Part shown: in pieces, positions 1-48,303 of the stretch | Position numbering within the stretch: position 1 is the stretch's first letter | How the letters are laid out: each line of letters opens with the position of its first letter | Assembly (NCBI GenBank): GCA_945865695.1 | Contig: CAMBFX010000003.1 | Span: 1 to 48,303 of the forward strand | Length of the DNA stretch: 48,303 nt | Direction: 5' to 3' | Origin: Chryseobacterium gleum | GTDB taxonomy: Bacteria > Bacteroidota > Bacteroidia > Flavobacteriales_D > UBA2798 | Position numbers and translations under genes: made by a program | Notes under the pieces: generated by a model | What the model was told of the DNA's origin: nothing | The model's input: only the letters and a program-made list of their open reading frames with translations | Databases searched by the model: none

Positions 1-1812
1 ATGGACTTCTTGGGATTAAAAACGTTGACGATTATTCGTGATGCATTAGCATTGATCAAGAAAAATAAAAATATTGATATCGATATTGATAAAGTTCCAT
101 TGGATGATGCAAAAACTTTAGAATTGTATCAGCAAGGTTCTACCACTGGAACATTCCAGTTTGAATCGGTTGGAATGCAAAAATATTTGAAGGAATTAAA
201 ACCCGATCAGTTTGAAGATTTAATTGCGATGAATGCCTTGTATCGTCCGGGACCGATTGAATATATTCCAAGTTTTATTAAGCGTAAACATAAATTAGAA
301 GAAGTTTCTTATGATTTACCAGAGATGGGCGAACTCCTCGAAGAAACGTATGGAATTACGGTTTACCAAGAGCAAGTAATGTTGCTCTCGCAAAAACTCG
401 CGAATTTTACTAAAGGCGATGCCGATACTTTGCGAAAAGCAATGGGTAAAAAGTTGATTGATGTTTTGAATAAAATGAAAAATAAATTTATCGATGGAGC
501 TGTTGCCAATGGGCATCCCGCAGATAAATTAGAAAAAATATGGACCGACTGGGAAGCATTTGCATCGTATGCTTTCAATAAATCACATTCTACTTGCTAT
601 GCTTTTGTAGCATTCCAGACTGCGTATTTAAAAGCACATTACCCTGCAGAATACATGGCTTCGGTATTAACGCATAACTTGAGTAATATCGATAATATTA
701 CTTTCTTCATGGAAGAATGTAAGCGAATGGGCATTCCTGTATTAGGACCAGATGTAAATGAAAGTGATTTTCAATTTTCGGTGAACGAGAAAAATGAAAT
801 TCGTTTTGGAATGGGCGCGATTAGAGGTGTTGGAGAAAATGCGGTAATTTCTATTGTAGAAGAAAGAGATAAAGCAGGAAAATTCAAATCAGTTTTTGAA
901 TTGGTGCGCAGAATAAATTTAAAAACGTTTAATAGAAGAACTTTTGAAAGCTTGGTTTTAGCAGGAGCATTGGATAGTTTCGGAATTAAACGTCCGGCTT
1001 ATTTCATGGAGGAAAGTGCAGGAAATAATTTCATTGGGAAAATATTAAAATATGGAAATTCCCATCAAGATGGAGAAAATTCCAATCAACAATCTTTATT
1101 TGGTGATTCGGTTGAAGTAGAAATAGCAGAACCAGCAGCACCACATAGCGAAGATTGGGGAACCTTAGAAAGATTGAAGAAAGAAAAAGAAGTAGTAGGA
1201 TTTTTTATTTCAGGACATCCATTAGATGATTATAAAATAGAGTTGAAACATATTTGTGAGGGAACATTAAGTGAATTGAATGAAGTGGGAACTGGTTTCT
1301 CCTCTAAAGTTTTTAAAATTGGTGGAATCATTTCTACTGTAGAACATCGCACCACCAAGACTGGAAAACCGATGGGATTTTTTACCGTGGAAGATTATCA
1401 TGCCACTACCCGATTTGTTTTGTTTGACGAACAGTATATGAAATTGCGCCACATGTTAGTGGAAAATACTTTTGTTTTCATTCATGGAAAAATGGAAAAA
1501 AGAAGATTTGGAAATATGGACGAACATGAATTCAAGATTTCTCAAATGGAAATTTTGGCATTGGTCAGAGAGAAATTAGCGAAGTGGCTGCAAATAAAAT
1601 TGGATTTGATTGATGTGAACGAAAAATTGATTGATGATATAGAAAAATTATTTACTGAAAATAAAGGAAAATGCAGAGTGAAATTTTCTGTTTCAGATTC
1701 TGCGGAACAGATTAAAATAGATTTGCCTAGTAACGGGAACGGGATTAATGTAACGAATGAATTGTTGTTTGCGCTGGAAGAAATGAAATTGGGATATGAG
1801 ATTTTGACTTGA
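1..1812 (+). CDS. dnaE: DNA polymerase III alpha subunit, C-terminal part (5'-truncated by window edge)
   Basis: Motifs MDFLGLKTLTII, GTFQFES, ALYRPGP, TYGITVYQEQVM, LRKAMGKK, YAFNKSHS, PDVNES, EKEVVGFFISGHPL and a C-terminal OB-fold region. The frame starts at an internal Met. Confidence 0.98.
   Translation: MDFLGLKTLTIIRDALALIKKNKNIDIDIDKVPLDDAKTLELYQQGSTTGTFQFESVGMQKYLKELKPDQFEDLIAMNALYRPGPIEYIPSFIKRKHKLEEVSYDLPEMGELLEETYGITVYQEQVMLLSQKLANFTKGDADTLRKAMGKKLIDVLNKMKNKFIDGAVANGHPADKLEKIWTDWEAFASYAFNKSHSTCYAFVAFQTAYLKAHYPAEYMASVLTHNLSNIDNITFFMEECKRMGIPVLGPDVNESDFQFSVNEKNEIRFGMGAIRGVGENAVISIVEERDKAGKFKSVFELVRRINLKTFNRRTFESLVLAGALDSFGIKRPAYFMEESAGNNFIGKILKYGNSHQDGENSNQQSLFGDSVEVEIAEPAAPHSEDWGTLERLKKEKEVVGFFISGHPLDDYKIELKHICEGTLSELNEVGTGFSSKVFKIGGIISTVEHRTTKTGKPMGFFTVEDYHATTRFVLFDEQYMKLRHMLVENTFVFIHGKMEKRRFGNMDEHEFKISQMEILALVREKLAKWLQIKLDLIDVNEKLIDDIEKLFTENKGKCRVKFSVSDSAEQIKIDLPSNGNGINVTNELLFALEEMKLGYEILT
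1776..1810 (+). repeat. dnaE 3'-end direct repeat, copy 1 (native gene end)
   Basis: GGAAGAAATGAAATTGGGATATGAGATTTTGACTT, identical (35/35) to 3396-3430. Confidence 0.95.
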
Positions 1813-1814
1813 GG

Positions 1815-1893
1815 ATCCTGACGAACTCGAGGACTCGTTGTCTGGATTAGTTCGACCATCGCTTTTCATTTCGATTGCATATCATGAAAATCG
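1815..1893. repeat. Two imperfect palindromes (REP-like hairpins) directly after the dnaE stop
   Basis: 1815-1847 ATCC-T-GAC...CGAG-GA-CTCG...GTC-T-GGAT nested stem. 1860-1893 CGCTTTTCAT...ATGAAAATCG stem (9/10 pairs). Neither has a poly-U tail. Confidence 0.55.
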
Positions 1894-1905
1894 GGTCTCA
1901 CTAAG

Positions 1906-1935
1906 ATGAAGTTGGGGTATGAGATTTTGACTTGA
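1906..1935 (+). repeat. dnaE 3'-end direct repeat, copy 2
   Basis: ATGAAGTTGGGGTATGAGATTTTGACTTGA versus 1783-1812: 28/30 identical, both differences synonymous (MKLGYEILT*). Confidence 0.92.
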
Positions 1936-2079
1936 GATTTTTTTTAACTCTTTTCGTATTTTGAATTATTTTAATGGTTAAATTTATTTATTATTTTCAC
2001 TCAATGAAAAGTCTAAATTAGGAGTAGCATTACACTTTATTTGAGTTAGAAAAAACATCGAAGAAAAAAATAAAAAGAA

Positions 2080-3069
2080 GTGAGTACAGAATTAATCATA
2101 TACCAAACCGAAGACGGTAAAACAAAAATACAAGCTCGGCTTAAAGATGAAACGGTATGGCTTACACAGGAGCAAATTGCTGTTTTGTTTCAGCGCGACC
2201 AATCTGTTGTTTCAAGGCATATTAACAATGTATTTAAAGAGAGCGAGTTAGACAAAAAAAGCAATATGCAAAAAATGCATAATGCAAATTCAGATAAACC
2301 GATTCTTTTGTATAACCTAGATGTGGTTATTTCCGTAGGTTACCGGGTAAAATCACTACGTGGTGTACAATTTCGCAAATGGGCTACAGCCTTGATAAAA
2401 GAATATATCATCAAAGGCTTTGCCATGAACGATGAGTTATTGAAAGAAGCAGGAGGTGGCAACTATTTTGATGAATTACTTGCACGAATAAGAGATATCC
2501 GTTCTTCAGAAAAAGTATTTTGGCGTAAAGTTTTAGATATTTATGCTACAAGTATAGATTATGAAGCTTCTGATTCACTTTCTCAAACATTTTTCAAAAC
2601 TATACAAAATAAAATGCACTGGGCAGCACACGGGCATACTGCTGCCGAAATAATACACCAAAGAGCTGATGCAGGAAAGCAACATATTGGTTTAACTCAT
2701 TTTAAAGGCAATACACCAACCAAACAAGAAACCGAAATAGCTAAGAATTATTTAAATAAACAAGAACTCGAAATTTTGAATCGGATGGTAACTGCATATC
2801 TAGAAGTAGCCGAAATACAAGCAATGAATAGACAGCCCATGTTTATGAAAGATTGGATTCTTCGCCTCGATGGCTTTTTAGCTATGACTGGCAAAGACAT
2901 ATTAGACCATACTGGAACAATTAGCCACGAAACAGCAATAGAAAAAGCGCATTTGGAATATGAAAAATACAAAAAACTGACCGGAAGCGAACTTAGTAAA
3001 GTTGAGCAGGATTTTGTAAAACAAATTGAAAATACAGCAAATCAATTAAAAAAAAGTAAAAAGAAATAA
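2080..3069 (+). CDS. rhuM: RhuM-family protein (virulence RhuM family), intact
   Basis: ETVWLTQ, YNLDVVISVGYRVKS..G.QFR.WAT, EY..KGFAMND, YFDELLARIRDIRSSEK, QNKMHWAAHGHTAAE, AKNYL motifs; GTG start. Confidence 0.9.
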   Translation: MSTELIIYQTEDGKTKIQARLKDETVWLTQEQIAVLFQRDQSVVSRHINNVFKESELDKKSNMQKMHNANSDKPILLYNLDVVISVGYRVKSLRGVQFRKWATALIKEYIIKGFAMNDELLKEAGGGNYFDELLARIRDIRSSEKVFWRKVLDIYATSIDYEASDSLSQTFFKTIQNKMHWAAHGHTAAEIIHQRADAGKQHIGLTHFKGNTPTKQETEIAKNYLNKQELEILNRMVTAYLEVAEIQAMNRQPMFMKDWILRLDGFLAMTGKDILDHTGTISHETAIEKAHLEYEKYKKLTGSELSKVEQDFVKQIENTANQLKKSKKK

Positions 3070-3131
3070 TTATTCCGAAATAGTTCTTTTAACATACGAT
3101 CAAACTGGACAAAGTTCTACAGACGAAAAAT

Positions 3132-3344
3132 TTAGATTTACCCGATGTGAATGAAAAACGGATTGATGATAAAGAAAAATTATTTACAGAACATAAAGGA
3201 AAATGCAGGGTGAAGTTTTCTGTTTCTGATTCTGCAGAACAGATTAAAATTGATTTGCCTTCTAATGGAAATGGAATTAATGTAACGAATGAATTATTGT
3301 TTGCGCTGGAAGAAATGAAACTTGGTTACGAAATATTAACTTAG
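3132..3344 (+). pseudogene. Duplicated dnaE 3' fragment (~70 codons), copy 3
   Basis: Translates to LDLPDVNEKRIDDKEKLFTEHKGKCRVKFSVSDSAEQIKIDLPSNGNGINVTNELLFALEEMKLGYEILT*, matching the dnaE C-terminus (1600-1812). The last 49 aa are identical despite 17 synonymous codon changes. Confidence 0.95.
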
Positions 3345-3364
3345 AAATATTAAGATTAATTATT

Positions 3365-3390
3365 TCCACCTACGCTAAAGCTACGGTGGA
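3365..3390. repeat. REP-like palindrome
   Basis: TCCACC-TAC-GCT-AA-AGC-TAC-GGTGGA: GC-rich hairpin with symmetric internal bulges, lying between dnaE-end copies 3 and 4. Confidence 0.6.
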
Positions 3391-3395
3391 CGAAG

Positions 3396-3432
3396 GGAAG
3401 AAATGAAATTGGGATATGAGATTTTGACTTAG
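3396..3432 (+). repeat. dnaE 3'-end direct repeat, copy 4
   Basis: 3396-3430 is identical to 1776-1810 and ends in TAG instead of TGA. Confidence 0.95.
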
Positions 3433-3543
3433 GGAATTAATCTAATTCTATGCATAAACTCAATTCACAAGACGTTCTATTTCGATCCCCCATTTGAAAT
3501 GAACCCTTCTGCAATCCAACTGTACTATATCTAAATTAGCCTT

Positions 3544-3927
3544 ATGAAAAATTTATACATCCTCCTATTATCGCTTATTTCAATAAATTCATTAGCACAA
3601 ACAGAGGTAATGAGCATGATGGGAATGAAGGAGCATGTTTTCCGCACACTTCAAGATGATTTTTTCTATGACTCAAAAGACACTATAGTTATTGAGCAAG
3701 AAAATGGAAATTTAGTGAATTATATTTTCAAAGGTGGAATAGTTGATCACGCTATTATTGTGAGAAGTGCCAATCAAATGACAACTACTTTAACTTGGCT
3801 AGAAACATTAACGAAAGAAGATGATTATTACTTTTATTCCATGAATGATCATCTTTATGGTCTATTTTTAATGGAATTAATGGATGAATCTTATTTTGGA
3901 TTATTTGTAACAAGAATGCCGGATTAA
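3544..3927 (+). CDS. Hypothetical secreted protein
   Basis: 127 aa, Sec signal MKNLYILLLSLISINSLA|Q; no recognised domain. Confidence 0.75.
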   Translation: MKNLYILLLSLISINSLAQTEVMSMMGMKEHVFRTLQDDFFYDSKDTIVIEQENGNLVNYIFKGGIVDHAIIVRSANQMTTTLTWLETLTKEDDYYFYSMNDHLYGLFLMELMDESYFGLFVTRMPD

Positions 3928-3977
3928 AGATTTAAAGTAGTGATATGATGTAGTTGAAAATGGCCATCATCTAATTT

Positions 3978-4730
3978 TTAATTCCATAATTCATAAAGTT
4001 TTATTTCATCTTCGTTGAGAAAATTCTTAGCAATTCCTACATCTGATTTCTTAACCGAAACTTTTCCTGCCTTATCAAAGGATTTCATACCCAATAAAGG
4101 CAATTCTGCATCTACTCTTCGATAAATCAATTCTGCAGCGGTTTGTTCACTAATTGCCCACAATAATTTATTCTGAATAATCTTAAAAAATTCAACAGTA
4201 CTTTCATCCTTCGGGCTGTAATCGATGCTCGTGGTAAAAATATCTTTTATTTTCTGATAGAAAAACCGTTCTGATAAACGTATTTCCCGAATACGTTCTT
4301 GCAATTCATTGAAATAATTCATTGAATTTCCTGATTTGAAACGGTCATCGTTAAGAGCAAAACCTTTAATAATATATTCTTTTAATCTTTGGGTAGCCCA
4401 GATTCGAAATTGAGTGCCTTGTGGCGATTTAACTCGATATCCTACAGAGATGACTACATCAAGATTGTATAAAAACACCTCATTTTCTTGAACTTTACCT
4501 TGTATTGCGCCATGTTGAGTGGTTGTTCGGGATTTCCGAACAACCACTTTTTCGTCTAATTCTCCTTCCGAAAATAATCCTTTAATGTGTTCGCTGATTG
4601 TAGACTTAGCTTTGCCAAATAATTCACACATTTGAGATTGTGTTAACCAAACAGTTTCATCTTCCAGTTTAACATCAATTTTGATATTTCCTTCTTGGTT
4701 TTGATAAATTAAAATTTCACCTGTATTCAT
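3978..4730 (-). pseudogene. RhuM-family protein, C-terminally truncated
   Basis: Same RhuM motifs (ETVWLTQ, YNLDVVISVGYRVKS, QNKLLWA...TAAE, AKNFLNEDEI). Ends abruptly at KLYELWN*, about 95 aa short of the paralog at 2080-3069. Confidence 0.8.
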
Positions 4731-4752
4731 TTATTAAAATATTGTTGTCAAA

Positions 4753-4760
4753 CAAAGTTA
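4753..4760 (-). promoter_or_regulatory. Putative Bacteroidota -7 promoter element
   Basis: TAACTTTG on the minus strand matches TAnnTTTG, ~23 bp upstream of ATG 4730; no clear -33 TTTG. Confidence 0.45.
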
Positions 4761-5075
4761 AAATATTAAATGAATGAGAATAGAAAAAACTAAATTTTGT
4801 AGTTGAGTTTATTCAAGAGAATTCAAAAGCAATTTTAACTAATCATTTTTTTTCTAGGTGAAACAAATCTCCATTCTTCAACTCATACTCCCTATTAAAC
4901 GCTTCCTGCGAAACTTTAAAATAATCGGCAAGGATGAGAATGGTTTATTTGGATAAACACAATTTAAATGGGAAAATTTACCGCAGAGAACGCAAAGGGC
5001 GCAAAGGGAAGACATGAATTCAAATTCTCAACTCCCCATCAAATTCACAATCAATTTCACCATGATATCCATTTC

Positions 5076-6011
5076 TTAGGGTTTGCTTTCTGCAATAAGG
5101 ATAGTGATTGCAACGAGTGCATTATCCGCAATATATTTGCTTCCATCAGATCGAAAAAGTTTTTTGTTTTTATCAAGGAAGAAAACAAATAATCCTGCTG
5201 CGATTCTTTTGTTTCCATCAGAGAAAGAATGATTCTTTACAACGAAATATAAAAGATGAGCGGCTTTTAAATAAATGCCTGGATATAATTCCTTCCTCTC
5301 AAAAGTTTGATAAATGGTTTCCAATGAACTTCTAAATGATTTATCTTTTTGATTACCGAAAAGTTGTCCAGCTTTGTGAGCTTCTCTCCAAATTTTAATT
5401 TGATCAATGGCTTCTTTGTAATTTAATTGAACTGTTTTTTCTTTTCCCGCATTAGGAATGCTTAATTTTTGATGATCATATTTATCTAATAAATCTAAAG
5501 CATGTGAATATTCGGTCACCACTTTTAATAATCCTATTGCTTCGTCACTCGAGAGTTCTTTTTTCTTTACTACATTTTCGAGTAACTTGATACTTTGTTT
5601 TAATTCATGAAGCTGTTCTTCTTTCGCTTTTAGTTTATCAATATTGACAGCGTAACCTTGGAGCAAATAATCTTTCAAACGTTGAGTTGCCCATTGACGG
5701 AATGCAATTCCTTGTTTGGAATTTACTCTATATCCCAATGAAATAATTACATCTAAATTATAATAATCAATAGTTCTTTCAACAGTTCTACCTGCCTCCT
5801 TTTGAACTGTTGCATTTTTTGCAACAGTTGACTTATAATTAAGCTCCTTTTCTTTGAATATGTTACTTAAATGCCTTGATATAACAGACTTATCCCTTGC
5901 GAATAATTGTGCTAATTGGTTTAATGAGAGCCAAACAGTTTCGCTTTCGAAACGAACTTCAACATGATTTTTTCCGTCCTTACTTTTAAAAATTTCTATT
6001 GCTTTTTCCAT
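5076..6011 (-). CDS. RhuM N-terminal domain + Fic/Doc domain protein (premature stop removes last ~16 codons)
   Basis: N-terminal ETVWLSL...YYNLDVIISLGYRVNS..G..FRQWAT, coiled-coil linker, Doc-type Fic motif HSFSDGNKR. Likely ATG at 6011. After TAA 5076-5078 the frame continues EMDIMVKLIVNLMGS* to 5028. Confidence 0.88.
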   Translation of the reverse strand: MEKAIEIFKSKDGKNHVEVRFESETVWLSLNQLAQLFARDKSVISRHLSNIFKEKELNYKSTVAKNATVQKEAGRTVERTIDYYNLDVIISLGYRVNSKQGIAFRQWATQRLKDYLLQGYAVNIDKLKAKEEQLHELKQSIKLLENVVKKKELSSDEAIGLLKVVTEYSHALDLLDKYDHQKLSIPNAGKEKTVQLNYKEAIDQIKIWREAHKAGQLFGNQKDKSFRSSLETIYQTFERKELYPGIYLKAAHLLYFVVKNHSFSDGNKRIAAGLFVFFLDKNKKLFRSDGSKYIADNALVAITILIAESKP

Positions 6012-6239
6012 ATTTTTCAAATGTTTCAGAGGTGCTCGCAATTTGCGACCACCTCCATTAATAGGTTAATTTTATTAGTAATAAATTAGATTAAATTGTT
6101 TAATAATTTTATAAAATCTATTAAACTCTGGATTTGGGATTCGATAAACAAAATATCCCTTTTCAATTCTGATGATGTAAAAATAAAATGGATTTTTGAG
6201 AAGAAAAAATAAAACTAAATTTTGTAGTCGAAATAAAAA

Positions 6240-6584
6240 CTACTCTTCCTCAATCACCGTAAATTTCTCTGGAGCCACATAACTCAATTCTTCAGAAACG
6301 AAAAAAATGGTATTTGATTTTTGAATAGCGAAAACTTTGTAATTGTACACGGTATCAACAACGGCATTTCCAATTTGGTTTCCATGAGCATAGCGTTCTA
6401 CTACTTTCCTGAAATATTTGGTAGGTTCATAATAATATAAAACTTGTTCATCTCCGTTTTGCTCCACCTTATTAGGTTTACCTTTTTTTGAAAGTAAAGA
6501 GTCGATTGATTTTCCTTCCCAACGTTGGATGCTGCATCCGATTAATAATAATGAGGAAAGCAGAATGAGGATAATTGTTTTCAT
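6240..6584 (-). CDS. Hypothetical small lipoprotein
   Basis: Lipobox LLLIG|C after a hydrophobic signal; KGKP...E...VLYY segment reminiscent of SmpA/OmlA-like folds (weak). Confidence 0.75.
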   Translation of the reverse strand: MKTIILILLSSLLLIGCSIQRWEGKSIDSLLSKKGKPNKVEQNGDEQVLYYYEPTKYFRKVVERYAHGNQIGNAVVDTVYNYKVFAIQKSNTIFFVSEELSYVAPEKFTVIEEE

Positions 6585-6950
6585 ATTAAAAGCGTGTTGG
6601 TGACAATTAATTTAACCAAACCTAATCCAACAAGTTTCGTTTCTCACTTTTTTGGAGCTATTTTAAAAATAGATGTTAAATAACATGAACGGCGTTATAA
6701 ATCATCGTCCAAATTAAATAGCAAAGTTTATTAGATAGCAAATTGACAATTATGCAAATTCTATTGGTTGAGTGTTTTAAAATTCAATATTAAATCAATT
6801 AAATTCTGGATATAAAATCCATTCCATTAATATTTCGCCACTCATTTTCGCTGGATTTCTACCTATATCCCGATAAAATACCACTCATGTAAATAAATAG
6901 CCTATTTGCTTTCCATTTTCTATTTTCGCATTCTAAAATTTTACCTATTT

Positions 6951-8264
6951 ATGAAACTAACTCATTACCTGTGTTTATCGGGATTAGCAATGCTAAGCAT
7001 CGGTGTTTCTGCACAGAAAATTGAATTTCAGGAATACGACCTGAAAAATGGTTTGCATGTCATTTTACATGAAGATCATACAACTCCCATCGTTACTGTA
7101 TCTGTATTGTATCATGTGGGTTCAAAAAACGAAGATCCAAAACGTACAGGATTCGCACATTTTTTCGAGCATTTAATGTTTGAAGGTTCTGCGAATATCG
7201 GTCGTGGCGAATACGGAAAAATTATCGAAGAAAATGGTGGTGTTTTAAATGCCAACACTTCTTTTGATAGAACCTATTATTATGAAATTCTTCCTTCCAA
7301 TCAAATGGAATTAGGTTTGTGGATGGAAGCAGAAAGAATGCTTCAGTTAAAAGTTGATTCTGTAGGTGTAGAAACACAACGCGGTGTAGTAAAAGAAGAA
7401 TTAAATCTTCGTGTATTGAATCAACCTTATGGAAGTATCCTTCAGCAAACATTCAGTCACGCTTTTAAAGTTCATCCTTATCGTTGGACACCCATCGGTG
7501 ATGCGCAATACATCAATGCGGCCACCTATGAAGAATTCATGGATTTTTACAAAACATTTTATGTTCCTAATAATGCAACTATTTCTATCGCGGGAGATTT
7601 TAAACCTGAAGACGCAAAAAAATGGATTGAGAAATATTTTGGACCGATTCCAAAAGGAACAAAAGCAATTCCTCGTCCGAAAGAAGTAGAGCCTAAGCAA
7701 ACTTCTGAAATCAGAGATACTGTTTATGATAATATCCAATTACCAGCTGTAATCATGGGTTATCATATTCCAGGCCAAGGAACACCTGATTATTATGCAG
7801 TGAATATGTTGGCGCAATTATTATCACAGGGAGAAAGTTCAAGAATCGCTAAAAATGTAGTGGACAAACAACAAAAAGCGATTTTCGCAGGAGCCTTTCC
7901 ATTGCCTTCAGAAGATCCTGGATTGACTTTGATGTTTGGAATTTGTAATATGGGAATTCAACCAGATGATTTGGAAAAAGCAATCGGTGCTGAAATTGAA
8001 AAAACACAAACAGAATTAATCAGTGATGAAGAATTTCAGAAATTGAAAAATCAGATTGAATCGGATTTTATTACTTCTAATTCAAGTATGGCTGGAATTG
8101 CAGAAAGTTTAGCTAACTATGAAGTTTATTTCGGTGATGCTAATCTTATCAATACAGAAATCGATCGTTACATGAAAGTAACGAAAGAAGATATTCAACG
8201 TGTAGCAAAAGAATATTTCAGAAAAGAAAATCGCGTTGTTTTATATTATTTACCTAAACCATAA
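6951..8264 (+). CDS. M16 family zinc peptidase (pitrilysin/insulinase), catalytic subunit
   Basis: Inverted zinc motif HFFEH, NANTSFDRT, FY.PNNA...IAGD; signal MKLTHYL...VSA|Q from ATG 6951. Confidence 0.95.
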   Translation: MKLTHYLCLSGLAMLSIGVSAQKIEFQEYDLKNGLHVILHEDHTTPIVTVSVLYHVGSKNEDPKRTGFAHFFEHLMFEGSANIGRGEYGKIIEENGGVLNANTSFDRTYYYEILPSNQMELGLWMEAERMLQLKVDSVGVETQRGVVKEELNLRVLNQPYGSILQQTFSHAFKVHPYRWTPIGDAQYINAATYEEFMDFYKTFYVPNNATISIAGDFKPEDAKKWIEKYFGPIPKGTKAIPRPKEVEPKQTSEIRDTVYDNIQLPAVIMGYHIPGQGTPDYYAVNMLAQLLSQGESSRIAKNVVDKQQKAIFAGAFPLPSEDPGLTLMFGICNMGIQPDDLEKAIGAEIEKTQTELISDEEFQKLKNQIESDFITSNSSMAGIAESLANYEVYFGDANLINTEIDRYMKVTKEDIQRVAKEYFRKENRVVLYYLPKP

Positions 8265-8299
8265 TTCTTCCTTCAACGAAAGAATAATGAAATAATAAA

Positions 8300-10447
8300 A
8301 TGAAAAAAATGAAAAAGCTAAAATATATATCACTTGTTTTGATTGCGGCAATCATGGTCAATTCAGCCAATGCACAAAAAACAACTAAAGTAACTGCAAC
8401 TGGAACTGAAAAACTAGATCGTTCAGTAAGACCAACAGCAGGAACAGCTGCAACTATCCAATTGAAAAAACCTGAGATGTTCACTCTGGATAATGGATTA
8501 AAAGTTTTTGTTGTTGAGAATCACAAAAACCCGAGTGTTTCACTTTCCATCCAATTGGATATTCCTCCAATGAAGGAAGGAGATAAAACAGGAGTTTCTC
8601 AATTTTCTGGAGAACTTTTAGGAACAGCAACAGAAACAAGAACTAAGGATCAAATCAATGAGGAAGTAGATTTCATTGGCGCCTCCTTAAATACATCAGG
8701 TGGTGGAATTAGTGGTGCTTGTTTGAAAAAACATTTACCTAAATTAATGGATGTACTAACAGATGTATTATTGAAACCAGTTTTCAATCAGGAAGAATTG
8801 GATAAATTAAAAACACAAATGAAATCCAATCTTGCTTCAAATAAATCTTCACCGGCCAACATGGCTTCAAACCTTAAAGCGAAATTGGTTTACGGAGCTA
8901 ATCATCCCTATGGAGAAGTGATGATGGAAGCTAATGTGGATAATATTACATTAGAAGATTGTAAGAAATATTACGCTGATTATTTCCGTCCTAATGTTGG
9001 TTATCTTGCAATTGTTGGTGATATCACTAAAGCTGAAGCAAAAGAATTGTGTGCTAAATATTTTTCAGGGTGGAAAAAAGGAGAAATTCCAAAATCTTAT
9101 ATACCGCCAGTGCAAGGACCTGCTCAAACAAAAGTTTGTTTTGTTGACAAGCCGGGTGCTACACAAACAACCATTCATATTACTTATCCTGTAGATTATA
9201 AACCCGGGAGTGAAGATGCGATAAAATGTGCAGTGATGAATGATATTTTAGGTGGATCATTTTCTGCTCGTTTATTCAGAAATCTTCGTGAAACTTATCG
9301 TTTGACGTATGGCGCCTATTCTGATTTATCTTCAGATAAATATGTAGGAAATTTTGATGCTAATGCAGATGTTAGAACTATTGCCACAGACAGTGCATTA
9401 GTACAATTCTTTTATGAGATTAATAAAATGCGCAATGAACCTGTTTCACAAAGAGAATTACAAGGAGTAATCAATAATTTGACCGGTATATTTTCATTGG
9501 CTTTAGAACAACCTTCTACCATCGCAAGTTTTGCAATGAACATTGATAAGTATAATTTATCTCCCGACTATTATGCTAACTATTTAACTGCACTTTCAAA
9601 AGTAACTATTGAAGATGTTCAAGCGATGGCTAAAAAATATTTGAAGCCAGAAAATGCTTATATCATTTTAGTTGGAGACAAAGAAGTAATTTCAAAAGAT
9701 GTAGCCAAATACAGCAAAGACGGAAAAATAGCTTATTATGATAGCTACGGAAATGATTTTGTTGAATTGAAAAAAGCGCCTGAAGGTGTAACTGGATGGA
9801 CTGTTTTAGATAATTATATAAAAGCAGTTGGTGGAGAGGTAGCCATGAAAAAAGTAACTAGTTTGAAAATTGTGATGAGCGCTACACTTCAAGGAATGGC
9901 AATTGACCAAACTGTAATGAAAAAAGCGGTTAAAGGTGGAGGTAATAAAATGAAATCTTCATTTGGTTCAGGTATGATGGTTTTACAAAGCTCAGTTTTT
10001 GATGGCACCACTGGATATTCAGCAGATATGCAAAGTGGCAAAAAAGATTTTACTCCAGAAGAAATCACCGAAATGAAAATGGATGCGCAGATGTTTCCAG
10101 AATTATTTTACAAAACAAATGGATACCAATTTAATTTATTAGGAATAGATAAAGTAGATGAGAAGGAAGCCTATAAAATCGAAATGGTAAAACCAAATGG
10201 TGATAAGCAAACGGAATGGTATGATGTTGCTACAGGTTTTCAAGTGATGACTGCTGTTACGCAAGATGGAAATACTATTGAAACTAAATTTTCTGACTAC
10301 AAAGAAATTGAAGTGAAGAAAATAGGGAAATTGAAATTTCCGAATAAGGTTTCTGCAATGGTTGGCCCAGGAATGGTTTTGGAATTCGTTGCAAAAGAAA
10401 TATTAGTGAACTCTAAATTAGATGATGCTTTGTTTAGTGCAAAGTAA
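8300..10447 (+). CDS. M16 family peptidase partner subunit (no HxxEH) with ~230-aa C-terminal extension
   Basis: LDNGLKVFVVENH, HPYG, YFRPN...IVGD, ILGGSFSARLFRNLRE...TYGAYS. The zinc motif is absent. A beta-rich C-terminal domain follows. Confidence 0.92.
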   Translation: MKKMKKLKYISLVLIAAIMVNSANAQKTTKVTATGTEKLDRSVRPTAGTAATIQLKKPEMFTLDNGLKVFVVENHKNPSVSLSIQLDIPPMKEGDKTGVSQFSGELLGTATETRTKDQINEEVDFIGASLNTSGGGISGACLKKHLPKLMDVLTDVLLKPVFNQEELDKLKTQMKSNLASNKSSPANMASNLKAKLVYGANHPYGEVMMEANVDNITLEDCKKYYADYFRPNVGYLAIVGDITKAEAKELCAKYFSGWKKGEIPKSYIPPVQGPAQTKVCFVDKPGATQTTIHITYPVDYKPGSEDAIKCAVMNDILGGSFSARLFRNLRETYRLTYGAYSDLSSDKYVGNFDANADVRTIATDSALVQFFYEINKMRNEPVSQRELQGVINNLTGIFSLALEQPSTIASFAMNIDKYNLSPDYYANYLTALSKVTIEDVQAMAKKYLKPENAYIILVGDKEVISKDVAKYSKDGKIAYYDSYGNDFVELKKAPEGVTGWTVLDNYIKAVGGEVAMKKVTSLKIVMSATLQGMAIDQTVMKKAVKGGGNKMKSSFGSGMMVLQSSVFDGTTGYSADMQSGKKDFTPEEITEMKMDAQMFPELFYKTNGYQFNLLGIDKVDEKEAYKIEMVKPNGDKQTEWYDVATGFQVMTAVTQDGNTIETKFSDYKEIEVKKIGKLKFPNKVSAMVGPGMVLEFVAKEILVNSKLDDALFSAK

Positions 10448-10513
10448 AAATTTAACCACGAATTACAAGAAGTAGACACAAAGTTCACAAAGAAAAAATG
10501 AAGAATAATATTT

Positions 10514-10538
10514 AAGCGGCTTTCGGGCCGCTTTTTTT
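10514..10538 (+). terminator. Rho-independent terminator of the M16 operon
   Basis: AAGCGGC-TTTCGG-GCCGCTT hairpin followed by a T-run. Confidence 0.9.
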
Positions 10539-10736
10539 ATTATTAATACCTTAAAAATTATTGCTTTTTTATTCAGATTGATTGTTATTGAGATCAATAA
10601 AATTCAATTATTTTGATAGTAGAAAAAATATCAATTGATAATAGCGCCAATCTAAGTAACTTGGGTTAATAAATTAATTTATTATCAACTCATTTTGAAA
10701 AATGAGTTATATTTAATCTAACTTTTCATTTAGCTA

Positions 10737-11573
10737 ATGATGACAGAAATAAAAACATTTAAAGAATTTAATTCAAAACAAAAAGTATTTGATAAACTAA
10801 GAAATATTGGAAGAAAACTTGCAATTTCTAGTTTGTCTATGAAATATGACATTTCAAAAACCACTAATTGGATAAAACTACCCTATTACCACCATGTATT
10901 TGATGATGAAAAATTAAATTTTGAAAGTCAACTAAAATATCTAAAAAATTTTGGTGATTTTATCAGTATGGATAAAGTTTGCGAATTGGTGAATGGTAAC
11001 GAACCCATTGATGGCCGTTATTTTTCACTGAGTTTTGATGACGGCTTTCTTAATTGTCGAAATAATATGATGGAAATAACTAGCAATTTGAATATTCCTG
11101 TCATTATTTATCTTCCGACTGATTATGTTGGATTGAATGCTTCCTACGCAAATGACATCGAAAAAATCAAGCAATTTTATCCCGAGGATCCGAAATTAAT
11201 TTCATTTTTGAGTTGGGAAGATTGTAAAGAAATGCTTTTACATAATATCACTTTTGGTTCTCATACCTGTAGTCATGCCAATTTATCGAAACTACATTCT
11301 ACTGGAATTGAAACTGAACTTAGAAATTCAAAAAACATAATAGAAGAAAAGCTAAATACATCTTGTTTGCATTTTGCATGTCCATGGGGTCGTATTGGAA
11401 TTGATTTTCACCCTGAAATTACGACTGATATTGAAAAAAGAATCGGATTTAAATCTTTCGCCACCACCAACAGAGGAAAAATGCAAAAAAATGATAATCT
11501 ATATCAGTTGAGGAGAGATCATTTATTGGCTGAGTGGGGTAATTATCAATTAAAATATTTTTTTGGAAAATGA
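10737..11573 (+). CDS. Polysaccharide deacetylase (CE4/NodB family)
   Basis: YHHV, LSFDDG, GSHTCSH, FACPWG motifs. Confidence 0.92.
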   Translation: MMTEIKTFKEFNSKQKVFDKLRNIGRKLAISSLSMKYDISKTTNWIKLPYYHHVFDDEKLNFESQLKYLKNFGDFISMDKVCELVNGNEPIDGRYFSLSFDDGFLNCRNNMMEITSNLNIPVIIYLPTDYVGLNASYANDIEKIKQFYPEDPKLISFLSWEDCKEMLLHNITFGSHTCSHANLSKLHSTGIETELRNSKNIIEEKLNTSCLHFACPWGRIGIDFHPEITTDIEKRIGFKSFATTNRGKMQKNDNLYQLRRDHLLAEWGNYQLKYFFGK

Positions 11574-12670
11574 TTACTCGTAATGAATTAAATATTCGAC
11601 ATGCAAAATCAGAGGACGCCATTGAAGTCTGTAAGCTTTTGAAAAAACTTGGACTCAATCAACCAGCTAATCAAGAAGCCATCCAACATTGGCAAAGATT
11701 ATGGAATGAAAATCCATTTTATAAAACTTTTAAACTAGAATATTTTTATGGTTGGGTAATGGAGCATAATGGAAAAATTGTAGGCTTTTTTGGCAATATT
11801 CCGAGAATATATTCTTTGAATGATAAACTAATTCCTGTTGCAATTGCTAGTCAATGGGGAGTGAAGAAAGAATACAGACAATACACCGATTTATTGTCGG
11901 AGAAATTTTTCAATGAAAATCCCATAACATTAAAGTTGGTTACTACAGCAATAAAACCAACTGGACGTATTTTTGAAAAATTCAATGGCAAAAGAGTTCC
12001 GAATAATCAGTTGGACAATGTGTATATGGTTCCATTTGATTTATTCAAACTCATTCAACATAAATACACCAATTCATTGCTGAAATTTTTTATTACCTTT
12101 TTGAGTTACATTATACCATGGAAATGGAAGTTTCGTACAATCAAAAAAAACAACGCGATACGTGAAATAAAAATTGAAAACGCAGAAAATAATCTCGAAG
12201 AATTTTTAAATCGATTTATGAATCAATCAAAAGGATTAATTGCCACACGAAATCTGGAAACATTAAAATGGTTTTATTTAGGTGGAATTCGCAGACTTGA
12301 GAAAAAATTTTTTATTTACGAAGAAAAAAATATTATTACTGGTTTTGCCTCTATCATTGAGGAACCGATTGAGGGAAATTCAAGCATAAAAAGATTTAAG
12401 GTAATTGATGTTCTTGCAGAAACCAATAAGGTAAAAAAGGAAATCATTACAGAATTAATTCGAAATTCTTTTGAAATGAAAGCTGATGTTTTGGAGTTTC
12501 ACCACTGCGGATTGATAAATAAATCAGAAATTCCATTTTTTATTTTGACAAGAAAATACAAACAATTTCCCGCATACTATCATTCTTCTGATTCAGAATT
12601 AGATTTAATATTAAATAATCAAAATAGCTGGAATCTCATGCCATTTGATGGTGACACCGCATTATCCTGA
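11570..12670 (+). CDS. GNAT-fold N-acyltransferase-like protein (probably tandem GNAT)
   Basis: IRHAKSED, GKIVGFFG, WGVKKEYR, R..ETLKWFY motifs; ATGA overlap with the deacetylase. Confidence 0.7.
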   Translation: MITRNELNIRHAKSEDAIEVCKLLKKLGLNQPANQEAIQHWQRLWNENPFYKTFKLEYFYGWVMEHNGKIVGFFGNIPRIYSLNDKLIPVAIASQWGVKKEYRQYTDLLSEKFFNENPITLKLVTTAIKPTGRIFEKFNGKRVPNNQLDNVYMVPFDLFKLIQHKYTNSLLKFFITFLSYIIPWKWKFRTIKKNNAIREIKIENAENNLEEFLNRFMNQSKGLIATRNLETLKWFYLGGIRRLEKKFFIYEEKNIITGFASIIEEPIEGNSSIKRFKVIDVLAETNKVKKEIITELIRNSFEMKADVLEFHHCGLINKSEIPFFILTRKYKQFPAYYHSSDSELDLILNNQNSWNLMPFDGDTALS

Positions 12671-12707
12671 TATCAATTAAATATATTTTGAGATATACGA
12701 AAGGATT

Positions 12708-13853
12708 TTAGCTCAATAATTTAAAATATTTATTGCTAAGTTCAGTGACGTCACTTCTTTCTTTCCCAATAATATTTGCAGCAGAGTGAAATGATTTCCA
12801 ATCGAGATCATTCCAATCTACCAATGATTCGATTACCTCCACATATCTACTTTCGTTTAATAAATCAATTATAAAACCAGCGTTCAGAGATTCCGTCTTT
12901 ATCCACGGAGTGCGGTCACTAATGATTACCGGGAGACCGCACATAAAACTTTCCAAAATAATATGTCCAAAATTTTCGCCCCTGGTAGGAAGAAAAAGAA
13001 AATCATATTCAGATAAAACATCAAATAACAATTCAGAATGAAGATTTCCTTTATAATTGACGGAAATATTACTTGGCATCTTTTCAATTATTGATTTACA
13101 TTTCTTCCAATATTCTCCATCATAAATACTACCAAAAATATCCAATTCAATATGTCCTTTGCATTTTGCTAAAACTTCGAGCGCAAATAAAGTGTTCTTT
13201 TCAGGAGCAATTCGCGCAACAGAAACTAATTTTAATTTGCCTACTATCTTTGTATGAATTATTTCTATTCTTTCAATTTGTAACCTAGGAAAATTATCTG
13301 CGACAATTATTCTTTTAAATGATTTGATGTTCCTTCTAACTTGATTTGATTCAATTTCATTCGAAACATGAAATGTAGCTTCCTGATAAAATTTACTTAA
13401 ATTAATCCATTTCAAAAACAATTTCTTCTTGATAGATTTTATCTTAAGTGCTTCGATAGCTAACATCCCACGGGGAGAAACCACAATATTTTTATGATTG
13501 AAAATTTTCGAAGCCATTAAGGGCAATATTGAAAATTTTTTTGAGAATAGTCCCATAATCATTATTGTCTGATAACTTCGTTCCTTCAACAAATTCACAT
13601 AATGATTTTTGTTTTGATGATGTTTATCCAAATACATTATTTTTTCACCATTGGGTCCCATCAACCAATGATTAAATTTAATATCAGAATACGGAATACT
13701 CTCAGTATATTCTGTATTACCAGTAACAACAAAAAATTCGTAATGTAATTTTAAATGCGCAATCATATTAAAACAAGATCTAACCGGACCGCCAGCTTTG
13801 TAGCCAGGAAAATACCAATCAATAAAAATGAGGATTTTCGGTTTTTTTGTCAT
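12708..13853 (-). CDS. Glycosyltransferase family 4
   Basis: PGYKAGGP, SPRGML, ARIAPEKN, PTRGENFGHIILES...GLPVI. Confidence 0.93.
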   Translation of the reverse strand: MTKKPKILIFIDWYFPGYKAGGPVRSCFNMIAHLKLHYEFFVVTGNTEYTESIPYSDIKFNHWLMGPNGEKIMYLDKHHQNKNHYVNLLKERSYQTIMIMGLFSKKFSILPLMASKIFNHKNIVVSPRGMLAIEALKIKSIKKKLFLKWINLSKFYQEATFHVSNEIESNQVRRNIKSFKRIIVADNFPRLQIERIEIIHTKIVGKLKLVSVARIAPEKNTLFALEVLAKCKGHIELDIFGSIYDGEYWKKCKSIIEKMPSNISVNYKGNLHSELLFDVLSEYDFLFLPTRGENFGHIILESFMCGLPVIISDRTPWIKTESLNAGFIIDLLNESRYVEVIESLVDWNDLDWKSFHSAANIIGKERSDVTELSNKYFKLLS

Positions 13854-15733
13854 TAGGATCTGATATTATTTCTTTGCAACCAATCTTCAAGAACTACCAA
13901 ATACCAAACTCGTGAAAATGTAACACGTTTATCTCTATTTAAGAAACATTTCCAATGAAGAATAATTTCTTTTTCATTAAAAAGTTCACGTTTAGATAAG
14001 GAATAAATACGTTCTTCACAAAATGATTTCAACTCATTTTTCATCCACCCTTCCCAAGGAAAAGTGAAACCCATTTTCTGTCGATTGACAATTTCAGATG
14101 GAATTAAATCACCCAATGAATCTATTAATAATTTTTTAGGTGAATGAGGAATTTTAAATTCATCCTTTACACCTAAAACATAAGAAACTAAATGATGATC
14201 TAAAAACGGAACGCGAACTTCTAATGCATGCGCCATACTCATTTGATCGGTATCACGTAATAATACATTTTGCAAATAAGTACTTAATTCGAAAATTGAA
14301 ATTTTAGATAAATCAGCATAAGAATAAGCTAATCGATTGCTTCGTATCAATTCATGAATTATTTCTGAAACTCTATTGACAGAAATATTTTGTCTACCCG
14401 TTAGCTCAATGATCTTCTTTTCTGTCAGTACTTTTCTCATCAAAGGATAAGTCGATTCTATTGAAAATTTATTTAATCGCAAAAATTCACTTAATTTATC
14501 TGATGAGATAGAAGGTTTTACTTTTTGCAAAACATGGGCACCAAATCCTCTCATTCCATTTGGAAAAACATGCAACCATTTTTTAGATTGAATTTTTTTT
14601 AATTGCATAAATGACTCGTAACCCGCAAATAATTCATCACCACCTAATCCAGAAATTGCCATTGTAATTCCTGCCTCTTTGGTGACTTTAGAAACCACAA
14701 ATGTATTTGGGCCATCCCCAGATGGGTGATCCATGGCCGCCAATGATCCTGGCATCATTTTCAAAAAATCATTCGGAGACAATTTGATTTCAGTGTGATC
14801 GGTAGAATATTTTTCAGCAATTATTTTTGCATACTTTGCTTCGCTAAATTCGGATTCATCAAATGAAATACAAAAAGTTTTTACCGCTTGGGATGAATTC
14901 TTAGCCATCATAGCAACCACAGCAGACGAATCTATTCCACCTGATAAAAAAGCACCAAAAGGAACATCGGCCACTAAACGTTTCTGAACTGCCTTTTCAA
15001 ATAAAGAACAAATATTATTCGTTACTTCTTCATAAGAAACAGTATTTGAAATATTTTCCGCGCATGAATCAACAGACCAGTATTTCTTAATCTGTGTTTC
15101 ATTTTTTCGAATCAACATAAAATGTCCGGGCATCAACATTTCCACATCCTCAATCATCGTTTGAGGAGCGTGCACCGTTTGATAACGGAGATAATCTTCT
15201 AATGAATTTTCATTTATTCGTCGTGGAATCAAATCAGATGATAATAATGCTCTGAGTTCTGATGAAAACAAAATACTATTTTCCTTTTTATAAAAATAAA
15301 CTGGTTTAATTCCTAAGCGATCGCGAACAATTAATAATTCATTTTCTATCGCATCCCAGATAGCAAAAGCAAACATTCCTTCCAATCGAGAAATAAAATC
15401 AATTCCCCATTTTCGATAGGCATTTAATAATACTTCGGTATCTGATTTTGTTCTGAAATTAAAATCTGTAAGTTGTGATTTTAAATTATTGTAATTGTAA
15501 ATTTCACCATTAAATACCATTGCATACCTTTTATCCTCACTAAAAAAAGGTTGATTGCTTTCCACACTTAAATCAATTATTGATAATCTTCGATGACCTA
15601 AAACAATATTATTTCCCTCGTAAATTCCATCGGCATCTGGTCCACGATGAGAAATGGCAAAATTCATCCTTTGCAATATCTCTCTTGCATTATCTACTTT
15701 TTGAGTGCCAAATATTCCGTTAATCCCGCACAT
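13853..15733 (-). CDS. asnB: Asparagine synthase (glutamine-hydrolysing)-like amidotransferase
   Basis: N-terminal MCGI nucleophile, HRGPD, GHRRLSIID, FNGEIYN, RDRLGIKP, LSGGIDSS, SG.GGDELF.GY, EVRVPFLD. Glycan-locus context suggests sugar amidation. Confidence 0.95.
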   Translation of the reverse strand: MCGINGIFGTQKVDNAREILQRMNFAISHRGPDADGIYEGNNIVLGHRRLSIIDLSVESNQPFFSEDKRYAMVFNGEIYNYNNLKSQLTDFNFRTKSDTEVLLNAYRKWGIDFISRLEGMFAFAIWDAIENELLIVRDRLGIKPVYFYKKENSILFSSELRALLSSDLIPRRINENSLEDYLRYQTVHAPQTMIEDVEMLMPGHFMLIRKNETQIKKYWSVDSCAENISNTVSYEEVTNNICSLFEKAVQKRLVADVPFGAFLSGGIDSSAVVAMMAKNSSQAVKTFCISFDESEFSEAKYAKIIAEKYSTDHTEIKLSPNDFLKMMPGSLAAMDHPSGDGPNTFVVSKVTKEAGITMAISGLGGDELFAGYESFMQLKKIQSKKWLHVFPNGMRGFGAHVLQKVKPSISSDKLSEFLRLNKFSIESTYPLMRKVLTEKKIIELTGRQNISVNRVSEIIHELIRSNRLAYSYADLSKISIFELSTYLQNVLLRDTDQMSMAHALEVRVPFLDHHLVSYVLGVKDEFKIPHSPKKLLIDSLGDLIPSEIVNRQKMGFTFPWEGWMKNELKSFCEERIYSLSKRELFNEKEIILHWKCFLNRDKRVTFSRVWYLVVLEDWLQRNNIRS

Positions 15734-16795
15734 CTACTTTAAAAGGTCTGAAATTTGTTTTGCCCATTTTTGAGGAGTTATTTGCTGAGCCAGTTCATGA
15801 CTTTTTTCTGCCATTCTATTTAATCGCTCAGCACTCGAGCCCATCATTTCCTTGAAAGCTTTCTTTAATTGTACTTTATTACACGCTTCAACTATAAATC
15901 CATTCTCTCCGCTTTTTACAAATTGAGAAGCAGATCCCACTCTATCTGTTGCAATTATTGGAAAACCACTCGCAGCGAATTCGTGTATAACTACACCCCA
16001 AGGTTCGAAAGAACTGGGTAAAACAAAAACACCTGTGTCACGAATGAAATTTGGAATTTCCTCGGGTTGCACAAATCCAAAATGTTTTATGCTTGGATGC
16101 TCTTTTCTCTTCTCATATTCCGCTCCAGTACCTAAGCACCAAAGTTCCCATGCATTAGGGTTTTCTTTTTGCAATTCAATAAATGCATCCCACATTTCAT
16201 AAATTCCTTTGAATGCAAGGTAACGTCCAACGAAAATAAATCTCTTTGGAAAATTATTTTTTTTCTGTTCGCTAAATCTCGAATAGTAATCATTAAAAAA
16301 ATGGGTGTCGGCAGAATAAAAACCAGTAAGAATATTTTTGTCATCGAATCCCAATTTTTGCGCAAATAATCTTTGAGATTCGCCTGGCACCCAAACTCTG
16401 TTGAAATACTTTCGAACCAACATTCCACTCAATACGGATGCCATTCTTTGTTTGAAATCACCAACCCATTGATTATCGATTCCTACAATGACAGGGATTT
16501 TCTTTTTATATTTCCTACACGCTTTTTTATATCCTCGATCCATCCAACCGCTGCAATAAATTAAATCCGGTTGAATGTTTTCCAAAACTTTTTGAATTTT
16601 TCCTCTCTTAAATTCAGTTCTATCAAAAACTTTTATATCAGGATGAAATTTAAAATCAAATGGTGCTTCTTTATTCAAGGGCCATCTAAAAAGATAAACT
16701 TCTACTTCATTTGATTTAATTAATTCTTCAATACAGGAAAGAAAATAGGAGGCCAATTCTGTATATAGGAAAACAACTTTATATTTTTTTTGCAC
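15734..16795 (-). CDS. Glycosyltransferase family 4
   Basis: FVGRYLAFKG, LPSSFEPWGVVIHE.AASG.PII. Confidence 0.93.
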   Translation of the reverse strand: MQKKYKVVFLYTELASYFLSCIEELIKSNEVEVYLFRWPLNKEAPFDFKFHPDIKVFDRTEFKRGKIQKVLENIQPDLIYCSGWMDRGYKKACRKYKKKIPVIVGIDNQWVGDFKQRMASVLSGMLVRKYFNRVWVPGESQRLFAQKLGFDDKNILTGFYSADTHFFNDYYSRFSEQKKNNFPKRFIFVGRYLAFKGIYEMWDAFIELQKENPNAWELWCLGTGAEYEKRKEHPSIKHFGFVQPEEIPNFIRDTGVFVLPSSFEPWGVVIHEFAASGFPIIATDRVGSASQFVKSGENGFIVEACNKVQLKKAFKEMMGSSAERLNRMAEKSHELAQQITPQKWAKQISDLLK

Positions 16796-17918
16796 GTATT
16801 TTTCTTTTAAAGAATTTGAATAAAAAATAAAACAAAATGGGTATAAATATTATAGAAATTCCATACCAAAAGTATCTATGAGTGACCATTTGCCAAACGT
16901 AAAGAGGTGCCAATCGCCAATTGAAACTAGGCTCCTCTGGACGATGATTCTTCCACCAATCCATCGTATATTTTTCAAAAGGAAGTACGACATTACTGTT
17001 CAATGAAAATGTTCGAAAAGAAATTTTTCCTTGTTTGGAGTCTACTAACAAAACCGCATCTCGCGGCAAATCACGAATGGCAGTAGCAATGAACGTGATT
17101 TTTTTATTGTATGGATGATACAAAAAACTAGCAGGTGCATTTCCTAAGGAACCACTGAACAAATAAACTCTTGCATTTTCAGATGCCTTTGCAATCATTG
17201 GAAAAACTTCGTCTTTGAAATTGGTGGCAGTTGCCGATTGCGTATTATCCGGAAATAATTTCATCAAATCTTCATCCATATCTACCCATAAGGTGCGATG
17301 CATGAAAATAAAAATATTTTTAATCCTATTTTCTGTTTTTAAATTCAATTTTAAAAATTCCAATTGGGTATTTCGAATATCCCCATTATCTATTTCGGAA
17401 TCTAAAACAATGAATCGTGATGATCCAATTTCAAATGAATGGAATGTTTTTCCATAATGTGCACGATAAAATTCATTGTCCACATCATGATTACCTACTG
17501 CATTGAGAAGCGGCATCTTTAACTTAGGAAAAAGATATTTTTCATAATTATTATGGTCTCGGTCTACATTTAGAAATAAATCTCCCAAACACATTATGAA
17601 GGCTGCATTCATTCCATTCAATGTATCGATATTCGCCATTAAAGAAGCTGCAGGCATTCCAGAAGTGCTATTGGAGGCTCCATGAAAATGTCCACTTACG
17701 ATAAAACTAAAATCATCTGGGTCTACTAATTTTGATTGATTGTTAAGTTCCGATTCGACTTTATGCCTCACTAATTTTTGATTCCTGATTGAATCAGATT
17801 CATGTATATTACGAATATCAGTTGAATTGAGACCTTGGGTCAATTTACTTTTATCCATCATTTGCGATTTACAACAAATGGCAATAATCAAAAATGATAT
17901 TATCTTAATGTATTTCAT
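16779..17918 (-). CDS. Calcineurin-like metallophosphoesterase, exported, with C-terminal TM anchor
   Basis: GHFHG, LGDL, GNHD, FMH motifs; N-terminal signal/lipoprotein-like IAICC; hydrophobic C-terminal helix followed by a basic tail. Confidence 0.8.
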   Translation of the reverse strand: MKYIKIISFLIIAICCKSQMMDKSKLTQGLNSTDIRNIHESDSIRNQKLVRHKVESELNNQSKLVDPDDFSFIVSGHFHGASNSTSGMPAASLMANIDTLNGMNAAFIMCLGDLFLNVDRDHNNYEKYLFPKLKMPLLNAVGNHDVDNEFYRAHYGKTFHSFEIGSSRFIVLDSEIDNGDIRNTQLEFLKLNLKTENRIKNIFIFMHRTLWVDMDEDLMKLFPDNTQSATATNFKDEVFPMIAKASENARVYLFSGSLGNAPASFLYHPYNKKITFIATAIRDLPRDAVLLVDSKQGKISFRTFSLNSNVVLPFEKYTMDWWKNHRPEEPSFNWRLAPLYVWQMVTHRYFWYGISIIFIPILFYFLFKFFKRKIRAKKI

Positions 17919-20401
17919 TCAATAATTACTTCTGATTTTTTATCAGTTTCAAATAAATTTTTTACTTTTTCTTTACTTAAATTTCTAACTATAATCTTAG
18001 ACGGACCAAATACATCTGATTTTTTTTCTGCTTTGAATCCTAAGTCTACTTTTCGTAAATCTATTTCATTCAACTTAATTTCAGATAAGTCATAGGCAAT
18101 GAATCCCGTTTTACCATTACTGATTTTAATATTGCTTCCTCGAATATCGGCTCCATTATTAGCCAGGACAGCATTTTTACAATGATTAAATGTCAAAACA
18201 TTGAAAAATCCGGTACTGCCATTGAGTTCAACTGCATTTTTTATGCAATTATAAAAATTCACATTGTTCAAATGAATGATTGAATATTCGCCAAGTAATG
18301 CAAATTCTTTGAAATTATAAAAAGTTGAATTTATCACATTCATGGTTCCGCGAGTACATCTTACAGCTGAGAATGTCTCAGATGAAAATTGACAATGATC
18401 AAATTTTACCTCTGCTTCGTAAATAGTCATGATAGATGAATGAGAATCTGATTTTTTTACCCCTCTATTCAAATTACTAAAATCTACAAACTGAAATAAA
18501 CTTTTTTCTTTTACCTCCAATACGATGAATCCATTACCAGTGCTATCACTAGACGCAATATGAATGGGATACTCTTCCGTTCCAATAAACCTCATTGAAG
18601 ATCTAGAAATAATTCTAGCTCCAGAAATAATATTTAATGAAATAGGAGCCTTTGCCATTATTTTATATCCCGCAGGAAAAATCAAATCCTTTGTTATTTC
18701 ATGCTCACCAGCACTAAAATAAATTTCTTTTTTCGTTTCGTTTACAGAAATAAAATCAAATTCCTTATAATTGGGTGATTTTGCTAAATAATCATTATAG
18801 TATTTACGAGTACTTTCCATTTCTATTGGTTTTACATCTCTTACTACTTCACTCTTAGATCCGGGAACCATTACTATTAATTGCAATTTTTCTGAATCAA
18901 AATTATCGGGTGTTGGAAAATGAAATTTGATGGATTCATACACCACTTGCTCGTTGTTTCTTTTCGAAGAAATATAAGTTACAGCATCTAATTTTGTTCT
19001 TTTATCCTGGTACAATACGGCAACAATTTCAACTGGTAATATACTATTGGATCCAGAAGTGATATAGAGTGAATCGTTCTTAGCATCCTCTAAATAAAAT
19101 GCAGGAATGATTGGCTTTTTCAATAAAGCAATAATATTTTTTTGATTTTGATAATAAGGATCAAGGGGCATTTTTTTATAGGGAAATTCACTATAGAGTA
19201 TTGCTAAATTATTTTGAAGTTCAGCTTCCTGTTTTTCAAAAAAGCTATTTAAATATTTTGACTGAGCCACTCTTTTAAGATGCTTCACATAAAGTTTAAA
19301 AAAGTCACCATCACTAAATAAAAGTTCGTGCCATTCGGGAGTAGTTGAATGTTTATTTTTAAATTTAGATGCGCCACATAAATTACTTGTATTTCTTACA
19401 CTGAAACTTTCATACCCCACAGGTTCTAATTTTTGAGTAATGGGATTATAATAATATTTTACATCCGACCAATCTAACGAAAACTGTCCACCCACCAAAT
19501 CGAGAATAGCATGAAATCTGGCCAATTTATCTATATCAAAAGCTTCTGATGTGCTTAATTCTCCAGCCTTAAATTTTTCCATTTTTACAATGGCTTCGGC
19601 ATAATTATTTTGCGCTTCTTTCGATTTAAAATTTTCCTTCTCATCATAAGCTTCGGGATAAGAAGAATTAATTTTAAGATCATCAAAGTTCAATTTATAT
19701 TTATCATGCTCGTTTAAGCGATCATACCAATACAAATCGGGATTCAAACCTAAAATGGGTCCCTTGGGTAATTTATGGTGACCAATTAATTCTTCTGCGA
19801 AATTTTCTTCTAGGGCATAAATTCCCCAAGATTCTCCATTCACTTTTAAATTAAGAAATGAATAACGCACGGTTGCGATTCCTTCTTGTTCTAAAAGCTG
19901 ATGATAAATCCATTCATAAATATAATTTCTCGTTCCTGGATGCATCAATGAAAATATTTTCATTCCTTTAAATGCATCACCCTTTACTGTTTTTATCCTA
20001 AACGACCATTTTCCGTCTTGCAAATGATCTGTCATATGTCCTTTGAGGCGCAACTTACATTTTATCTTTTTGCCTTGATAAGAAATGATGGCCGAAACAT
20101 ATCTTTCTTCTGTTTTAGTAATAATTCCACGATTGAGATGTTGTTCTCGTTGTGATTCGAGTTTAAGATAATCTTCTTCGTTAATGGTAATTTCTGCGGT
20201 TTCATACTCGGCATCAAATGAAGCCCAATAATTAACGGTAACGGTTTTTACAAAATCACCAGCACCCGTAAATCCATGTCTTTTTGCCCAGCGATCAAGA
20301 ATAAACCATGAAGTAGATAGAATGATAAAAGAAATAAACAAAAAAGAAAGTATTATTTTCCGTCTTCGCAATCTTTTTATCGCTTTATCTTCTTTTTGCA
20401 T
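17915..20401 (-). CDS. CotH-family kinase with C-terminal parallel beta-helix repeats, N-terminally membrane-anchored
   Basis: KLRLKG...DH...KWSFRIK, VNGESWGIYALEE, YYYNP.T.KLEP.GY, then GTEEYPI and beta-helix-like repeats. Confidence 0.8.
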   Translation of the reverse strand: MQKEDKAIKRLRRRKIILSFLFISFIILSTSWFILDRWAKRHGFTGAGDFVKTVTVNYWASFDAEYETAEITINEEDYLKLESQREQHLNRGIITKTEERYVSAIISYQGKKIKCKLRLKGHMTDHLQDGKWSFRIKTVKGDAFKGMKIFSLMHPGTRNYIYEWIYHQLLEQEGIATVRYSFLNLKVNGESWGIYALEENFAEELIGHHKLPKGPILGLNPDLYWYDRLNEHDKYKLNFDDLKINSSYPEAYDEKENFKSKEAQNNYAEAIVKMEKFKAGELSTSEAFDIDKLARFHAILDLVGGQFSLDWSDVKYYYNPITQKLEPVGYESFSVRNTSNLCGASKFKNKHSTTPEWHELLFSDGDFFKLYVKHLKRVAQSKYLNSFFEKQEAELQNNLAILYSEFPYKKMPLDPYYQNQKNIIALLKKPIIPAFYLEDAKNDSLYITSGSNSILPVEIVAVLYQDKRTKLDAVTYISSKRNNEQVVYESIKFHFPTPDNFDSEKLQLIVMVPGSKSEVVRDVKPIEMESTRKYYNDYLAKSPNYKEFDFISVNETKKEIYFSAGEHEITKDLIFPAGYKIMAKAPISLNIISGARIISRSSMRFIGTEEYPIHIASSDSTGNGFIVLEVKEKSLFQFVDFSNLNRGVKKSDSHSSIMTIYEAEVKFDHCQFSSETFSAVRCTRGTMNVINSTFYNFKEFALLGEYSIIHLNNVNFYNCIKNAVELNGSTGFFNVLTFNHCKNAVLANNGADIRGSNIKISNGKTGFIAYDLSEIKLNEIDLRKVDLGFKAEKKSDVFGPSKIIVRNLSKEKVKNLFETDKKSEVIIE

Positions 20402-20458
20402 GAAATTCTAGCCTTTGTTTATCAAAAAATTAGTATTCAGTTATAGGGAACAATGCAG

Positions 20459-20466
20459 CAAAATTA
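20459..20466 (-). promoter_or_regulatory. Putative -7 promoter element for the CotH-asnB-GT block
   Basis: TAATTTTG on the minus strand (TAnnTTTG) in the 20402-20496 intergenic gap. Confidence 0.4.
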
Positions 20467-20496
20467 AGGATATTAATCCAATAAAACTGTAAATAA

Positions 20497-21435
20497 TCAT
20501 TGGATAGTGGTTAATGATTTTTCTAGAATAGGCAATAACAATTCGGCCATTACTGATTGTCCTTTTTCACCCATGTGAATATCGTCAATAAAAGCATCAT
20601 CCATTTCATTTAAGGCATCAAGATCGCTTATTACCTTTACATTTTCTTCTTCGCACATACGTATAATTTTTTTTCCATCGGCATTGAAATCACCTTTTTG
20701 AATTTCCTTCTTTGAGGCGTGAAGGTAAACCAACAATGGAATTTTTTTCTTGGATGCATAACTGAAAAAATTTTTCCATCCTGGATTTATTTTTGAATCG
20801 CTAAAATCTTTGAGATAATCATATTCAGCAGATCCTCCAAATAAAGCTTTTGTCTTTGGCCAAATGAATCTGGTCCATAAATCTGTTAGTGCAAGCAAAG
20901 GCTTTTGATTAGGCCATGCAGAATGAACGCCCACTACTTTCCTAAAATGCATATTATCCCTTAAATCATGACTGGAAAACACTAACACAATAATATCTGC
21001 ATCAAAATCTCCCTGTTTTTGGAGATAAGCAAAAGCATTTGACAAGCCCCAACTCTGAGCAGAAATATTCAAAATCTGTACTTGGTTTTTAAATTTTTCA
21101 TTCAATTTATTTTCTTCAATGGTAGTTGCCAAATTATCTTGATCAACATGTGCTCCTCCATTAAGAACAGAATCTCCAAATTCGAGAATAATGAATTTTT
21201 TTTTCTTATTTACTTTATTACTTCGCATGCCGAATTCATTGGTCACAATATGATTTCCAAATCTCCAAACATCTTGGTTGGGTTCATAAAAGTATTCATA
21301 TTGTTCATCTTCTCTATAAATCGCCAAATCCCCTAATCCGATAACAAATCGAAGGATGATCTCTGAGACGAACAGAAATAAAAACAATATTGAAAATATT
21401 TTAGCCCACTTCGGTAACTGTTTCCACTTTTTCAT
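20497..21435 (-). CDS. SGNH/GDSL hydrolase-like membrane-anchored protein
   Basis: N-terminal TM with EIILR, TNEFGMR, FGDSV (catalytic Ser), DDIH (DxxH). Confidence 0.85.
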   Translation of the reverse strand: MKKWKQLPKWAKIFSILFLFLFVSEIILRFVIGLGDLAIYREDEQYEYFYEPNQDVWRFGNHIVTNEFGMRSNKVNKKKKFIILEFGDSVLNGGAHVDQDNLATTIEENKLNEKFKNQVQILNISAQSWGLSNAFAYLQKQGDFDADIIVLVFSSHDLRDNMHFRKVVGVHSAWPNQKPLLALTDLWTRFIWPKTKALFGGSAEYDYLKDFSDSKINPGWKNFFSYASKKKIPLLVYLHASKKEIQKGDFNADGKKIIRMCEEENVKVISDLDALNEMDDAFIDDIHMGEKGQSVMAELLLPILEKSLTTIQ

Positions 21436-22741
21436 TTTCGGTTGGTTCTTCAGTTTCTATATTGAAAAGATCTTCAGTTAATAAAGTTACAATAATGAGA
21501 AATAAAATGGTGTAAGGATTCAAAGAGGCCGCTAACCAAGGTTCAAAATTAACAGAAAACATGACGGCGAATAAGGCGGGGAATGCGTAGGTATTATACC
21601 GTGATCCTTTTATAAAAATCAAAATCAAACCACGAAGAAAAGCGAATAGTCCAAACAAACCGGTATTTAACCAAACTATAAGATAAGTATTATGAACACC
21701 ACCTTCATGACCCGATTTACTGAGCATTTCGTAATTCTTTCGCATGAGATTTTCATCATATCCCATTCCTTTACCAATAAAAAAACTATCCTGAATATTT
21801 TTCCAGGCAAATTCCCAAGCAATAAGCCTTCCTGACCCCTCTTCCAAAGTTTCTAATCTTAGGGATTGACTTAAACCTAATGAAATAATAATTTTAGGAA
21901 GATAAATAATAATGACCTCCATTGAAACGAGAATAAGGAAAAAAGCAAGAAATCCAAGGAAGGAAGAATATTTAAAAAGTTGATTGAACCCATAGAACAA
22001 AACAACAGCTAACAATGCGGTTCTGGAACCAGTTTTATATAAAACATAAAACATAATTAGAAAAAGAATAATCTTTTCAGTTCGACTAAACAATTCGGGA
22101 TACTTTGAATTGATAATCGTAAAAAGAATGAAAAACAAAATCATAAAAATCCCAAGTCCGTTTGGATTTCCAAACATACCTCGTAACCTGCCACCGTGTG
22201 AAAATGCTATTTCAGAATTATAAAATCTCATTAAAAAACCAATTATGACTATAGAAAAAAGAAAATACACTAAATTTCTAAGAAAATTAGTTCCATGTTC
22301 ATCATAAGATCTAATTACATAATTGGGTACAGCAATAAAAAGAAGGAAGTAAGAAAGTAATTTCTGAAAAGAAGTTGTAAAAATAGGTGAATACAATAAT
22401 CCAATCAGGGCAAAAATAAAAAACGGAACAAAGTATTGGTATAATTTTACAATCCTTTCCTGTTTCTGCATGGTTATTATTAAGAAAAAAAATAACATCA
22501 GAATATAGATATTCTTGAAGGACTTAGCGAATGACATTTGAATCTCGAGGCTATCGGATAGAATTAAAATAAAAATGAATCCAATGAAAATCTCCTGAAA
22601 ACGATTAGCACTGAAAAGTAGAAAAAGTGAGGCGGGAATGATAAGAAAAACTCCAGGGCCAGTAAAGGCTCCAGCAATTGACCAGATGATAAGAAGCCCC
22701 AACATCTGAAAATTATTTTTCAAAAAATCGGTTGCGATCAT
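21401..22741 (-). CDS. O-antigen ligase/Wzy polymerase family membrane protein
   Basis: Multiple TM helices, RLRGMFGNPNGLG, TGSRTA, SGR...W, G.GMG, HNTY...GLFG. Confidence 0.9.
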   Translation of the reverse strand: MIATDFLKNNFQMLGLLIIWSIAGAFTGPGVFLIIPASLFLLFSANRFQEIFIGFIFILILSDSLEIQMSFAKSFKNIYILMLFFFLIITMQKQERIVKLYQYFVPFFIFALIGLLYSPIFTTSFQKLLSYFLLFIAVPNYVIRSYDEHGTNFLRNLVYFLFSIVIIGFLMRFYNSEIAFSHGGRLRGMFGNPNGLGIFMILFFILFTIINSKYPELFSRTEKIILFLIMFYVLYKTGSRTALLAVVLFYGFNQLFKYSSFLGFLAFFLILVSMEVIIIYLPKIIISLGLSQSLRLETLEEGSGRLIAWEFAWKNIQDSFFIGKGMGYDENLMRKNYEMLSKSGHEGGVHNTYLIVWLNTGLFGLFAFLRGLILIFIKGSRYNTYAFPALFAVMFSVNFEPWLAASLNPYTILFLIIVTLLTEDLFNIETEEPTENEKVETVTEVG

Positions 22742-24291
22742 TTCAAATATTTTTTGATCAGTAAATTCATTTCATTTTCTCTATTCGTAGCAAATGCTTT
22801 TAGAATATCCACTTCTCTATTCCATTCTTCAATAGTAGCCGGCTTTCGCCATCTCTCCGTATGCCTTTGTATAGCTGGGGAAATTTGATTTTCTAAGCTG
22901 CTAATTTTATTCTTTAAATTTGCCCTAGACAAATCTTCGGAAATCATTTTACTGAACTTTTCACGAAGCAATTTGTGAAAATCAGAAGACTCCATTAATT
23001 TACGAAACAATTTACTAAACTCATCCTTTCCATCAAAAAGTCTGGCAAACATATCTTCTGAAACAGCATTTTCTCCGGTATAAGCAAAACCAAAATCCAA
23101 ATCAAAAAAAGCAAAACGCCACTTTGTAGCTGAATTTTTACTATTTGAAATCTTATACATTTTTAAATTATTTGCAGGCCAATCCGAGTTAGCGAAAAAC
23201 AATTGCCCAACCAAATAAGTAGTTAAGTCATCCATGTCAAAAACCGCTAACAATTCAGCATAATTTAATTTAGTAAGATTATCTTTTACTCTTATCAGAT
23301 TCAGAAATTCAGATTCATCACCCGCTTCTAGTGTCCAATTCTCCACAAGGGTCACTTCTTTTTCCTTACATCCAAAACTTTCTGCGATAAAATTCTCATC
23401 AACTCTGTTCTGCAAAAAATGGATTCCCCAATATTCTCCATTGATAAAAACTTCGGAAGGAACGAATCCAGATGTTAGGATTCCTGTTTTCTTAACCAAT
23501 TCTTGCATCAGCATATCCCTAAAAAGCGACTTCGTATTATCATTTCCGCCATTGCGCAAAACCAAAGATTTCAATCCATCACCATTACCGAAGAAATCAT
23601 ATTTGAAGTTTTTATTACCTAAACTTTTCGATGCCGAAAGCCGAATGGATTTTTGAGGAAAAGACCTGGTGGCCTTGCCGCTTATTTCTGCGTAAGCATA
23701 AGAAGAATAAAGAGCTTGTCCTTTGGTGTTGTAATAACTAAAAAATACGTTGCGTTTATCATTCTCTTTACGATAATAATTTGCTGGTTGGGTCCAAGGG
23801 GTGGGATAGCTAACTATTGAAGAAACGAAATCGGCATCAAAGCCCCTTACATAAATTCCGTTACTATATGAAAAAAAATCCTCCGGATGAACAAGGATTG
23901 AAATAATAGGTAGATTTAATTTATAGGGTATAAATAAATTAGAAATCCAACCTTTTGGTGTTGATTTCAAATATTGCAAGGCGCTGATTTCAGAAATAGG
24001 AAATCGCCAATAAGTAGAAGTAATGATTTGACTAATGTTCCCTTGGTAAAAATCTGAATGATTGAAACCACTTCCGATATTGTAACAATATCCGCTCGAG
24101 AAAATAAAATCTTTTTCGTTCAAGCGGCTAGGAACTGAACTAAGCATATTTTCCGATCGAACGATTTTAATATCTTTAATTGGATTGACAGAGTCTGTAA
24201 GATGAAACAAATTACCTGTGTAAAATGAGCATAAACTGGAAATGGTAATAATTACCGAAACAAAAAATAATTCCTTTTTAGAAGAGAGCAT
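22738..24291 (-). CDS. CotH-family kinase
   Basis: G..TR.FPQKS.RL, LVLRNGGND, VFINGEYWG, DWPANN, KWRF..FDLD.GF. Confidence 0.9.
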   Translation of the reverse strand: MLSSKKELFFVSVIITISSLCSFYTGNLFHLTDSVNPIKDIKIVRSENMLSSVPSRLNEKDFIFSSGYCYNIGSGFNHSDFYQGNISQIITSTYWRFPISEISALQYLKSTPKGWISNLFIPYKLNLPIISILVHPEDFFSYSNGIYVRGFDADFVSSIVSYPTPWTQPANYYRKENDKRNVFFSYYNTKGQALYSSYAYAEISGKATRSFPQKSIRLSASKSLGNKNFKYDFFGNGDGLKSLVLRNGGNDNTKSLFRDMLMQELVKKTGILTSGFVPSEVFINGEYWGIHFLQNRVDENFIAESFGCKEKEVTLVENWTLEAGDESEFLNLIRVKDNLTKLNYAELLAVFDMDDLTTYLVGQLFFANSDWPANNLKMYKISNSKNSATKWRFAFFDLDFGFAYTGENAVSEDMFARLFDGKDEFSKLFRKLMESSDFHKLLREKFSKMISEDLSRANLKNKISSLENQISPAIQRHTERWRKPATIEEWNREVDILKAFATNRENEMNLLIKKYLK

Positions 24292-24295
24292 CTTG

Positions 24296-24709
24296 CTATT
24301 TCGACTTATAAAAATACATGCAGGGCAATACCAGAAATAATGTCACCATTGTTGTTAAGAACAGATTTGCAGCTCCACAACCGAATGCAACGAAAATACA
24401 TGTGAGATAAAAAACTTTGGATCGTAATGAAAATCCATCATTTCCGATGACTGGAATCAAGGCCAACAATCCGAACAACACCAGTATCCAAGGAGTTTTT
24501 AGGCTGAAGATGGCAATTGTTGTGAATATAACTTGCATAGGAACCAGATAATTCAGAAAGTGGAATTCATTCGATTCAACATTTCCTTTCTTCCAAAAAT
24601 TACGGATTAGAATTGCCAGTAGTGCTGAAATGGAAAGTTGCAAAAATAAAATAGGCAGGTCCGTTATTGAAAAACCCATCGTTAGCTGTGCTAATAGTTG
24701 TTTGAGCAT
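24296..24709 (-). CDS. Small integral membrane protein, DUF4956/MgtC-like
   Basis: About 4-5 TM helices with FGLLAL and FY...I..AFGCGA pattern recalled from DUF4956 proteins, which often neighbour CotH genes. Confidence 0.55.
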   Translation of the reverse strand: MLKQLLAQLTMGFSITDLPILFLQLSISALLAILIRNFWKKGNVESNEFHFLNYLVPMQVIFTTIAIFSLKTPWILVLFGLLALIPVIGNDGFSLRSKVFYLTCIFVAFGCGAANLFLTTMVTLFLVLPCMYFYKSK

Positions 24710-24800
24710 GATGATTTATTAATACTACGAAAGTACTAAATTTACATAAAATCTCCTGTTTTTATCTTGTTATTAGTATATTTACAATTAAAATTAGTAA
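24710..24800. promoter_or_regulatory. Divergent promoter region
   Basis: 91-bp gap between divergent operons; TACTTTCG (minus, 24728-24735) and TATATTTA (plus, ~24777) resemble TAnnTTTG. Confidence 0.45.
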
Positions 24801-25925
24801 ATGTTACCGCTTCATCTACCATTCATTTCAGGTAAGGAAAAAGAATATGTTGCGGAGGTAATTGATAGCGGTAAACTCTCCGGCAATGGGAAATTTACTA
24901 TGTTATGCCATTCCTATTTTGAAACGAAGCTCGGTTTTAAAAAAGTACTTCTCACCAATTCCTGTACAGATGCGCTTGAAATGTGCGCACTCATTTTGGA
25001 ACTTGAACACGGGGATGAAATCATTTTACCCTCTTATACTTTCGTAACAACAGCAAATGCCTTTTATAACTATGGAGTAATTCCTGTTTTCTGTGATTCG
25101 ATGAAAGATGATCCAAATATTGACCCCCTTCAAATGGAAAGAAAAATTACCTCAAGAACTAAAGCTATTGTGGTAATGCATTATGCCGGTATTTCATGTG
25201 AAATGGAACAAATTTTGGCTATTGCGAAAAAACACTCGCTTTATGTGATTGAGGATTCCGCATTAGGATTGGGAAGCACTTACAACAAAAAACCACTTGG
25301 TAGCCTAGGTGATTTAGCTACTTTTTCTTTTCATGAAACCAAAAACATCAGCTGTGGTGAAGGAGGTTTATTAGTAATTAATAATGAAAAACTTATCCAA
25401 AAAGCAGAAATAATCTGGGAAAAAGGAACGAATAGAGCGGCCTATCTTAGAGGTGAATTCAATAAATATGAATGGATATCCAAAGGATCTTCTTTTCTTA
25501 CTTCCGAAATCCATGCCGCCTTTTTATTTGGTCAACTTCAAAATTTCGATTACATACAGCTGAAAAGGAATGAAATTTGGAATACTTATCAAAAAGCTTT
25601 TGAAGGATTTAAAAAAATTACCCTTTCCAATCCAGGTTCAAATAAAGAAGTGAACGGTAGTGTTTTTCACTTTATTTTCGATGAGCCCGCCAATAAAGAA
25701 ACATTTATCCAATTTATGAATTCTCATCATATTACTGTTTCGAGCCATTATAGGTGTTTGCACTCAAGTAATTTTGGGAAAAGTAAATTTAAATGCGCAA
25801 AATTGATAAATTGCGAAAAAATTGAATCGACCTTAATCAGATTTCCAATTTATGTTAGCCTACAATTTGAACAACAACAATTAATCATCAAAAAAACACT
25901 TGATTTTTTTAAAGCAATTGAATAA
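24801..25925 (+). CDS. wecE: dTDP-4-amino-4,6-dideoxygalactose transaminase (DegT/DnrJ family)
   Basis: SGNGKFT, SCTDALEM, PSYTFVTTANAF, HYAG, FSFHETKNISCGEGG (PLP Lys), EKGTNR, GSSFL.SE. Confidence 0.9.
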   Translation: MLPLHLPFISGKEKEYVAEVIDSGKLSGNGKFTMLCHSYFETKLGFKKVLLTNSCTDALEMCALILELEHGDEIILPSYTFVTTANAFYNYGVIPVFCDSMKDDPNIDPLQMERKITSRTKAIVVMHYAGISCEMEQILAIAKKHSLYVIEDSALGLGSTYNKKPLGSLGDLATFSFHETKNISCGEGGLLVINNEKLIQKAEIIWEKGTNRAAYLRGEFNKYEWISKGSSFLTSEIHAAFLFGQLQNFDYIQLKRNEIWNTYQKAFEGFKKITLSNPGSNKEVNGSVFHFIFDEPANKETFIQFMNSHHITVSSHYRCLHSSNFGKSKFKCAKLINCEKIESTLIRFPIYVSLQFEQQQLIIKKTLDFFKAIE

Positions 25926-25926
25926 T

Positions 25927-26835
25927 ATGAAAATTTTAGTAACTGGAGGAGCAGGTTTTATTGGGAGCCACTTAGTAAAAGCATTGGCTGATGCAGGACA
26001 TAAAGTAGTTGTAGCCGATATACTACTAAGGGGCAATAAAATTGATCAAGAAACTTTTTCGAAAATTGATTTTCACAAATCTGATGTCAAAGATATCAAG
26101 GCAATGATAGAATTATCAAAAGGATGTGGATTGATTTTTCATTTTGCTGCAGTTCTAGGTGTAGATGTAGTAGCTGATAATCCCGTTGAAACAATGGATA
26201 CGGAAGTGATTGGGATGAGAAATATTACCGAGGCAGCATTGATTAATGGAATTGATAAAATTATTTATGCCTCCACTAGTGGAATTTATGGCCATTCTGC
26301 CTTAAATCAAACAGTAACTGAAACTATTTCTGTAGATCCAAGAACTAGTTATGCTATTGCAAAACGATATAACGAAATTTATCTTGGAGCATTGAATGAT
26401 GAAAAAGGTTTGAATTCTATTTCACTTCGTTTTTTTAATGTTTACGGACCCGGGCAAGATAATCGAATGGTTGTTCCTCGATTCATTGAGCAAGCAAAAG
26501 TCAATGAAGCTATTACCGTGTTCGGAGAAGGAAAACAAACCCGTGATTTCACTTACATTGATGATGCAATCAAATCTTGTATGCTTCTGATGGAGCATGT
26601 TCAGGGAGCCGAAATTTATAACATCGCTCATGAAAGGGAAATAAATATTCTTGAATTAGCAGAGGCAATTAAAAAAACATTTGAAAGTAAATCAGAAATT
26701 AAATTTGTTGAAGCCCCTAAGAAAAGATATGATTATGAGGTTGGGAGAAGATGGGGAAATTCTGAAAAACTTTTTAAAAGGATTAATTATAAACCTAGCA
26801 CTTCATTAGAAATAGGTTTAAGAAAAATTTCGTAA
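25927..26835 (+). CDS. NAD-dependent epimerase/dehydratase
   Basis: TGGAGFIG, YAIAK (YxxxK), RFFNVYGP, QTRDFTYI; ATG 25927. Confidence 0.93.
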   Translation: MKILVTGGAGFIGSHLVKALADAGHKVVVADILLRGNKIDQETFSKIDFHKSDVKDIKAMIELSKGCGLIFHFAAVLGVDVVADNPVETMDTEVIGMRNITEAALINGIDKIIYASTSGIYGHSALNQTVTETISVDPRTSYAIAKRYNEIYLGALNDEKGLNSISLRFFNVYGPGQDNRMVVPRFIEQAKVNEAITVFGEGKQTRDFTYIDDAIKSCMLLMEHVQGAEIYNIAHEREINILELAEAIKKTFESKSEIKFVEAPKKRYDYEVGRRWGNSEKLFKRINYKPSTSLEIGLRKIS

Positions 26836-26892
26836 TTCAAATCCAAAAATCAATTTTCACAATTTGGTTGAATTTAATATCATCAAATATTA

Positions 26893-26923
26893 TTTGAGTT
26901 TTGACGATTTTAAATTAAATTTG
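26893..26923 (+). promoter_or_regulatory. Bacteroidota primary-sigma promoter (-33/-7)
   Basis: TTTG (26893-26896) - 19 nt - TAAATTTG (26916-26923), an exact match to TTTG-N19-21-TAnnTTTG. Confidence 0.75.
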
Positions 26924-26926
26924 AAC

Positions 26927-28552
26927 GTGATTTTAAGCCCGATAATTAAATTAGCCTATAAGTGCTTTCCTTTCCTGTTCCTTACAATAGGACTAAATGC
27001 GCAATTGCATATCAAAAGTGGCACGAGTTTACATATTTCAACCAATACCGTATTAAATATTGATATTCCATCTCAAAATTTTATCATTGATTCTGGAGCA
27101 TTCGTCATAAACGATGGAAAAATAATTTTAGGTGATTCAACCGATATCGATGAATTTTTAAATTATCCGATCATTGGACTTGGCACCGAAATGACGAGCC
27201 GCAACCTTAATCAATTATTGGGAGGAATAAATATTGGGGGGTTAGGTGTTGTATTTAATGATGATTACATTACTGGCATAACCACTTTGACTAGAGGACA
27301 TAATTATTTTACAATAACCGGTATTCAAGAATCGATTAAACGATGGTTTCATATTTCAACCACAGGAACTTTTCCAACAGGTTATTCTTTAACTTTAAAT
27401 TATGATTCTACTGAATTAAATGGAAATTATGCTCAACAGAACCGAGTCATAAGCACCAACGATACCACCCAAACTTGGACCTCTTTAGGTGGACTTGCCA
27501 ATGATACATTATTCAATGCAACGGCAACAATGGGTTCAGACCATTTTTATTCTATTCTATCTACTGGTATCAGAATTACATCCATTAATGATTCCATTTT
27601 TTGTGTTGGCGATTCATTACAAGTTGATTTTGCAGTAAACGGATTATTCAATTTCAATAATAATTTCGTCCTCCAAGTTTCCAATGAAAATGGCTCTTTT
27701 GCCGCACCCGTTTTACAGGATACAATTGCTACCGATACAATAAACTTCAACGTATCATTACCCTTACTTTTAACTGAGGGTGCAGGATATAAAATCAGAA
27801 TCATATCCACCAATCCTTTTATTTCTTCGGAATATTTAGACATCACCATTTACGAATTGCCTGTTATCAATGTGACGAACCTAAATAATCAATATTGCTC
27901 TAACGAATCTCCATCTGATATTGGAATAGTTCCATATGGTGGAGTTTATGATGTGAATTTTTTATTGAACGATTCTATTTATCCTACCATCGCTTCAATT
28001 GGTATGAACACATTCACCTATACTTTTACTTCCATTAACGGCTGTACTTCTATGTATGCCGATTCCACAGAAATTATTCCGGCCCCTGCAATACCTCTAA
28101 TCTATCTTTCCAACGACACTTTATTTTCGTCCTCTTTAAGCAACAACCAATGGTATCTTGATGGAAATATGATAACAGGCTCCAACGATTATTATATAAT
28201 TCCTGATTTTAACGGAATTTATGAAGTAGAAGTAACCAACTCCGGATGTTCAAGCATTTCAGATACCTTTTCATTCAACACACTTGAAATCGGAAAACAA
28301 TTAAACAATCAAATAATTGAAATTTATCCTAATCCTGCCTTTGATAATTTCATAACAATAAATACAGAAGAAAATAAAACCGAAATTAAAATAGAAATTT
28401 TCGATTCTCAGGGTAAATTTGTTTTTTCTACTAATGAAATTTCAAAGTCGGAAAACAAGATTGATATTACATCCTTGAGCTCAGGTATTTTTTTCATTCA
28501 TATTTTCACAGGGTCTGAATTTTTTATTAAGAAATTAGTAATTGTAAAATGA
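26927..28552 (+). CDS. T9SS type A sorting domain-containing secreted protein (Ig-like modules)
   Basis: C-terminal IYPNPA...IFDSQGK...IDITSLSSGIFFI...KKLVIVK; signal ...LTIGLNA|Q. GTG 26927 is the likely start (track starts at TTG 26864). Confidence 0.9.
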   Translation: MILSPIIKLAYKCFPFLFLTIGLNAQLHIKSGTSLHISTNTVLNIDIPSQNFIIDSGAFVINDGKIILGDSTDIDEFLNYPIIGLGTEMTSRNLNQLLGGINIGGLGVVFNDDYITGITTLTRGHNYFTITGIQESIKRWFHISTTGTFPTGYSLTLNYDSTELNGNYAQQNRVISTNDTTQTWTSLGGLANDTLFNATATMGSDHFYSILSTGIRITSINDSIFCVGDSLQVDFAVNGLFNFNNNFVLQVSNENGSFAAPVLQDTIATDTINFNVSLPLLLTEGAGYKIRIISTNPFISSEYLDITIYELPVINVTNLNNQYCSNESPSDIGIVPYGGVYDVNFLLNDSIYPTIASIGMNTFTYTFTSINGCTSMYADSTEIIPAPAIPLIYLSNDTLFSSSLSNNQWYLDGNMITGSNDYYIIPDFNGIYEVEVTNSGCSSISDTFSFNTLEIGKQLNNQIIEIYPNPAFDNFITINTEENKTEIKIEIFDSQGKFVFSTNEISKSENKIDITSLSSGIFFIHIFTGSEFFIKKLVIVK

Positions 28553-29379
28553 GAATCCTATTAACCCTATCGTTTTTATGCTTGATAGTTTCGAGTGCTA
28601 TCGGACAGGTTGAATCATCAAATTCTATACTCTTCATTGATACTATAGCGTCAAATAATTTAGTAAAAGGAATAAAATCTGTCGAGTCTAAAAATGATGG
28701 AATAAATGTTTCCACACTTGTTTCCGGTCAATCGAATTATTCAAACGCAATAGGAACAAATAATCTTAGTGTCACTTTACCTTTTTCACCTTCAATTATC
28801 GAAGGATTCATAATTAATTTTAAGGTTCAAAATACCAACACAGATAGTATTTCACTTTCGGTTAATGGATCTAACAGTTATTCCGTTATTAAAAATTCTG
28901 GATTCCCAATTGATTCAGCACAATTTCAACCCGGACAAATTGTATCTGTTATTTTTAATGGAAATAAATTTGTTACATTAAGTAAATTATACAAACCCTG
29001 TAAAAAAGGTTTTGTATCTGTAAACGATGAGTTTTGTATTGATTCATTGCCAAGAAACATTTCAAGTTTCTTTCCCGCAGTTCAGAATTGTGGTAACGAT
29101 GATGCAATGTTATGTACCTGGAATCAATGGTATATTGCTTGCAATGATTCTTTAGCCAATGGTTCCTCCGGTTATCTTACCAATTTCGAATGGGTAAATG
29201 ATGCTGGAAATAATGGAGCTGATGCCAAAGTTGCGGGATATAATAACGATAATGCTTATTTAGGTTATGGGTGCAAAAAAAGTTATTCTTTGCCAACTAC
29301 TTTCACTTCGCTGAATTCGGCTACTGTAACCTCTGGAAACACTGTGAATATTCGTTATAGATGCTGTTATCGCAAATGA
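28549..29379 (+). CDS. Secreted Cys-rich protein, paralog 1 (tail-fibre-like domain + FGE/C-type-lectin-like domain)
   Basis: Signal ...SSAIG|Q; FKVQNTNT...VNG...GQ.VSV.FNG; CKKGFVSVNDEFCI...LCTWNQWYIAC...NFEW...YRCCYRK. Confidence 0.8.
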   Translation: MRILLTLSFLCLIVSSAIGQVESSNSILFIDTIASNNLVKGIKSVESKNDGINVSTLVSGQSNYSNAIGTNNLSVTLPFSPSIIEGFIINFKVQNTNTDSISLSVNGSNSYSVIKNSGFPIDSAQFQPGQIVSVIFNGNKFVTLSKLYKPCKKGFVSVNDEFCIDSLPRNISSFFPAVQNCGNDDAMLCTWNQWYIACNDSLANGSSGYLTNFEWVNDAGNNGADAKVAGYNNDNAYLGYGCKKSYSLPTTFTSLNSATVTSGNTVNIRYRCCYRK

Positions 29380-30143
29380 AAAAAATAATTTACATATCAA
29401 TTTACATTTTTTCGCTGATTCAAGCAGAGGCTCAAGTAACTATTGATCATAAATTAATCATGACATCGCTTGATTCAAACGAACGAATCATCTCTGGAAT
29501 TTCTGCTGCAATTGACACTAGTGATTTAGTGCCAGTAACTGATTTAATCGATAATAGATTATTATTTTCGAGCGTTAATGGCAATGATAGTCTTCTATTA
29601 AATATACCCATGCAATATGAGTTAAATGAAGGAATGGGATTTTGGATTTCTCCTATTACTAATTCAGCAAATGCAACAATGATAACTCTTAATCAATTAA
29701 ATTATTTTCCCTTAAAAGATATCAATCAATCCAACGAAACCAATTGTTTAAAATCAAATGAAATAGAATGGATAATTTATGATGGTACTTCGTTTCAAGA
29801 AATATTTGAAGGATTCAAAACTTGTCCAACTGGTTATGTTGATGTGAATACAGAATATTGCATCCAAACAAACGAAAACACAGCGGCTAATTACTGGAAT
29901 GCTATTCAAGTTTGCGAAACAGATGGCGCAAAATTATGTAGTTGGGGTGAATGGTATTTTGCTTGTCAAAAAAGTGGATTGGGTCTATCAAATATGATTA
30001 ATAATTGGGAATGGACTGAATCTGCGAATAATCATGCTACATCAGTGCTTGCTCTTGGAAATGGAAGTTGTACAACTGCCGGAGAAAGCAATACACAAGT
30101 AGTAACTGTAAAAACTTATCGTTGTTGTTATAGAAAAAAATGA
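29376..30143 (+). CDS. Secreted Cys-rich protein, paralog 2
   Basis: ATG 29376 (ATGA overlap), signal ...QAEA|Q; CPTGYVDVNTEYCI...LCSWGEWYFAC...NWEW...YRCCYRKK. Confidence 0.8.
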   Translation: MKKIIYISIYIFSLIQAEAQVTIDHKLIMTSLDSNERIISGISAAIDTSDLVPVTDLIDNRLLFSSVNGNDSLLLNIPMQYELNEGMGFWISPITNSANATMITLNQLNYFPLKDINQSNETNCLKSNEIEWIIYDGTSFQEIFEGFKTCPTGYVDVNTEYCIQTNENTAANYWNAIQVCETDGAKLCSWGEWYFACQKSGLGLSNMINNWEWTESANNHATSVLALGNGSCTTAGESNTQVVTVKTYRCCYRKK

Positions 30144-30925
30144 AAATTCTTTTTTACATATCGTTTTCAGTCATTCAAATTATTTCGTGTGCTTATGATA
30201 GCTATGCACAAATAAGTCTATCGAAACCATTAATTTTAACTTCTGGGGGCGATTCTGCGAAAGTGGAAAATTTATATACACCCAATGAATTGAATGCAGG
30301 CTTAACAGTAGGATCTGTACAATCCAACCGATTTCTATATGCAACATCAACAGGAACCGACAGTATTTTTTTAAATTTATCTGTAGCACCTGATTCGCTA
30401 ATTTCAGGGCTGGTGATATATTTCAAATCGCAGGGAACAAATACGGATTCTGTTCATGTAACATTAGATAACACTAATTATTTTCCACTTTATAAAAACA
30501 TTAATCTTCCCCTTAAATCTGATGATATTCAATCAGGGCAAATGCTAGCAATTGGATTTGATGGAAATCATTTTCAATATTTGAATTATGAAAATAATGA
30601 TTGTCCTCCAGGATTTCTTGCCGTTACTTCTGAGTATTGCATTGAGATAAATGAGAGTGTGATTGAATTACCTTATTATGATGCCCTAATAGATTGCTAT
30701 TCTAAAAATGCGCGTATGTGTAACTGGGGGGAATGGCATTATGCCTGTGCAAGCATGGGTGCAAGCATTAGTAATATGACCAATAATTGGGAATATACAG
30801 ACGATGCCGGTAATGAAGTGAATATGGTGAGAATTTGCGGAAATGGAAGTTGTACAGCCTCCGGATTGCAGAACATTCCAGTTAATTTACCAAAAAAACA
30901 CCGCTGTTGTTATTCTAGAAAATGA
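30140..30925 (+). CDS. Secreted Cys-rich protein, paralog 3
   Basis: Signal ...DSYA|Q; CPPGFLAVTSEYCI...MCNWGEWHYAC...NWEY...HRCCYSRK. Confidence 0.8.
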   Translation: MKILFYISFSVIQIISCAYDSYAQISLSKPLILTSGGDSAKVENLYTPNELNAGLTVGSVQSNRFLYATSTGTDSIFLNLSVAPDSLISGLVIYFKSQGTNTDSVHVTLDNTNYFPLYKNINLPLKSDDIQSGQMLAIGFDGNHFQYLNYENNDCPPGFLAVTSEYCIEINESVIELPYYDALIDCYSKNARMCNWGEWHYACASMGASISNMTNNWEYTDDAGNEVNMVRICGNGSCTASGLQNIPVNLPKKHRCCYSRK

Positions 30926-32253
30926 AAATTTTCATTCATCATATCTTTATTTTTCTTTTTTTTCTTTGCCAATTATCAACGAAAGCAGAAATTAATTCTA
31001 AACCTGTAAAGTTGATTGGCAACCTAAAATCAAAATCTTTCGGACATAAAAAAATTCACATTTCCTCCTTTTATGGTACACAATTAATTCTTCTAGATTC
31101 AACTGTATCCGATAAAAATGGAACTTTTAAATTCCAGTTGAAAATTCCTAATCAATCGGGATATTACAGATTATCTATCGGTTCAACAAATTATACGGAT
31201 ATCATTTTATCACCAGGAGAAAATCCAATTATTGATTTTGAAAATGGCGAACTCAAGAATTGGCTGCAAGTGAAAAACAGCCATGAAAATAAAGCAATAC
31301 TTGAAAGTAGAATTATTTCCAAAAAGGCTGATTCAAAAACAACTATTTACAACGAACTGGTAAAAATTGCAAATGATTATCCTAATACATTTTTTTCCAA
31401 AACTACATTAGCCTATCTGCCTTATGAATATTTTTTGCCAGATACCTTTAGCTCCCCAGAAAAAAAAATAATCCATATTCAAAATCATTATTTCGATAAA
31501 GTTGATTTCAGTACCAACGAACTGATGTATTCTACATTACTACCTAATATTTTCATGCGGTATCTTGAAAATTACACTCAGTATGATGAAGAAGGATTTA
31601 AAGCGTCGGTTGATATTATTATGAAAAAAGTGAGCGTGAATGAGGACATCAGTGCTTTTACCTTAGATTTTCTTATTCAACTTTTTAAAAAAGTAGGGCC
31701 TGAAATAATTTTAGAATATGTAATTGAAAATTACTATTTCGTCAACTCATGTGGAGATTCAAAACAGTTCAATCAAGAAACTATACAAATCATTAAAGAT
31801 TACGGCAACCTTTCCGAAGGCAATATTGTTCCCGATTTCTATTACCGTGAATTCAATTGGGAAAATAACACATTCTCCGATTCTACCTCAATATATAAAT
31901 TGTGTGAAAAGAATAAATTAGTTCTTCTTGTATTTTGGTCATCCCATTGCCAATTCTGCGCCTTAAAATCTATTTTTTGGAATGAATTATTTGATCGCTA
32001 CGATAAAAAAGGATTGGAAATAATTTATATTTCACTCGACTCCGAAATAAACGATTTGACTAACGGTATCCGAGAAAAAAAACTGAACGGAAAACATGTT
32101 TGCGACTTCAATGGATGGCAAGGATCTATCGTACAAAAATTGAAAATAAACAGAACACCTTATCTGGTTTTATTATCGAACGAAGGAAAAATAATTTTGA
32201 AAGATAAAGGAGATCAACAAATCAATTCGTATCTCTCCAATTATCTTGATTGA
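30922..32253 (+). CDS. Exported TlpA-like thioredoxin-fold protein (DUF5106-like middle domain)
   Basis: Signal peptide, HYFDKVDF helical region, PDF...LLVFWSSHCQFC, I.YISLD, TP..VL...GKI. Confidence 0.85.
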   Translation: MKIFIHHIFIFLFFLCQLSTKAEINSKPVKLIGNLKSKSFGHKKIHISSFYGTQLILLDSTVSDKNGTFKFQLKIPNQSGYYRLSIGSTNYTDIILSPGENPIIDFENGELKNWLQVKNSHENKAILESRIISKKADSKTTIYNELVKIANDYPNTFFSKTTLAYLPYEYFLPDTFSSPEKKIIHIQNHYFDKVDFSTNELMYSTLLPNIFMRYLENYTQYDEEGFKASVDIIMKKVSVNEDISAFTLDFLIQLFKKVGPEIILEYVIENYYFVNSCGDSKQFNQETIQIIKDYGNLSEGNIVPDFYYREFNWENNTFSDSTSIYKLCEKNKLVLLVFWSSHCQFCALKSIFWNELFDRYDKKGLEIIYISLDSEINDLTNGIREKKLNGKHVCDFNGWQGSIVQKLKINRTPYLVLLSNEGKIILKDKGDQQINSYLSNYLD

Positions 32254-33361
32254 TTTTTATAAATAAATCATGATGCATTTTAGCCAATTTTTTCCAAGTA
32301 AATCCTTCTGCCACTTTTTTCCTGGAGTTTTCTCCTAATATTTTCTTTTTATCCGATTTCAATAAAGAAAAATCTTTTAGGGCATCACAGACCGCTGCTG
32401 CGTCATTTCGTTGTATCAAATAACCTGTTTCTTGGTTTATTAATTCTGATGTGCCACCAACATCTGAAACAATCACCGGTAATCCGAACGACATTGCCTC
32501 CAGAACCACGGTAGGCATTCCTTCAAATAAAGTTGGTAACAAAAAAACATCTGCTTCTAAATATTTTTGCTTCAATTCTTCATCCGATAGAAATCCTAAC
32601 AACTCAACATGGTGAAATGAATTGTTTTTTTTATAATATTCGAACAAAGGCCCCTTACCTCCGAGCATGAAATGAAAAGAGGAACTTTCTTTTTCATTAG
32701 CTAATTTTTGTACTGCATCAAAAAGAATATGAATACCCTTATTTTTGACAAAACGCGCCATAAAAAAAACTTTGATAGGCTCACCTGAGTCTTGGTAGTG
32801 CAATTTGAATTCGGTTGGTAATTCAACTGCGTTGGGTAAAAAAACTATTTTATCCGCAAATCCATTTTTCTTTAAAATATCCGTGAGATGACCGCCTTCG
32901 GAAGCTATATATTTTGAATTCTTAAAAATTTTGCGTTGAATCGTTTTAAATAAAAAACCAATTAGCTTTTCTTTAAATCCAATGGCTTGAAATGATTCTA
33001 AGCCATGTGGATTATTAATTAGAATTCGTTTAAATCTTTTTGCATTTTTCCATACTGTTAAACCTTGCGCATAAATTATATCTGGTTTAATTCTATCTAA
33101 TTCTTCCGAAATTCGTTGCGAATATTTATAGGTTTCCAACAGATAATTTCTAGAAATCTGTATAGGCTTAATAAAATGTTCAATAAGATTTACGTCTTGA
33201 AAAACTTCAAAATCGTGAGGATGCAGAATGTGTATTTCTAAATCTTGGTAATTTGCAAGTTCACGTAAAAGTAATGCAGAATGTCGTTGAATTCCTCCTA
33301 TTGAATGTGGAAAAATTCCATCGGTGCAAAAGGCGATTTTTATTTTTGTTCCTTCAGCCAT
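32222..33361 (-). CDS. Glycosyltransferase family 4
   Basis: GGIQRH, PNAV, ARFVKNKG, PTLFEGMPTVVLEAMSFGLPVI.SDVGG. Confidence 0.94.
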   Translation of the reverse strand: MAEGTKIKIAFCTDGIFPHSIGGIQRHSALLLRELANYQDLEIHILHPHDFEVFQDVNLIEHFIKPIQISRNYLLETYKYSQRISEELDRIKPDIIYAQGLTVWKNAKRFKRILINNPHGLESFQAIGFKEKLIGFLFKTIQRKIFKNSKYIASEGGHLTDILKKNGFADKIVFLPNAVELPTEFKLHYQDSGEPIKVFFMARFVKNKGIHILFDAVQKLANEKESSSFHFMLGGKGPLFEYYKKNNSFHHVELLGFLSDEELKQKYLEADVFLLPTLFEGMPTVVLEAMSFGLPVIVSDVGGTSELINQETGYLIQRNDAAAVCDALKDFSLLKSDKKKILGENSRKKVAEGFTWKKLAKMHHDLFIKINQDNWRDTN

Positions 33362-34242
33362 TGTGTGGTCTTTTCAATACCCTTCAAAATTGAATGAGTT
33401 GGTGCATAACCCAGTTTTTGAATATTACTTATGTCTGCGCGCCAATTAGAAGGATCTCCATCTCTACCCGATCCAGAAAATTTGCAAGACAATTCGTTTG
33501 AAATATTCTCACAAAACAATTTTGAAACATATTCGATTGAAATTTCTTCCCCGTTCGCAATATTATAATAAGACAATATTTTTTCATTGGTAAAAGCAAT
33601 CAATCGTATGGCTTCAAATAAATCATCGATATAAATAAAATCTCTTGTTTCCTTACCTGAACCAAACATTTCAATACAATTTGAAAGTCGACTTTTTCGA
33701 TACATATCCCAAAATATTTGTTTTTTCAATCCAGGTCCATAAGCAGAAAAAATTCGAAGTGAAGTGGCCTCCATTCCAAAATAATTTCTGAATTGATTAA
33801 CGATCATCTCACTCATCAATTTATGATTACCATAGGGAGAAATTGGATGAGCTTCTGCCGTCTCGCTAATTGGAAGTGACGATGGATTACCATAAACTGC
33901 GGCGCTAGATAAATTAATGAATCTAGTTCCGGAATGATTTTTCCATAATTCATTTAAAATTCTAAAAACAATTCTAGTATTCAATTCATAATCCAAGAAG
34001 GGATTTTCAAATGAATAAGGAACCGATGCAGAGCCTGCACAATTGATACAAATATCATATTTGTGGGAGAATATTTCATCCGGAGAATTTTCAAGTAAAG
34101 TATGATTAAAAAATCGTTTGAGCGTTTTAATTTCCGGACTTTGTATATCACATCCATAGACATCATGGCCTAACTCCAGAAATTTTTGAGTGAGCGAGGA
34201 TCCGATAAATCCATTGCATCCGAAAATCAAAATACTTTTCAT
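33340..34242 (-). CDS. NAD-dependent epimerase/dehydratase
   Basis: GCNGFIG, SSAAVYG, YGNHK, LRIFSAYGP, ETRDFIYI. Confidence 0.93.
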   Translation of the reverse strand: MKSILIFGCNGFIGSSLTQKFLELGHDVYGCDIQSPEIKTLKRFFNHTLLENSPDEIFSHKYDICINCAGSASVPYSFENPFLDYELNTRIVFRILNELWKNHSGTRFINLSSAAVYGNPSSLPISETAEAHPISPYGNHKLMSEMIVNQFRNYFGMEATSLRIFSAYGPGLKKQIFWDMYRKSRLSNCIEMFGSGKETRDFIYIDDLFEAIRLIAFTNEKILSYYNIANGEEISIEYVSKLFCENISNELSCKFSGSGRDGDPSNWRADISNIQKLGYAPTHSILKGIEKTTQWLKEQK

Positions 34243-35426
34243 TTGTTTTTTATCTCCTTTACAATCGCTGTAATCTTTGCCGCCACGTGTTGCCAGGTAA
34301 AATTAGAAATAATCTTGTTATGAAAGCCTCTTCCCAATCTTTCCCTCAAAGCTGAATCATCCAATAGCTTAATAATCGCGTCTGATAAGTCATTTGGTCC
34401 TTTATCAATCAATATTCCGTCAATTCCATCCTGAAGTACATCTTTCAAAGGTAAATAATTGGGGGCAATTACAGCTTTACTATGTAAACCGTACTCAAAT
34501 ATTTTAATTGGTGAACCATACCAATTGCTATCTGGCATAACGGTGATTTCCATTTTTCGAATAAAACTATGAACGTATCGATGCTCCACCGATCCTACCC
34601 AGATAATACAATGATCTAAACCCAACTGAGTTGATTTCTGTTTATAGTGTTGAAGATTCTGTCCTCCTCCAACAATCAAAAAAATAAAATCACTTCGCTT
34701 TTTTGATAAAATTTCTGCGGCATCAATCAATCTATCGATTCCATGCCAAGGAGCAATTGATCCAACAAATCCAATTATAATTTTTTCAGATGGTAAAGAA
34801 ATAGTTTTGGGTAGAACAAAATCTTCATTCAATGAGGAGTTATCGACAGCATTTGGAATTACAACTATTTTTTCAGCACAAATGGGTAGTTTTTTTGCGA
34901 AATATTCTTTTAATGCAGTCGATACAACGATTAGGCTAGAAGTGAGCTTGAGGTATTCTATTTCACGCTTTCTTGCACGTTTCATCAATAATGATTTTCC
35001 TTGCAGCACTACTCTTTCCTCTGTGAAAGGAGAATTGATTTCTGCAATATGGGTTACTTTTTTATTTTTACAAGCCAACACTCCTGATAATTGAAAATAA
35101 TTCGCTCTTTCATATACAAAATCGGGTAGAAATTCTGAAATTCTTTTTTCAAGTTGCTTTTGAATGCTTATGTCTGCTCGCCATAAACTTAAATCCTTCA
35201 AAGTCTCCCAAATAACGGCAGGTAATAATCGTTTGATAAAAAAATATTTACCTTTTGTTGTGATTTGAGATGGCTTGTCAATGGTTTTTTCTCCTCCTAC
35301 AATGAATGTTTCTACCGTATGACCTTCTTTTCGCAACGCTTCAATTACCTTTCTCATATGTGTAGCATAGCCCGCCTGGTCGTTTAAGCCTAAAAAGGGA
35401 TGAGGTGAAAAATATAAAATTCTCAT
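34239..35426 (-). CDS. Glycosyltransferase family 4
   Basis: IPNAVD, GFVGSIAPWHG, GSPIKIFEY. Confidence 0.93.
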   Translation of the reverse strand: MRILYFSPHPFLGLNDQAGYATHMRKVIEALRKEGHTVETFIVGGEKTIDKPSQITTKGKYFFIKRLLPAVIWETLKDLSLWRADISIQKQLEKRISEFLPDFVYERANYFQLSGVLACKNKKVTHIAEINSPFTEERVVLQGKSLLMKRARKREIEYLKLTSSLIVVSTALKEYFAKKLPICAEKIVVIPNAVDNSSLNEDFVLPKTISLPSEKIIIGFVGSIAPWHGIDRLIDAAEILSKKRSDFIFLIVGGGQNLQHYKQKSTQLGLDHCIIWVGSVEHRYVHSFIRKMEITVMPDSNWYGSPIKIFEYGLHSKAVIAPNYLPLKDVLQDGIDGILIDKGPNDLSDAIIKLLDDSALRERLGRGFHNKIISNFTWQHVAAKITAIVKEIKNK

Positions 35427-36076
35427 TCTAGCTCCTTTTTAAAAATATCCGCTAATTGCTTGGTAAGAATTTGCGGACTAAAATTATTCTTGATAAAATC
35501 CAAGTCAGCTTTATACAACTTGTTCAATTCATTTTTATTTTCAATCAGAAATTTTATTTTCTCAGCAATATTTTCTGCATCCATTGGATTACAAATAATT
35601 CCTAAACCAGATTTCAACAATAACCGGGAGCACTCCGATTCAGCACAGAGTGCAAGAATCGGTTTTTCGGACTTAAAATATTCAAACATTTTTCCAGGAA
35701 GCGCATATGGTTCATGATTATCCACTCCTCTTTCTAGAGGAAGAAACAACAAATCTGTATTTAACAATTTTTCCAAGGACTCTTGTTTAGTTAAATAACC
35801 TGATATTTTCACCAAGCTATTAATACCCATTTTATCCGATTGAATCTTATTTGCAGAATCAATCAGCCCCCATAAATGAAGTTCAACTCTATCTTTCATT
35901 TCTGGATATTTTTCTATGAAACATTTCAGTCCATTAAAAATAAAATAAGCTGAACGAGTATCTGGATTGTTGATTGAATAATTCCTGAATGTGAATAATT
36001 TATTCTTATAGGGAAAAGCAGGATCAAAACAGGCAAGGCTGCCGCTATATGAAATAATCAATTTATCAGTAGCCAT
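35423..36076 (-). CDS. GT4 glycosyltransferase, C-terminal (donor-binding) Rossmann half only
   Basis: ISYSGSL, GYL...ESL...DLLFLP, PGKMFEY....KPILA. Confidence 0.85.
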   Translation of the reverse strand: MATDKLIISYSGSLACFDPAFPYKNKLFTFRNYSINNPDTRSAYFIFNGLKCFIEKYPEMKDRVELHLWGLIDSANKIQSDKMGINSLVKISGYLTKQESLEKLLNTDLLFLPLERGVDNHEPYALPGKMFEYFKSEKPILALCAESECSRLLLKSGLGIICNPMDAENIAEKIKFLIENKNELNKLYKADLDFIKNNFSPQILTKQLADIFKKELE

Positions 36077-36731
36077 TGTAAATTATATCTATTTTCTGTT
36101 CCGTTCCAATTCCCTTATTCAAAAAAAGCTTTTTCATTTCAGAAGTAACAACAATTATACGATCTGCTTTATTTAATATTTCTTTTTCCAACAAAACATT
36201 TTTTTTCCAATGGGATTCTGATGGCCAATGCCAAGTGAAGGCGTCTGTCCATGGATCCCTAAGGTCAGCAATCCATTTTACTTTTGCTTCTCTTTTCAAT
36301 CTCTCCGCTAATAAAAGTGCTGAAAAAGGAGCGGAAGAAGTGTATACTATTTTTATATTTTCTTTTTTAATAATATCCAAAGCAACCTCAAATGATTTCT
36401 CTGCCCAAACTAATGAAGGCTCCCCATTTTTTCTATAAAAAAGGTATCTGTAAAGTCCATATAATCTAAATTTCATTAGAAAGTTTCGTCTACGAATTCG
36501 TTCATTTGAATTCACTCGAATAATTTTAAGATGAGCTGGTAAATTTTCCATCAATGACTCATCCAATGGATAATTTCCGCTATGAATAGATTCGAGATCT
36601 TGTGTGAGAACAATAGGTTCAAATGCATTATCTCTGAGATGTGATACAAATCGAACTGAACGATGCACGCCAGGACCTCCTTGGGGAGGAAACTGATAAG
36701 CGATAAACAAAACTGGTAAACGATTCACCAT
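36066..36731 (-). CDS. GT4 glycosyltransferase, N-terminal Rossmann half only
   Basis: IAYQFPP.GGPGVHR, TSSAPFS, WIADLRDPW, ends IIYNGY*. Confidence 0.85.
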   Translation of the reverse strand: MVNRLPVLFIAYQFPPQGGPGVHRSVRFVSHLRDNAFEPIVLTQDLESIHSGNYPLDESLMENLPAHLKIIRVNSNERIRRRNFLMKFRLYGLYRYLFYRKNGEPSLVWAEKSFEVALDIIKKENIKIVYTSSAPFSALLLAERLKREAKVKWIADLRDPWTDAFTWHWPSESHWKKNVLLEKEILNKADRIIVVTSEMKKLFLNKGIGTEQKIDIIYNGY

Positions 36732-36790
36732 ATAATCTTTCTGTTTCTTAATATCTAAGGTACGATTAATAAATCAAATGATTAGAAACC

Positions 36791-37999
36791 TTATACATTT
36801 TCGATTATTTTCATGAAGTTGGCAAATGATTGTTGAATTTCAAAATGCTCTCGCCAATATTCCTTTGCTTTTCTTCTTTTATCAGCATCTTTACAGAACC
36901 CTAAAGACAAATTTTCTAATTCTTCATGAAATTGTTTTGAACTAAAATCAATTGATAACAGTTTACCTGTTTCACTATTTACTATTTCAGCCACTCCACC
37001 TGTATCACATGCAATAACAGGGATGCCAAAACTCAAGGCTTCTTGTATAGCTAAAGGAACGCCTCCTTCGGTAGTGCTCAAATGAACAAATAAATCCACT
37101 TTATTATTTTCATAATAATTCAAAATTTCAGATGGAGAAATTCTTCCTCTTAAATCGTATTTAAATCGATTATTTTTATTTTCGCTTATCTTTTGCCTTA
37201 TTTTCTCCATTTCAATTCCGTCTCCGAAATGAACCCATTTCAAATTAAAATTCACCTTCATCAATAATTCTACTAACAAATCCACACGTTTCAATGGAAT
37301 GAGATTTGAACAACTCACTAGTGTAAATTCATCTCTTGAATGAAAATCAGCTATGAAACCAAGATCAGAGATTCCCAAATAACTTCTTTTTATCTTTTCA
37401 TGGAAAGAAGGAAATTTATTCTGCAAATGTTTTCTTGCTTGATCGGCAGCTGTTACTACAACAGAAATATTCTCTAATTGAAAATACCTCCATGGAATTA
37501 TACCTTCCTTCGTTCTTTCATCATATAAATCAAAACCATGAACTCTCGAAATGAATTTCAAATCAGGATGACGTTTTTTATAAAAGGCCAATGTGGTGGC
37601 CCAATCTTCCATCCAAAAAGTATAAAACACGGTATCTGATAAATTTTCACTTATTTCTTTCTCGATTGCAATAGACCTATCATAACACTGTATTAATTTC
37701 TGAATATTTCTTTTTAAGGATTTTAAAAAAAGCCATTTTTTATTTGACTTTAGAAATTCGATAAAAATAATTTTTAGAAAAAATAATCTGAAACTTTTGA
37801 TGGTAATTTTCTTGATTATGGGAGCTGAATGTAACACAACGTTATTCGGTAAATTTCTTGTTGTTCCTTGAGCACTATCCATCAAAGGAAAGATATGGAT
37901 TTCAGAAAACCGTTTTGCTAGCAAACTTAATTCTGGTTCAATGAATGATTCTGCATTTCCACCCGGATAGCGAGCTGTAAACAAAAACATCTTTTTCAT
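36791..37999 (-). CDS. Glycosyltransferase family 4
   Basis: YP...ESFIE.E, SRVHGFDLY, SCSNLIPLKR, STTEGGVP.AIQEALSFGIPVIA.D.GG. Confidence 0.92.
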   Translation of the reverse strand: MKKMFLFTARYPGGNAESFIEPELSLLAKRFSEIHIFPLMDSAQGTTRNLPNNVVLHSAPIIKKITIKSFRLFFLKIIFIEFLKSNKKWLFLKSLKRNIQKLIQCYDRSIAIEKEISENLSDTVFYTFWMEDWATTLAFYKKRHPDLKFISRVHGFDLYDERTKEGIIPWRYFQLENISVVVTAADQARKHLQNKFPSFHEKIKRSYLGISDLGFIADFHSRDEFTLVSCSNLIPLKRVDLLVELLMKVNFNLKWVHFGDGIEMEKIRQKISENKNNRFKYDLRGRISPSEILNYYENNKVDLFVHLSTTEGGVPLAIQEALSFGIPVIACDTGGVAEIVNSETGKLLSIDFSSKQFHEELENLSLGFCKDADKRRKAKEYWREHFEIQQSFANFMKIIENV

Positions 38000-38928
38000 T
38001 TTTGGGTGGTAGGTTTTCTAAGAATAATTCGACCCATCATAACAATCGTTTCTTTTAAAATATTGAAAAATTCATTGGTAAAAACAAATGATGGCGTCCA
38101 GTAGATAGCCTTACAAGAACAGGAAAACACACCTCCCATTTTTTTGGCCCATATACAGCTCCGCGCCATAGATCTGTATTTTTTGCTGATATAATGATTT
38201 TGTTCTTTTTTAGTGATGTAGGGTGCAAGATCTAAAATTTTGAAAAGATTTCGTGCACCATTAACATACAATTTAAGTTGATTTGTATCAGCTTCATTAT
38301 AATATTTAACCATACCACTCATCTCGTGATTAACGGTTACCGTTGTATAATCTGTTGACTGAAATAATGGAAATTCTTTAACGATGCGCAACCATAAATG
38401 GGTGTCCTCACCAATGTTCAAGGAAGTATCAAATTGAAATTTTTTGAAAATGGAAGCCTGAACACAAACTGTATTCATATCTAATTTCTTATGAAAAACA
38501 TAACGAACTGGATGCTCATCACCTTGAAAAATGGATAATTTAATCTTTGAATTACCTCTGTCCACAAAGGCTCCTGTTGCATAGATTCCAACTTCCTTAT
38601 TTTTACTATTTATTAATTTCTGAAGTGAATTCAAATGATCTGGAAGATAATAATCATCTGAATCAAGAAAACAAATGAAATCACCCTTTGCATGCAAAAT
38701 ACCATTGTTGCGAGAACGACTTCTTTCTTGATTGCTCTGATAAAAATAATGAATTCTTGGGTCCTTAAAACTAGCTACGGAATTTGCAGTACCATCTGTT
38801 GAGCCGTCATCAATAATGATTAATTCCCAATCAATAACTGTTTGGCTCAAAACACTTTGAATTGCAGTCATAACCATTTTTTCACGATTATAAACTGGCA
38901 AAACGATACTGAAAAATGGGTTTTCCAA
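37996..38928 (-). CDS. Glycosyltransferase family 2
   Basis: SIVLPVYNR, IDDGSTD, RNNG, FLDSDD, GED; TTG start. Confidence 0.93.
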   Translation of the reverse strand: MENPFFSIVLPVYNREKMVMTAIQSVLSQTVIDWELIIIDDGSTDGTANSVASFKDPRIHYFYQSNQERSRSRNNGILHAKGDFICFLDSDDYYLPDHLNSLQKLINSKNKEVGIYATGAFVDRGNSKIKLSIFQGDEHPVRYVFHKKLDMNTVCVQASIFKKFQFDTSLNIGEDTHLWLRIVKEFPLFQSTDYTTVTVNHEMSGMVKYYNEADTNQLKLYVNGARNLFKILDLAPYITKKEQNHYISKKYRSMARSCIWAKKMGGVFSCSCKAIYWTPSFVFTNEFFNILKETIVMMGRIILRKPTTQK

Positions 38929-39024
38929 AATTTGCTTTTAAATTGCTAAGTTACCAATATTTAGCAGGTTCAAAAAAACGAATAAGTTCATTTTCCACTA
39001 AAAATAATTATTTAAGAATAATAT

Positions 39025-39032
39025 TACTTTTG
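39025..39032 (+). promoter_or_regulatory. Putative -7 promoter element for MBOAT-SGNH pair
   Basis: TACTTTTG (TAnnTTTG) 12 bp upstream of ATG 39045. Confidence 0.45.
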
Positions 39033-39044
39033 TTATTATCGCCT

Positions 39045-40460
39045 ATGGTATTTAATAGCTTTCATTTTTTAGTTTTCATGTTAGTCGTATTTGGTGGATT
39101 TTTTTTAATCCCTCACCGACTTAGATGGATATTTTTATTGGCGGCTAGCTATTACTTTTACATGGCCTGGAAGGCAAAATACGCCTTGCTAATTGTCATT
39201 ATTACGCTCATTGATTATTTCTGCGGAATAAAGCTTGCTGAAGCAAAAAACAAACGAAATCAAAAATTCTGGTTGTTATTTTCATTGATTTCCAATTTAG
39301 GAATATTAATGGTTTTCAAATACTATGATTTCTTCATAGAAAACATCAACTCTTTGTTTACCGAAATGGGAATGAATCATGAATTACCCATATTGCGATT
39401 GATATTACCTCTGGGGATCTCTTTCCATACCTTTCAAAGCATGGCCTACACTATTGATGTGTATAAAAAAAGAACATTACCGGAGAAACATTTAGGATAT
39501 TTTGCTTTGTTCATCGCTTATTTTCCTCAGATGGTAGCTGGCCCTATAGAACGCGCAGGTAATGTGATTCACCAATTCAAAGAAAAAACTAATTTCGATT
39601 ATGACCGAATCAGTGCTGGTTTTAAACTGATGATTTGGGGATTTTTTAAAAAAATAGTGATTGCAGATAGGCTAGCTGTAATTGTTGATTCAGCTTATGA
39701 TAATCCTTCTGATCACGGTGGATTGACGATGATGATGGCTACCTATGCTTTTGCATTTCAAATTTATTGTGATTTCTCTGGTTATACTGATATTGCCATT
39801 GGTGCTTCAAAAATTTTAGGTGTCAATATGATGAAAAATTTTAAAACACCTTACCTCTCTTTAAGCATAAGTGAATTCTGGAACAGGTGGCATATATCGC
39901 TTTCTACTTGGTTCAAAGATTATCTTTATATTCCTTTGGGTGGTAATCGAAAAAGTAAACCGCGCGTTTATTTAAATATTATGATTGTATTTCTCTTGAG
40001 CGGATTTTGGCACGGAGCCGAATGGACATTCATTATTTGGGGGGCTATTCATGGATTCTATACTATATCAGAAAATTTATTTCATTCGAACAATCCTAAA
40101 ATTCAATCTACAATCCGAAAAAGAATCCGTCAATTTATTCTATTCAATATGGTATGTATAGCCTGGATTTTTTTTCGTGCCAATGATTTAAACTCGGCAA
40201 CGCAAACTCTTTATTCCTTCATGCATCCTGATGTATCGGAGTGGATGAATTTCTTAAACGATTATGGAATGAAATCGATACTAATTTTGGGAATAATTTG
40301 GATCAGTTTCATATTTCTCGATCGGATAATTGAAAATAAAATACATGAGCAAAAAGCAAAGAGTTCAAAATCGGAATACGCTTTTTATACACTAATAACT
40401 GCATTAATTTTAATTTTTGGATTTTTTGGAAAAACCGAATTCATCTATTTTCAGTTCTGA
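39045..40460 (+). CDS. MBOAT family O-acyltransferase (AlgI/PatA/DltB-like)
   Basis: MVFNSFHF, LPLGISF.TFQ, FPQMVAGPIER, DFSGYTD, EFWNRWHISLS.WF.DYLYIPLGG, GFWHGA, FIYFQF*. Real start is ATG 39045. Confidence 0.96.
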   Translation: MVFNSFHFLVFMLVVFGGFFLIPHRLRWIFLLAASYYFYMAWKAKYALLIVIITLIDYFCGIKLAEAKNKRNQKFWLLFSLISNLGILMVFKYYDFFIENINSLFTEMGMNHELPILRLILPLGISFHTFQSMAYTIDVYKKRTLPEKHLGYFALFIAYFPQMVAGPIERAGNVIHQFKEKTNFDYDRISAGFKLMIWGFFKKIVIADRLAVIVDSAYDNPSDHGGLTMMMATYAFAFQIYCDFSGYTDIAIGASKILGVNMMKNFKTPYLSLSISEFWNRWHISLSTWFKDYLYIPLGGNRKSKPRVYLNIMIVFLLSGFWHGAEWTFIIWGAIHGFYTISENLFHSNNPKIQSTIRKRIRQFILFNMVCIAWIFFRANDLNSATQTLYSFMHPDVSEWMNFLNDYGMKSILILGIIWISFIFLDRIIENKIHEQKAKSSKSEYAFYTLITALILIFGFFGKTEFIYFQF

Positions 40461-41400
40461 TTTCCTGAAATTTATCAGGGCTGCAGGAATATTTTCCATT
40501 CTAACTTTAGTTTGGTATGTAACCATCATGTTCATTTCCGCCAAAATCACAATAAGTGATATACCATTGTCAAATTTTTATGCAGAATATTATTCTATCA
40601 AAGGTGGTGATACTTATTTAAGATATAGCGAATTTGATGCTTCCGATGATTTTAACGTTTTGGTTTTCGGCTCTTCACATGCGTATAGAAGTTACGACCC
40701 AAGAATTTTTAAAAAAAATAATTTGAAAATGTATAATTTGGGAAGCAGTGGTCAAAGTATGAATGATACTTATATGGTCATTTCCGAAATATTATCGATG
40801 AATAAACCTCGCTATATAATTGTTGATTTGACTCCCGGTGCTTTCGAAAGTGATGGCATCGAATCCTCCTCTAAATTAATTACCAATCTAAACTCTGTTC
40901 AATTCAAAAGAAAAATACTATTCAATAATTTGGATTGGAGAATGGTCAATGTTTATGTGAGCGGACTTTTCAACGACACCCCACCAAAACCATTCAAAGC
41001 TTCAATAAATAATGGTAAATACATCAATGGTGGTTATGTTGAAATACAAAAACAATGCAGCAAAAAATATAATTATAAAAGTATCGGCAAATCTTATGAA
41101 CCCAATGAAAAAAATGAAGAGGCTTTCCATTCACTAATCACCTTTTTGACCGAAAATAAAATAAAAACCTATTTTGTTCTTCATCCGATTCCTTTGGGAA
41201 CCAATAGAACAGAAAACAGCCGTTTTATCGAATATATCCAAAAAACAATTAAAGGTAGGAATGAAATTACCTTAATCGATTTTTCTTTTCGACATCATTT
41301 AAATGAGACTGATAATTTTTATGATCACCATCATTTGAATCAATCCGGAACTAATTTTTTTAATGAAAAATTAATTTCAGAATTGGAATATTCAAATTAG
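40417..41400 (+). CDS. SGNH-fold partner of the MBOAT (AlgJ/PatB/DltD-like)
   Basis: N-terminal TM, FGSSH, YNLG, FYDHHHLN..G (DxxH); exact start uncertain. Confidence 0.8.
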   Translation: MDFLEKPNSSIFSSDFLKFIRAAGIFSILTLVWYVTIMFISAKITISDIPLSNFYAEYYSIKGGDTYLRYSEFDASDDFNVLVFGSSHAYRSYDPRIFKKNNLKMYNLGSSGQSMNDTYMVISEILSMNKPRYIIVDLTPGAFESDGIESSSKLITNLNSVQFKRKILFNNLDWRMVNVYVSGLFNDTPPKPFKASINNGKYINGGYVEIQKQCSKKYNYKSIGKSYEPNEKNEEAFHSLITFLTENKIKTYFVLHPIPLGTNRTENSRFIEYIQKTIKGRNEITLIDFSFRHHLNETDNFYDHHHLNQSGTNFFNEKLISELEYSN

Positions 41401-41531
41401 TATTTAATAACTTTCATTTTTGTATTACTATAGAGATATTTTACTTAAGAGTGCTTTTTTTCTTTAGTGTCTTTTAATTCGTAATGAGCACCAATTATTT
41501 GAAAAAATACTCTTCCATCATTTAAAATCGG

Positions 41532-42395
41532 CTATTTGATTTTAAACAAGGTGAACAGTTTATCTAATCTCGATTTTCTTGTTGCAAAACTTTTCTGACT
41601 TAAATTAAAACCACTTAAATGACCATCCTGAAAAGCTAAAATTGATTGTTTGAGTATTTCGATTTTATTTTCGAATCCCTGTATTTGATTCTTATCCTCC
41701 TCAAATTTTTTCAATGCCCAATCATATAGTTGAACATCCAATATATTTCTATTGTTGATTGCTTCTTTAACCCGTTCTTCAACCTTAATTTTTTCCTTAG
41801 ATTCATTTAAGTGACGATAATATGGATAGTTGTCCCAATTCATTTTTTCCTTTAATAAAATTAAACTTTCATTAAAGCGTTCAACAAATCCAACCGTGAT
41901 AAAATGTTTTTCAATATTTTGTTTTGCTGCCTCTAAATGTAATTTGTTTGTTTCATTAACATTTTGTGAATTAAATCCAGATATTAATCGAACTTGACCA
42001 TTATCCAGCTCTATAGATAAATCACTTAATGCAAAATCCTCTAATGACATTTTATTCTCTATTATTGGGTTATACAAATAATGATCTTTGCGACTCAAAA
42101 TGTATGAATATTGAGATATAATTCTGGAAGCAGGATTTCTTAAAAAAGTAAAATATTTAACTTGATTAGGCTCAGGAAAATGCTGATGGAGGCCAAAAAC
42201 AAAATGACCTTTCAAAATTTGTAAATTCTGCTTTTCATCATTTGGCAAATCAATAAATTCCTGCAAATTTCGTTTGCCATTTCTGATAACCATATCAAAA
42301 ACACTATTTTTCGGATAAATTCGATTAATCACAGAATGAATAGTGGTTCCTCCTGCCTTGGGTATATGTAAAAAAATGGATTTCATAATTTTCAC
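41532..42395 (-). CDS. Sulfotransferase family 2 protein
   Basis: FLHIPKAGGTT (5'-PAPS loop), LRNP..R.IS.Y (3'-PB), VG..E.F.ES, N..D..LY. Confidence 0.9.
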   Translation of the reverse strand: MKIMKSIFLHIPKAGGTTIHSVINRIYPKNSVFDMVIRNGKRNLQEFIDLPNDEKQNLQILKGHFVFGLHQHFPEPNQVKYFTFLRNPASRIISQYSYILSRKDHYLYNPIIENKMSLEDFALSDLSIELDNGQVRLISGFNSQNVNETNKLHLEAAKQNIEKHFITVGFVERFNESLILLKEKMNWDNYPYYRHLNESKEKIKVEERVKEAINNRNILDVQLYDWALKKFEEDKNQIQGFENKIEILKQSILAFQDGHLSGFNLSQKSFATRKSRLDKLFTLFKIK

Positions 42396-43351
42396 TATTT
42401 ATTTTTCTGAGAGAAATATTTCAAAATAGATGATCTTTTTTTCTGTTTATTTACCATTCTTAATTCATCTGATTTTAAAAATCGAATTATTAATAATTTA
42501 TACAGTTCCAAAAATCGTTTATAATCCTTATCACCATAAGCAACTTGCATTTCAAGAAAAATGAATCTATTGCTCACTTTTGCTATAAAATCAGGTGAAA
42601 TTTTCGCTTTATTCAAAAGTGGAAATTGATAATCACGCACAAGTGGAACACCAAAATCTAGTTGTGATAAAATACTCTGATAGATTTTTATTCTGTCATC
42701 TGTAAATCGTTGCTGAAAATTAACGGTTTTAGACCCTGGATGTTCACGAAAATGTACCAATACATCATCTGTTTTTACTATTGCATTCGTTCCAAATAAA
42801 AACCAAAACTTAAGCAACCATTCAAGATCCATTGTATAATGTAATTCTTCTGTAAGAGGTCCCAATTGACGAACGGCTTCCATGCTGAAAAAAGTGGCGG
42901 GTTGATCAATAGAAGGATGGACAATTAAATTCGATTTTTCATCGGGAAGTTTGGTTCCATTGCTGATCCATTCCTTATCTCCGCCAAAAACATGACTCTT
43001 GCCCGCAAACATATGAGTACCATCTTTAGAAAAAGCATTGGCTACCTTTTCAAAAACATTTCCATCATAGTAATCATCAGAATTAATCCAATTGAAAATA
43101 TCACCGGTGGATTTTTCCAATCCCTTATTGATGGCATGACTCTGGCCTCTATCTTTTTCACTTATCCAAAAGGACAAATGCTTTTCATATTTTTGGATTA
43201 ATTGAACGGTGTTATCAGTACTACCCCCATCAATAATGATGTATTGCAAATTAGGATACTTTTGATCGAGTACAGATTGAATCGTTTGCTCAATATACTG
43301 CCCTTGATTAAAGGTAGGGGTTACAATAGATATCTTAGGAAACTCTTTCAT
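42395..43351 (-). CDS. Glycosyltransferase family 2
   Basis: ISIVTPTFNQ, IDGGSTD, SEKDRGQSHAINKG, WINSDD, QPATFF, MDLE. Confidence 0.94.
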   Translation of the reverse strand: MKEFPKISIVTPTFNQGQYIEQTIQSVLDQKYPNLQYIIIDGGSTDNTVQLIQKYEKHLSFWISEKDRGQSHAINKGLEKSTGDIFNWINSDDYYDGNVFEKVANAFSKDGTHMFAGKSHVFGGDKEWISNGTKLPDEKSNLIVHPSIDQPATFFSMEAVRQLGPLTEELHYTMDLEWLLKFWFLFGTNAIVKTDDVLVHFREHPGSKTVNFQQRFTDDRIKIYQSILSQLDFGVPLVRDYQFPLLNKAKISPDFIAKVSNRFIFLEMQVAYGDKDYKRFLELYKLLIIRFLKSDELRMVNKQKKRSSILKYFSQKNK

Positions 43352-44145
43352 TGGTCATTTCCTCCTTTGAAAATACCAGTGATTTTCTTTTTCAGATGAT
43401 AAATCCGAACCGCTTTATTAAATCGACTCAATTCCATTTTGATACTGCTTTCTGGAAATTCACTTCCAAATCTTTTAGTTACAAAATCATACAACTCCAT
43501 ATCGAAATGATTAAAATCGTTGATCGTCTTTTTTGCCGAAGGTGAAATCAAATTTTCTTTTTTAACATTCACATTTGCTCTCTCATAAACCGGATATTTT
43601 TTCCAATTCATCAATAGCTTTAGGATAATCATTGATTCATCAAATTTTTCAGTTAGTCCAACAGTCAAAAAATGATTCTCGATATTATGTTTCGCCAAAT
43701 CTAAATCTTCCCTGTTTATTTCACCGAATGGTTTTGTTGACCCAGAGATATATCTAACCTGTCCGTTATCCATTTGAAGATTATCTGCATTTTTTATGTA
43801 CTCTTCCAGTTCCCAACCTTTTTCTATAATCAGTTTTGAATGGTGATGAGATTTTTTCTGCCGGATATAATAATAATAAGAAAGTACACGATCTTCAGGA
43901 TTTCTCATCATCGAATAATACTTGAAAGAGTTTCCTAATTGTTTATGGATACCAAATAAATTATGACCTTTCACCAAAGTCAGTTTTTTCAAGTCGGTAA
44001 AAAGTAATTCATTTGATCCGTCACTCATGTAATCGAGATGAAGTATATTTTCGCGTTCATAAAAATTGGAAAATATGTTATCAAGAGTTAATCCTCCGGC
44101 TTTTTCGATATGCAAGAATATTAACTTATGATTTACCAATTTCAA
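43348..44145 (-). CDS. Sulfotransferase family 2 protein (paralog)
   Basis: FLHIEKAGGLT, RNPEDRVLSYY, DNGQVR.ISG, VGLTEKFDES. Confidence 0.88.
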   Translation of the reverse strand: MKLVNHKLIFLHIEKAGGLTLDNIFSNFYERENILHLDYMSDGSNELLFTDLKKLTLVKGHNLFGIHKQLGNSFKYYSMMRNPEDRVLSYYYYIRQKKSHHHSKLIIEKGWELEEYIKNADNLQMDNGQVRYISGSTKPFGEINREDLDLAKHNIENHFLTVGLTEKFDESMIILKLLMNWKKYPVYERANVNVKKENLISPSAKKTINDFNHFDMELYDFVTKRFGSEFPESSIKMELSRFNKAVRIYHLKKKITGIFKGGNDQ

Positions 44146-45254
44146 TTCGATTTAAAGTTAATGATGGCATTGAACTGTTTAACATAATTCAATTTATTGA
44201 TTTGATAATCGTAATCCACTTTATTCGGAAAGGGAGTTGAGATTGCTTTCACCAATGCATCAACCGAATTTGGATCAAACCAAGTGACCATGGGAGGTTC
44301 TTGTTCTCGATGAACTGTTATGTCTGACAATATTAACCTACAATTAAGTGCCTTGGAATCTTCCACCACTGTACTCCATCCTTCAAATAAAGAAGCTTGA
44401 ATAACTGCATTCGAATGTTTCATTAAAACCAATTGATCTGCACGATCAATGAATCCTAAAAATTTTATGTTATTCTGTAATTTTAACTCCGCAACTTTAC
44501 GCTTCAAATTTTTTGTGTACTCAGGATAACGATAATCAAATTCTTTTCCGGTGAACAATAATAAAATATTCTGACCTTCCTCTAGGAGTTTCTTTACTGC
44601 ATTAATGATGGTAAGGTGGTTCTTATGTACCCAAAACTGATTAGGTGAAATAAAATAGGGTTGCATCACATCATATTTTTTCAAAACCTCATCTGCATTC
44701 AAATCACCGATGGGAGGATGAGTAACGGCAAATTGCAATAGATGTTTTGTACATTTATTATCAGGATAAAACCGATCAAAATCTTTCATTACCGATTGGC
44801 TACTAAAAACTACTTCTCCATTTGATGCCGCTATTCTAAAATTGATAGATTCACGGTTCTTCAATTCTTTTTCTGAAAAAAAATCTGGAAGATATTTTTC
44901 CTGAAAATCTCCAATCCAAAATAATTTACGTTTTACAGATCCAAAACAATCATCTTCTTTGAATGGGTAAGGAAAAACGGCATCCAATGAATGAAATAAT
45001 TTCTTCCATTTCCATCTTTTGAACCAACCTGCATTATTTACATCCCAACGTTTATAAATCACTTTTTTCAGATTTCTGTACCCTGTTTCATTTTTAAGTG
45101 ATTCAAAATCTTTTTCACTTTCACAAATGACGGTAATCAAAGGAAGTTCTGATTCTGGTAATAGTTTTATGGCGTGAATAAGATTCAAAATATAATAGGT
45201 GCCACCTATCCAGTTTTCATCATGTTTAAATAATATGGCTATATTCTTACTCAT
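44142..45254 (-). CDS. Glycosyltransferase family 4
   Basis: WIGG.YY, PNQFWVHKNH, SLFEGWSTVVEDSKAL. Confidence 0.92.
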   Translation of the reverse strand: MSKNIAILFKHDENWIGGTYYILNLIHAIKLLPESELPLITVICESEKDFESLKNETGYRNLKKVIYKRWDVNNAGWFKRWKWKKLFHSLDAVFPYPFKEDDCFGSVKRKLFWIGDFQEKYLPDFFSEKELKNRESINFRIAASNGEVVFSSQSVMKDFDRFYPDNKCTKHLLQFAVTHPPIGDLNADEVLKKYDVMQPYFISPNQFWVHKNHLTIINAVKKLLEEGQNILLLFTGKEFDYRYPEYTKNLKRKVAELKLQNNIKFLGFIDRADQLVLMKHSNAVIQASLFEGWSTVVEDSKALNCRLILSDITVHREQEPPMVTWFDPNSVDALVKAISTPFPNKVDYDYQINKLNYVKQFNAIINFKSN

Positions 45255-45255
45255 C

Positions 45256-46125
45256 TCAAGGTTTGATGCCGATAAAAGTGTAGGGTCGTCCGGGAACTAA
45301 ACTTTCGTCTAATACTAGTCCCAGTTTTCTGTTCACTCTTTTTGTATACATTTTTTTTAGCCATTTATTTTTTGCCAATGGACCAAATTTTGAACGGAGT
45401 GAATGATCAATCAAATCTTCCCTTGATTTAATTTTCTTGCGAATTGTATCTGGAGAAACGGGAAGAAAGTTAAGGGGTGATTCATAATATGAAAAATATT
45501 GGATTTCTTTTAATCCTGCTTTCTTCATGGCATCAAGATATTCAATCAACGTGAACGCATTCTCGCCGCCGTAAAATTTATGTAGCGGATGCGATTCGAG
45601 AAACCATTGTTTGTCGTTTTCATTGTAAATAACATGATCTCTTGTTGCCAAATATAATCCGCCACTTTTGAGTGAATTAACTGCATTCGCAATAAACTGA
45701 TTCAAATTAGCGGCATGATGAACCGCCTGTCTAATATAAACTATCTCATAAATGGCTTGAGTACTTTTTATGTTTTCTGCAGTTGTGGTTAATAATTGTA
45801 CATTTTCAAGACTTTCATTTTTTACAAGCCATTGTATTGCACCAGCACCAATGGTTTCACTTAAATCAGGTTCCAATGCTGTTACTTTAAAACCTTTGCG
45901 TGCAAATGAAATGGTTGCAATTCCATTACCAGCACCGATATCTAAAACATGCGAACCGGTGAAAAAACCGGCATCCTGAATTATTTTCAAAGTTTCTTTG
46001 AATTCAAGGCCATTCGAAAACTGATTAACATTTTCGGATAAATCATCACCCAAATAAGCATCCTGAACCAATTGCTTAAATTCTGGTTTTATTCGGATTT
46101 CTTTTATGATTTCTTCCCAGGTCAA
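45256..46125 (-). CDS. Class I SAM-dependent methyltransferase
   Basis: VLDIGAGNG, ALEPD, RQAVHHA, LKSGG. Likely TTG start at 46125, just after the upstream stop. Confidence 0.88.
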   Translation of the reverse strand: MTWEEIIKEIRIKPEFKQLVQDAYLGDDLSENVNQFSNGLEFKETLKIIQDAGFFTGSHVLDIGAGNGIATISFARKGFKVTALEPDLSETIGAGAIQWLVKNESLENVQLLTTTAENIKSTQAIYEIVYIRQAVHHAANLNQFIANAVNSLKSGGLYLATRDHVIYNENDKQWFLESHPLHKFYGGENAFTLIEYLDAMKKAGLKEIQYFSYYESPLNFLPVSPDTIRKKIKSREDLIDHSLRSKFGPLAKNKWLKKMYTKRVNRKLGLVLDESLVPGRPYTFIGIKP

Positions 46126-46126
46126 T

Positions 46127-47008
46127 TTAATTTTTTTTGAAATGCAAACAACAAATTCCTCTACAATGAGCAGCACCATCATTACCTTTATCTTCACCTG
46201 TATGTGGATTATAAGAAGTAGAATCCTTCAATGATTCTCTATCGGAATAATGCCAACCTTGAGATTCATAAACAAAATAACTTTCTTCAACCAATTTTGC
46301 ATCTTGCCCTAAAGCATCCAATATTCTATCTACCATCTCATTATCCAATTGTTGAAAAAAGCCATAACTTTTCCATTTTCCATAAGGAAAGGTTATGAAA
46401 ACATCACCTTGAGACTTACATACTCTAAGCATTTCTAAACATGCATTTAAATAACCATATTTTTTTTCTGAAACATTTTTATTGTTTCCAGATTCAACAC
46501 CAAAAAGTTCATTATCCATATCAATATGCTCGATTGTAGAAATGGACATAACGGCATCAAAAAAATTATCCCTGATTGGTATAAACCTTAAATCATCATA
46601 GATATAACTAATTTTTCTATTATTAAAAAATACTTTTTCAGGCGCTAAAGTTTGTATGTATAACTTTATTTTTGAGATTTTATTGGAATTCACAAACTCT
46701 GGGAAATTAAGCGTGGAGCCTGCATCCAATAAATTTTTATGATCATCAGTCAGTTTTGAAAAAAACCATCCATATTCAATTACTCTTTCATCCAAGCCAG
46801 ATGCAAATCGCTCAGGTAAGTTTTTTTTTCTGAAATACTCTAATTGAGTTTCATCTTGAATCAATTCAGAAATAACTTGCATTTTATATTGCCAATACCC
46901 CTTTGACCAAGGAATTTTTCCATTAGTGATGAAAACATCGATAAGCCCCTGGTTGGAGACCTTAACAGGTTGTTTTTTTCCTAATATTTTTTTAAAAAAT
47001 CTTTTCAT
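46127..47008 (-). CDS. SAM-dependent methyltransferase-domain protein
   Basis: ER.IEY, LLDAGS, DLR.IP..DNFFD...SISTIEHI, RV.K..G...ITFPYG. Confidence 0.8.
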   Translation of the reverse strand: MKRFFKKILGKKQPVKVSNQGLIDVFITNGKIPWSKGYWQYKMQVISELIQDETQLEYFRKKNLPERFASGLDERVIEYGWFFSKLTDDHKNLLDAGSTLNFPEFVNSNKISKIKLYIQTLAPEKVFFNNRKISYIYDDLRFIPIRDNFFDAVMSISTIEHIDMDNELFGVESGNNKNVSEKKYGYLNACLEMLRVCKSQGDVFITFPYGKWKSYGFFQQLDNEMVDRILDALGQDAKLVEESYFVYESQGWHYSDRESLKDSTSYNPHTGEDKGNDGAAHCRGICCLHFKKN

Positions 47009-47010
47009 CT

Positions 47011-47751
47011 TTAATTTCGGATAAATATAGCATCTTGTTGAATTGGTTTTCCATTATTGGGATTAAACAACTGATCAAAACTACCAACATAAACAAATCC
47101 TTGTTGAATCAACATCTCATAAATATCAGAGAATAATTTTTGGTCCTTGTAAAGCTCTACAAACGATGTTTCAATTAAAATCAGTTTTGTGTTTTTTAAA
47201 GTGTTTATTGCACCCTTCAAAACTTGCCACTCATATCCCTGAACGTCAATTTTCATGGCCAAGGGTGTTTCAAAAGTATTTTGACTCGCAAAAGAATCCA
47301 ATGATGTTACATTTACACTCACCTTCTTTCCTCCTTCTGTAAACGGGAAAGCTTCTTCATGTGCTTTTGCCATTGGTAAAATAGAGGAGCTAGGAGAATA
47401 AGAGCTTTGATGAAATTCGATGGTGCCGCCTGTTTCTCCAATAGCCAGATTATATGTTTTACATCTCTTTTCGTTTTTTGTTTTCTCAACTAATTTAGAA
47501 TAACACTCAGGAATGGGCTCAAAAGAATGAATATTGGCATCAGGAAAAAGGCTTAGAAATTGAATAGCGGTTTTTCCTTCATGGGCTCCGATGTCCAAAA
47601 CTGTTTTAATTTCCAACTGTTGTATCCATAAAAATTTCTGATTTGCATCAGGAACAAATTTATGTGTAGTTAAGCGAGAATGATTAGCCGGAACTTTTTT
47701 TCCAGAGATTCCAAAAACTCGTCTAGCCACTCGCTTAATTAAGTTCTTCAT
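47011..47751 (-). CDS. FkbM family methyltransferase
   Basis: VLDIGAHEG, SFEP, KIDVQGYE.QVLKGA. Confidence 0.93.
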   Translation of the reverse strand: MKNLIKRVARRVFGISGKKVPANHSRLTTHKFVPDANQKFLWIQQLEIKTVLDIGAHEGKTAIQFLSLFPDANIHSFEPIPECYSKLVEKTKNEKRCKTYNLAIGETGGTIEFHQSSYSPSSSILPMAKAHEEAFPFTEGGKKVSVNVTSLDSFASQNTFETPLAMKIDVQGYEWQVLKGAINTLKNTKLILIETSFVELYKDQKLFSDIYEMLIQQGFVYVGSFDQLFNPNNGKPIQQDAIFIRN

Positions 47752-48303
47752 TCTTTATTTATTAATGATTTTAATATTCTTGCTGGGTTACCCACTACTA
47801 ACGAAAAGGGAGGAATATCCTTTGTTATTATTGACCCCGCTCCAATAATTGAACCCTTCCCAATAGTTACACCTTTCATAACAATAACGTTAAAACTTAA
47901 CCAAACATTATCCTCAATAACTACAGGTTTCGTCTCTACACCCGGATTAATCTTTGGATGACCTTGAGTGGTCATTTCAATAAATGAAGAAGCGCGTTGC
48001 AAATAATCAATTTCATGACTATTCGTATCACCAATAAAAACATTATGACTAATCAAAACATCATTTCCTATTTTGATACCAAGCTCAGAACCCGACCAAA
48101 TTCTTGCCCCTTCTCCGATAAATACATTATCTCCAATTTCAATTTGGCCTGCATACCGAAAGATCAGGAGTTGCCCCTTGCAAATTACTTGATTTCCAAT
48201 TCTGATATTTTCCCTTTTATGAGATAAATTATCAATACTCGTTTTCATACTGAAACGAGTATTTTGGCCAAATAGGCAATTTTTCCTTAGCTCTATATCA
48301 TGC
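47748..48303 (-). CDS. Hexapeptide-repeat O-acyltransferase (5'-truncated by window edge)
   Basis: IGDNVFIG, IGNDVLIS, IEDNVW, GVTIGKGSIIGAGSIITKD, GNPA. The frame stays open upstream of ATG 48248 to the window end. Confidence 0.9.
   Translation of the reverse strand, partial: HDIELRKNCLFGQNTRFSMKTSIDNLSHKRENIRIGNQVICKGQLLIFRYAGQIEIGDNVFIGEGARIWSGSELGIKIGNDVLISHNVFIGDTNSHEIDYLQRASSFIEMTTQGHPKINPGVETKPVVIEDNVWLSFNVIVMKGVTIGKGSIIGAGSIITKDIPPFSLVVGNPARILKSLINKE

Follow-up and report, generated by a model that had tools for sequence, protein, structure and literature searches.

The locus described here raises a simple question, namely why the 3′ end of an essential gene, dnaE, should be present four times in close succession near the start of the window (the whole stretch of 48,303 nucleotides that was analysed, on a contig that begins inside dnaE). 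We judge it somewhat better than an even bet that one of these is the live end, and that the other three are scars of serial gene gain by host recombination in a small variable islet behind the gene. The features on which this view is based are collected in Table 1.

Table 1. Features at and behind the dnaE end (window coordinates)
Feature	Position	Strand	Remarks and basis
dnaE, last 603 codons, live end (TGA at 1810–1812)	1–1812	+	Pfam DNA_pol3_finger, HHH_6, OB fold
Copy 1 (within live dnaE), the left 35-bp arm of the perfect direct repeat	1776–1810	+	GAG next, likewise after copy 2
Spacer 1, non-coding, predicted hairpin of ~60 nt	1811–1903	+	88–93 nt long; likeness to sister-species contig G001:C138
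Copy 2, 32-nt dnaE end of another haplotype (ATGAAGTTGGGG...), stop TGA	1904–1935	+	30/31 to the sister species
Insertion-sequence (IS) end remnant: terminal repeat and first orfA codons, start codon lost	1940–2034	-	95 nt, non-coding
rhuM, intact, 329 aa, sole cargo gene between the repeats	2080–3069	+	Pfam Virulence_RhuM, 2.8e-104
Copy 3, displaced dnaE 3′ fragment, stop TAG, mosaic	3096–3344	+	Repeat search and protein likeness
Spacer 3, 51 nt, non-coding, 24-nt REP-like palindrome at 3366–3389	3345–3395	+	Palindrome family comparison
Copy 4, ancestral dnaE end, right 35-bp arm (3396–3430) then TAG	3396–3432	+	Colinear with the sister species
Conserved gene, 127 aa, no known family; first gene behind dnaE in the empty-site genome	3544–3927	+	
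Second RhuM-family gene, 250 aa, C-terminus shortened	3978–4730	-	Pfam, PADLOC
RhuM-N/Fic fusion gene	5076–6041	-	Pfam; PADLOC PDC-S23, 1.2e-125

A sequence-only reading of the window had pointed to dnaE ends finishing at 1812, 1935, 3344 and 3432, and to a perfect 35-bp direct repeat shared by the first and the last of them, 1620 bp apart. Both observations were borne out. A degenerate pattern for the peptide MKLGYEILT plus a stop codon matches the window four times, always on the plus strand (1783–1812, 1906–1935, 3315–3344 and 3403–3432), and has no match in 100 dinucleotide-preserving shuffles of the window. A repeat search recovered a 40-nt family with copies starting at 1776, 1899, 3308 and 3396, and the two arms of the direct repeat are identical at 35 of 35 positions. 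No clear dyad symmetry was evident when the 35-mer was read by eye. Across the whole 3.34-Mb assembly that holds the window (G000), a 28-mer of the dnaE end, allowing up to three mismatches, has three matches, all at the dnaE locus, and its backward control has none.

All four copies encode the same peptide, and every copy is in frame through its stop, which we attribute to selection for an intact DnaE C-terminus. At the nucleotide level they are distinguishable. The stop is TGA followed by G in the live end and in copy 2, and TAG in copies 3 and 4 and in the sister species (G001), whose DnaE protein is 97% identical to the live one. Copies 1 and 4 carry letters specific to G000, each arm matching the G001 target at 32 of 35 positions. 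Copy 3 had been regarded as a short scar, but it is a dnaE fragment of 215–250 nt that is 86% identical to 1596–1810 across 215 nt, with protein-level likeness reaching back to ~3096. It is also a mosaic: its first ~40 nt are very diverged, its body is ~90% identical to the live end, and its last 28 nt differ from the live tail at seven positions, all of them synonymous. Over 65 codons of this fragment there are only three amino-acid changes, versus 33 nucleotide changes in 217. The three extra ends are three different dnaE haplotypes. Together with the seven synonymous changes in the copy 3 tail, this means that DNA from different lineages came in on at least three occasions, and the earlier proposal of successive events at the dnaE terminus thus stands.

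The DNA behind the three displaced fragments also differs, being the IS remnant and rhuM in the first case, spacer 3 in the second and the ancestral flank in the third. Between 1811 and 3395, the only ORF with a Pfam family match is rhuM (PF13310), which also matches PADLOC PDC-S05 over its full length (1.2e-146). The other two of the three intervals between dnaE ends are non-coding, hairpin-bearing spacers of 88–93 and 51 nt, and with a single gene-bearing interval the region is therefore not an array of cassettes, as had been supposed. Spacer 1 (compared over 1816–1904) is 75% identical to an intergenic stretch behind an MBOAT gene in the sister species (E-value 4.7e-8), and a common fold is predicted for both, with changed letters in the stem. 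It is single-copy, and it is missing from the G000 site orthologous to that stretch. We considered whether this spacer might be a multi-copy mobile element and ruled this out, the search having returned the one G001 homologue and only weak, short matches in 401 genomes of the order. The palindrome of spacer 3 belongs to a family with eight loci in the genome, in which stem changes are compensatory. The IS remnant is 85% identical over its 95 nt to C76:15051–15290, where the orfA gene matches HTH_Tnp_1 with 27.5 bits. Searches with Rfam (E-value mode, positions 1–7000), with a tRNA/tmRNA scan (whole window) and with a sigma-70 promoter and terminator scan (1500–4200) yielded no Rfam match, no tRNA or tmRNA gene, and no promoter or terminator signal exceeding that of shuffles.

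The variability continues into the downstream flank. The segment 3998–4874, which includes most of the second RhuM-family gene, is exchanged for 28 nt in the sister species and in contigs from two metagenome runs (X9 and X11). The RhuM-N/Fic gene is more diverged but present in the sister species, and other sequence takes its place in X9 and X11. We consider rhuM and the neighbouring RhuM-family genes to be candidates for phage defence. RhuM-like genes have been reported within restriction-modification neighbourhoods, according to the portion of that study available to us (PMC3710099). No restriction-modification gene is present at this locus, where the cargo is RhuM, unlike in the published restriction-modification surveys.

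Comparison with relatives reveals the direction of change. In G001, dnaE stops with TAG and is followed directly by the flank that lies behind copy 4 in the window, with 95.3% identity over 614 nt (window 3396–4009 versus L011 2559–3171). Neither rhuM (2080–3069) nor the IS remnant is found anywhere in that genome. This is an empty site, and therefore copy 4 is the ancestral end and 1811–3395 is an insertion, as the sequence-only reading had proposed for the block between copies 1 and 4. That reading had also anticipated that aligned relatives would reveal variable cargo and empty sites, and the forms recovered are indeed varied, comprising an empty, a simple and a nested arrangement.

The nested arrangement was recovered independently from lake metagenomes, whose runs were compared as k=31 contigs. 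A 934-nt contig from another study (X5) starts in dnaE, crosses copy 1, spacer 1 and copy 2, and ends in rhuM, all without a single difference (1645–2578), which confirms the left junction. The right junction is supported by a 1261-nt contig (X8; 2189–3449, one difference) that leads out of rhuM across copy 3, spacer 3 and copy 4, although it enters the flank by only 19 letters, short of our 31-letter rule. The contigs of X5, X8, X9 and X11 contain no circle, tandem or within-population empty-site junction, neither a joint that skips 1811–3430 nor one that leads back from spacer 3 to spacer 1, but k=31 contigs break at a 35-nt repeat and would not be expected to show such joints.

The simple arrangement comes from the diverged population sampled in X9 and X11. 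In these runs, a 176-nt contig covering 3167–3342 has depths of 50.9 and 28.8, respectively, versus 24.5 and 14.3 for the dnaE contig and 26.9 and 10.9 for the rhuM contig. Copy 2 is the exact starting point of the rhuM contig, which ends within copy 3, and spacer 1 is nearly uncovered. These depths and contig ends imply that rhuM is flanked in this population by a pair of dnaE ends, identical and at least 176 nt long, a form that is deduced from contig ends and depths rather than read through as sequence. Relative to the window, X9 has 111 differences over 1664 letters of dnaE but only 33 over 1291 letters of the rhuM block, and the movement of the cargo is thus more recent than the divergence of dnaE.

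The homology between dnaE ends accordingly has no constant length. In G000 it measures 32, 215–250 and 35 nt, and in the X9/X11 form no less than 176 nt. The repeats thus do not act as a fixed att core, and the suggestion that the outer copies bracket rhuM like attL and attR is not supported. The further suggestion that the dnaE end is a hotspot holds in this genus but not elsewhere among the genomes searched. A second dnaE C-terminal match occurs in one of 12 family genomes (G000 itself), and none of 80 metagenome loci with rhuM relatives has an adjoining dnaE fragment, a set in which the best relative is 80% identical to rhuM and from which near-identical records may have been left out. The signature as such does recur at other sites. 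Flanking direct repeats of at least 20 nt occur at six of 50 metagenome loci that have rhuM relatives and usable flanks (160, 136, 84, 53, 36 and 22 nt, the 53-nt one being the N-terminal repeat of a paralogue), versus one of 50 in a reversed-flank control. One further locus, C110, has an 85% copy of the 5′ 400 nt of an aminotransferase gene beyond an islet. A limited search of the literature found no relevant title on the dnaE end as an integration site.

With these observations in mind, serial gain would proceed as follows. DNA from a related but diverged lineage would bring a dnaE 3′ end together with whatever lay behind it, and would recombine with the resident dnaE end, probably either as a circular intermediate or through a homologous crossover within dnaE combined with an illegitimate join. 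The incoming end would then complete the essential gene and the resident end would be shoved downstream, leaving the insert bracketed by a long target duplication of variable length that includes the stop codon. The rhuM unit, already hit by an IS that later decayed, may have entered first, with a duplication of ~215–250 nt. Later, this unit and the hairpin-bearing spacers would have moved into the G000 lineage, giving the perfect 35-bp duplication. We infer both this order and the route itself, in which host homologous or illegitimate recombination would act with no dedicated integrase. Some features sit poorly with host recombination. The breakpoints cluster 25–48 nt before the stop (the left edges of copies 2 and 4, at −32 and −37, respectively, and the site at which the copy 3 mosaic switches), and random illegitimate joins are not expected to cluster; moreover, 35 nt is close to the lower limit for RecA-dependent recombination.

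The breakpoint cluster also gives weight to the strongest alternative, which we regard as a serious but clearly less probable one, that the dnaE tail is the attB site of an integrase that is encoded elsewhere or has been lost. Successive elements would then have accreted in tandem and decayed to integrase-less remnants that can be mobilized in cis and retain att repeats. A site-specific core would yield the breakpoint cluster, and the 51- and 88–93-nt intervals, which resemble decayed elements between att sites, could be such remnants. Integrase insertion is classically recognised by direct repeats of a gene 3′ end at a site that is empty in a relative, and arrays of such repeats are known, as the accessible parts of two reports describe (PMC5704250, PMC3146451). 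Nonetheless, the array has no integrase inside it or adjoining it. The sequence-only reading had noted the lack of an integrase or transposase in the window, and this is correct for genes, given that Pfam finds none among the 44 ORFs; the 95-nt IS-end remnant, however, is a non-coding trace of a transposable element. Genome-wide scans with PF00589, PF00239, PF00665 and PF01797 likewise have no match on the window's contig.

The remaining contigs of the bin do hold three tyrosine and three serine recombinase genes, none of which adjoins a tail-like sequence. Among the tyrosine recombinases, two have the size of Xer proteins, and the third, on C206, lies in a locus that is 90% conserved in the sister species. 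We rejected the integrase–rhuM pair on C206 as a source of the unit, as it has no flanking repeats, is conserved in the sister species, and has no counterpart of its integrase at any of the 80 rhuM loci. The bin (264 contigs) is 96.6% complete, and therefore an unlinked or unbinned integrase could lie outside it. Tandem accretion is further opposed by the lack of a second copy of the tail, as an attP site would provide, in the genome or in viral contigs, the tail pattern being found among species-representative genomes in G001 only. In addition, the repeat of the rhuM unit differs in length by host (35 versus at least 176 nt), and the copies diverge by synonymous changes only, in the manner of coding dnaE and not of a protein-binding core.

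A bolder version of gain by host recombination, which we consider unlikely, would make the rhuM unit a minimal mobile defence cassette that has no recombinase of its own and uses its piece of dnaE end as a portable homology handle. Such a unit would loop out as a circle by way of the dnaE ends at its flanks, move between diverged co-occurring lineages and re-enter at dnaE by host recombination, and the breakpoint cluster ~35 nt ahead of the stop would in that case reflect either a preferred crossover zone or the work of an unrecognised host-encoded recombinase. To our knowledge, this cycle corresponds to a 'virus-like life cycle' that was proposed once for restriction-modification units and has never been shown.

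It is improbable that transposable elements made the duplications, whether the IS behind the remnant at 1940–2034 or a REP/Y1-transposase system. The IS-end remnant does lie directly behind copy 2, spacer 3 carries a REP-like palindrome, and the genome has four to six Y1_Tnp genes. However, the remnant is inside the insert rather than at its borders, and the repeated gene ends stem from different lineages and were not copied in situ. We know of no IS elements with an OrfA of the HTH_Tnp_1 type, nor of Y1 transposases, that generate target duplications of 30–250 nt. Least probable of all is an assembly artefact that joined co-occurring strains, or a small circle and an empty chromosome, at the 35-bp repeat. 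Bin contamination is 2.83%, and two dnaE 5′ contigs in the bin (C130 and C213, 91.6% identical) each overlap the contig start by 149 nt, so more than one population was assembled together. However, the X5 and X8 contigs cover the left and right parts of the array, and the unique flanks at each copy require that all four exist as DNA.

Serial gain at the dnaE end bears on the way in which single defence genes arrive at conserved sites in the chromosome with no mobility gene. Co-occurring lake populations provide a natural series at this locus, from the empty site through a simple long duplication to a nested form with three gene-end haplotypes. It also carries a warning for annotation, in that small ORFs such as 3147–3344 can be displaced gene ends. 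Otherwise this is an ordinary recombination scar, and knowledge of dnaE itself is unchanged.

The closest known parallel is insertion with long target duplication, which was reportedly described by Nobusato et al. in 2000. In the portion of their paper available to us, Furuta, Abe and Kobayashi (2010) describe defence genes inserted with target duplications that are long and variable, often across a start or stop codon and with no mobility gene, and that portion states no mechanism (PMC2853133). As far as it describes them, the published cases and ours share a small defence-type unit that is present in one genome at a site that is empty in a relative, direct repeats of more than 30 bp that are both copies of a single-copy target, repeats that cross the stop codon while the target gene stays whole, and a genome-unique repeat of variable length around an insert with no mobility gene (here, with a 95-nt IS-end remnant). 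Our case differs in that the cargo is a RhuM-family gene rather than a restriction-modification system, the target is the end of dnaE, and the insert is nested, with two older gene-end copies that derive from other lineages.

The Rhs arrays of Jackson et al. (2009) contain displaced gene ends of variable length that were explained, in the part of the report available to us, by homologous recombination with circles (PMC2935791). There, as at dnaE, 3′ fragments of a gene are strung out behind the intact copy, variable in length and each with its own DNA following it, and the published account has incoming ends recombine via a circle and displace the old end downstream. In contrast to what that part of the report describes for Rhs, the dnaE ends encode one peptide with no alternative tips, it is the DNA behind the gene that varies, and there are only three fragments, which are much shorter.

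Tandem accretion is exemplified by ICESt1-type elements and by the ssrA genomic islands of Dehalococcoides, as described in the accessible parts of those reports (PMC5704250, PMC3146451). These resemble the dnaE locus in that a single-copy, essential gene has its 3′ end repeated with each successive insertion, and some units have no integrase. They differ, so far as those parts describe them, in several respects: at dnaE no cognate integrase was found in the window or the bin, the repeats have no constant core length, and the units are 0.05–1.4 kb rather than several kilobases, two of them being geneless.

Prophages in icd offer a further comparison. Phage 21 and e14 bear an integrase and carry a replacement 3′ end for icd, with one defined crossover site. 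As at dnaE, a long 3′ stretch of the target gene travels with the incoming DNA and the displaced host end becomes a pseudo-end; unlike at dnaE, an integrase and a single defined crossover site are present. Set against these systems, the kind of scar behind dnaE is already known, and it is the layering that is unusual.

The window opens contig C3 in a bin of 264 contigs and 3.34 Mb, and the contig start falls within dnaE, of which the last 603 codons are present and end at 1812. A degenerate pattern encoding MKLGYEILT and a stop codon matches the window four times (1783-1812, 1906-1935, 3315-3344 and 3403-3432) and none of 100 shuffles, bearing out the four dnaE 3′ ends proposed in the sequence-only reading. 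The perfect 35-nt direct repeat that it assigned to copies 1 and 4 is likewise present (1776-1810 and 3396-3430, 1620 nt apart). Copy 3 is longer than was then supposed, aligning with 1596-1810 over 215 nt at 86% identity, with protein-level likeness to dnaE from about 3096. A dnaE-tail 28-mer does not occur in the bin outside the dnaE locus. The intact relative of the insertion-sequence remnant holds the start of an HTH_Tnp_1 orfA.

Features of the dnaE-end array and of related loci in the same genome (G000)
Feature	Position	Remarks
Live dnaE end (copy 1)	to 1812	stop TGA, then G
Spacer 1	1811-1903	about 90 nt; hairpin-element relative in sister species
Copy 2	1904-1935	32 nt; different haplotype; TGA then G, like copy 1
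Insertion-sequence end remnant	1940-2034	95 nt; intact relative at end of contig C76
rhuM	2080-3069	intact gene
Copy 3	~3096-3344	dnaE 3′ fragment
Spacer 3	3345-3395	51 nt; contains 24-nt REP-like palindrome
Copy 4	3396-3432	dnaE end
Conserved flank	3433 onwards	matched in sister species G001
24-nt palindrome loci	window 3366-3389; C171:4212, C38:3898, C1:26471, C15:19613, C174:1360, C210:2940 and 3018	
REPtron-like features (L121, C126)	2284-2465, 2457-2906, 3166-3358	
Scar features (L119, C110)	2170-3441, 5851-6330, 6435-7409	

An empty site had been expected in relatives, and it is present in the one other species of the genus compared (G001), where dnaE ends in TAG and is followed at once by the sequence that stands behind copy 4. 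The intact rhuM was not found anywhere in G001. Given this junction and the missing gene, copy 4 is the ancestral dnaE end; the 1585 nt of 1811-3395 were inserted, duplicating 35 bp of the host's target sequence.

Their letters differ by haplotype and their changes are mostly synonymous, so the copies derive from functional dnaE genes of three or more lineages and did not arise as duplicates of a protein-binding site. Copies 1 and 4 have letters specific to G000 in common (32/35 to G001), and copy 2 carries the ATGAAGTTGGGG form, which is probably also that of the metagenome run X9. The last 28 nt of copy 3 differ from the live tail at seven sites, all seven synonymous, and over its 65 codons there are 3 amino-acid changes versus 33 nucleotide changes in 217. 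Copy 3 is moreover a mosaic, with a very diverged first ~40 nt, a body near the X9 type and a tail of a third type. Differences between the G000 and G001 dnaE genes are uneven (6 in 1201-1500 versus 14 in 1701-1800), a distribution that fits recombination in the 3′ part of the gene.

The stretch was found whole or in part in 20 rows of lake, freshwater, aquatic and estuary metagenome runs (7 studies), and Logan contigs (k=31) of four runs (X5, X8, X9 and X11) were compared with the window. The X9/X11 population is diverged, with 111 differences per 1664 letters of dnaE (6.7%). Its rhuM block is a single 1292-nt contig (1906-3196, 33 differences) that has its left edge exactly 30 letters short of the copy 2 end and its right edge within copy 3; the flank contig begins at 3401, and spacer 1 is almost uncovered. 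A 176-nt contig that aligns with 3167-3342 is covered roughly twice as deeply as its neighbours, at 50.9 versus 24.5 and 26.9 in X9 and 28.8 versus 14.3 and 10.9 in X11. Read as a k=31 graph, these contig ends and depths point to the order dnaE, a repeat of at least 176 nt, rhuM, the same repeat and flank. One rhuM unit would then occupy two settings, between these long repeats in X9/X11 and within the 35-nt duplication in G000. Because the X9 rhuM block is less diverged from the window (2.6%) than is dnaE, its transfer after the lineages separated is suggested.

We lean towards a route in which the array would have been gained by long target duplication and/or homologous recombination with a circle; this route and the order of events are inferred from a single sister genome and read data at the contig level. 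None of the 44 window ORFs encodes an integrase or transposase, in agreement with the sequence-only reading. Genome-wide, tyrosine recombinases lie on C44, C64 (both Xer-sized) and C206, serine recombinases on C5, C160 and C217, rve matches on C5, C56, C160 and C89 (the last under the Pfam cut-off), and Y1 transposase matches on six further contigs, none of them C3. The dnaE-tail pattern was not found in IMG/VR contigs. The C206 recombinase adjoins a rhuM paralogue; the pair was rejected as a candidate, being without flanking repeats and in a locus 90% conserved in G001, while none of 80 metagenome rhuM loci has a relative of this recombinase.

The main rival, in which an integrase would have driven tandem accretion and decay would have followed (compare parts of PMC5704250 and PMC3146451), has in its favour three breakpoints clustered 25-48 nt before the stop and two tiny spacers between ends; we consider it unlikely, but worth keeping in mind. 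Two other explanations are minor. Rearrangement driven by an insertion sequence or REP elements is very improbable. A chimeric contig, hardly credible now, was a genuine worry, as two dnaE 5′ contigs of 91.6% mutual identity were binned together, C130 (7969-8900) and C213 (3507-4438), which end in the same 149 nt that begin C3, and the bin is therefore a mixture of two related populations at dnaE; against this artefact, which had been raised earlier, argue a 934-nt X5 contig (1645-2578, 0 differences) that joins dnaE to rhuM by way of copy 1, spacer 1 and copy 2, and a 1261-nt X8 contig (2189-3449, 1 difference) covering rhuM, copy 3, spacer 3 and copy 4 and reaching 19 letters into the flank, under the 31-letter threshold for a bridge.

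Both spacers have relatives elsewhere. Spacer 1 (1816-1904) is 75% identical to a hairpin element that follows an MBOAT gene in G001 (L104, C138 1498-1588), at an intergenic site unrelated to the dnaE array. The ~90-nt element keeps its long stem and fold with changed stem letters, occurs once per genome in G000 and G001, and is absent at the G000 site orthologous to the MBOAT-linked locus. The palindrome of spacer 3 belongs to a family (..ACC...GCT.AAGC...GGT..) whose outer stems vary with compensatory changes, and its C171 copy lies inside an apparent open coding frame. G000 has 4-6 Y1-transposase (RAYT/IS200-like) genes; the one on C126 stands between 194-nt direct repeats built of repeated palindromic units, an arrangement that looks like a REPtron.

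G000 has five RhuM-domain genes, three of them in the 4.2 kb that follow dnaE; these three match the PADLOC candidates PDC-S05 and PDC-S23; RhuM-like proteins are proposed, in part of PMC3710099, as toxin domains in R-M neighbourhoods. This islet also loses genes. In G001 and the X9/X11 contigs, 28 nt stand in place of the second, truncated rhuM (3998-4874), and in X9/X11 the Fic gene has given way to other sequence. Since about 20 nt of the second rhuM's 3′ end remain in G001, its absence there is a deletion, not a gain in G000. The motif CTAAATTTTGTAGT recurs upstream of RhuM-family genes (window 4777-4806 and 6202-6231; L122 3310-3329) and resembles the Bacteroidota -7 promoter box, TAnnTTTG.

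Comparable scars are present at other loci. On C110, an 85% copy of the first ~400 nt of a class-V aminotransferase gene lies beyond an inserted 2.4-kb islet (a DUF559 gene and small ORFs), and the adjoining RhuM-N/Fic gene lies between perfect 52-nt direct repeats of REP-like units. Among the 50 of 80 metagenome rhuM loci with at least 600 nt on each side, six have flanking direct repeats of at least 20 nt (160, 136, 84, 53, 36 and 22 nt), versus one of 50 in a reversed-flank control; the 53-nt repeat is a repetition of a paralogue's N-terminus. Loci L029, L033, L049 and L060 each hold a lone rhuM at an unrelated site, in units of about 1.36-1.66 kb whose bracketing direct repeats (84, 136, 160 and 36 nt) may be target duplications.

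A limited literature search turned up no report of insertions at the dnaE end, and the array belongs to an already known kind of scar. Two published models are consistent with the variable repeat length, an outer repeat identical to the host target, inner copies that have diverged and the absence of a recombinase. One is 'insertion with long target duplication' (PMC2853133), the other the homologous recombination with a circle that PMC2935791 proposes for displaced Rhs ends.

Follow-up and report, generated by a model that had tools for sequence, protein, structure and literature searches.

A conserved five-gene cassette in a Bacteroidota glycan locus encodes a predicted trimeric, lectin-tipped fibre alongside a putative type IX secretion cargo

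Introduction

Bacterial use of phage-like trimeric fibres has been recognised only recently, through the mosaic adhesive trimer (MAT) fibres of Bdellovibrio bacteriovorus, including Bd2740, for which a tip structure is available (PDB 8OKS; PMC10769870). MAT proteins are described there as homotrimers of ~1000 aa chains, some of them with an S74 domain. The tail fibre gp47 of the Pseudomonas myophage Pa193 has a ‘beads-on-a-string’ layout (PDB 9B45), and its account gives residues 1-340 of the structure as an AlphaFold model fitted to density (PMC11042391). The Legionella adhesin Lcl (PDB 8Q4E) is described as a secreted homotrimer with a collagen stalk and a sulfated glycan ligand (PMC11162425), and three consecutive tail genes of the virophage DSLV2 are reported to give one heterotrimeric LPS-binding fibre (PMC12724248). 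The C-type-lectin (CLec) fold is also found in Bordetella phage Mtd, a trimeric fibre tip, and in Treponema TvpA.

C-type lectins proper bind sugars through the Ca2+/sugar motifs EPN/QPD and WND. In complement C1q, the products of three tandem paralogs assemble into a single heterotrimer, in which a stalk carries a globular head for recognition; the parallel is an analogy only, since C1q is from animals, its stalk is collagen and its head TNF-like. The rbm matrix-protein genes of Vibrio cholerae lie in the vps locus and encode secreted polysaccharide-binding scaffolds, with unrelated folds and secretion system, and serve here as an analogy for a proposed tethering role only.

The cassette described below combines features which have not been described together, namely a fixed set of three paralogs (probably a heterotrimer), a dedicated thiol-disulfide oxidoreductase and strict co-inheritance with a type IX secretion system (T9SS) cargo. 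No characterised system matching it was found in Pfam, NCBIfam, PHROG, PADLOC or the literature, hence the novelty suggested in an earlier note on this DNA stands in the sources searched.

Results and discussion

Gene order, neighbourhood and transcription

The cassette is located on the + strand of the window, the whole 48,303-nt stretch of contig CAMBFX010000003.1 that was analysed. It consists of five open reading frames, as the earlier note had proposed, joined by four ATGA stop/start overlaps exactly at 28549, 29376, 30140 and 30922: gene 1 (26927..28552), paralog 1 (28549..29379, 276 aa), paralog 2 (29376..30143, 255 aa), paralog 3 (30140..30925, 261 aa) and gene 5 (30922..32253), which encodes a TlpA-like thioredoxin. 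Its placement inside a glycan locus was confirmed by polysaccharide genes on both flanks (GT1/2/4 glycosyltransferases, Wzy_C, MBOAT, two sulfotransferases and methyltransferases). Upstream on the same strand, and possibly sharing its transcript, are a DegT/DnrJ-type aminotransferase (24801-25925) and an NAD-dependent sugar epimerase/dehydratase (25900-26835), and downstream a convergent GT4 glycosyltransferase on the - strand (32222..33361) shares 32 nt with the end of gene 5. Homologs of the epimerase (68–99% identity) were detected within 5 kb of the cassette in four of seven other loci (L021, L022, L024, L026), and homologs of the GT4 gene (45–97% identity) next to the TlpA gene or close to it in L021, L022, L023 and L026. 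In L026 a sulfotransferase gene is present within the cassette itself.

The exact promoter claimed ahead of the operon is doubtful. A TTTG-N19-TAAATTTG motif resembling the Bacteroidota-type consensus is present at 26893..26923 (+), but the relaxed pattern TTTG-N17-21-TANNTTTG occurs at chance frequency (three in the window against 4.17 expected, with at least three in 79 of 100 shuffles). Furthermore, the motif ends 3 nt ahead of the gene 1 GTG at 26927, hence a transcript started there would have almost no leader. Alternatively, the operon may be read through from the same-strand aminotransferase and epimerase genes (24801-26835). RNA contigs of 151–228 nt from two freshwater RNA libraries (99–100% identical) map to parts of gene 1, of paralogs 2 and 3 and of the two upstream sugar genes (at 25056-26445), and one short RNA contig spans the paralog 1/2 junction; such contigs could include DNA carried over into the libraries, and they give neither strand nor level.

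Distribution and age

Full-length members of the paralog family were present in 10 of 401 genomes of the order, always as exactly three tandem copies, and in its own genome the family is found nowhere beyond the triplet. A TlpA homolog is directly downstream of the triplet in all nine other loci and a gene 1 homolog directly upstream in eight, the contig ending in the ninth. The anticipated order of gene 1, three paralogs and TlpA is conserved, and is retained across four families. Strong matches to the gene 1 N-domain (E ≤ 2e-32) were confined to nine of the 401 genomes, all of them triplet-bearing, with one copy each, adjoining the triplet.

The paralog tree groups by gene position (6 label changes compared with a shuffled mean of 11.8, and as low in 0 of 200 shuffles), and no fork unites two paralogs from one genome. 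As the paralogs cluster by position and not by genome, the triplication is old.

Folds of the three paralogs

Paralogs 2 and 3 are 25% and 31% identical to paralog 1, and none of the three matched a family in Pfam, NCBIfam, PHROG or PADLOC. The signal peptide, N-terminal domain and eight positional Cys that they had been said to share were indeed recovered across the family, with eight invariant Cys columns in all 35 aligned members and, in 32 of 35, a hydrophobic N-terminal signal that closes with a small residue and then Q. Paralog 1 additionally carries two lineage-specific insertions, and in paralog 2 the predicted tip interface includes a position-specific, invariant His.

Paralog 3 was used for the monomer AF2 model (pLDDT 76, with residues 20-63 below 50). 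The top match of its residues 152-261 was the Bd2740 tip (8oks_B; Z 12.8, rmsd 2.4, 103 aligned, 15% identity), with Lcl second best (Z 11.8, rmsd 3.6, 111 aligned), and TvpA (2y3c, Z 10.5), Mtd (1yu0, Z 10.3) and many C-type-lectin domains were also matched, many of the latter with a Foldseek probability of 1.00. The whole model matched 65 representative chains at Z ≥ 8, and among the 50 matches listed those to the tip span residues ~150-261. Foldseek E-values for the model were 8e-5 and 2e-4, and the sequence match of the paralogs to Bd2740 is weak (HMM E 0.18). The description of the middle proteins as lectin-like is therefore right at the level of fold.

The preceding residues 56-154 resemble the Pa193 gp47 tail fibre (9b45_2, Z 8.7) and correspond to one bead (gp47 residues 220-339), with N-domain matches to gp47 by HMM (E 5e-4) and Foldseek (E 8e-5) and 72 viral matches in BFVD at E ≤ 1e-3. 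By its modelled fold, each paralog is thus one Pa193 gp47-like bead followed by a C-type-lectin-fold tip. In contrast to gp47, the single bead is part of a cellular protein with a signal peptide, and baseplate genes are not nearby. The bead unit is repeated 3–14 times in long metagenomic proteins, and the domain alone was found across thousands of proteins. This phage tail-fibre character of the N-domain was absent from the earlier note.

With Bd2740, as published, the paralogs have in common a trimeric (here predicted) C-type-lectin-fold tip without a Ca2+ site, in a phage-like fibre encoded on a bacterial chromosome. They differ in being three paralogs from Bacteroidota with four disulfides per tip and with T9SS cargo and TlpA genes alongside. 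Membership of the MAT family itself was excluded by the length of the chains (255–276 aa) and the lack of a Peptidase_S74 match in Pfam, leaving only the tip fold in common. Nor are these C-type lectins proper, as none of the 35 members has EPN or QPD and a single one has WND; with the canonical motifs missing, sugar binding by the tips is at most putative. The sulfated ligand described for Lcl has a parallel in the sulfotransferases of the cassette’s locus, but the overall charge of the tip domains in the cassette family ranges from acidic to neutral (medians of -3.3, -3.2 and 0.0 net for the three paralogs), which disfavours an Lcl-like electrostatic binding of sulfated glycan. A tip motif, NM(T)NNWEW, is conserved at all three paralog positions. 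Within 24000-34000 there was no template/variable repeat pair of a diversity-generating type (DGR), the sole direct repeat of at least 40 nt being the paralogous NMxNNWEW segment, and no reverse transcriptase was detected among the scanned window ORFs; with the tip conserved and not hypervariable, a DGR variable protein was rejected.

Predicted assembly

Complex prediction for the three paralogs gave a 1:1:1 trimer with an ipSAE of 0.80 (runs 0.80, 0.80 and 0.79) against 0.29 for the best control. In calibration, 58 of 80 solved complexes reached the ipSAE mark, as did 2 of 110 mismatched pairs; the trimer run, with three chains and custom 10-row alignments, did not resemble that set. The runs share at least 95% of contacts with partner pLDDT of at least 89, and residues 20-63, of low pLDDT in the monomer, lie in a confident interface of the trimer. 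The test does not separate a heterotrimer from three homotrimers, and near cousins of a true partner also pass, hence the heterotrimer suggested earlier is upheld as a one-of-each trimer predicted above controls but not as hetero- over homotrimer.

Position-specific residues were somewhat enriched in the predicted interface columns (median z 1.40 vs 0.96, one-sided Mann-Whitney p 0.018), and the nine columns ranking highest for position specificity all lie in the interface; with only variable columns considered, the enrichment weakens to p 0.098, and the related sequences are not independent. We lean towards the three chains forming a heterotrimer and not homotrimers. The DSLV2 tail, likened here by its published description only, is a precedent for such an ABC arrangement, although it is viral and gp37-like and has no T9SS or thioredoxin link in that description.

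Gene 1 and gene 5

Gene 1 comprises a signal peptide, a conserved N-domain (27002-27571), an Ig-like beta-sandwich stalk and a T9SS type A C-terminal domain (CTD, 28322-28543). Its start was set at GTG 26927, which is required for the signal peptide (alternative TTG starts 26864 and 26921). Read by eye from this GTG, the signal peptide has a basic n-region, a hydrophobic core and a putative NAQ/L site, with the Q present in eight of eight homologs. The CTD scored 58.5 bits with Pfam PF18962 and 51.9 bits with TIGR04183, above the respective cut-offs of 27 and 23, and when modelled it aligns with substrate CTDs in their T9SS-bound state (8glk_D; Z 10.2, rmsd 2.2, 74 aligned). AF2 gave a model of moderate quality (pLDDT 67), with sandwiches strung along an all-beta chain, from which no fold assignment was obtained for the N-domain, and the N-domain has no Pfam or NCBIfam model. 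The genome encodes a T9SS (SprA_N, E 6.5e-164, in a 2466-aa ORF) and has 140 CTD matches, 138 of them above cut-off. By its CTD, signal peptide and host T9SS, gene 1 is a T9SS type A cargo, whose secretion is predicted from sequence.

As the earlier note had stated, the CTD is a property of gene 1 and not of the paralogs: neither these nor gene 5 matched PF18962, TIGR04183, CHU_C or type B/C models at E ≤ 1, and the paralog chains end in the lectin-fold domain. A conserved lipobox was not found in the paralog family either, hence the paralogs have no known route across the outer membrane.

Gene 5 combines DUF4369, DUF5106 and a TlpA/ResA-like thioredoxin domain with a CxxC motif, CQFC. All Pfam scores were above cut-off (Thioredoxin_8 50.4, AhpC-TSA 31.5, Redoxin 31.2, DUF4369 30.9 and DUF5106 28.1 bits), and the aligned syntenic homologs have the CxxC (8/8), the [TV]P of the cis-Pro loop (8/8) and an N-terminal hydrophobic segment. 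Against NCBIfam ResA it scored 42.3 bits with a subfamily cut-off of 170, hence it is not ResA itself. By these sequence features the product is assigned to the TlpA/ResA-like thiol-disulfide oxidoreductase family and is predicted to be exported. TlpA-family proteins are usually reductants, not oxidases, a point against the folding role proposed below, and TlpA-like proteins act in the periplasm.

Proposed role and alternatives

We propose, as an evenly balanced judgement, that the cassette, placed in a decorated-glycan locus, encodes a heterotrimeric fibre with lectin-fold tips that is linked to a T9SS-exported stalk protein. The paralogs would be exported by Sec and signal peptidase I, each with an N-terminal intertwining segment, one bead and a lectin-fold tip held by four disulfides, and would assemble 1:1:1, most likely in the periplasm. 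The translationally coupled oxidoreductase would most likely form or proof-read the 12 disulfides per trimer, a role for which we put the chances at about half. Gene 1, co-inherited strictly with the triplet, is taken to carry the fibre or to anchor it at the surface, and attachment of the fibre to it is a tentative element. Once at the surface, the tip, which is conserved, would recognise a conserved ligand, with a glycan the most plausible kind. The favoured candidate is the sulfated, methylated and acylated polysaccharide of the surrounding locus, in capsule or matrix tethering, and we regard this own-glycan assignment as doubtful. Very unlikely, as a whole, is the fullest version, in which the tagless ABC heterotrimer docks via its intertwined N-termini on the gene 1 N-domain, crosses the T9SS translocon folded and then tethers the sulfated polysaccharide of the cell itself.

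The paralogs could instead make three separate homotrimeric fibres with different specificities, merely co-expressed like phage receptor-binding protein sets. The solved relatives Bd2740 (PMC10769870) and Pa193 gp47 (PMC11042391) are described as homotrimers, the paralogs share just 25–31% identity and the complex test is blind to this distinction. However, independent binders would be expected to vary in number, whereas all 10 genomes have exactly three copies and orthology by position is kept over four families, and a tip motif common to the three positions gives no sign of diversified specificity. The four-base overlaps also suit equal dosage and the position-specific residues lean to the interface, and we consider separate homotrimers somewhat unlikely. 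Joint function would be missing altogether in a decaying prophage or tailocin remnant, or in chance neighbours. This would account for a phage tail-fibre module in the paralogs, but no phage structural genes were found among scanned window ORFs of at least 100 aa, PHROG gave no matches and tblastn against 50,697 phage records gave none. With reading frames all intact and the five-gene order kept in four families, synteny comes close to refuting this reading, which we rate as extremely improbable.

Other alternatives accept a fibre and place it elsewhere or give it another target. A periplasmic fibre could aid the making or export of the locus polysaccharide, as chaperone, ruler or scaffold, with gene 1 an independent surface protein. 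The paralogs have Sec signals only, with neither CTD nor lipobox, glycan-synthesis genes surround the cassette in all loci examined and gene 5 belongs to a periplasmic type of protein, all of which suits this location. The strict co-occurrence of the gene 1 N-domain with the triplet is however difficult to reconcile with separate action of the two, and in the accounts published for them both tail-fibre beads and trimeric CLec tips serve in binding outside the cell, no other use of them being known, making a periplasmic role quite unlikely. A surface fibre could also adhere to foreign targets, be they glycans of algae or particles, other cells or prey, comparably to MAT fibres, with the glycan locus reflecting only co-regulation of surface structures. 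This would agree with the nearest solved tip, Bd2740, which is reported from prey-recognition fibres (PMC10769870), and with an origin in lake and freshwater metagenomes. The gene 1 stalk also shows a resemblance, though a generic one, to the Ig chains of GhpA, a grappling-hook protein of the T9SS. Against foreign targets, the tip is conserved and not variable, and glycan neighbours are kept across families, in one locus with a sulfotransferase inside the cassette; we judge this reading unlikely.

The proposed fibre would extend the use of phage-like trimeric fibres to Bacteroidota. If it rides on the T9SS cargo, it would be a tractable case for T9SS export of complexes and, if export is by ‘piggy-back’, the first such T9SS substrate. 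Should it bind the locus glycan, it would be a candidate for tethering capsule or matrix in freshwater Bacteroidota. Naming the paralog and gene 1 N-domain families would annotate many ‘hypothetical’ genes, and in metagenomes the paralog family alone comprised 332 clusters at E ≤ 1e-30.

A five-gene cassette within a decorated polysaccharide locus

The cassette consists of five head-to-tail genes on the + strand, namely the type IX secretion system (T9SS) cargo gene 1 (26927–28552), three tandem paralogs (paralog 1, 28549–29379; paralog 2, 29376–30143; paralog 3, 30140–30925) and the TlpA-like gene 5 (30922–32253). The four ATGA stop/start overlaps described in an earlier note on this DNA are exact, at 28549, 29376, 30140 and 30922. 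Most likely, the cassette encodes a miniature tail fibre, heterotrimeric and stapled by disulfides, whose tip has a lectin fold. This fibre would be matured by the cassette's own TlpA-like enzyme, would work jointly with the T9SS-exported stalk protein encoded by gene 1 and would serve the enclosing decorated polysaccharide locus. The weakest links of this reading are the surface route of the proposed fibre, the paralogs having neither a T9SS C-terminal domain (CTD) nor a lipobox, its putative binding to the gene-1 product and the target of its tip. Taken singly, the parts belong to kinds already known (phage-like bacterial fibres, CLec tips, T9SS cargo and TlpA). The databases and literature searched contained no description of the fixed set of three paralogs, of its coupling with a T9SS cargo and a thioredoxin, or of either unnamed domain family, and no paper on such a cassette was found in a literature search whose coverage excluded most subscription journals.

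Gene 1 starts at a GTG codon, with alternative in-frame TTG codons at 26864 and 26921. A promoter motif matches at 26893–26923 (+ strand), where the earlier note had placed it, but it does not exceed chance: three relaxed matches were found in the window against 4.17 expected from shuffling, with at least three in 79 of 100 shuffles. As only 3 nt separate the end of the motif from the GTG that the signal peptide needs, we treat the promoter as unproven. The cassette may be transcribed from two same-strand upstream sugar-modifying genes (24801–26835).

The glycan locus proposed around the cassette was borne out. From about 10.7 kb to the window end we detected GT1, GT2 and GT4 transferases, a Wzy_C polymerase/ligase, an MBOAT acyltransferase, two sulfotransferases, several methyltransferases, an AsnB-type amidotransferase, a deacetylase and two CotH kinases (17915–20401 and 22738–24291, both on the − strand). 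No phage genes were found among the window ORFs scanned. In several other genomes the cassette is flanked by homologs of a GT4 transferase and an epimerase, and in one of them (genome G031, locus L026, 9316–10074, − strand) a 252-aa sulfotransferase (PF13469, 49.3 bits) lies between the gene-1 homolog and paralog 1. A GT4-type glycosyltransferase is present as two overlapping − strand ORFs, an N-terminal Glyco_trans_4-like half (36066–36731) and a C-terminal Glycos_transf_1 half (35423–36076), so that either the gene is frameshifted or split, or the assembly is in error. Adjoining the cassette is a 137-aa membrane protein without a Pfam family (24296–24709, − strand); small ORFs resembling it by eye, unaligned, occur near the cassette in loci L021, L022, L023 and L026.

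Paralogs combine a tail-fibre bead and a lectin-fold tip

The three middle genes are indeed paralogs with eight positionally conserved cysteines, as had been suggested: paralogs 2 and 3 share 25% and 31% identity with paralog 1, and across 35 aligned family members Cys is kept without exception in eight columns. A C-terminal R-C-C is also invariant across these members, the next residue being Y or F in >90%. Pfam and NCBIfam hold no family for any of the three paralogs, none of the five cassette proteins matched PHROGs or PADLOC, and paralog 3 had no tblastn match in 50,697 phage records. When a profile of the three paralogs was searched against PDB sequences, residues 39–138 matched the Pa193 tail fibre gp47 (9B45, E 5e-4) and residues 149–235 weakly matched 8OKS (E 0.18), the tip of the Bdellovibrio fibre Bd2740 (PMC10769870).

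An AlphaFold2 model of paralog 3 (35 sequences, pLDDT 76, residues 20–63 below 50) bore out both matches. Residues 152–261 superposed on the Bd2740 tip (8oks_B, Z 12.8, rmsd 2.4, 103 aligned), the Legionella adhesin Lcl (Z 11.8), the variable proteins TvpA (Z 10.5) and Mtd (Z 10.3) and dozens of animal C-type-lectin-like domains, and residues 56–154 superposed on gp47 (9b45_2, Z 8.7), the bead part of which is itself an AlphaFold model fitted in the deposited structure. This bead corresponds to one unit of the beads-on-a-string trimer described for Pa193 (PMC11042391). Foldseek searches with the paralog 3 model gave E-values of 8e-5 and 2e-4, and 72 predicted viral structures matched it at E<=1e-3, several annotated as tail fibres. 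By these sequence and structure matches, each paralog is made up of a signal peptide, an N-terminal segment, a single tail-fibre bead and a tip of lectin fold that carries four disulfides.

The description of these proteins as lectin-like holds for the fold but not for canonical sugar binding, as the Ca2+-dependent motifs EPN/QPD and WND were found in 0 and 1 of 35 family members, respectively; "lectin" thus names the fold and not, so far, the ligand. A basic tip for a sulfated glycan was also considered and rejected: only the terminal RCCYxK is basic and the tip domains are acidic to neutral overall, which argues against a purely electrostatic attraction to a sulfated polymer. Nor does the cassette appear to be a target of a diversity-generating retroelement (DGR), with no TR/VR repeat at the cassette and no RT among the window ORFs scanned.

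The O-glycosylation motif of Bacteroidota is D-[ST]-[AILVMT]. It occurs 2.9 times per paralog (28549–30925, family alignment A2) compared to 0.74 in shuffled sequences, and at one site (paralog 3 residue 74, DSI) it is present in 23 of 35 members. Judging from these motifs, the fibre itself may be glycosylated.

Predicted trimer of the three paralogs

The earlier note had raised the possibility of a heterotrimer, and structure prediction did return a trimer interface. Mature paralogs 1, 2 and 3, each with a 10-genome alignment in identical genome order, scored ipSAE 0.80, 0.80 and 0.79, compared to 0.29 for the best control, in which paralog 1 was replaced, and 0.00, twice, with unrelated proteins as partner. 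Contact agreement between runs was at least 95% and partner pLDDT at least 89. The predicted interface spans the full protein length, including residues 24–67, which are disordered in the monomer model, as would be expected for an intertwined fibre. In the calibration, whose alignments and set-up differ from the three-chain runs, 58 of 80 solved complexes and 2 of 110 mismatched pairs attained this ipSAE level, and near relatives of a true partner attain it as well. The score therefore supports a predicted trimer of paralog chains, with hetero- and homotrimers alike compatible with it.

Modest support for the assembly comes from the enrichment of position-specific residues (those distinguishing places 1, 2 and 3 of the triplet) at the interface. 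Across 234 columns, the median z was 1.40 for 97 interface columns versus 0.96 for 117 non-interface columns (one-sided p 0.018, from related and hence non-independent sequences; p 0.098 with variable columns only), and the nine most position-specific columns are all at the interface. The top column (z 10.3) is H220 of paralog 2 (window about 30033–30035) in the predicted tip interface, with His in all 10 position-2 paralogs and Asn in positions 1 and 3 (family alignment A5). H220 may provide the trimer axis with an asymmetric site for a metal or a ligand. A freshwater virophage offers a published precedent, in which the products of three successive tail-protein genes make up a single heterotrimeric fibre (PMC12724248).

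Conservation and age of the triplet

The gene order anticipated by the earlier note, a T9SS-CTD gene, the triplet and a TlpA gene, is kept across genomes. A TlpA homolog lies directly downstream of the triplet in all nine other loci, and a gene-1 homolog lies upstream in eight (seven found by tblastn and one, in genome G048, with a profile at E 2.2e-32); the contig of the ninth genome, G058, stops 386 nt past paralog 1. The genome holding the window contains these three copies of the paralog family and no others. Among 401 genomes of the order, 11 matched the family at E<=1e-20, of which 10, from four families, carried exactly three adjacent full-length copies and the eleventh a bead only, within a 586-aa ORF. 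In a phylum-wide sample of 401 genomes, the triplet was found only in the window's own genome, with one other genome carrying a bead within an ORF of 1306 aa.

In a maximum-likelihood tree of 24 paralogs from eight genomes, no fork unites two paralogs of one genome, and wherever pairs are resolved they unite one gene position from different genomes and families; the grouping by position is seen at the level of these pairs, the tree giving no resolution in its deep branches and four rows being long-branched. Loci L022 and L026, for example, pair at each of the three positions (support 100/99, 98/96 and 82/88), and the position labels require six changes compared to a shuffled mean of 11.8, as few being seen in 0 of 200 shuffles. 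These patterns argue for an old triplication, and the retention of three positions for so long, never more or fewer, argues for three non-redundant roles.

Gene 1 and gene 5

The C-terminus of the gene-1 product is a T9SS type A sorting domain (PF18962 58.5 bits, cut-off 27; TIGR04183 51.9 bits, cut-off 23), and neither the three paralogs nor gene 5 matched such a domain at E<=1, in line with the earlier claim that the CTD is confined to the first gene and absent from the middle three. The genome encodes SprA and has 140 CTD matches. The gene-1 model, built on 8 sequences (pLDDT 67), consists of successive beta-sandwiches, with a CTD that superposes on those bound in the T9SS translocon (8glk_D, Z 10.2) and a stalk that generically matches Ig-like chains; the matches listed in whole-protein fold searches likewise fell on the Ig-like domains and the CTD (span 211–541), outside the N-domain. 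The grappling hook GhpA was rejected as a relative, the top Foldseek matches (TM 0.13–0.16) being generic Ig chains, and an ESM Atlas search with the N-domain found unnamed and hence uninformative clusters (best score 0.89).

The CTD exceeds the Pfam cut-off in six of eight gene-1 homologs and falls slightly below it in two short forms (25.7 bits, and 20.8 bits in G048). These short forms (295–297 aa) retain the N-domain and CTD and nothing else, an indication that the N-domain is the important part. Its profile gave strong matches (E<=2e-32) in nine of 401 genomes, all triplet genomes with one copy adjoining the triplet, and weak matches alone (E 4e-20 to 5e-6) in 11 more, seven of them within ORFs of 1100–1500 aa; one of two inspected was a PKD-rich T9SS cargo.

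Gene 5 comprises DUF4369, DUF5106 and a TlpA/ResA-like thioredoxin domain, with the CxxC and [TV]P loop kept in all eight aligned homologs. Eight invariant cysteines per chain would give 12 disulfides per trimer, a need that a dedicated, translationally coupled oxidoreductase fits, whether its putative direction is that of an oxidase, isomerase or reductase.

Bead relatives, environmental occurrence and expression

In a library of 1.84 billion proteins, the family profile gave 18,729 matches at E<=1e-3 and 332 matching cluster representatives at E<=1e-30, mostly 245–285 aa long. The library also yielded long proteins with 3–14 beads which themselves have no Pfam families, so the bead is an unnamed, very common tail-fibre repeat. 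Six metagenomic examples (P0017, P0026, P0070, P0080, P0124 and P0139; 491–2368 aa) repeat the ~95-residue bead 4–14 times, with a unit consensus like ...Y.ITL.P...Y..GM...F.AN..NTGA.T.N.N.LGAK.I.K.....L...DI...Q...V.YDG..FQL. Genomes G028 (loci L011, L019), G200 (L031) and G483 (L032) have no triplet and carry the bead only, inside ORFs of 586–1306 aa. One library protein with two family stretches (P0016, 486 aa) was considered as a natural fusion; its first half has no last Cys block and its second half begins with an internal signal peptide, hence we regard it as an artefact of a frameshift or of gene calling that carries no interaction evidence.

Near-identical cassette DNA was detected in metagenomes of lake and freshwater origin. 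Each of two freshwater RNA libraries contained four short contigs (151–228 nt, 99–100% identical), which lie on gene 1, on paralogs 2 and 3 and on the sugar genes upstream, one spanning the paralog 1/2 junction, with none on gene 5 or most of the stretch, an absence that is uninformative in contig data. These contigs are at best a weak hint that the cassette is expressed. Elsewhere in the window (2080–6041), three RhuM-family ORFs, one a Fic/DOC fusion, lie between dnaE and two M16 peptidase genes and are unrelated to the cassette.
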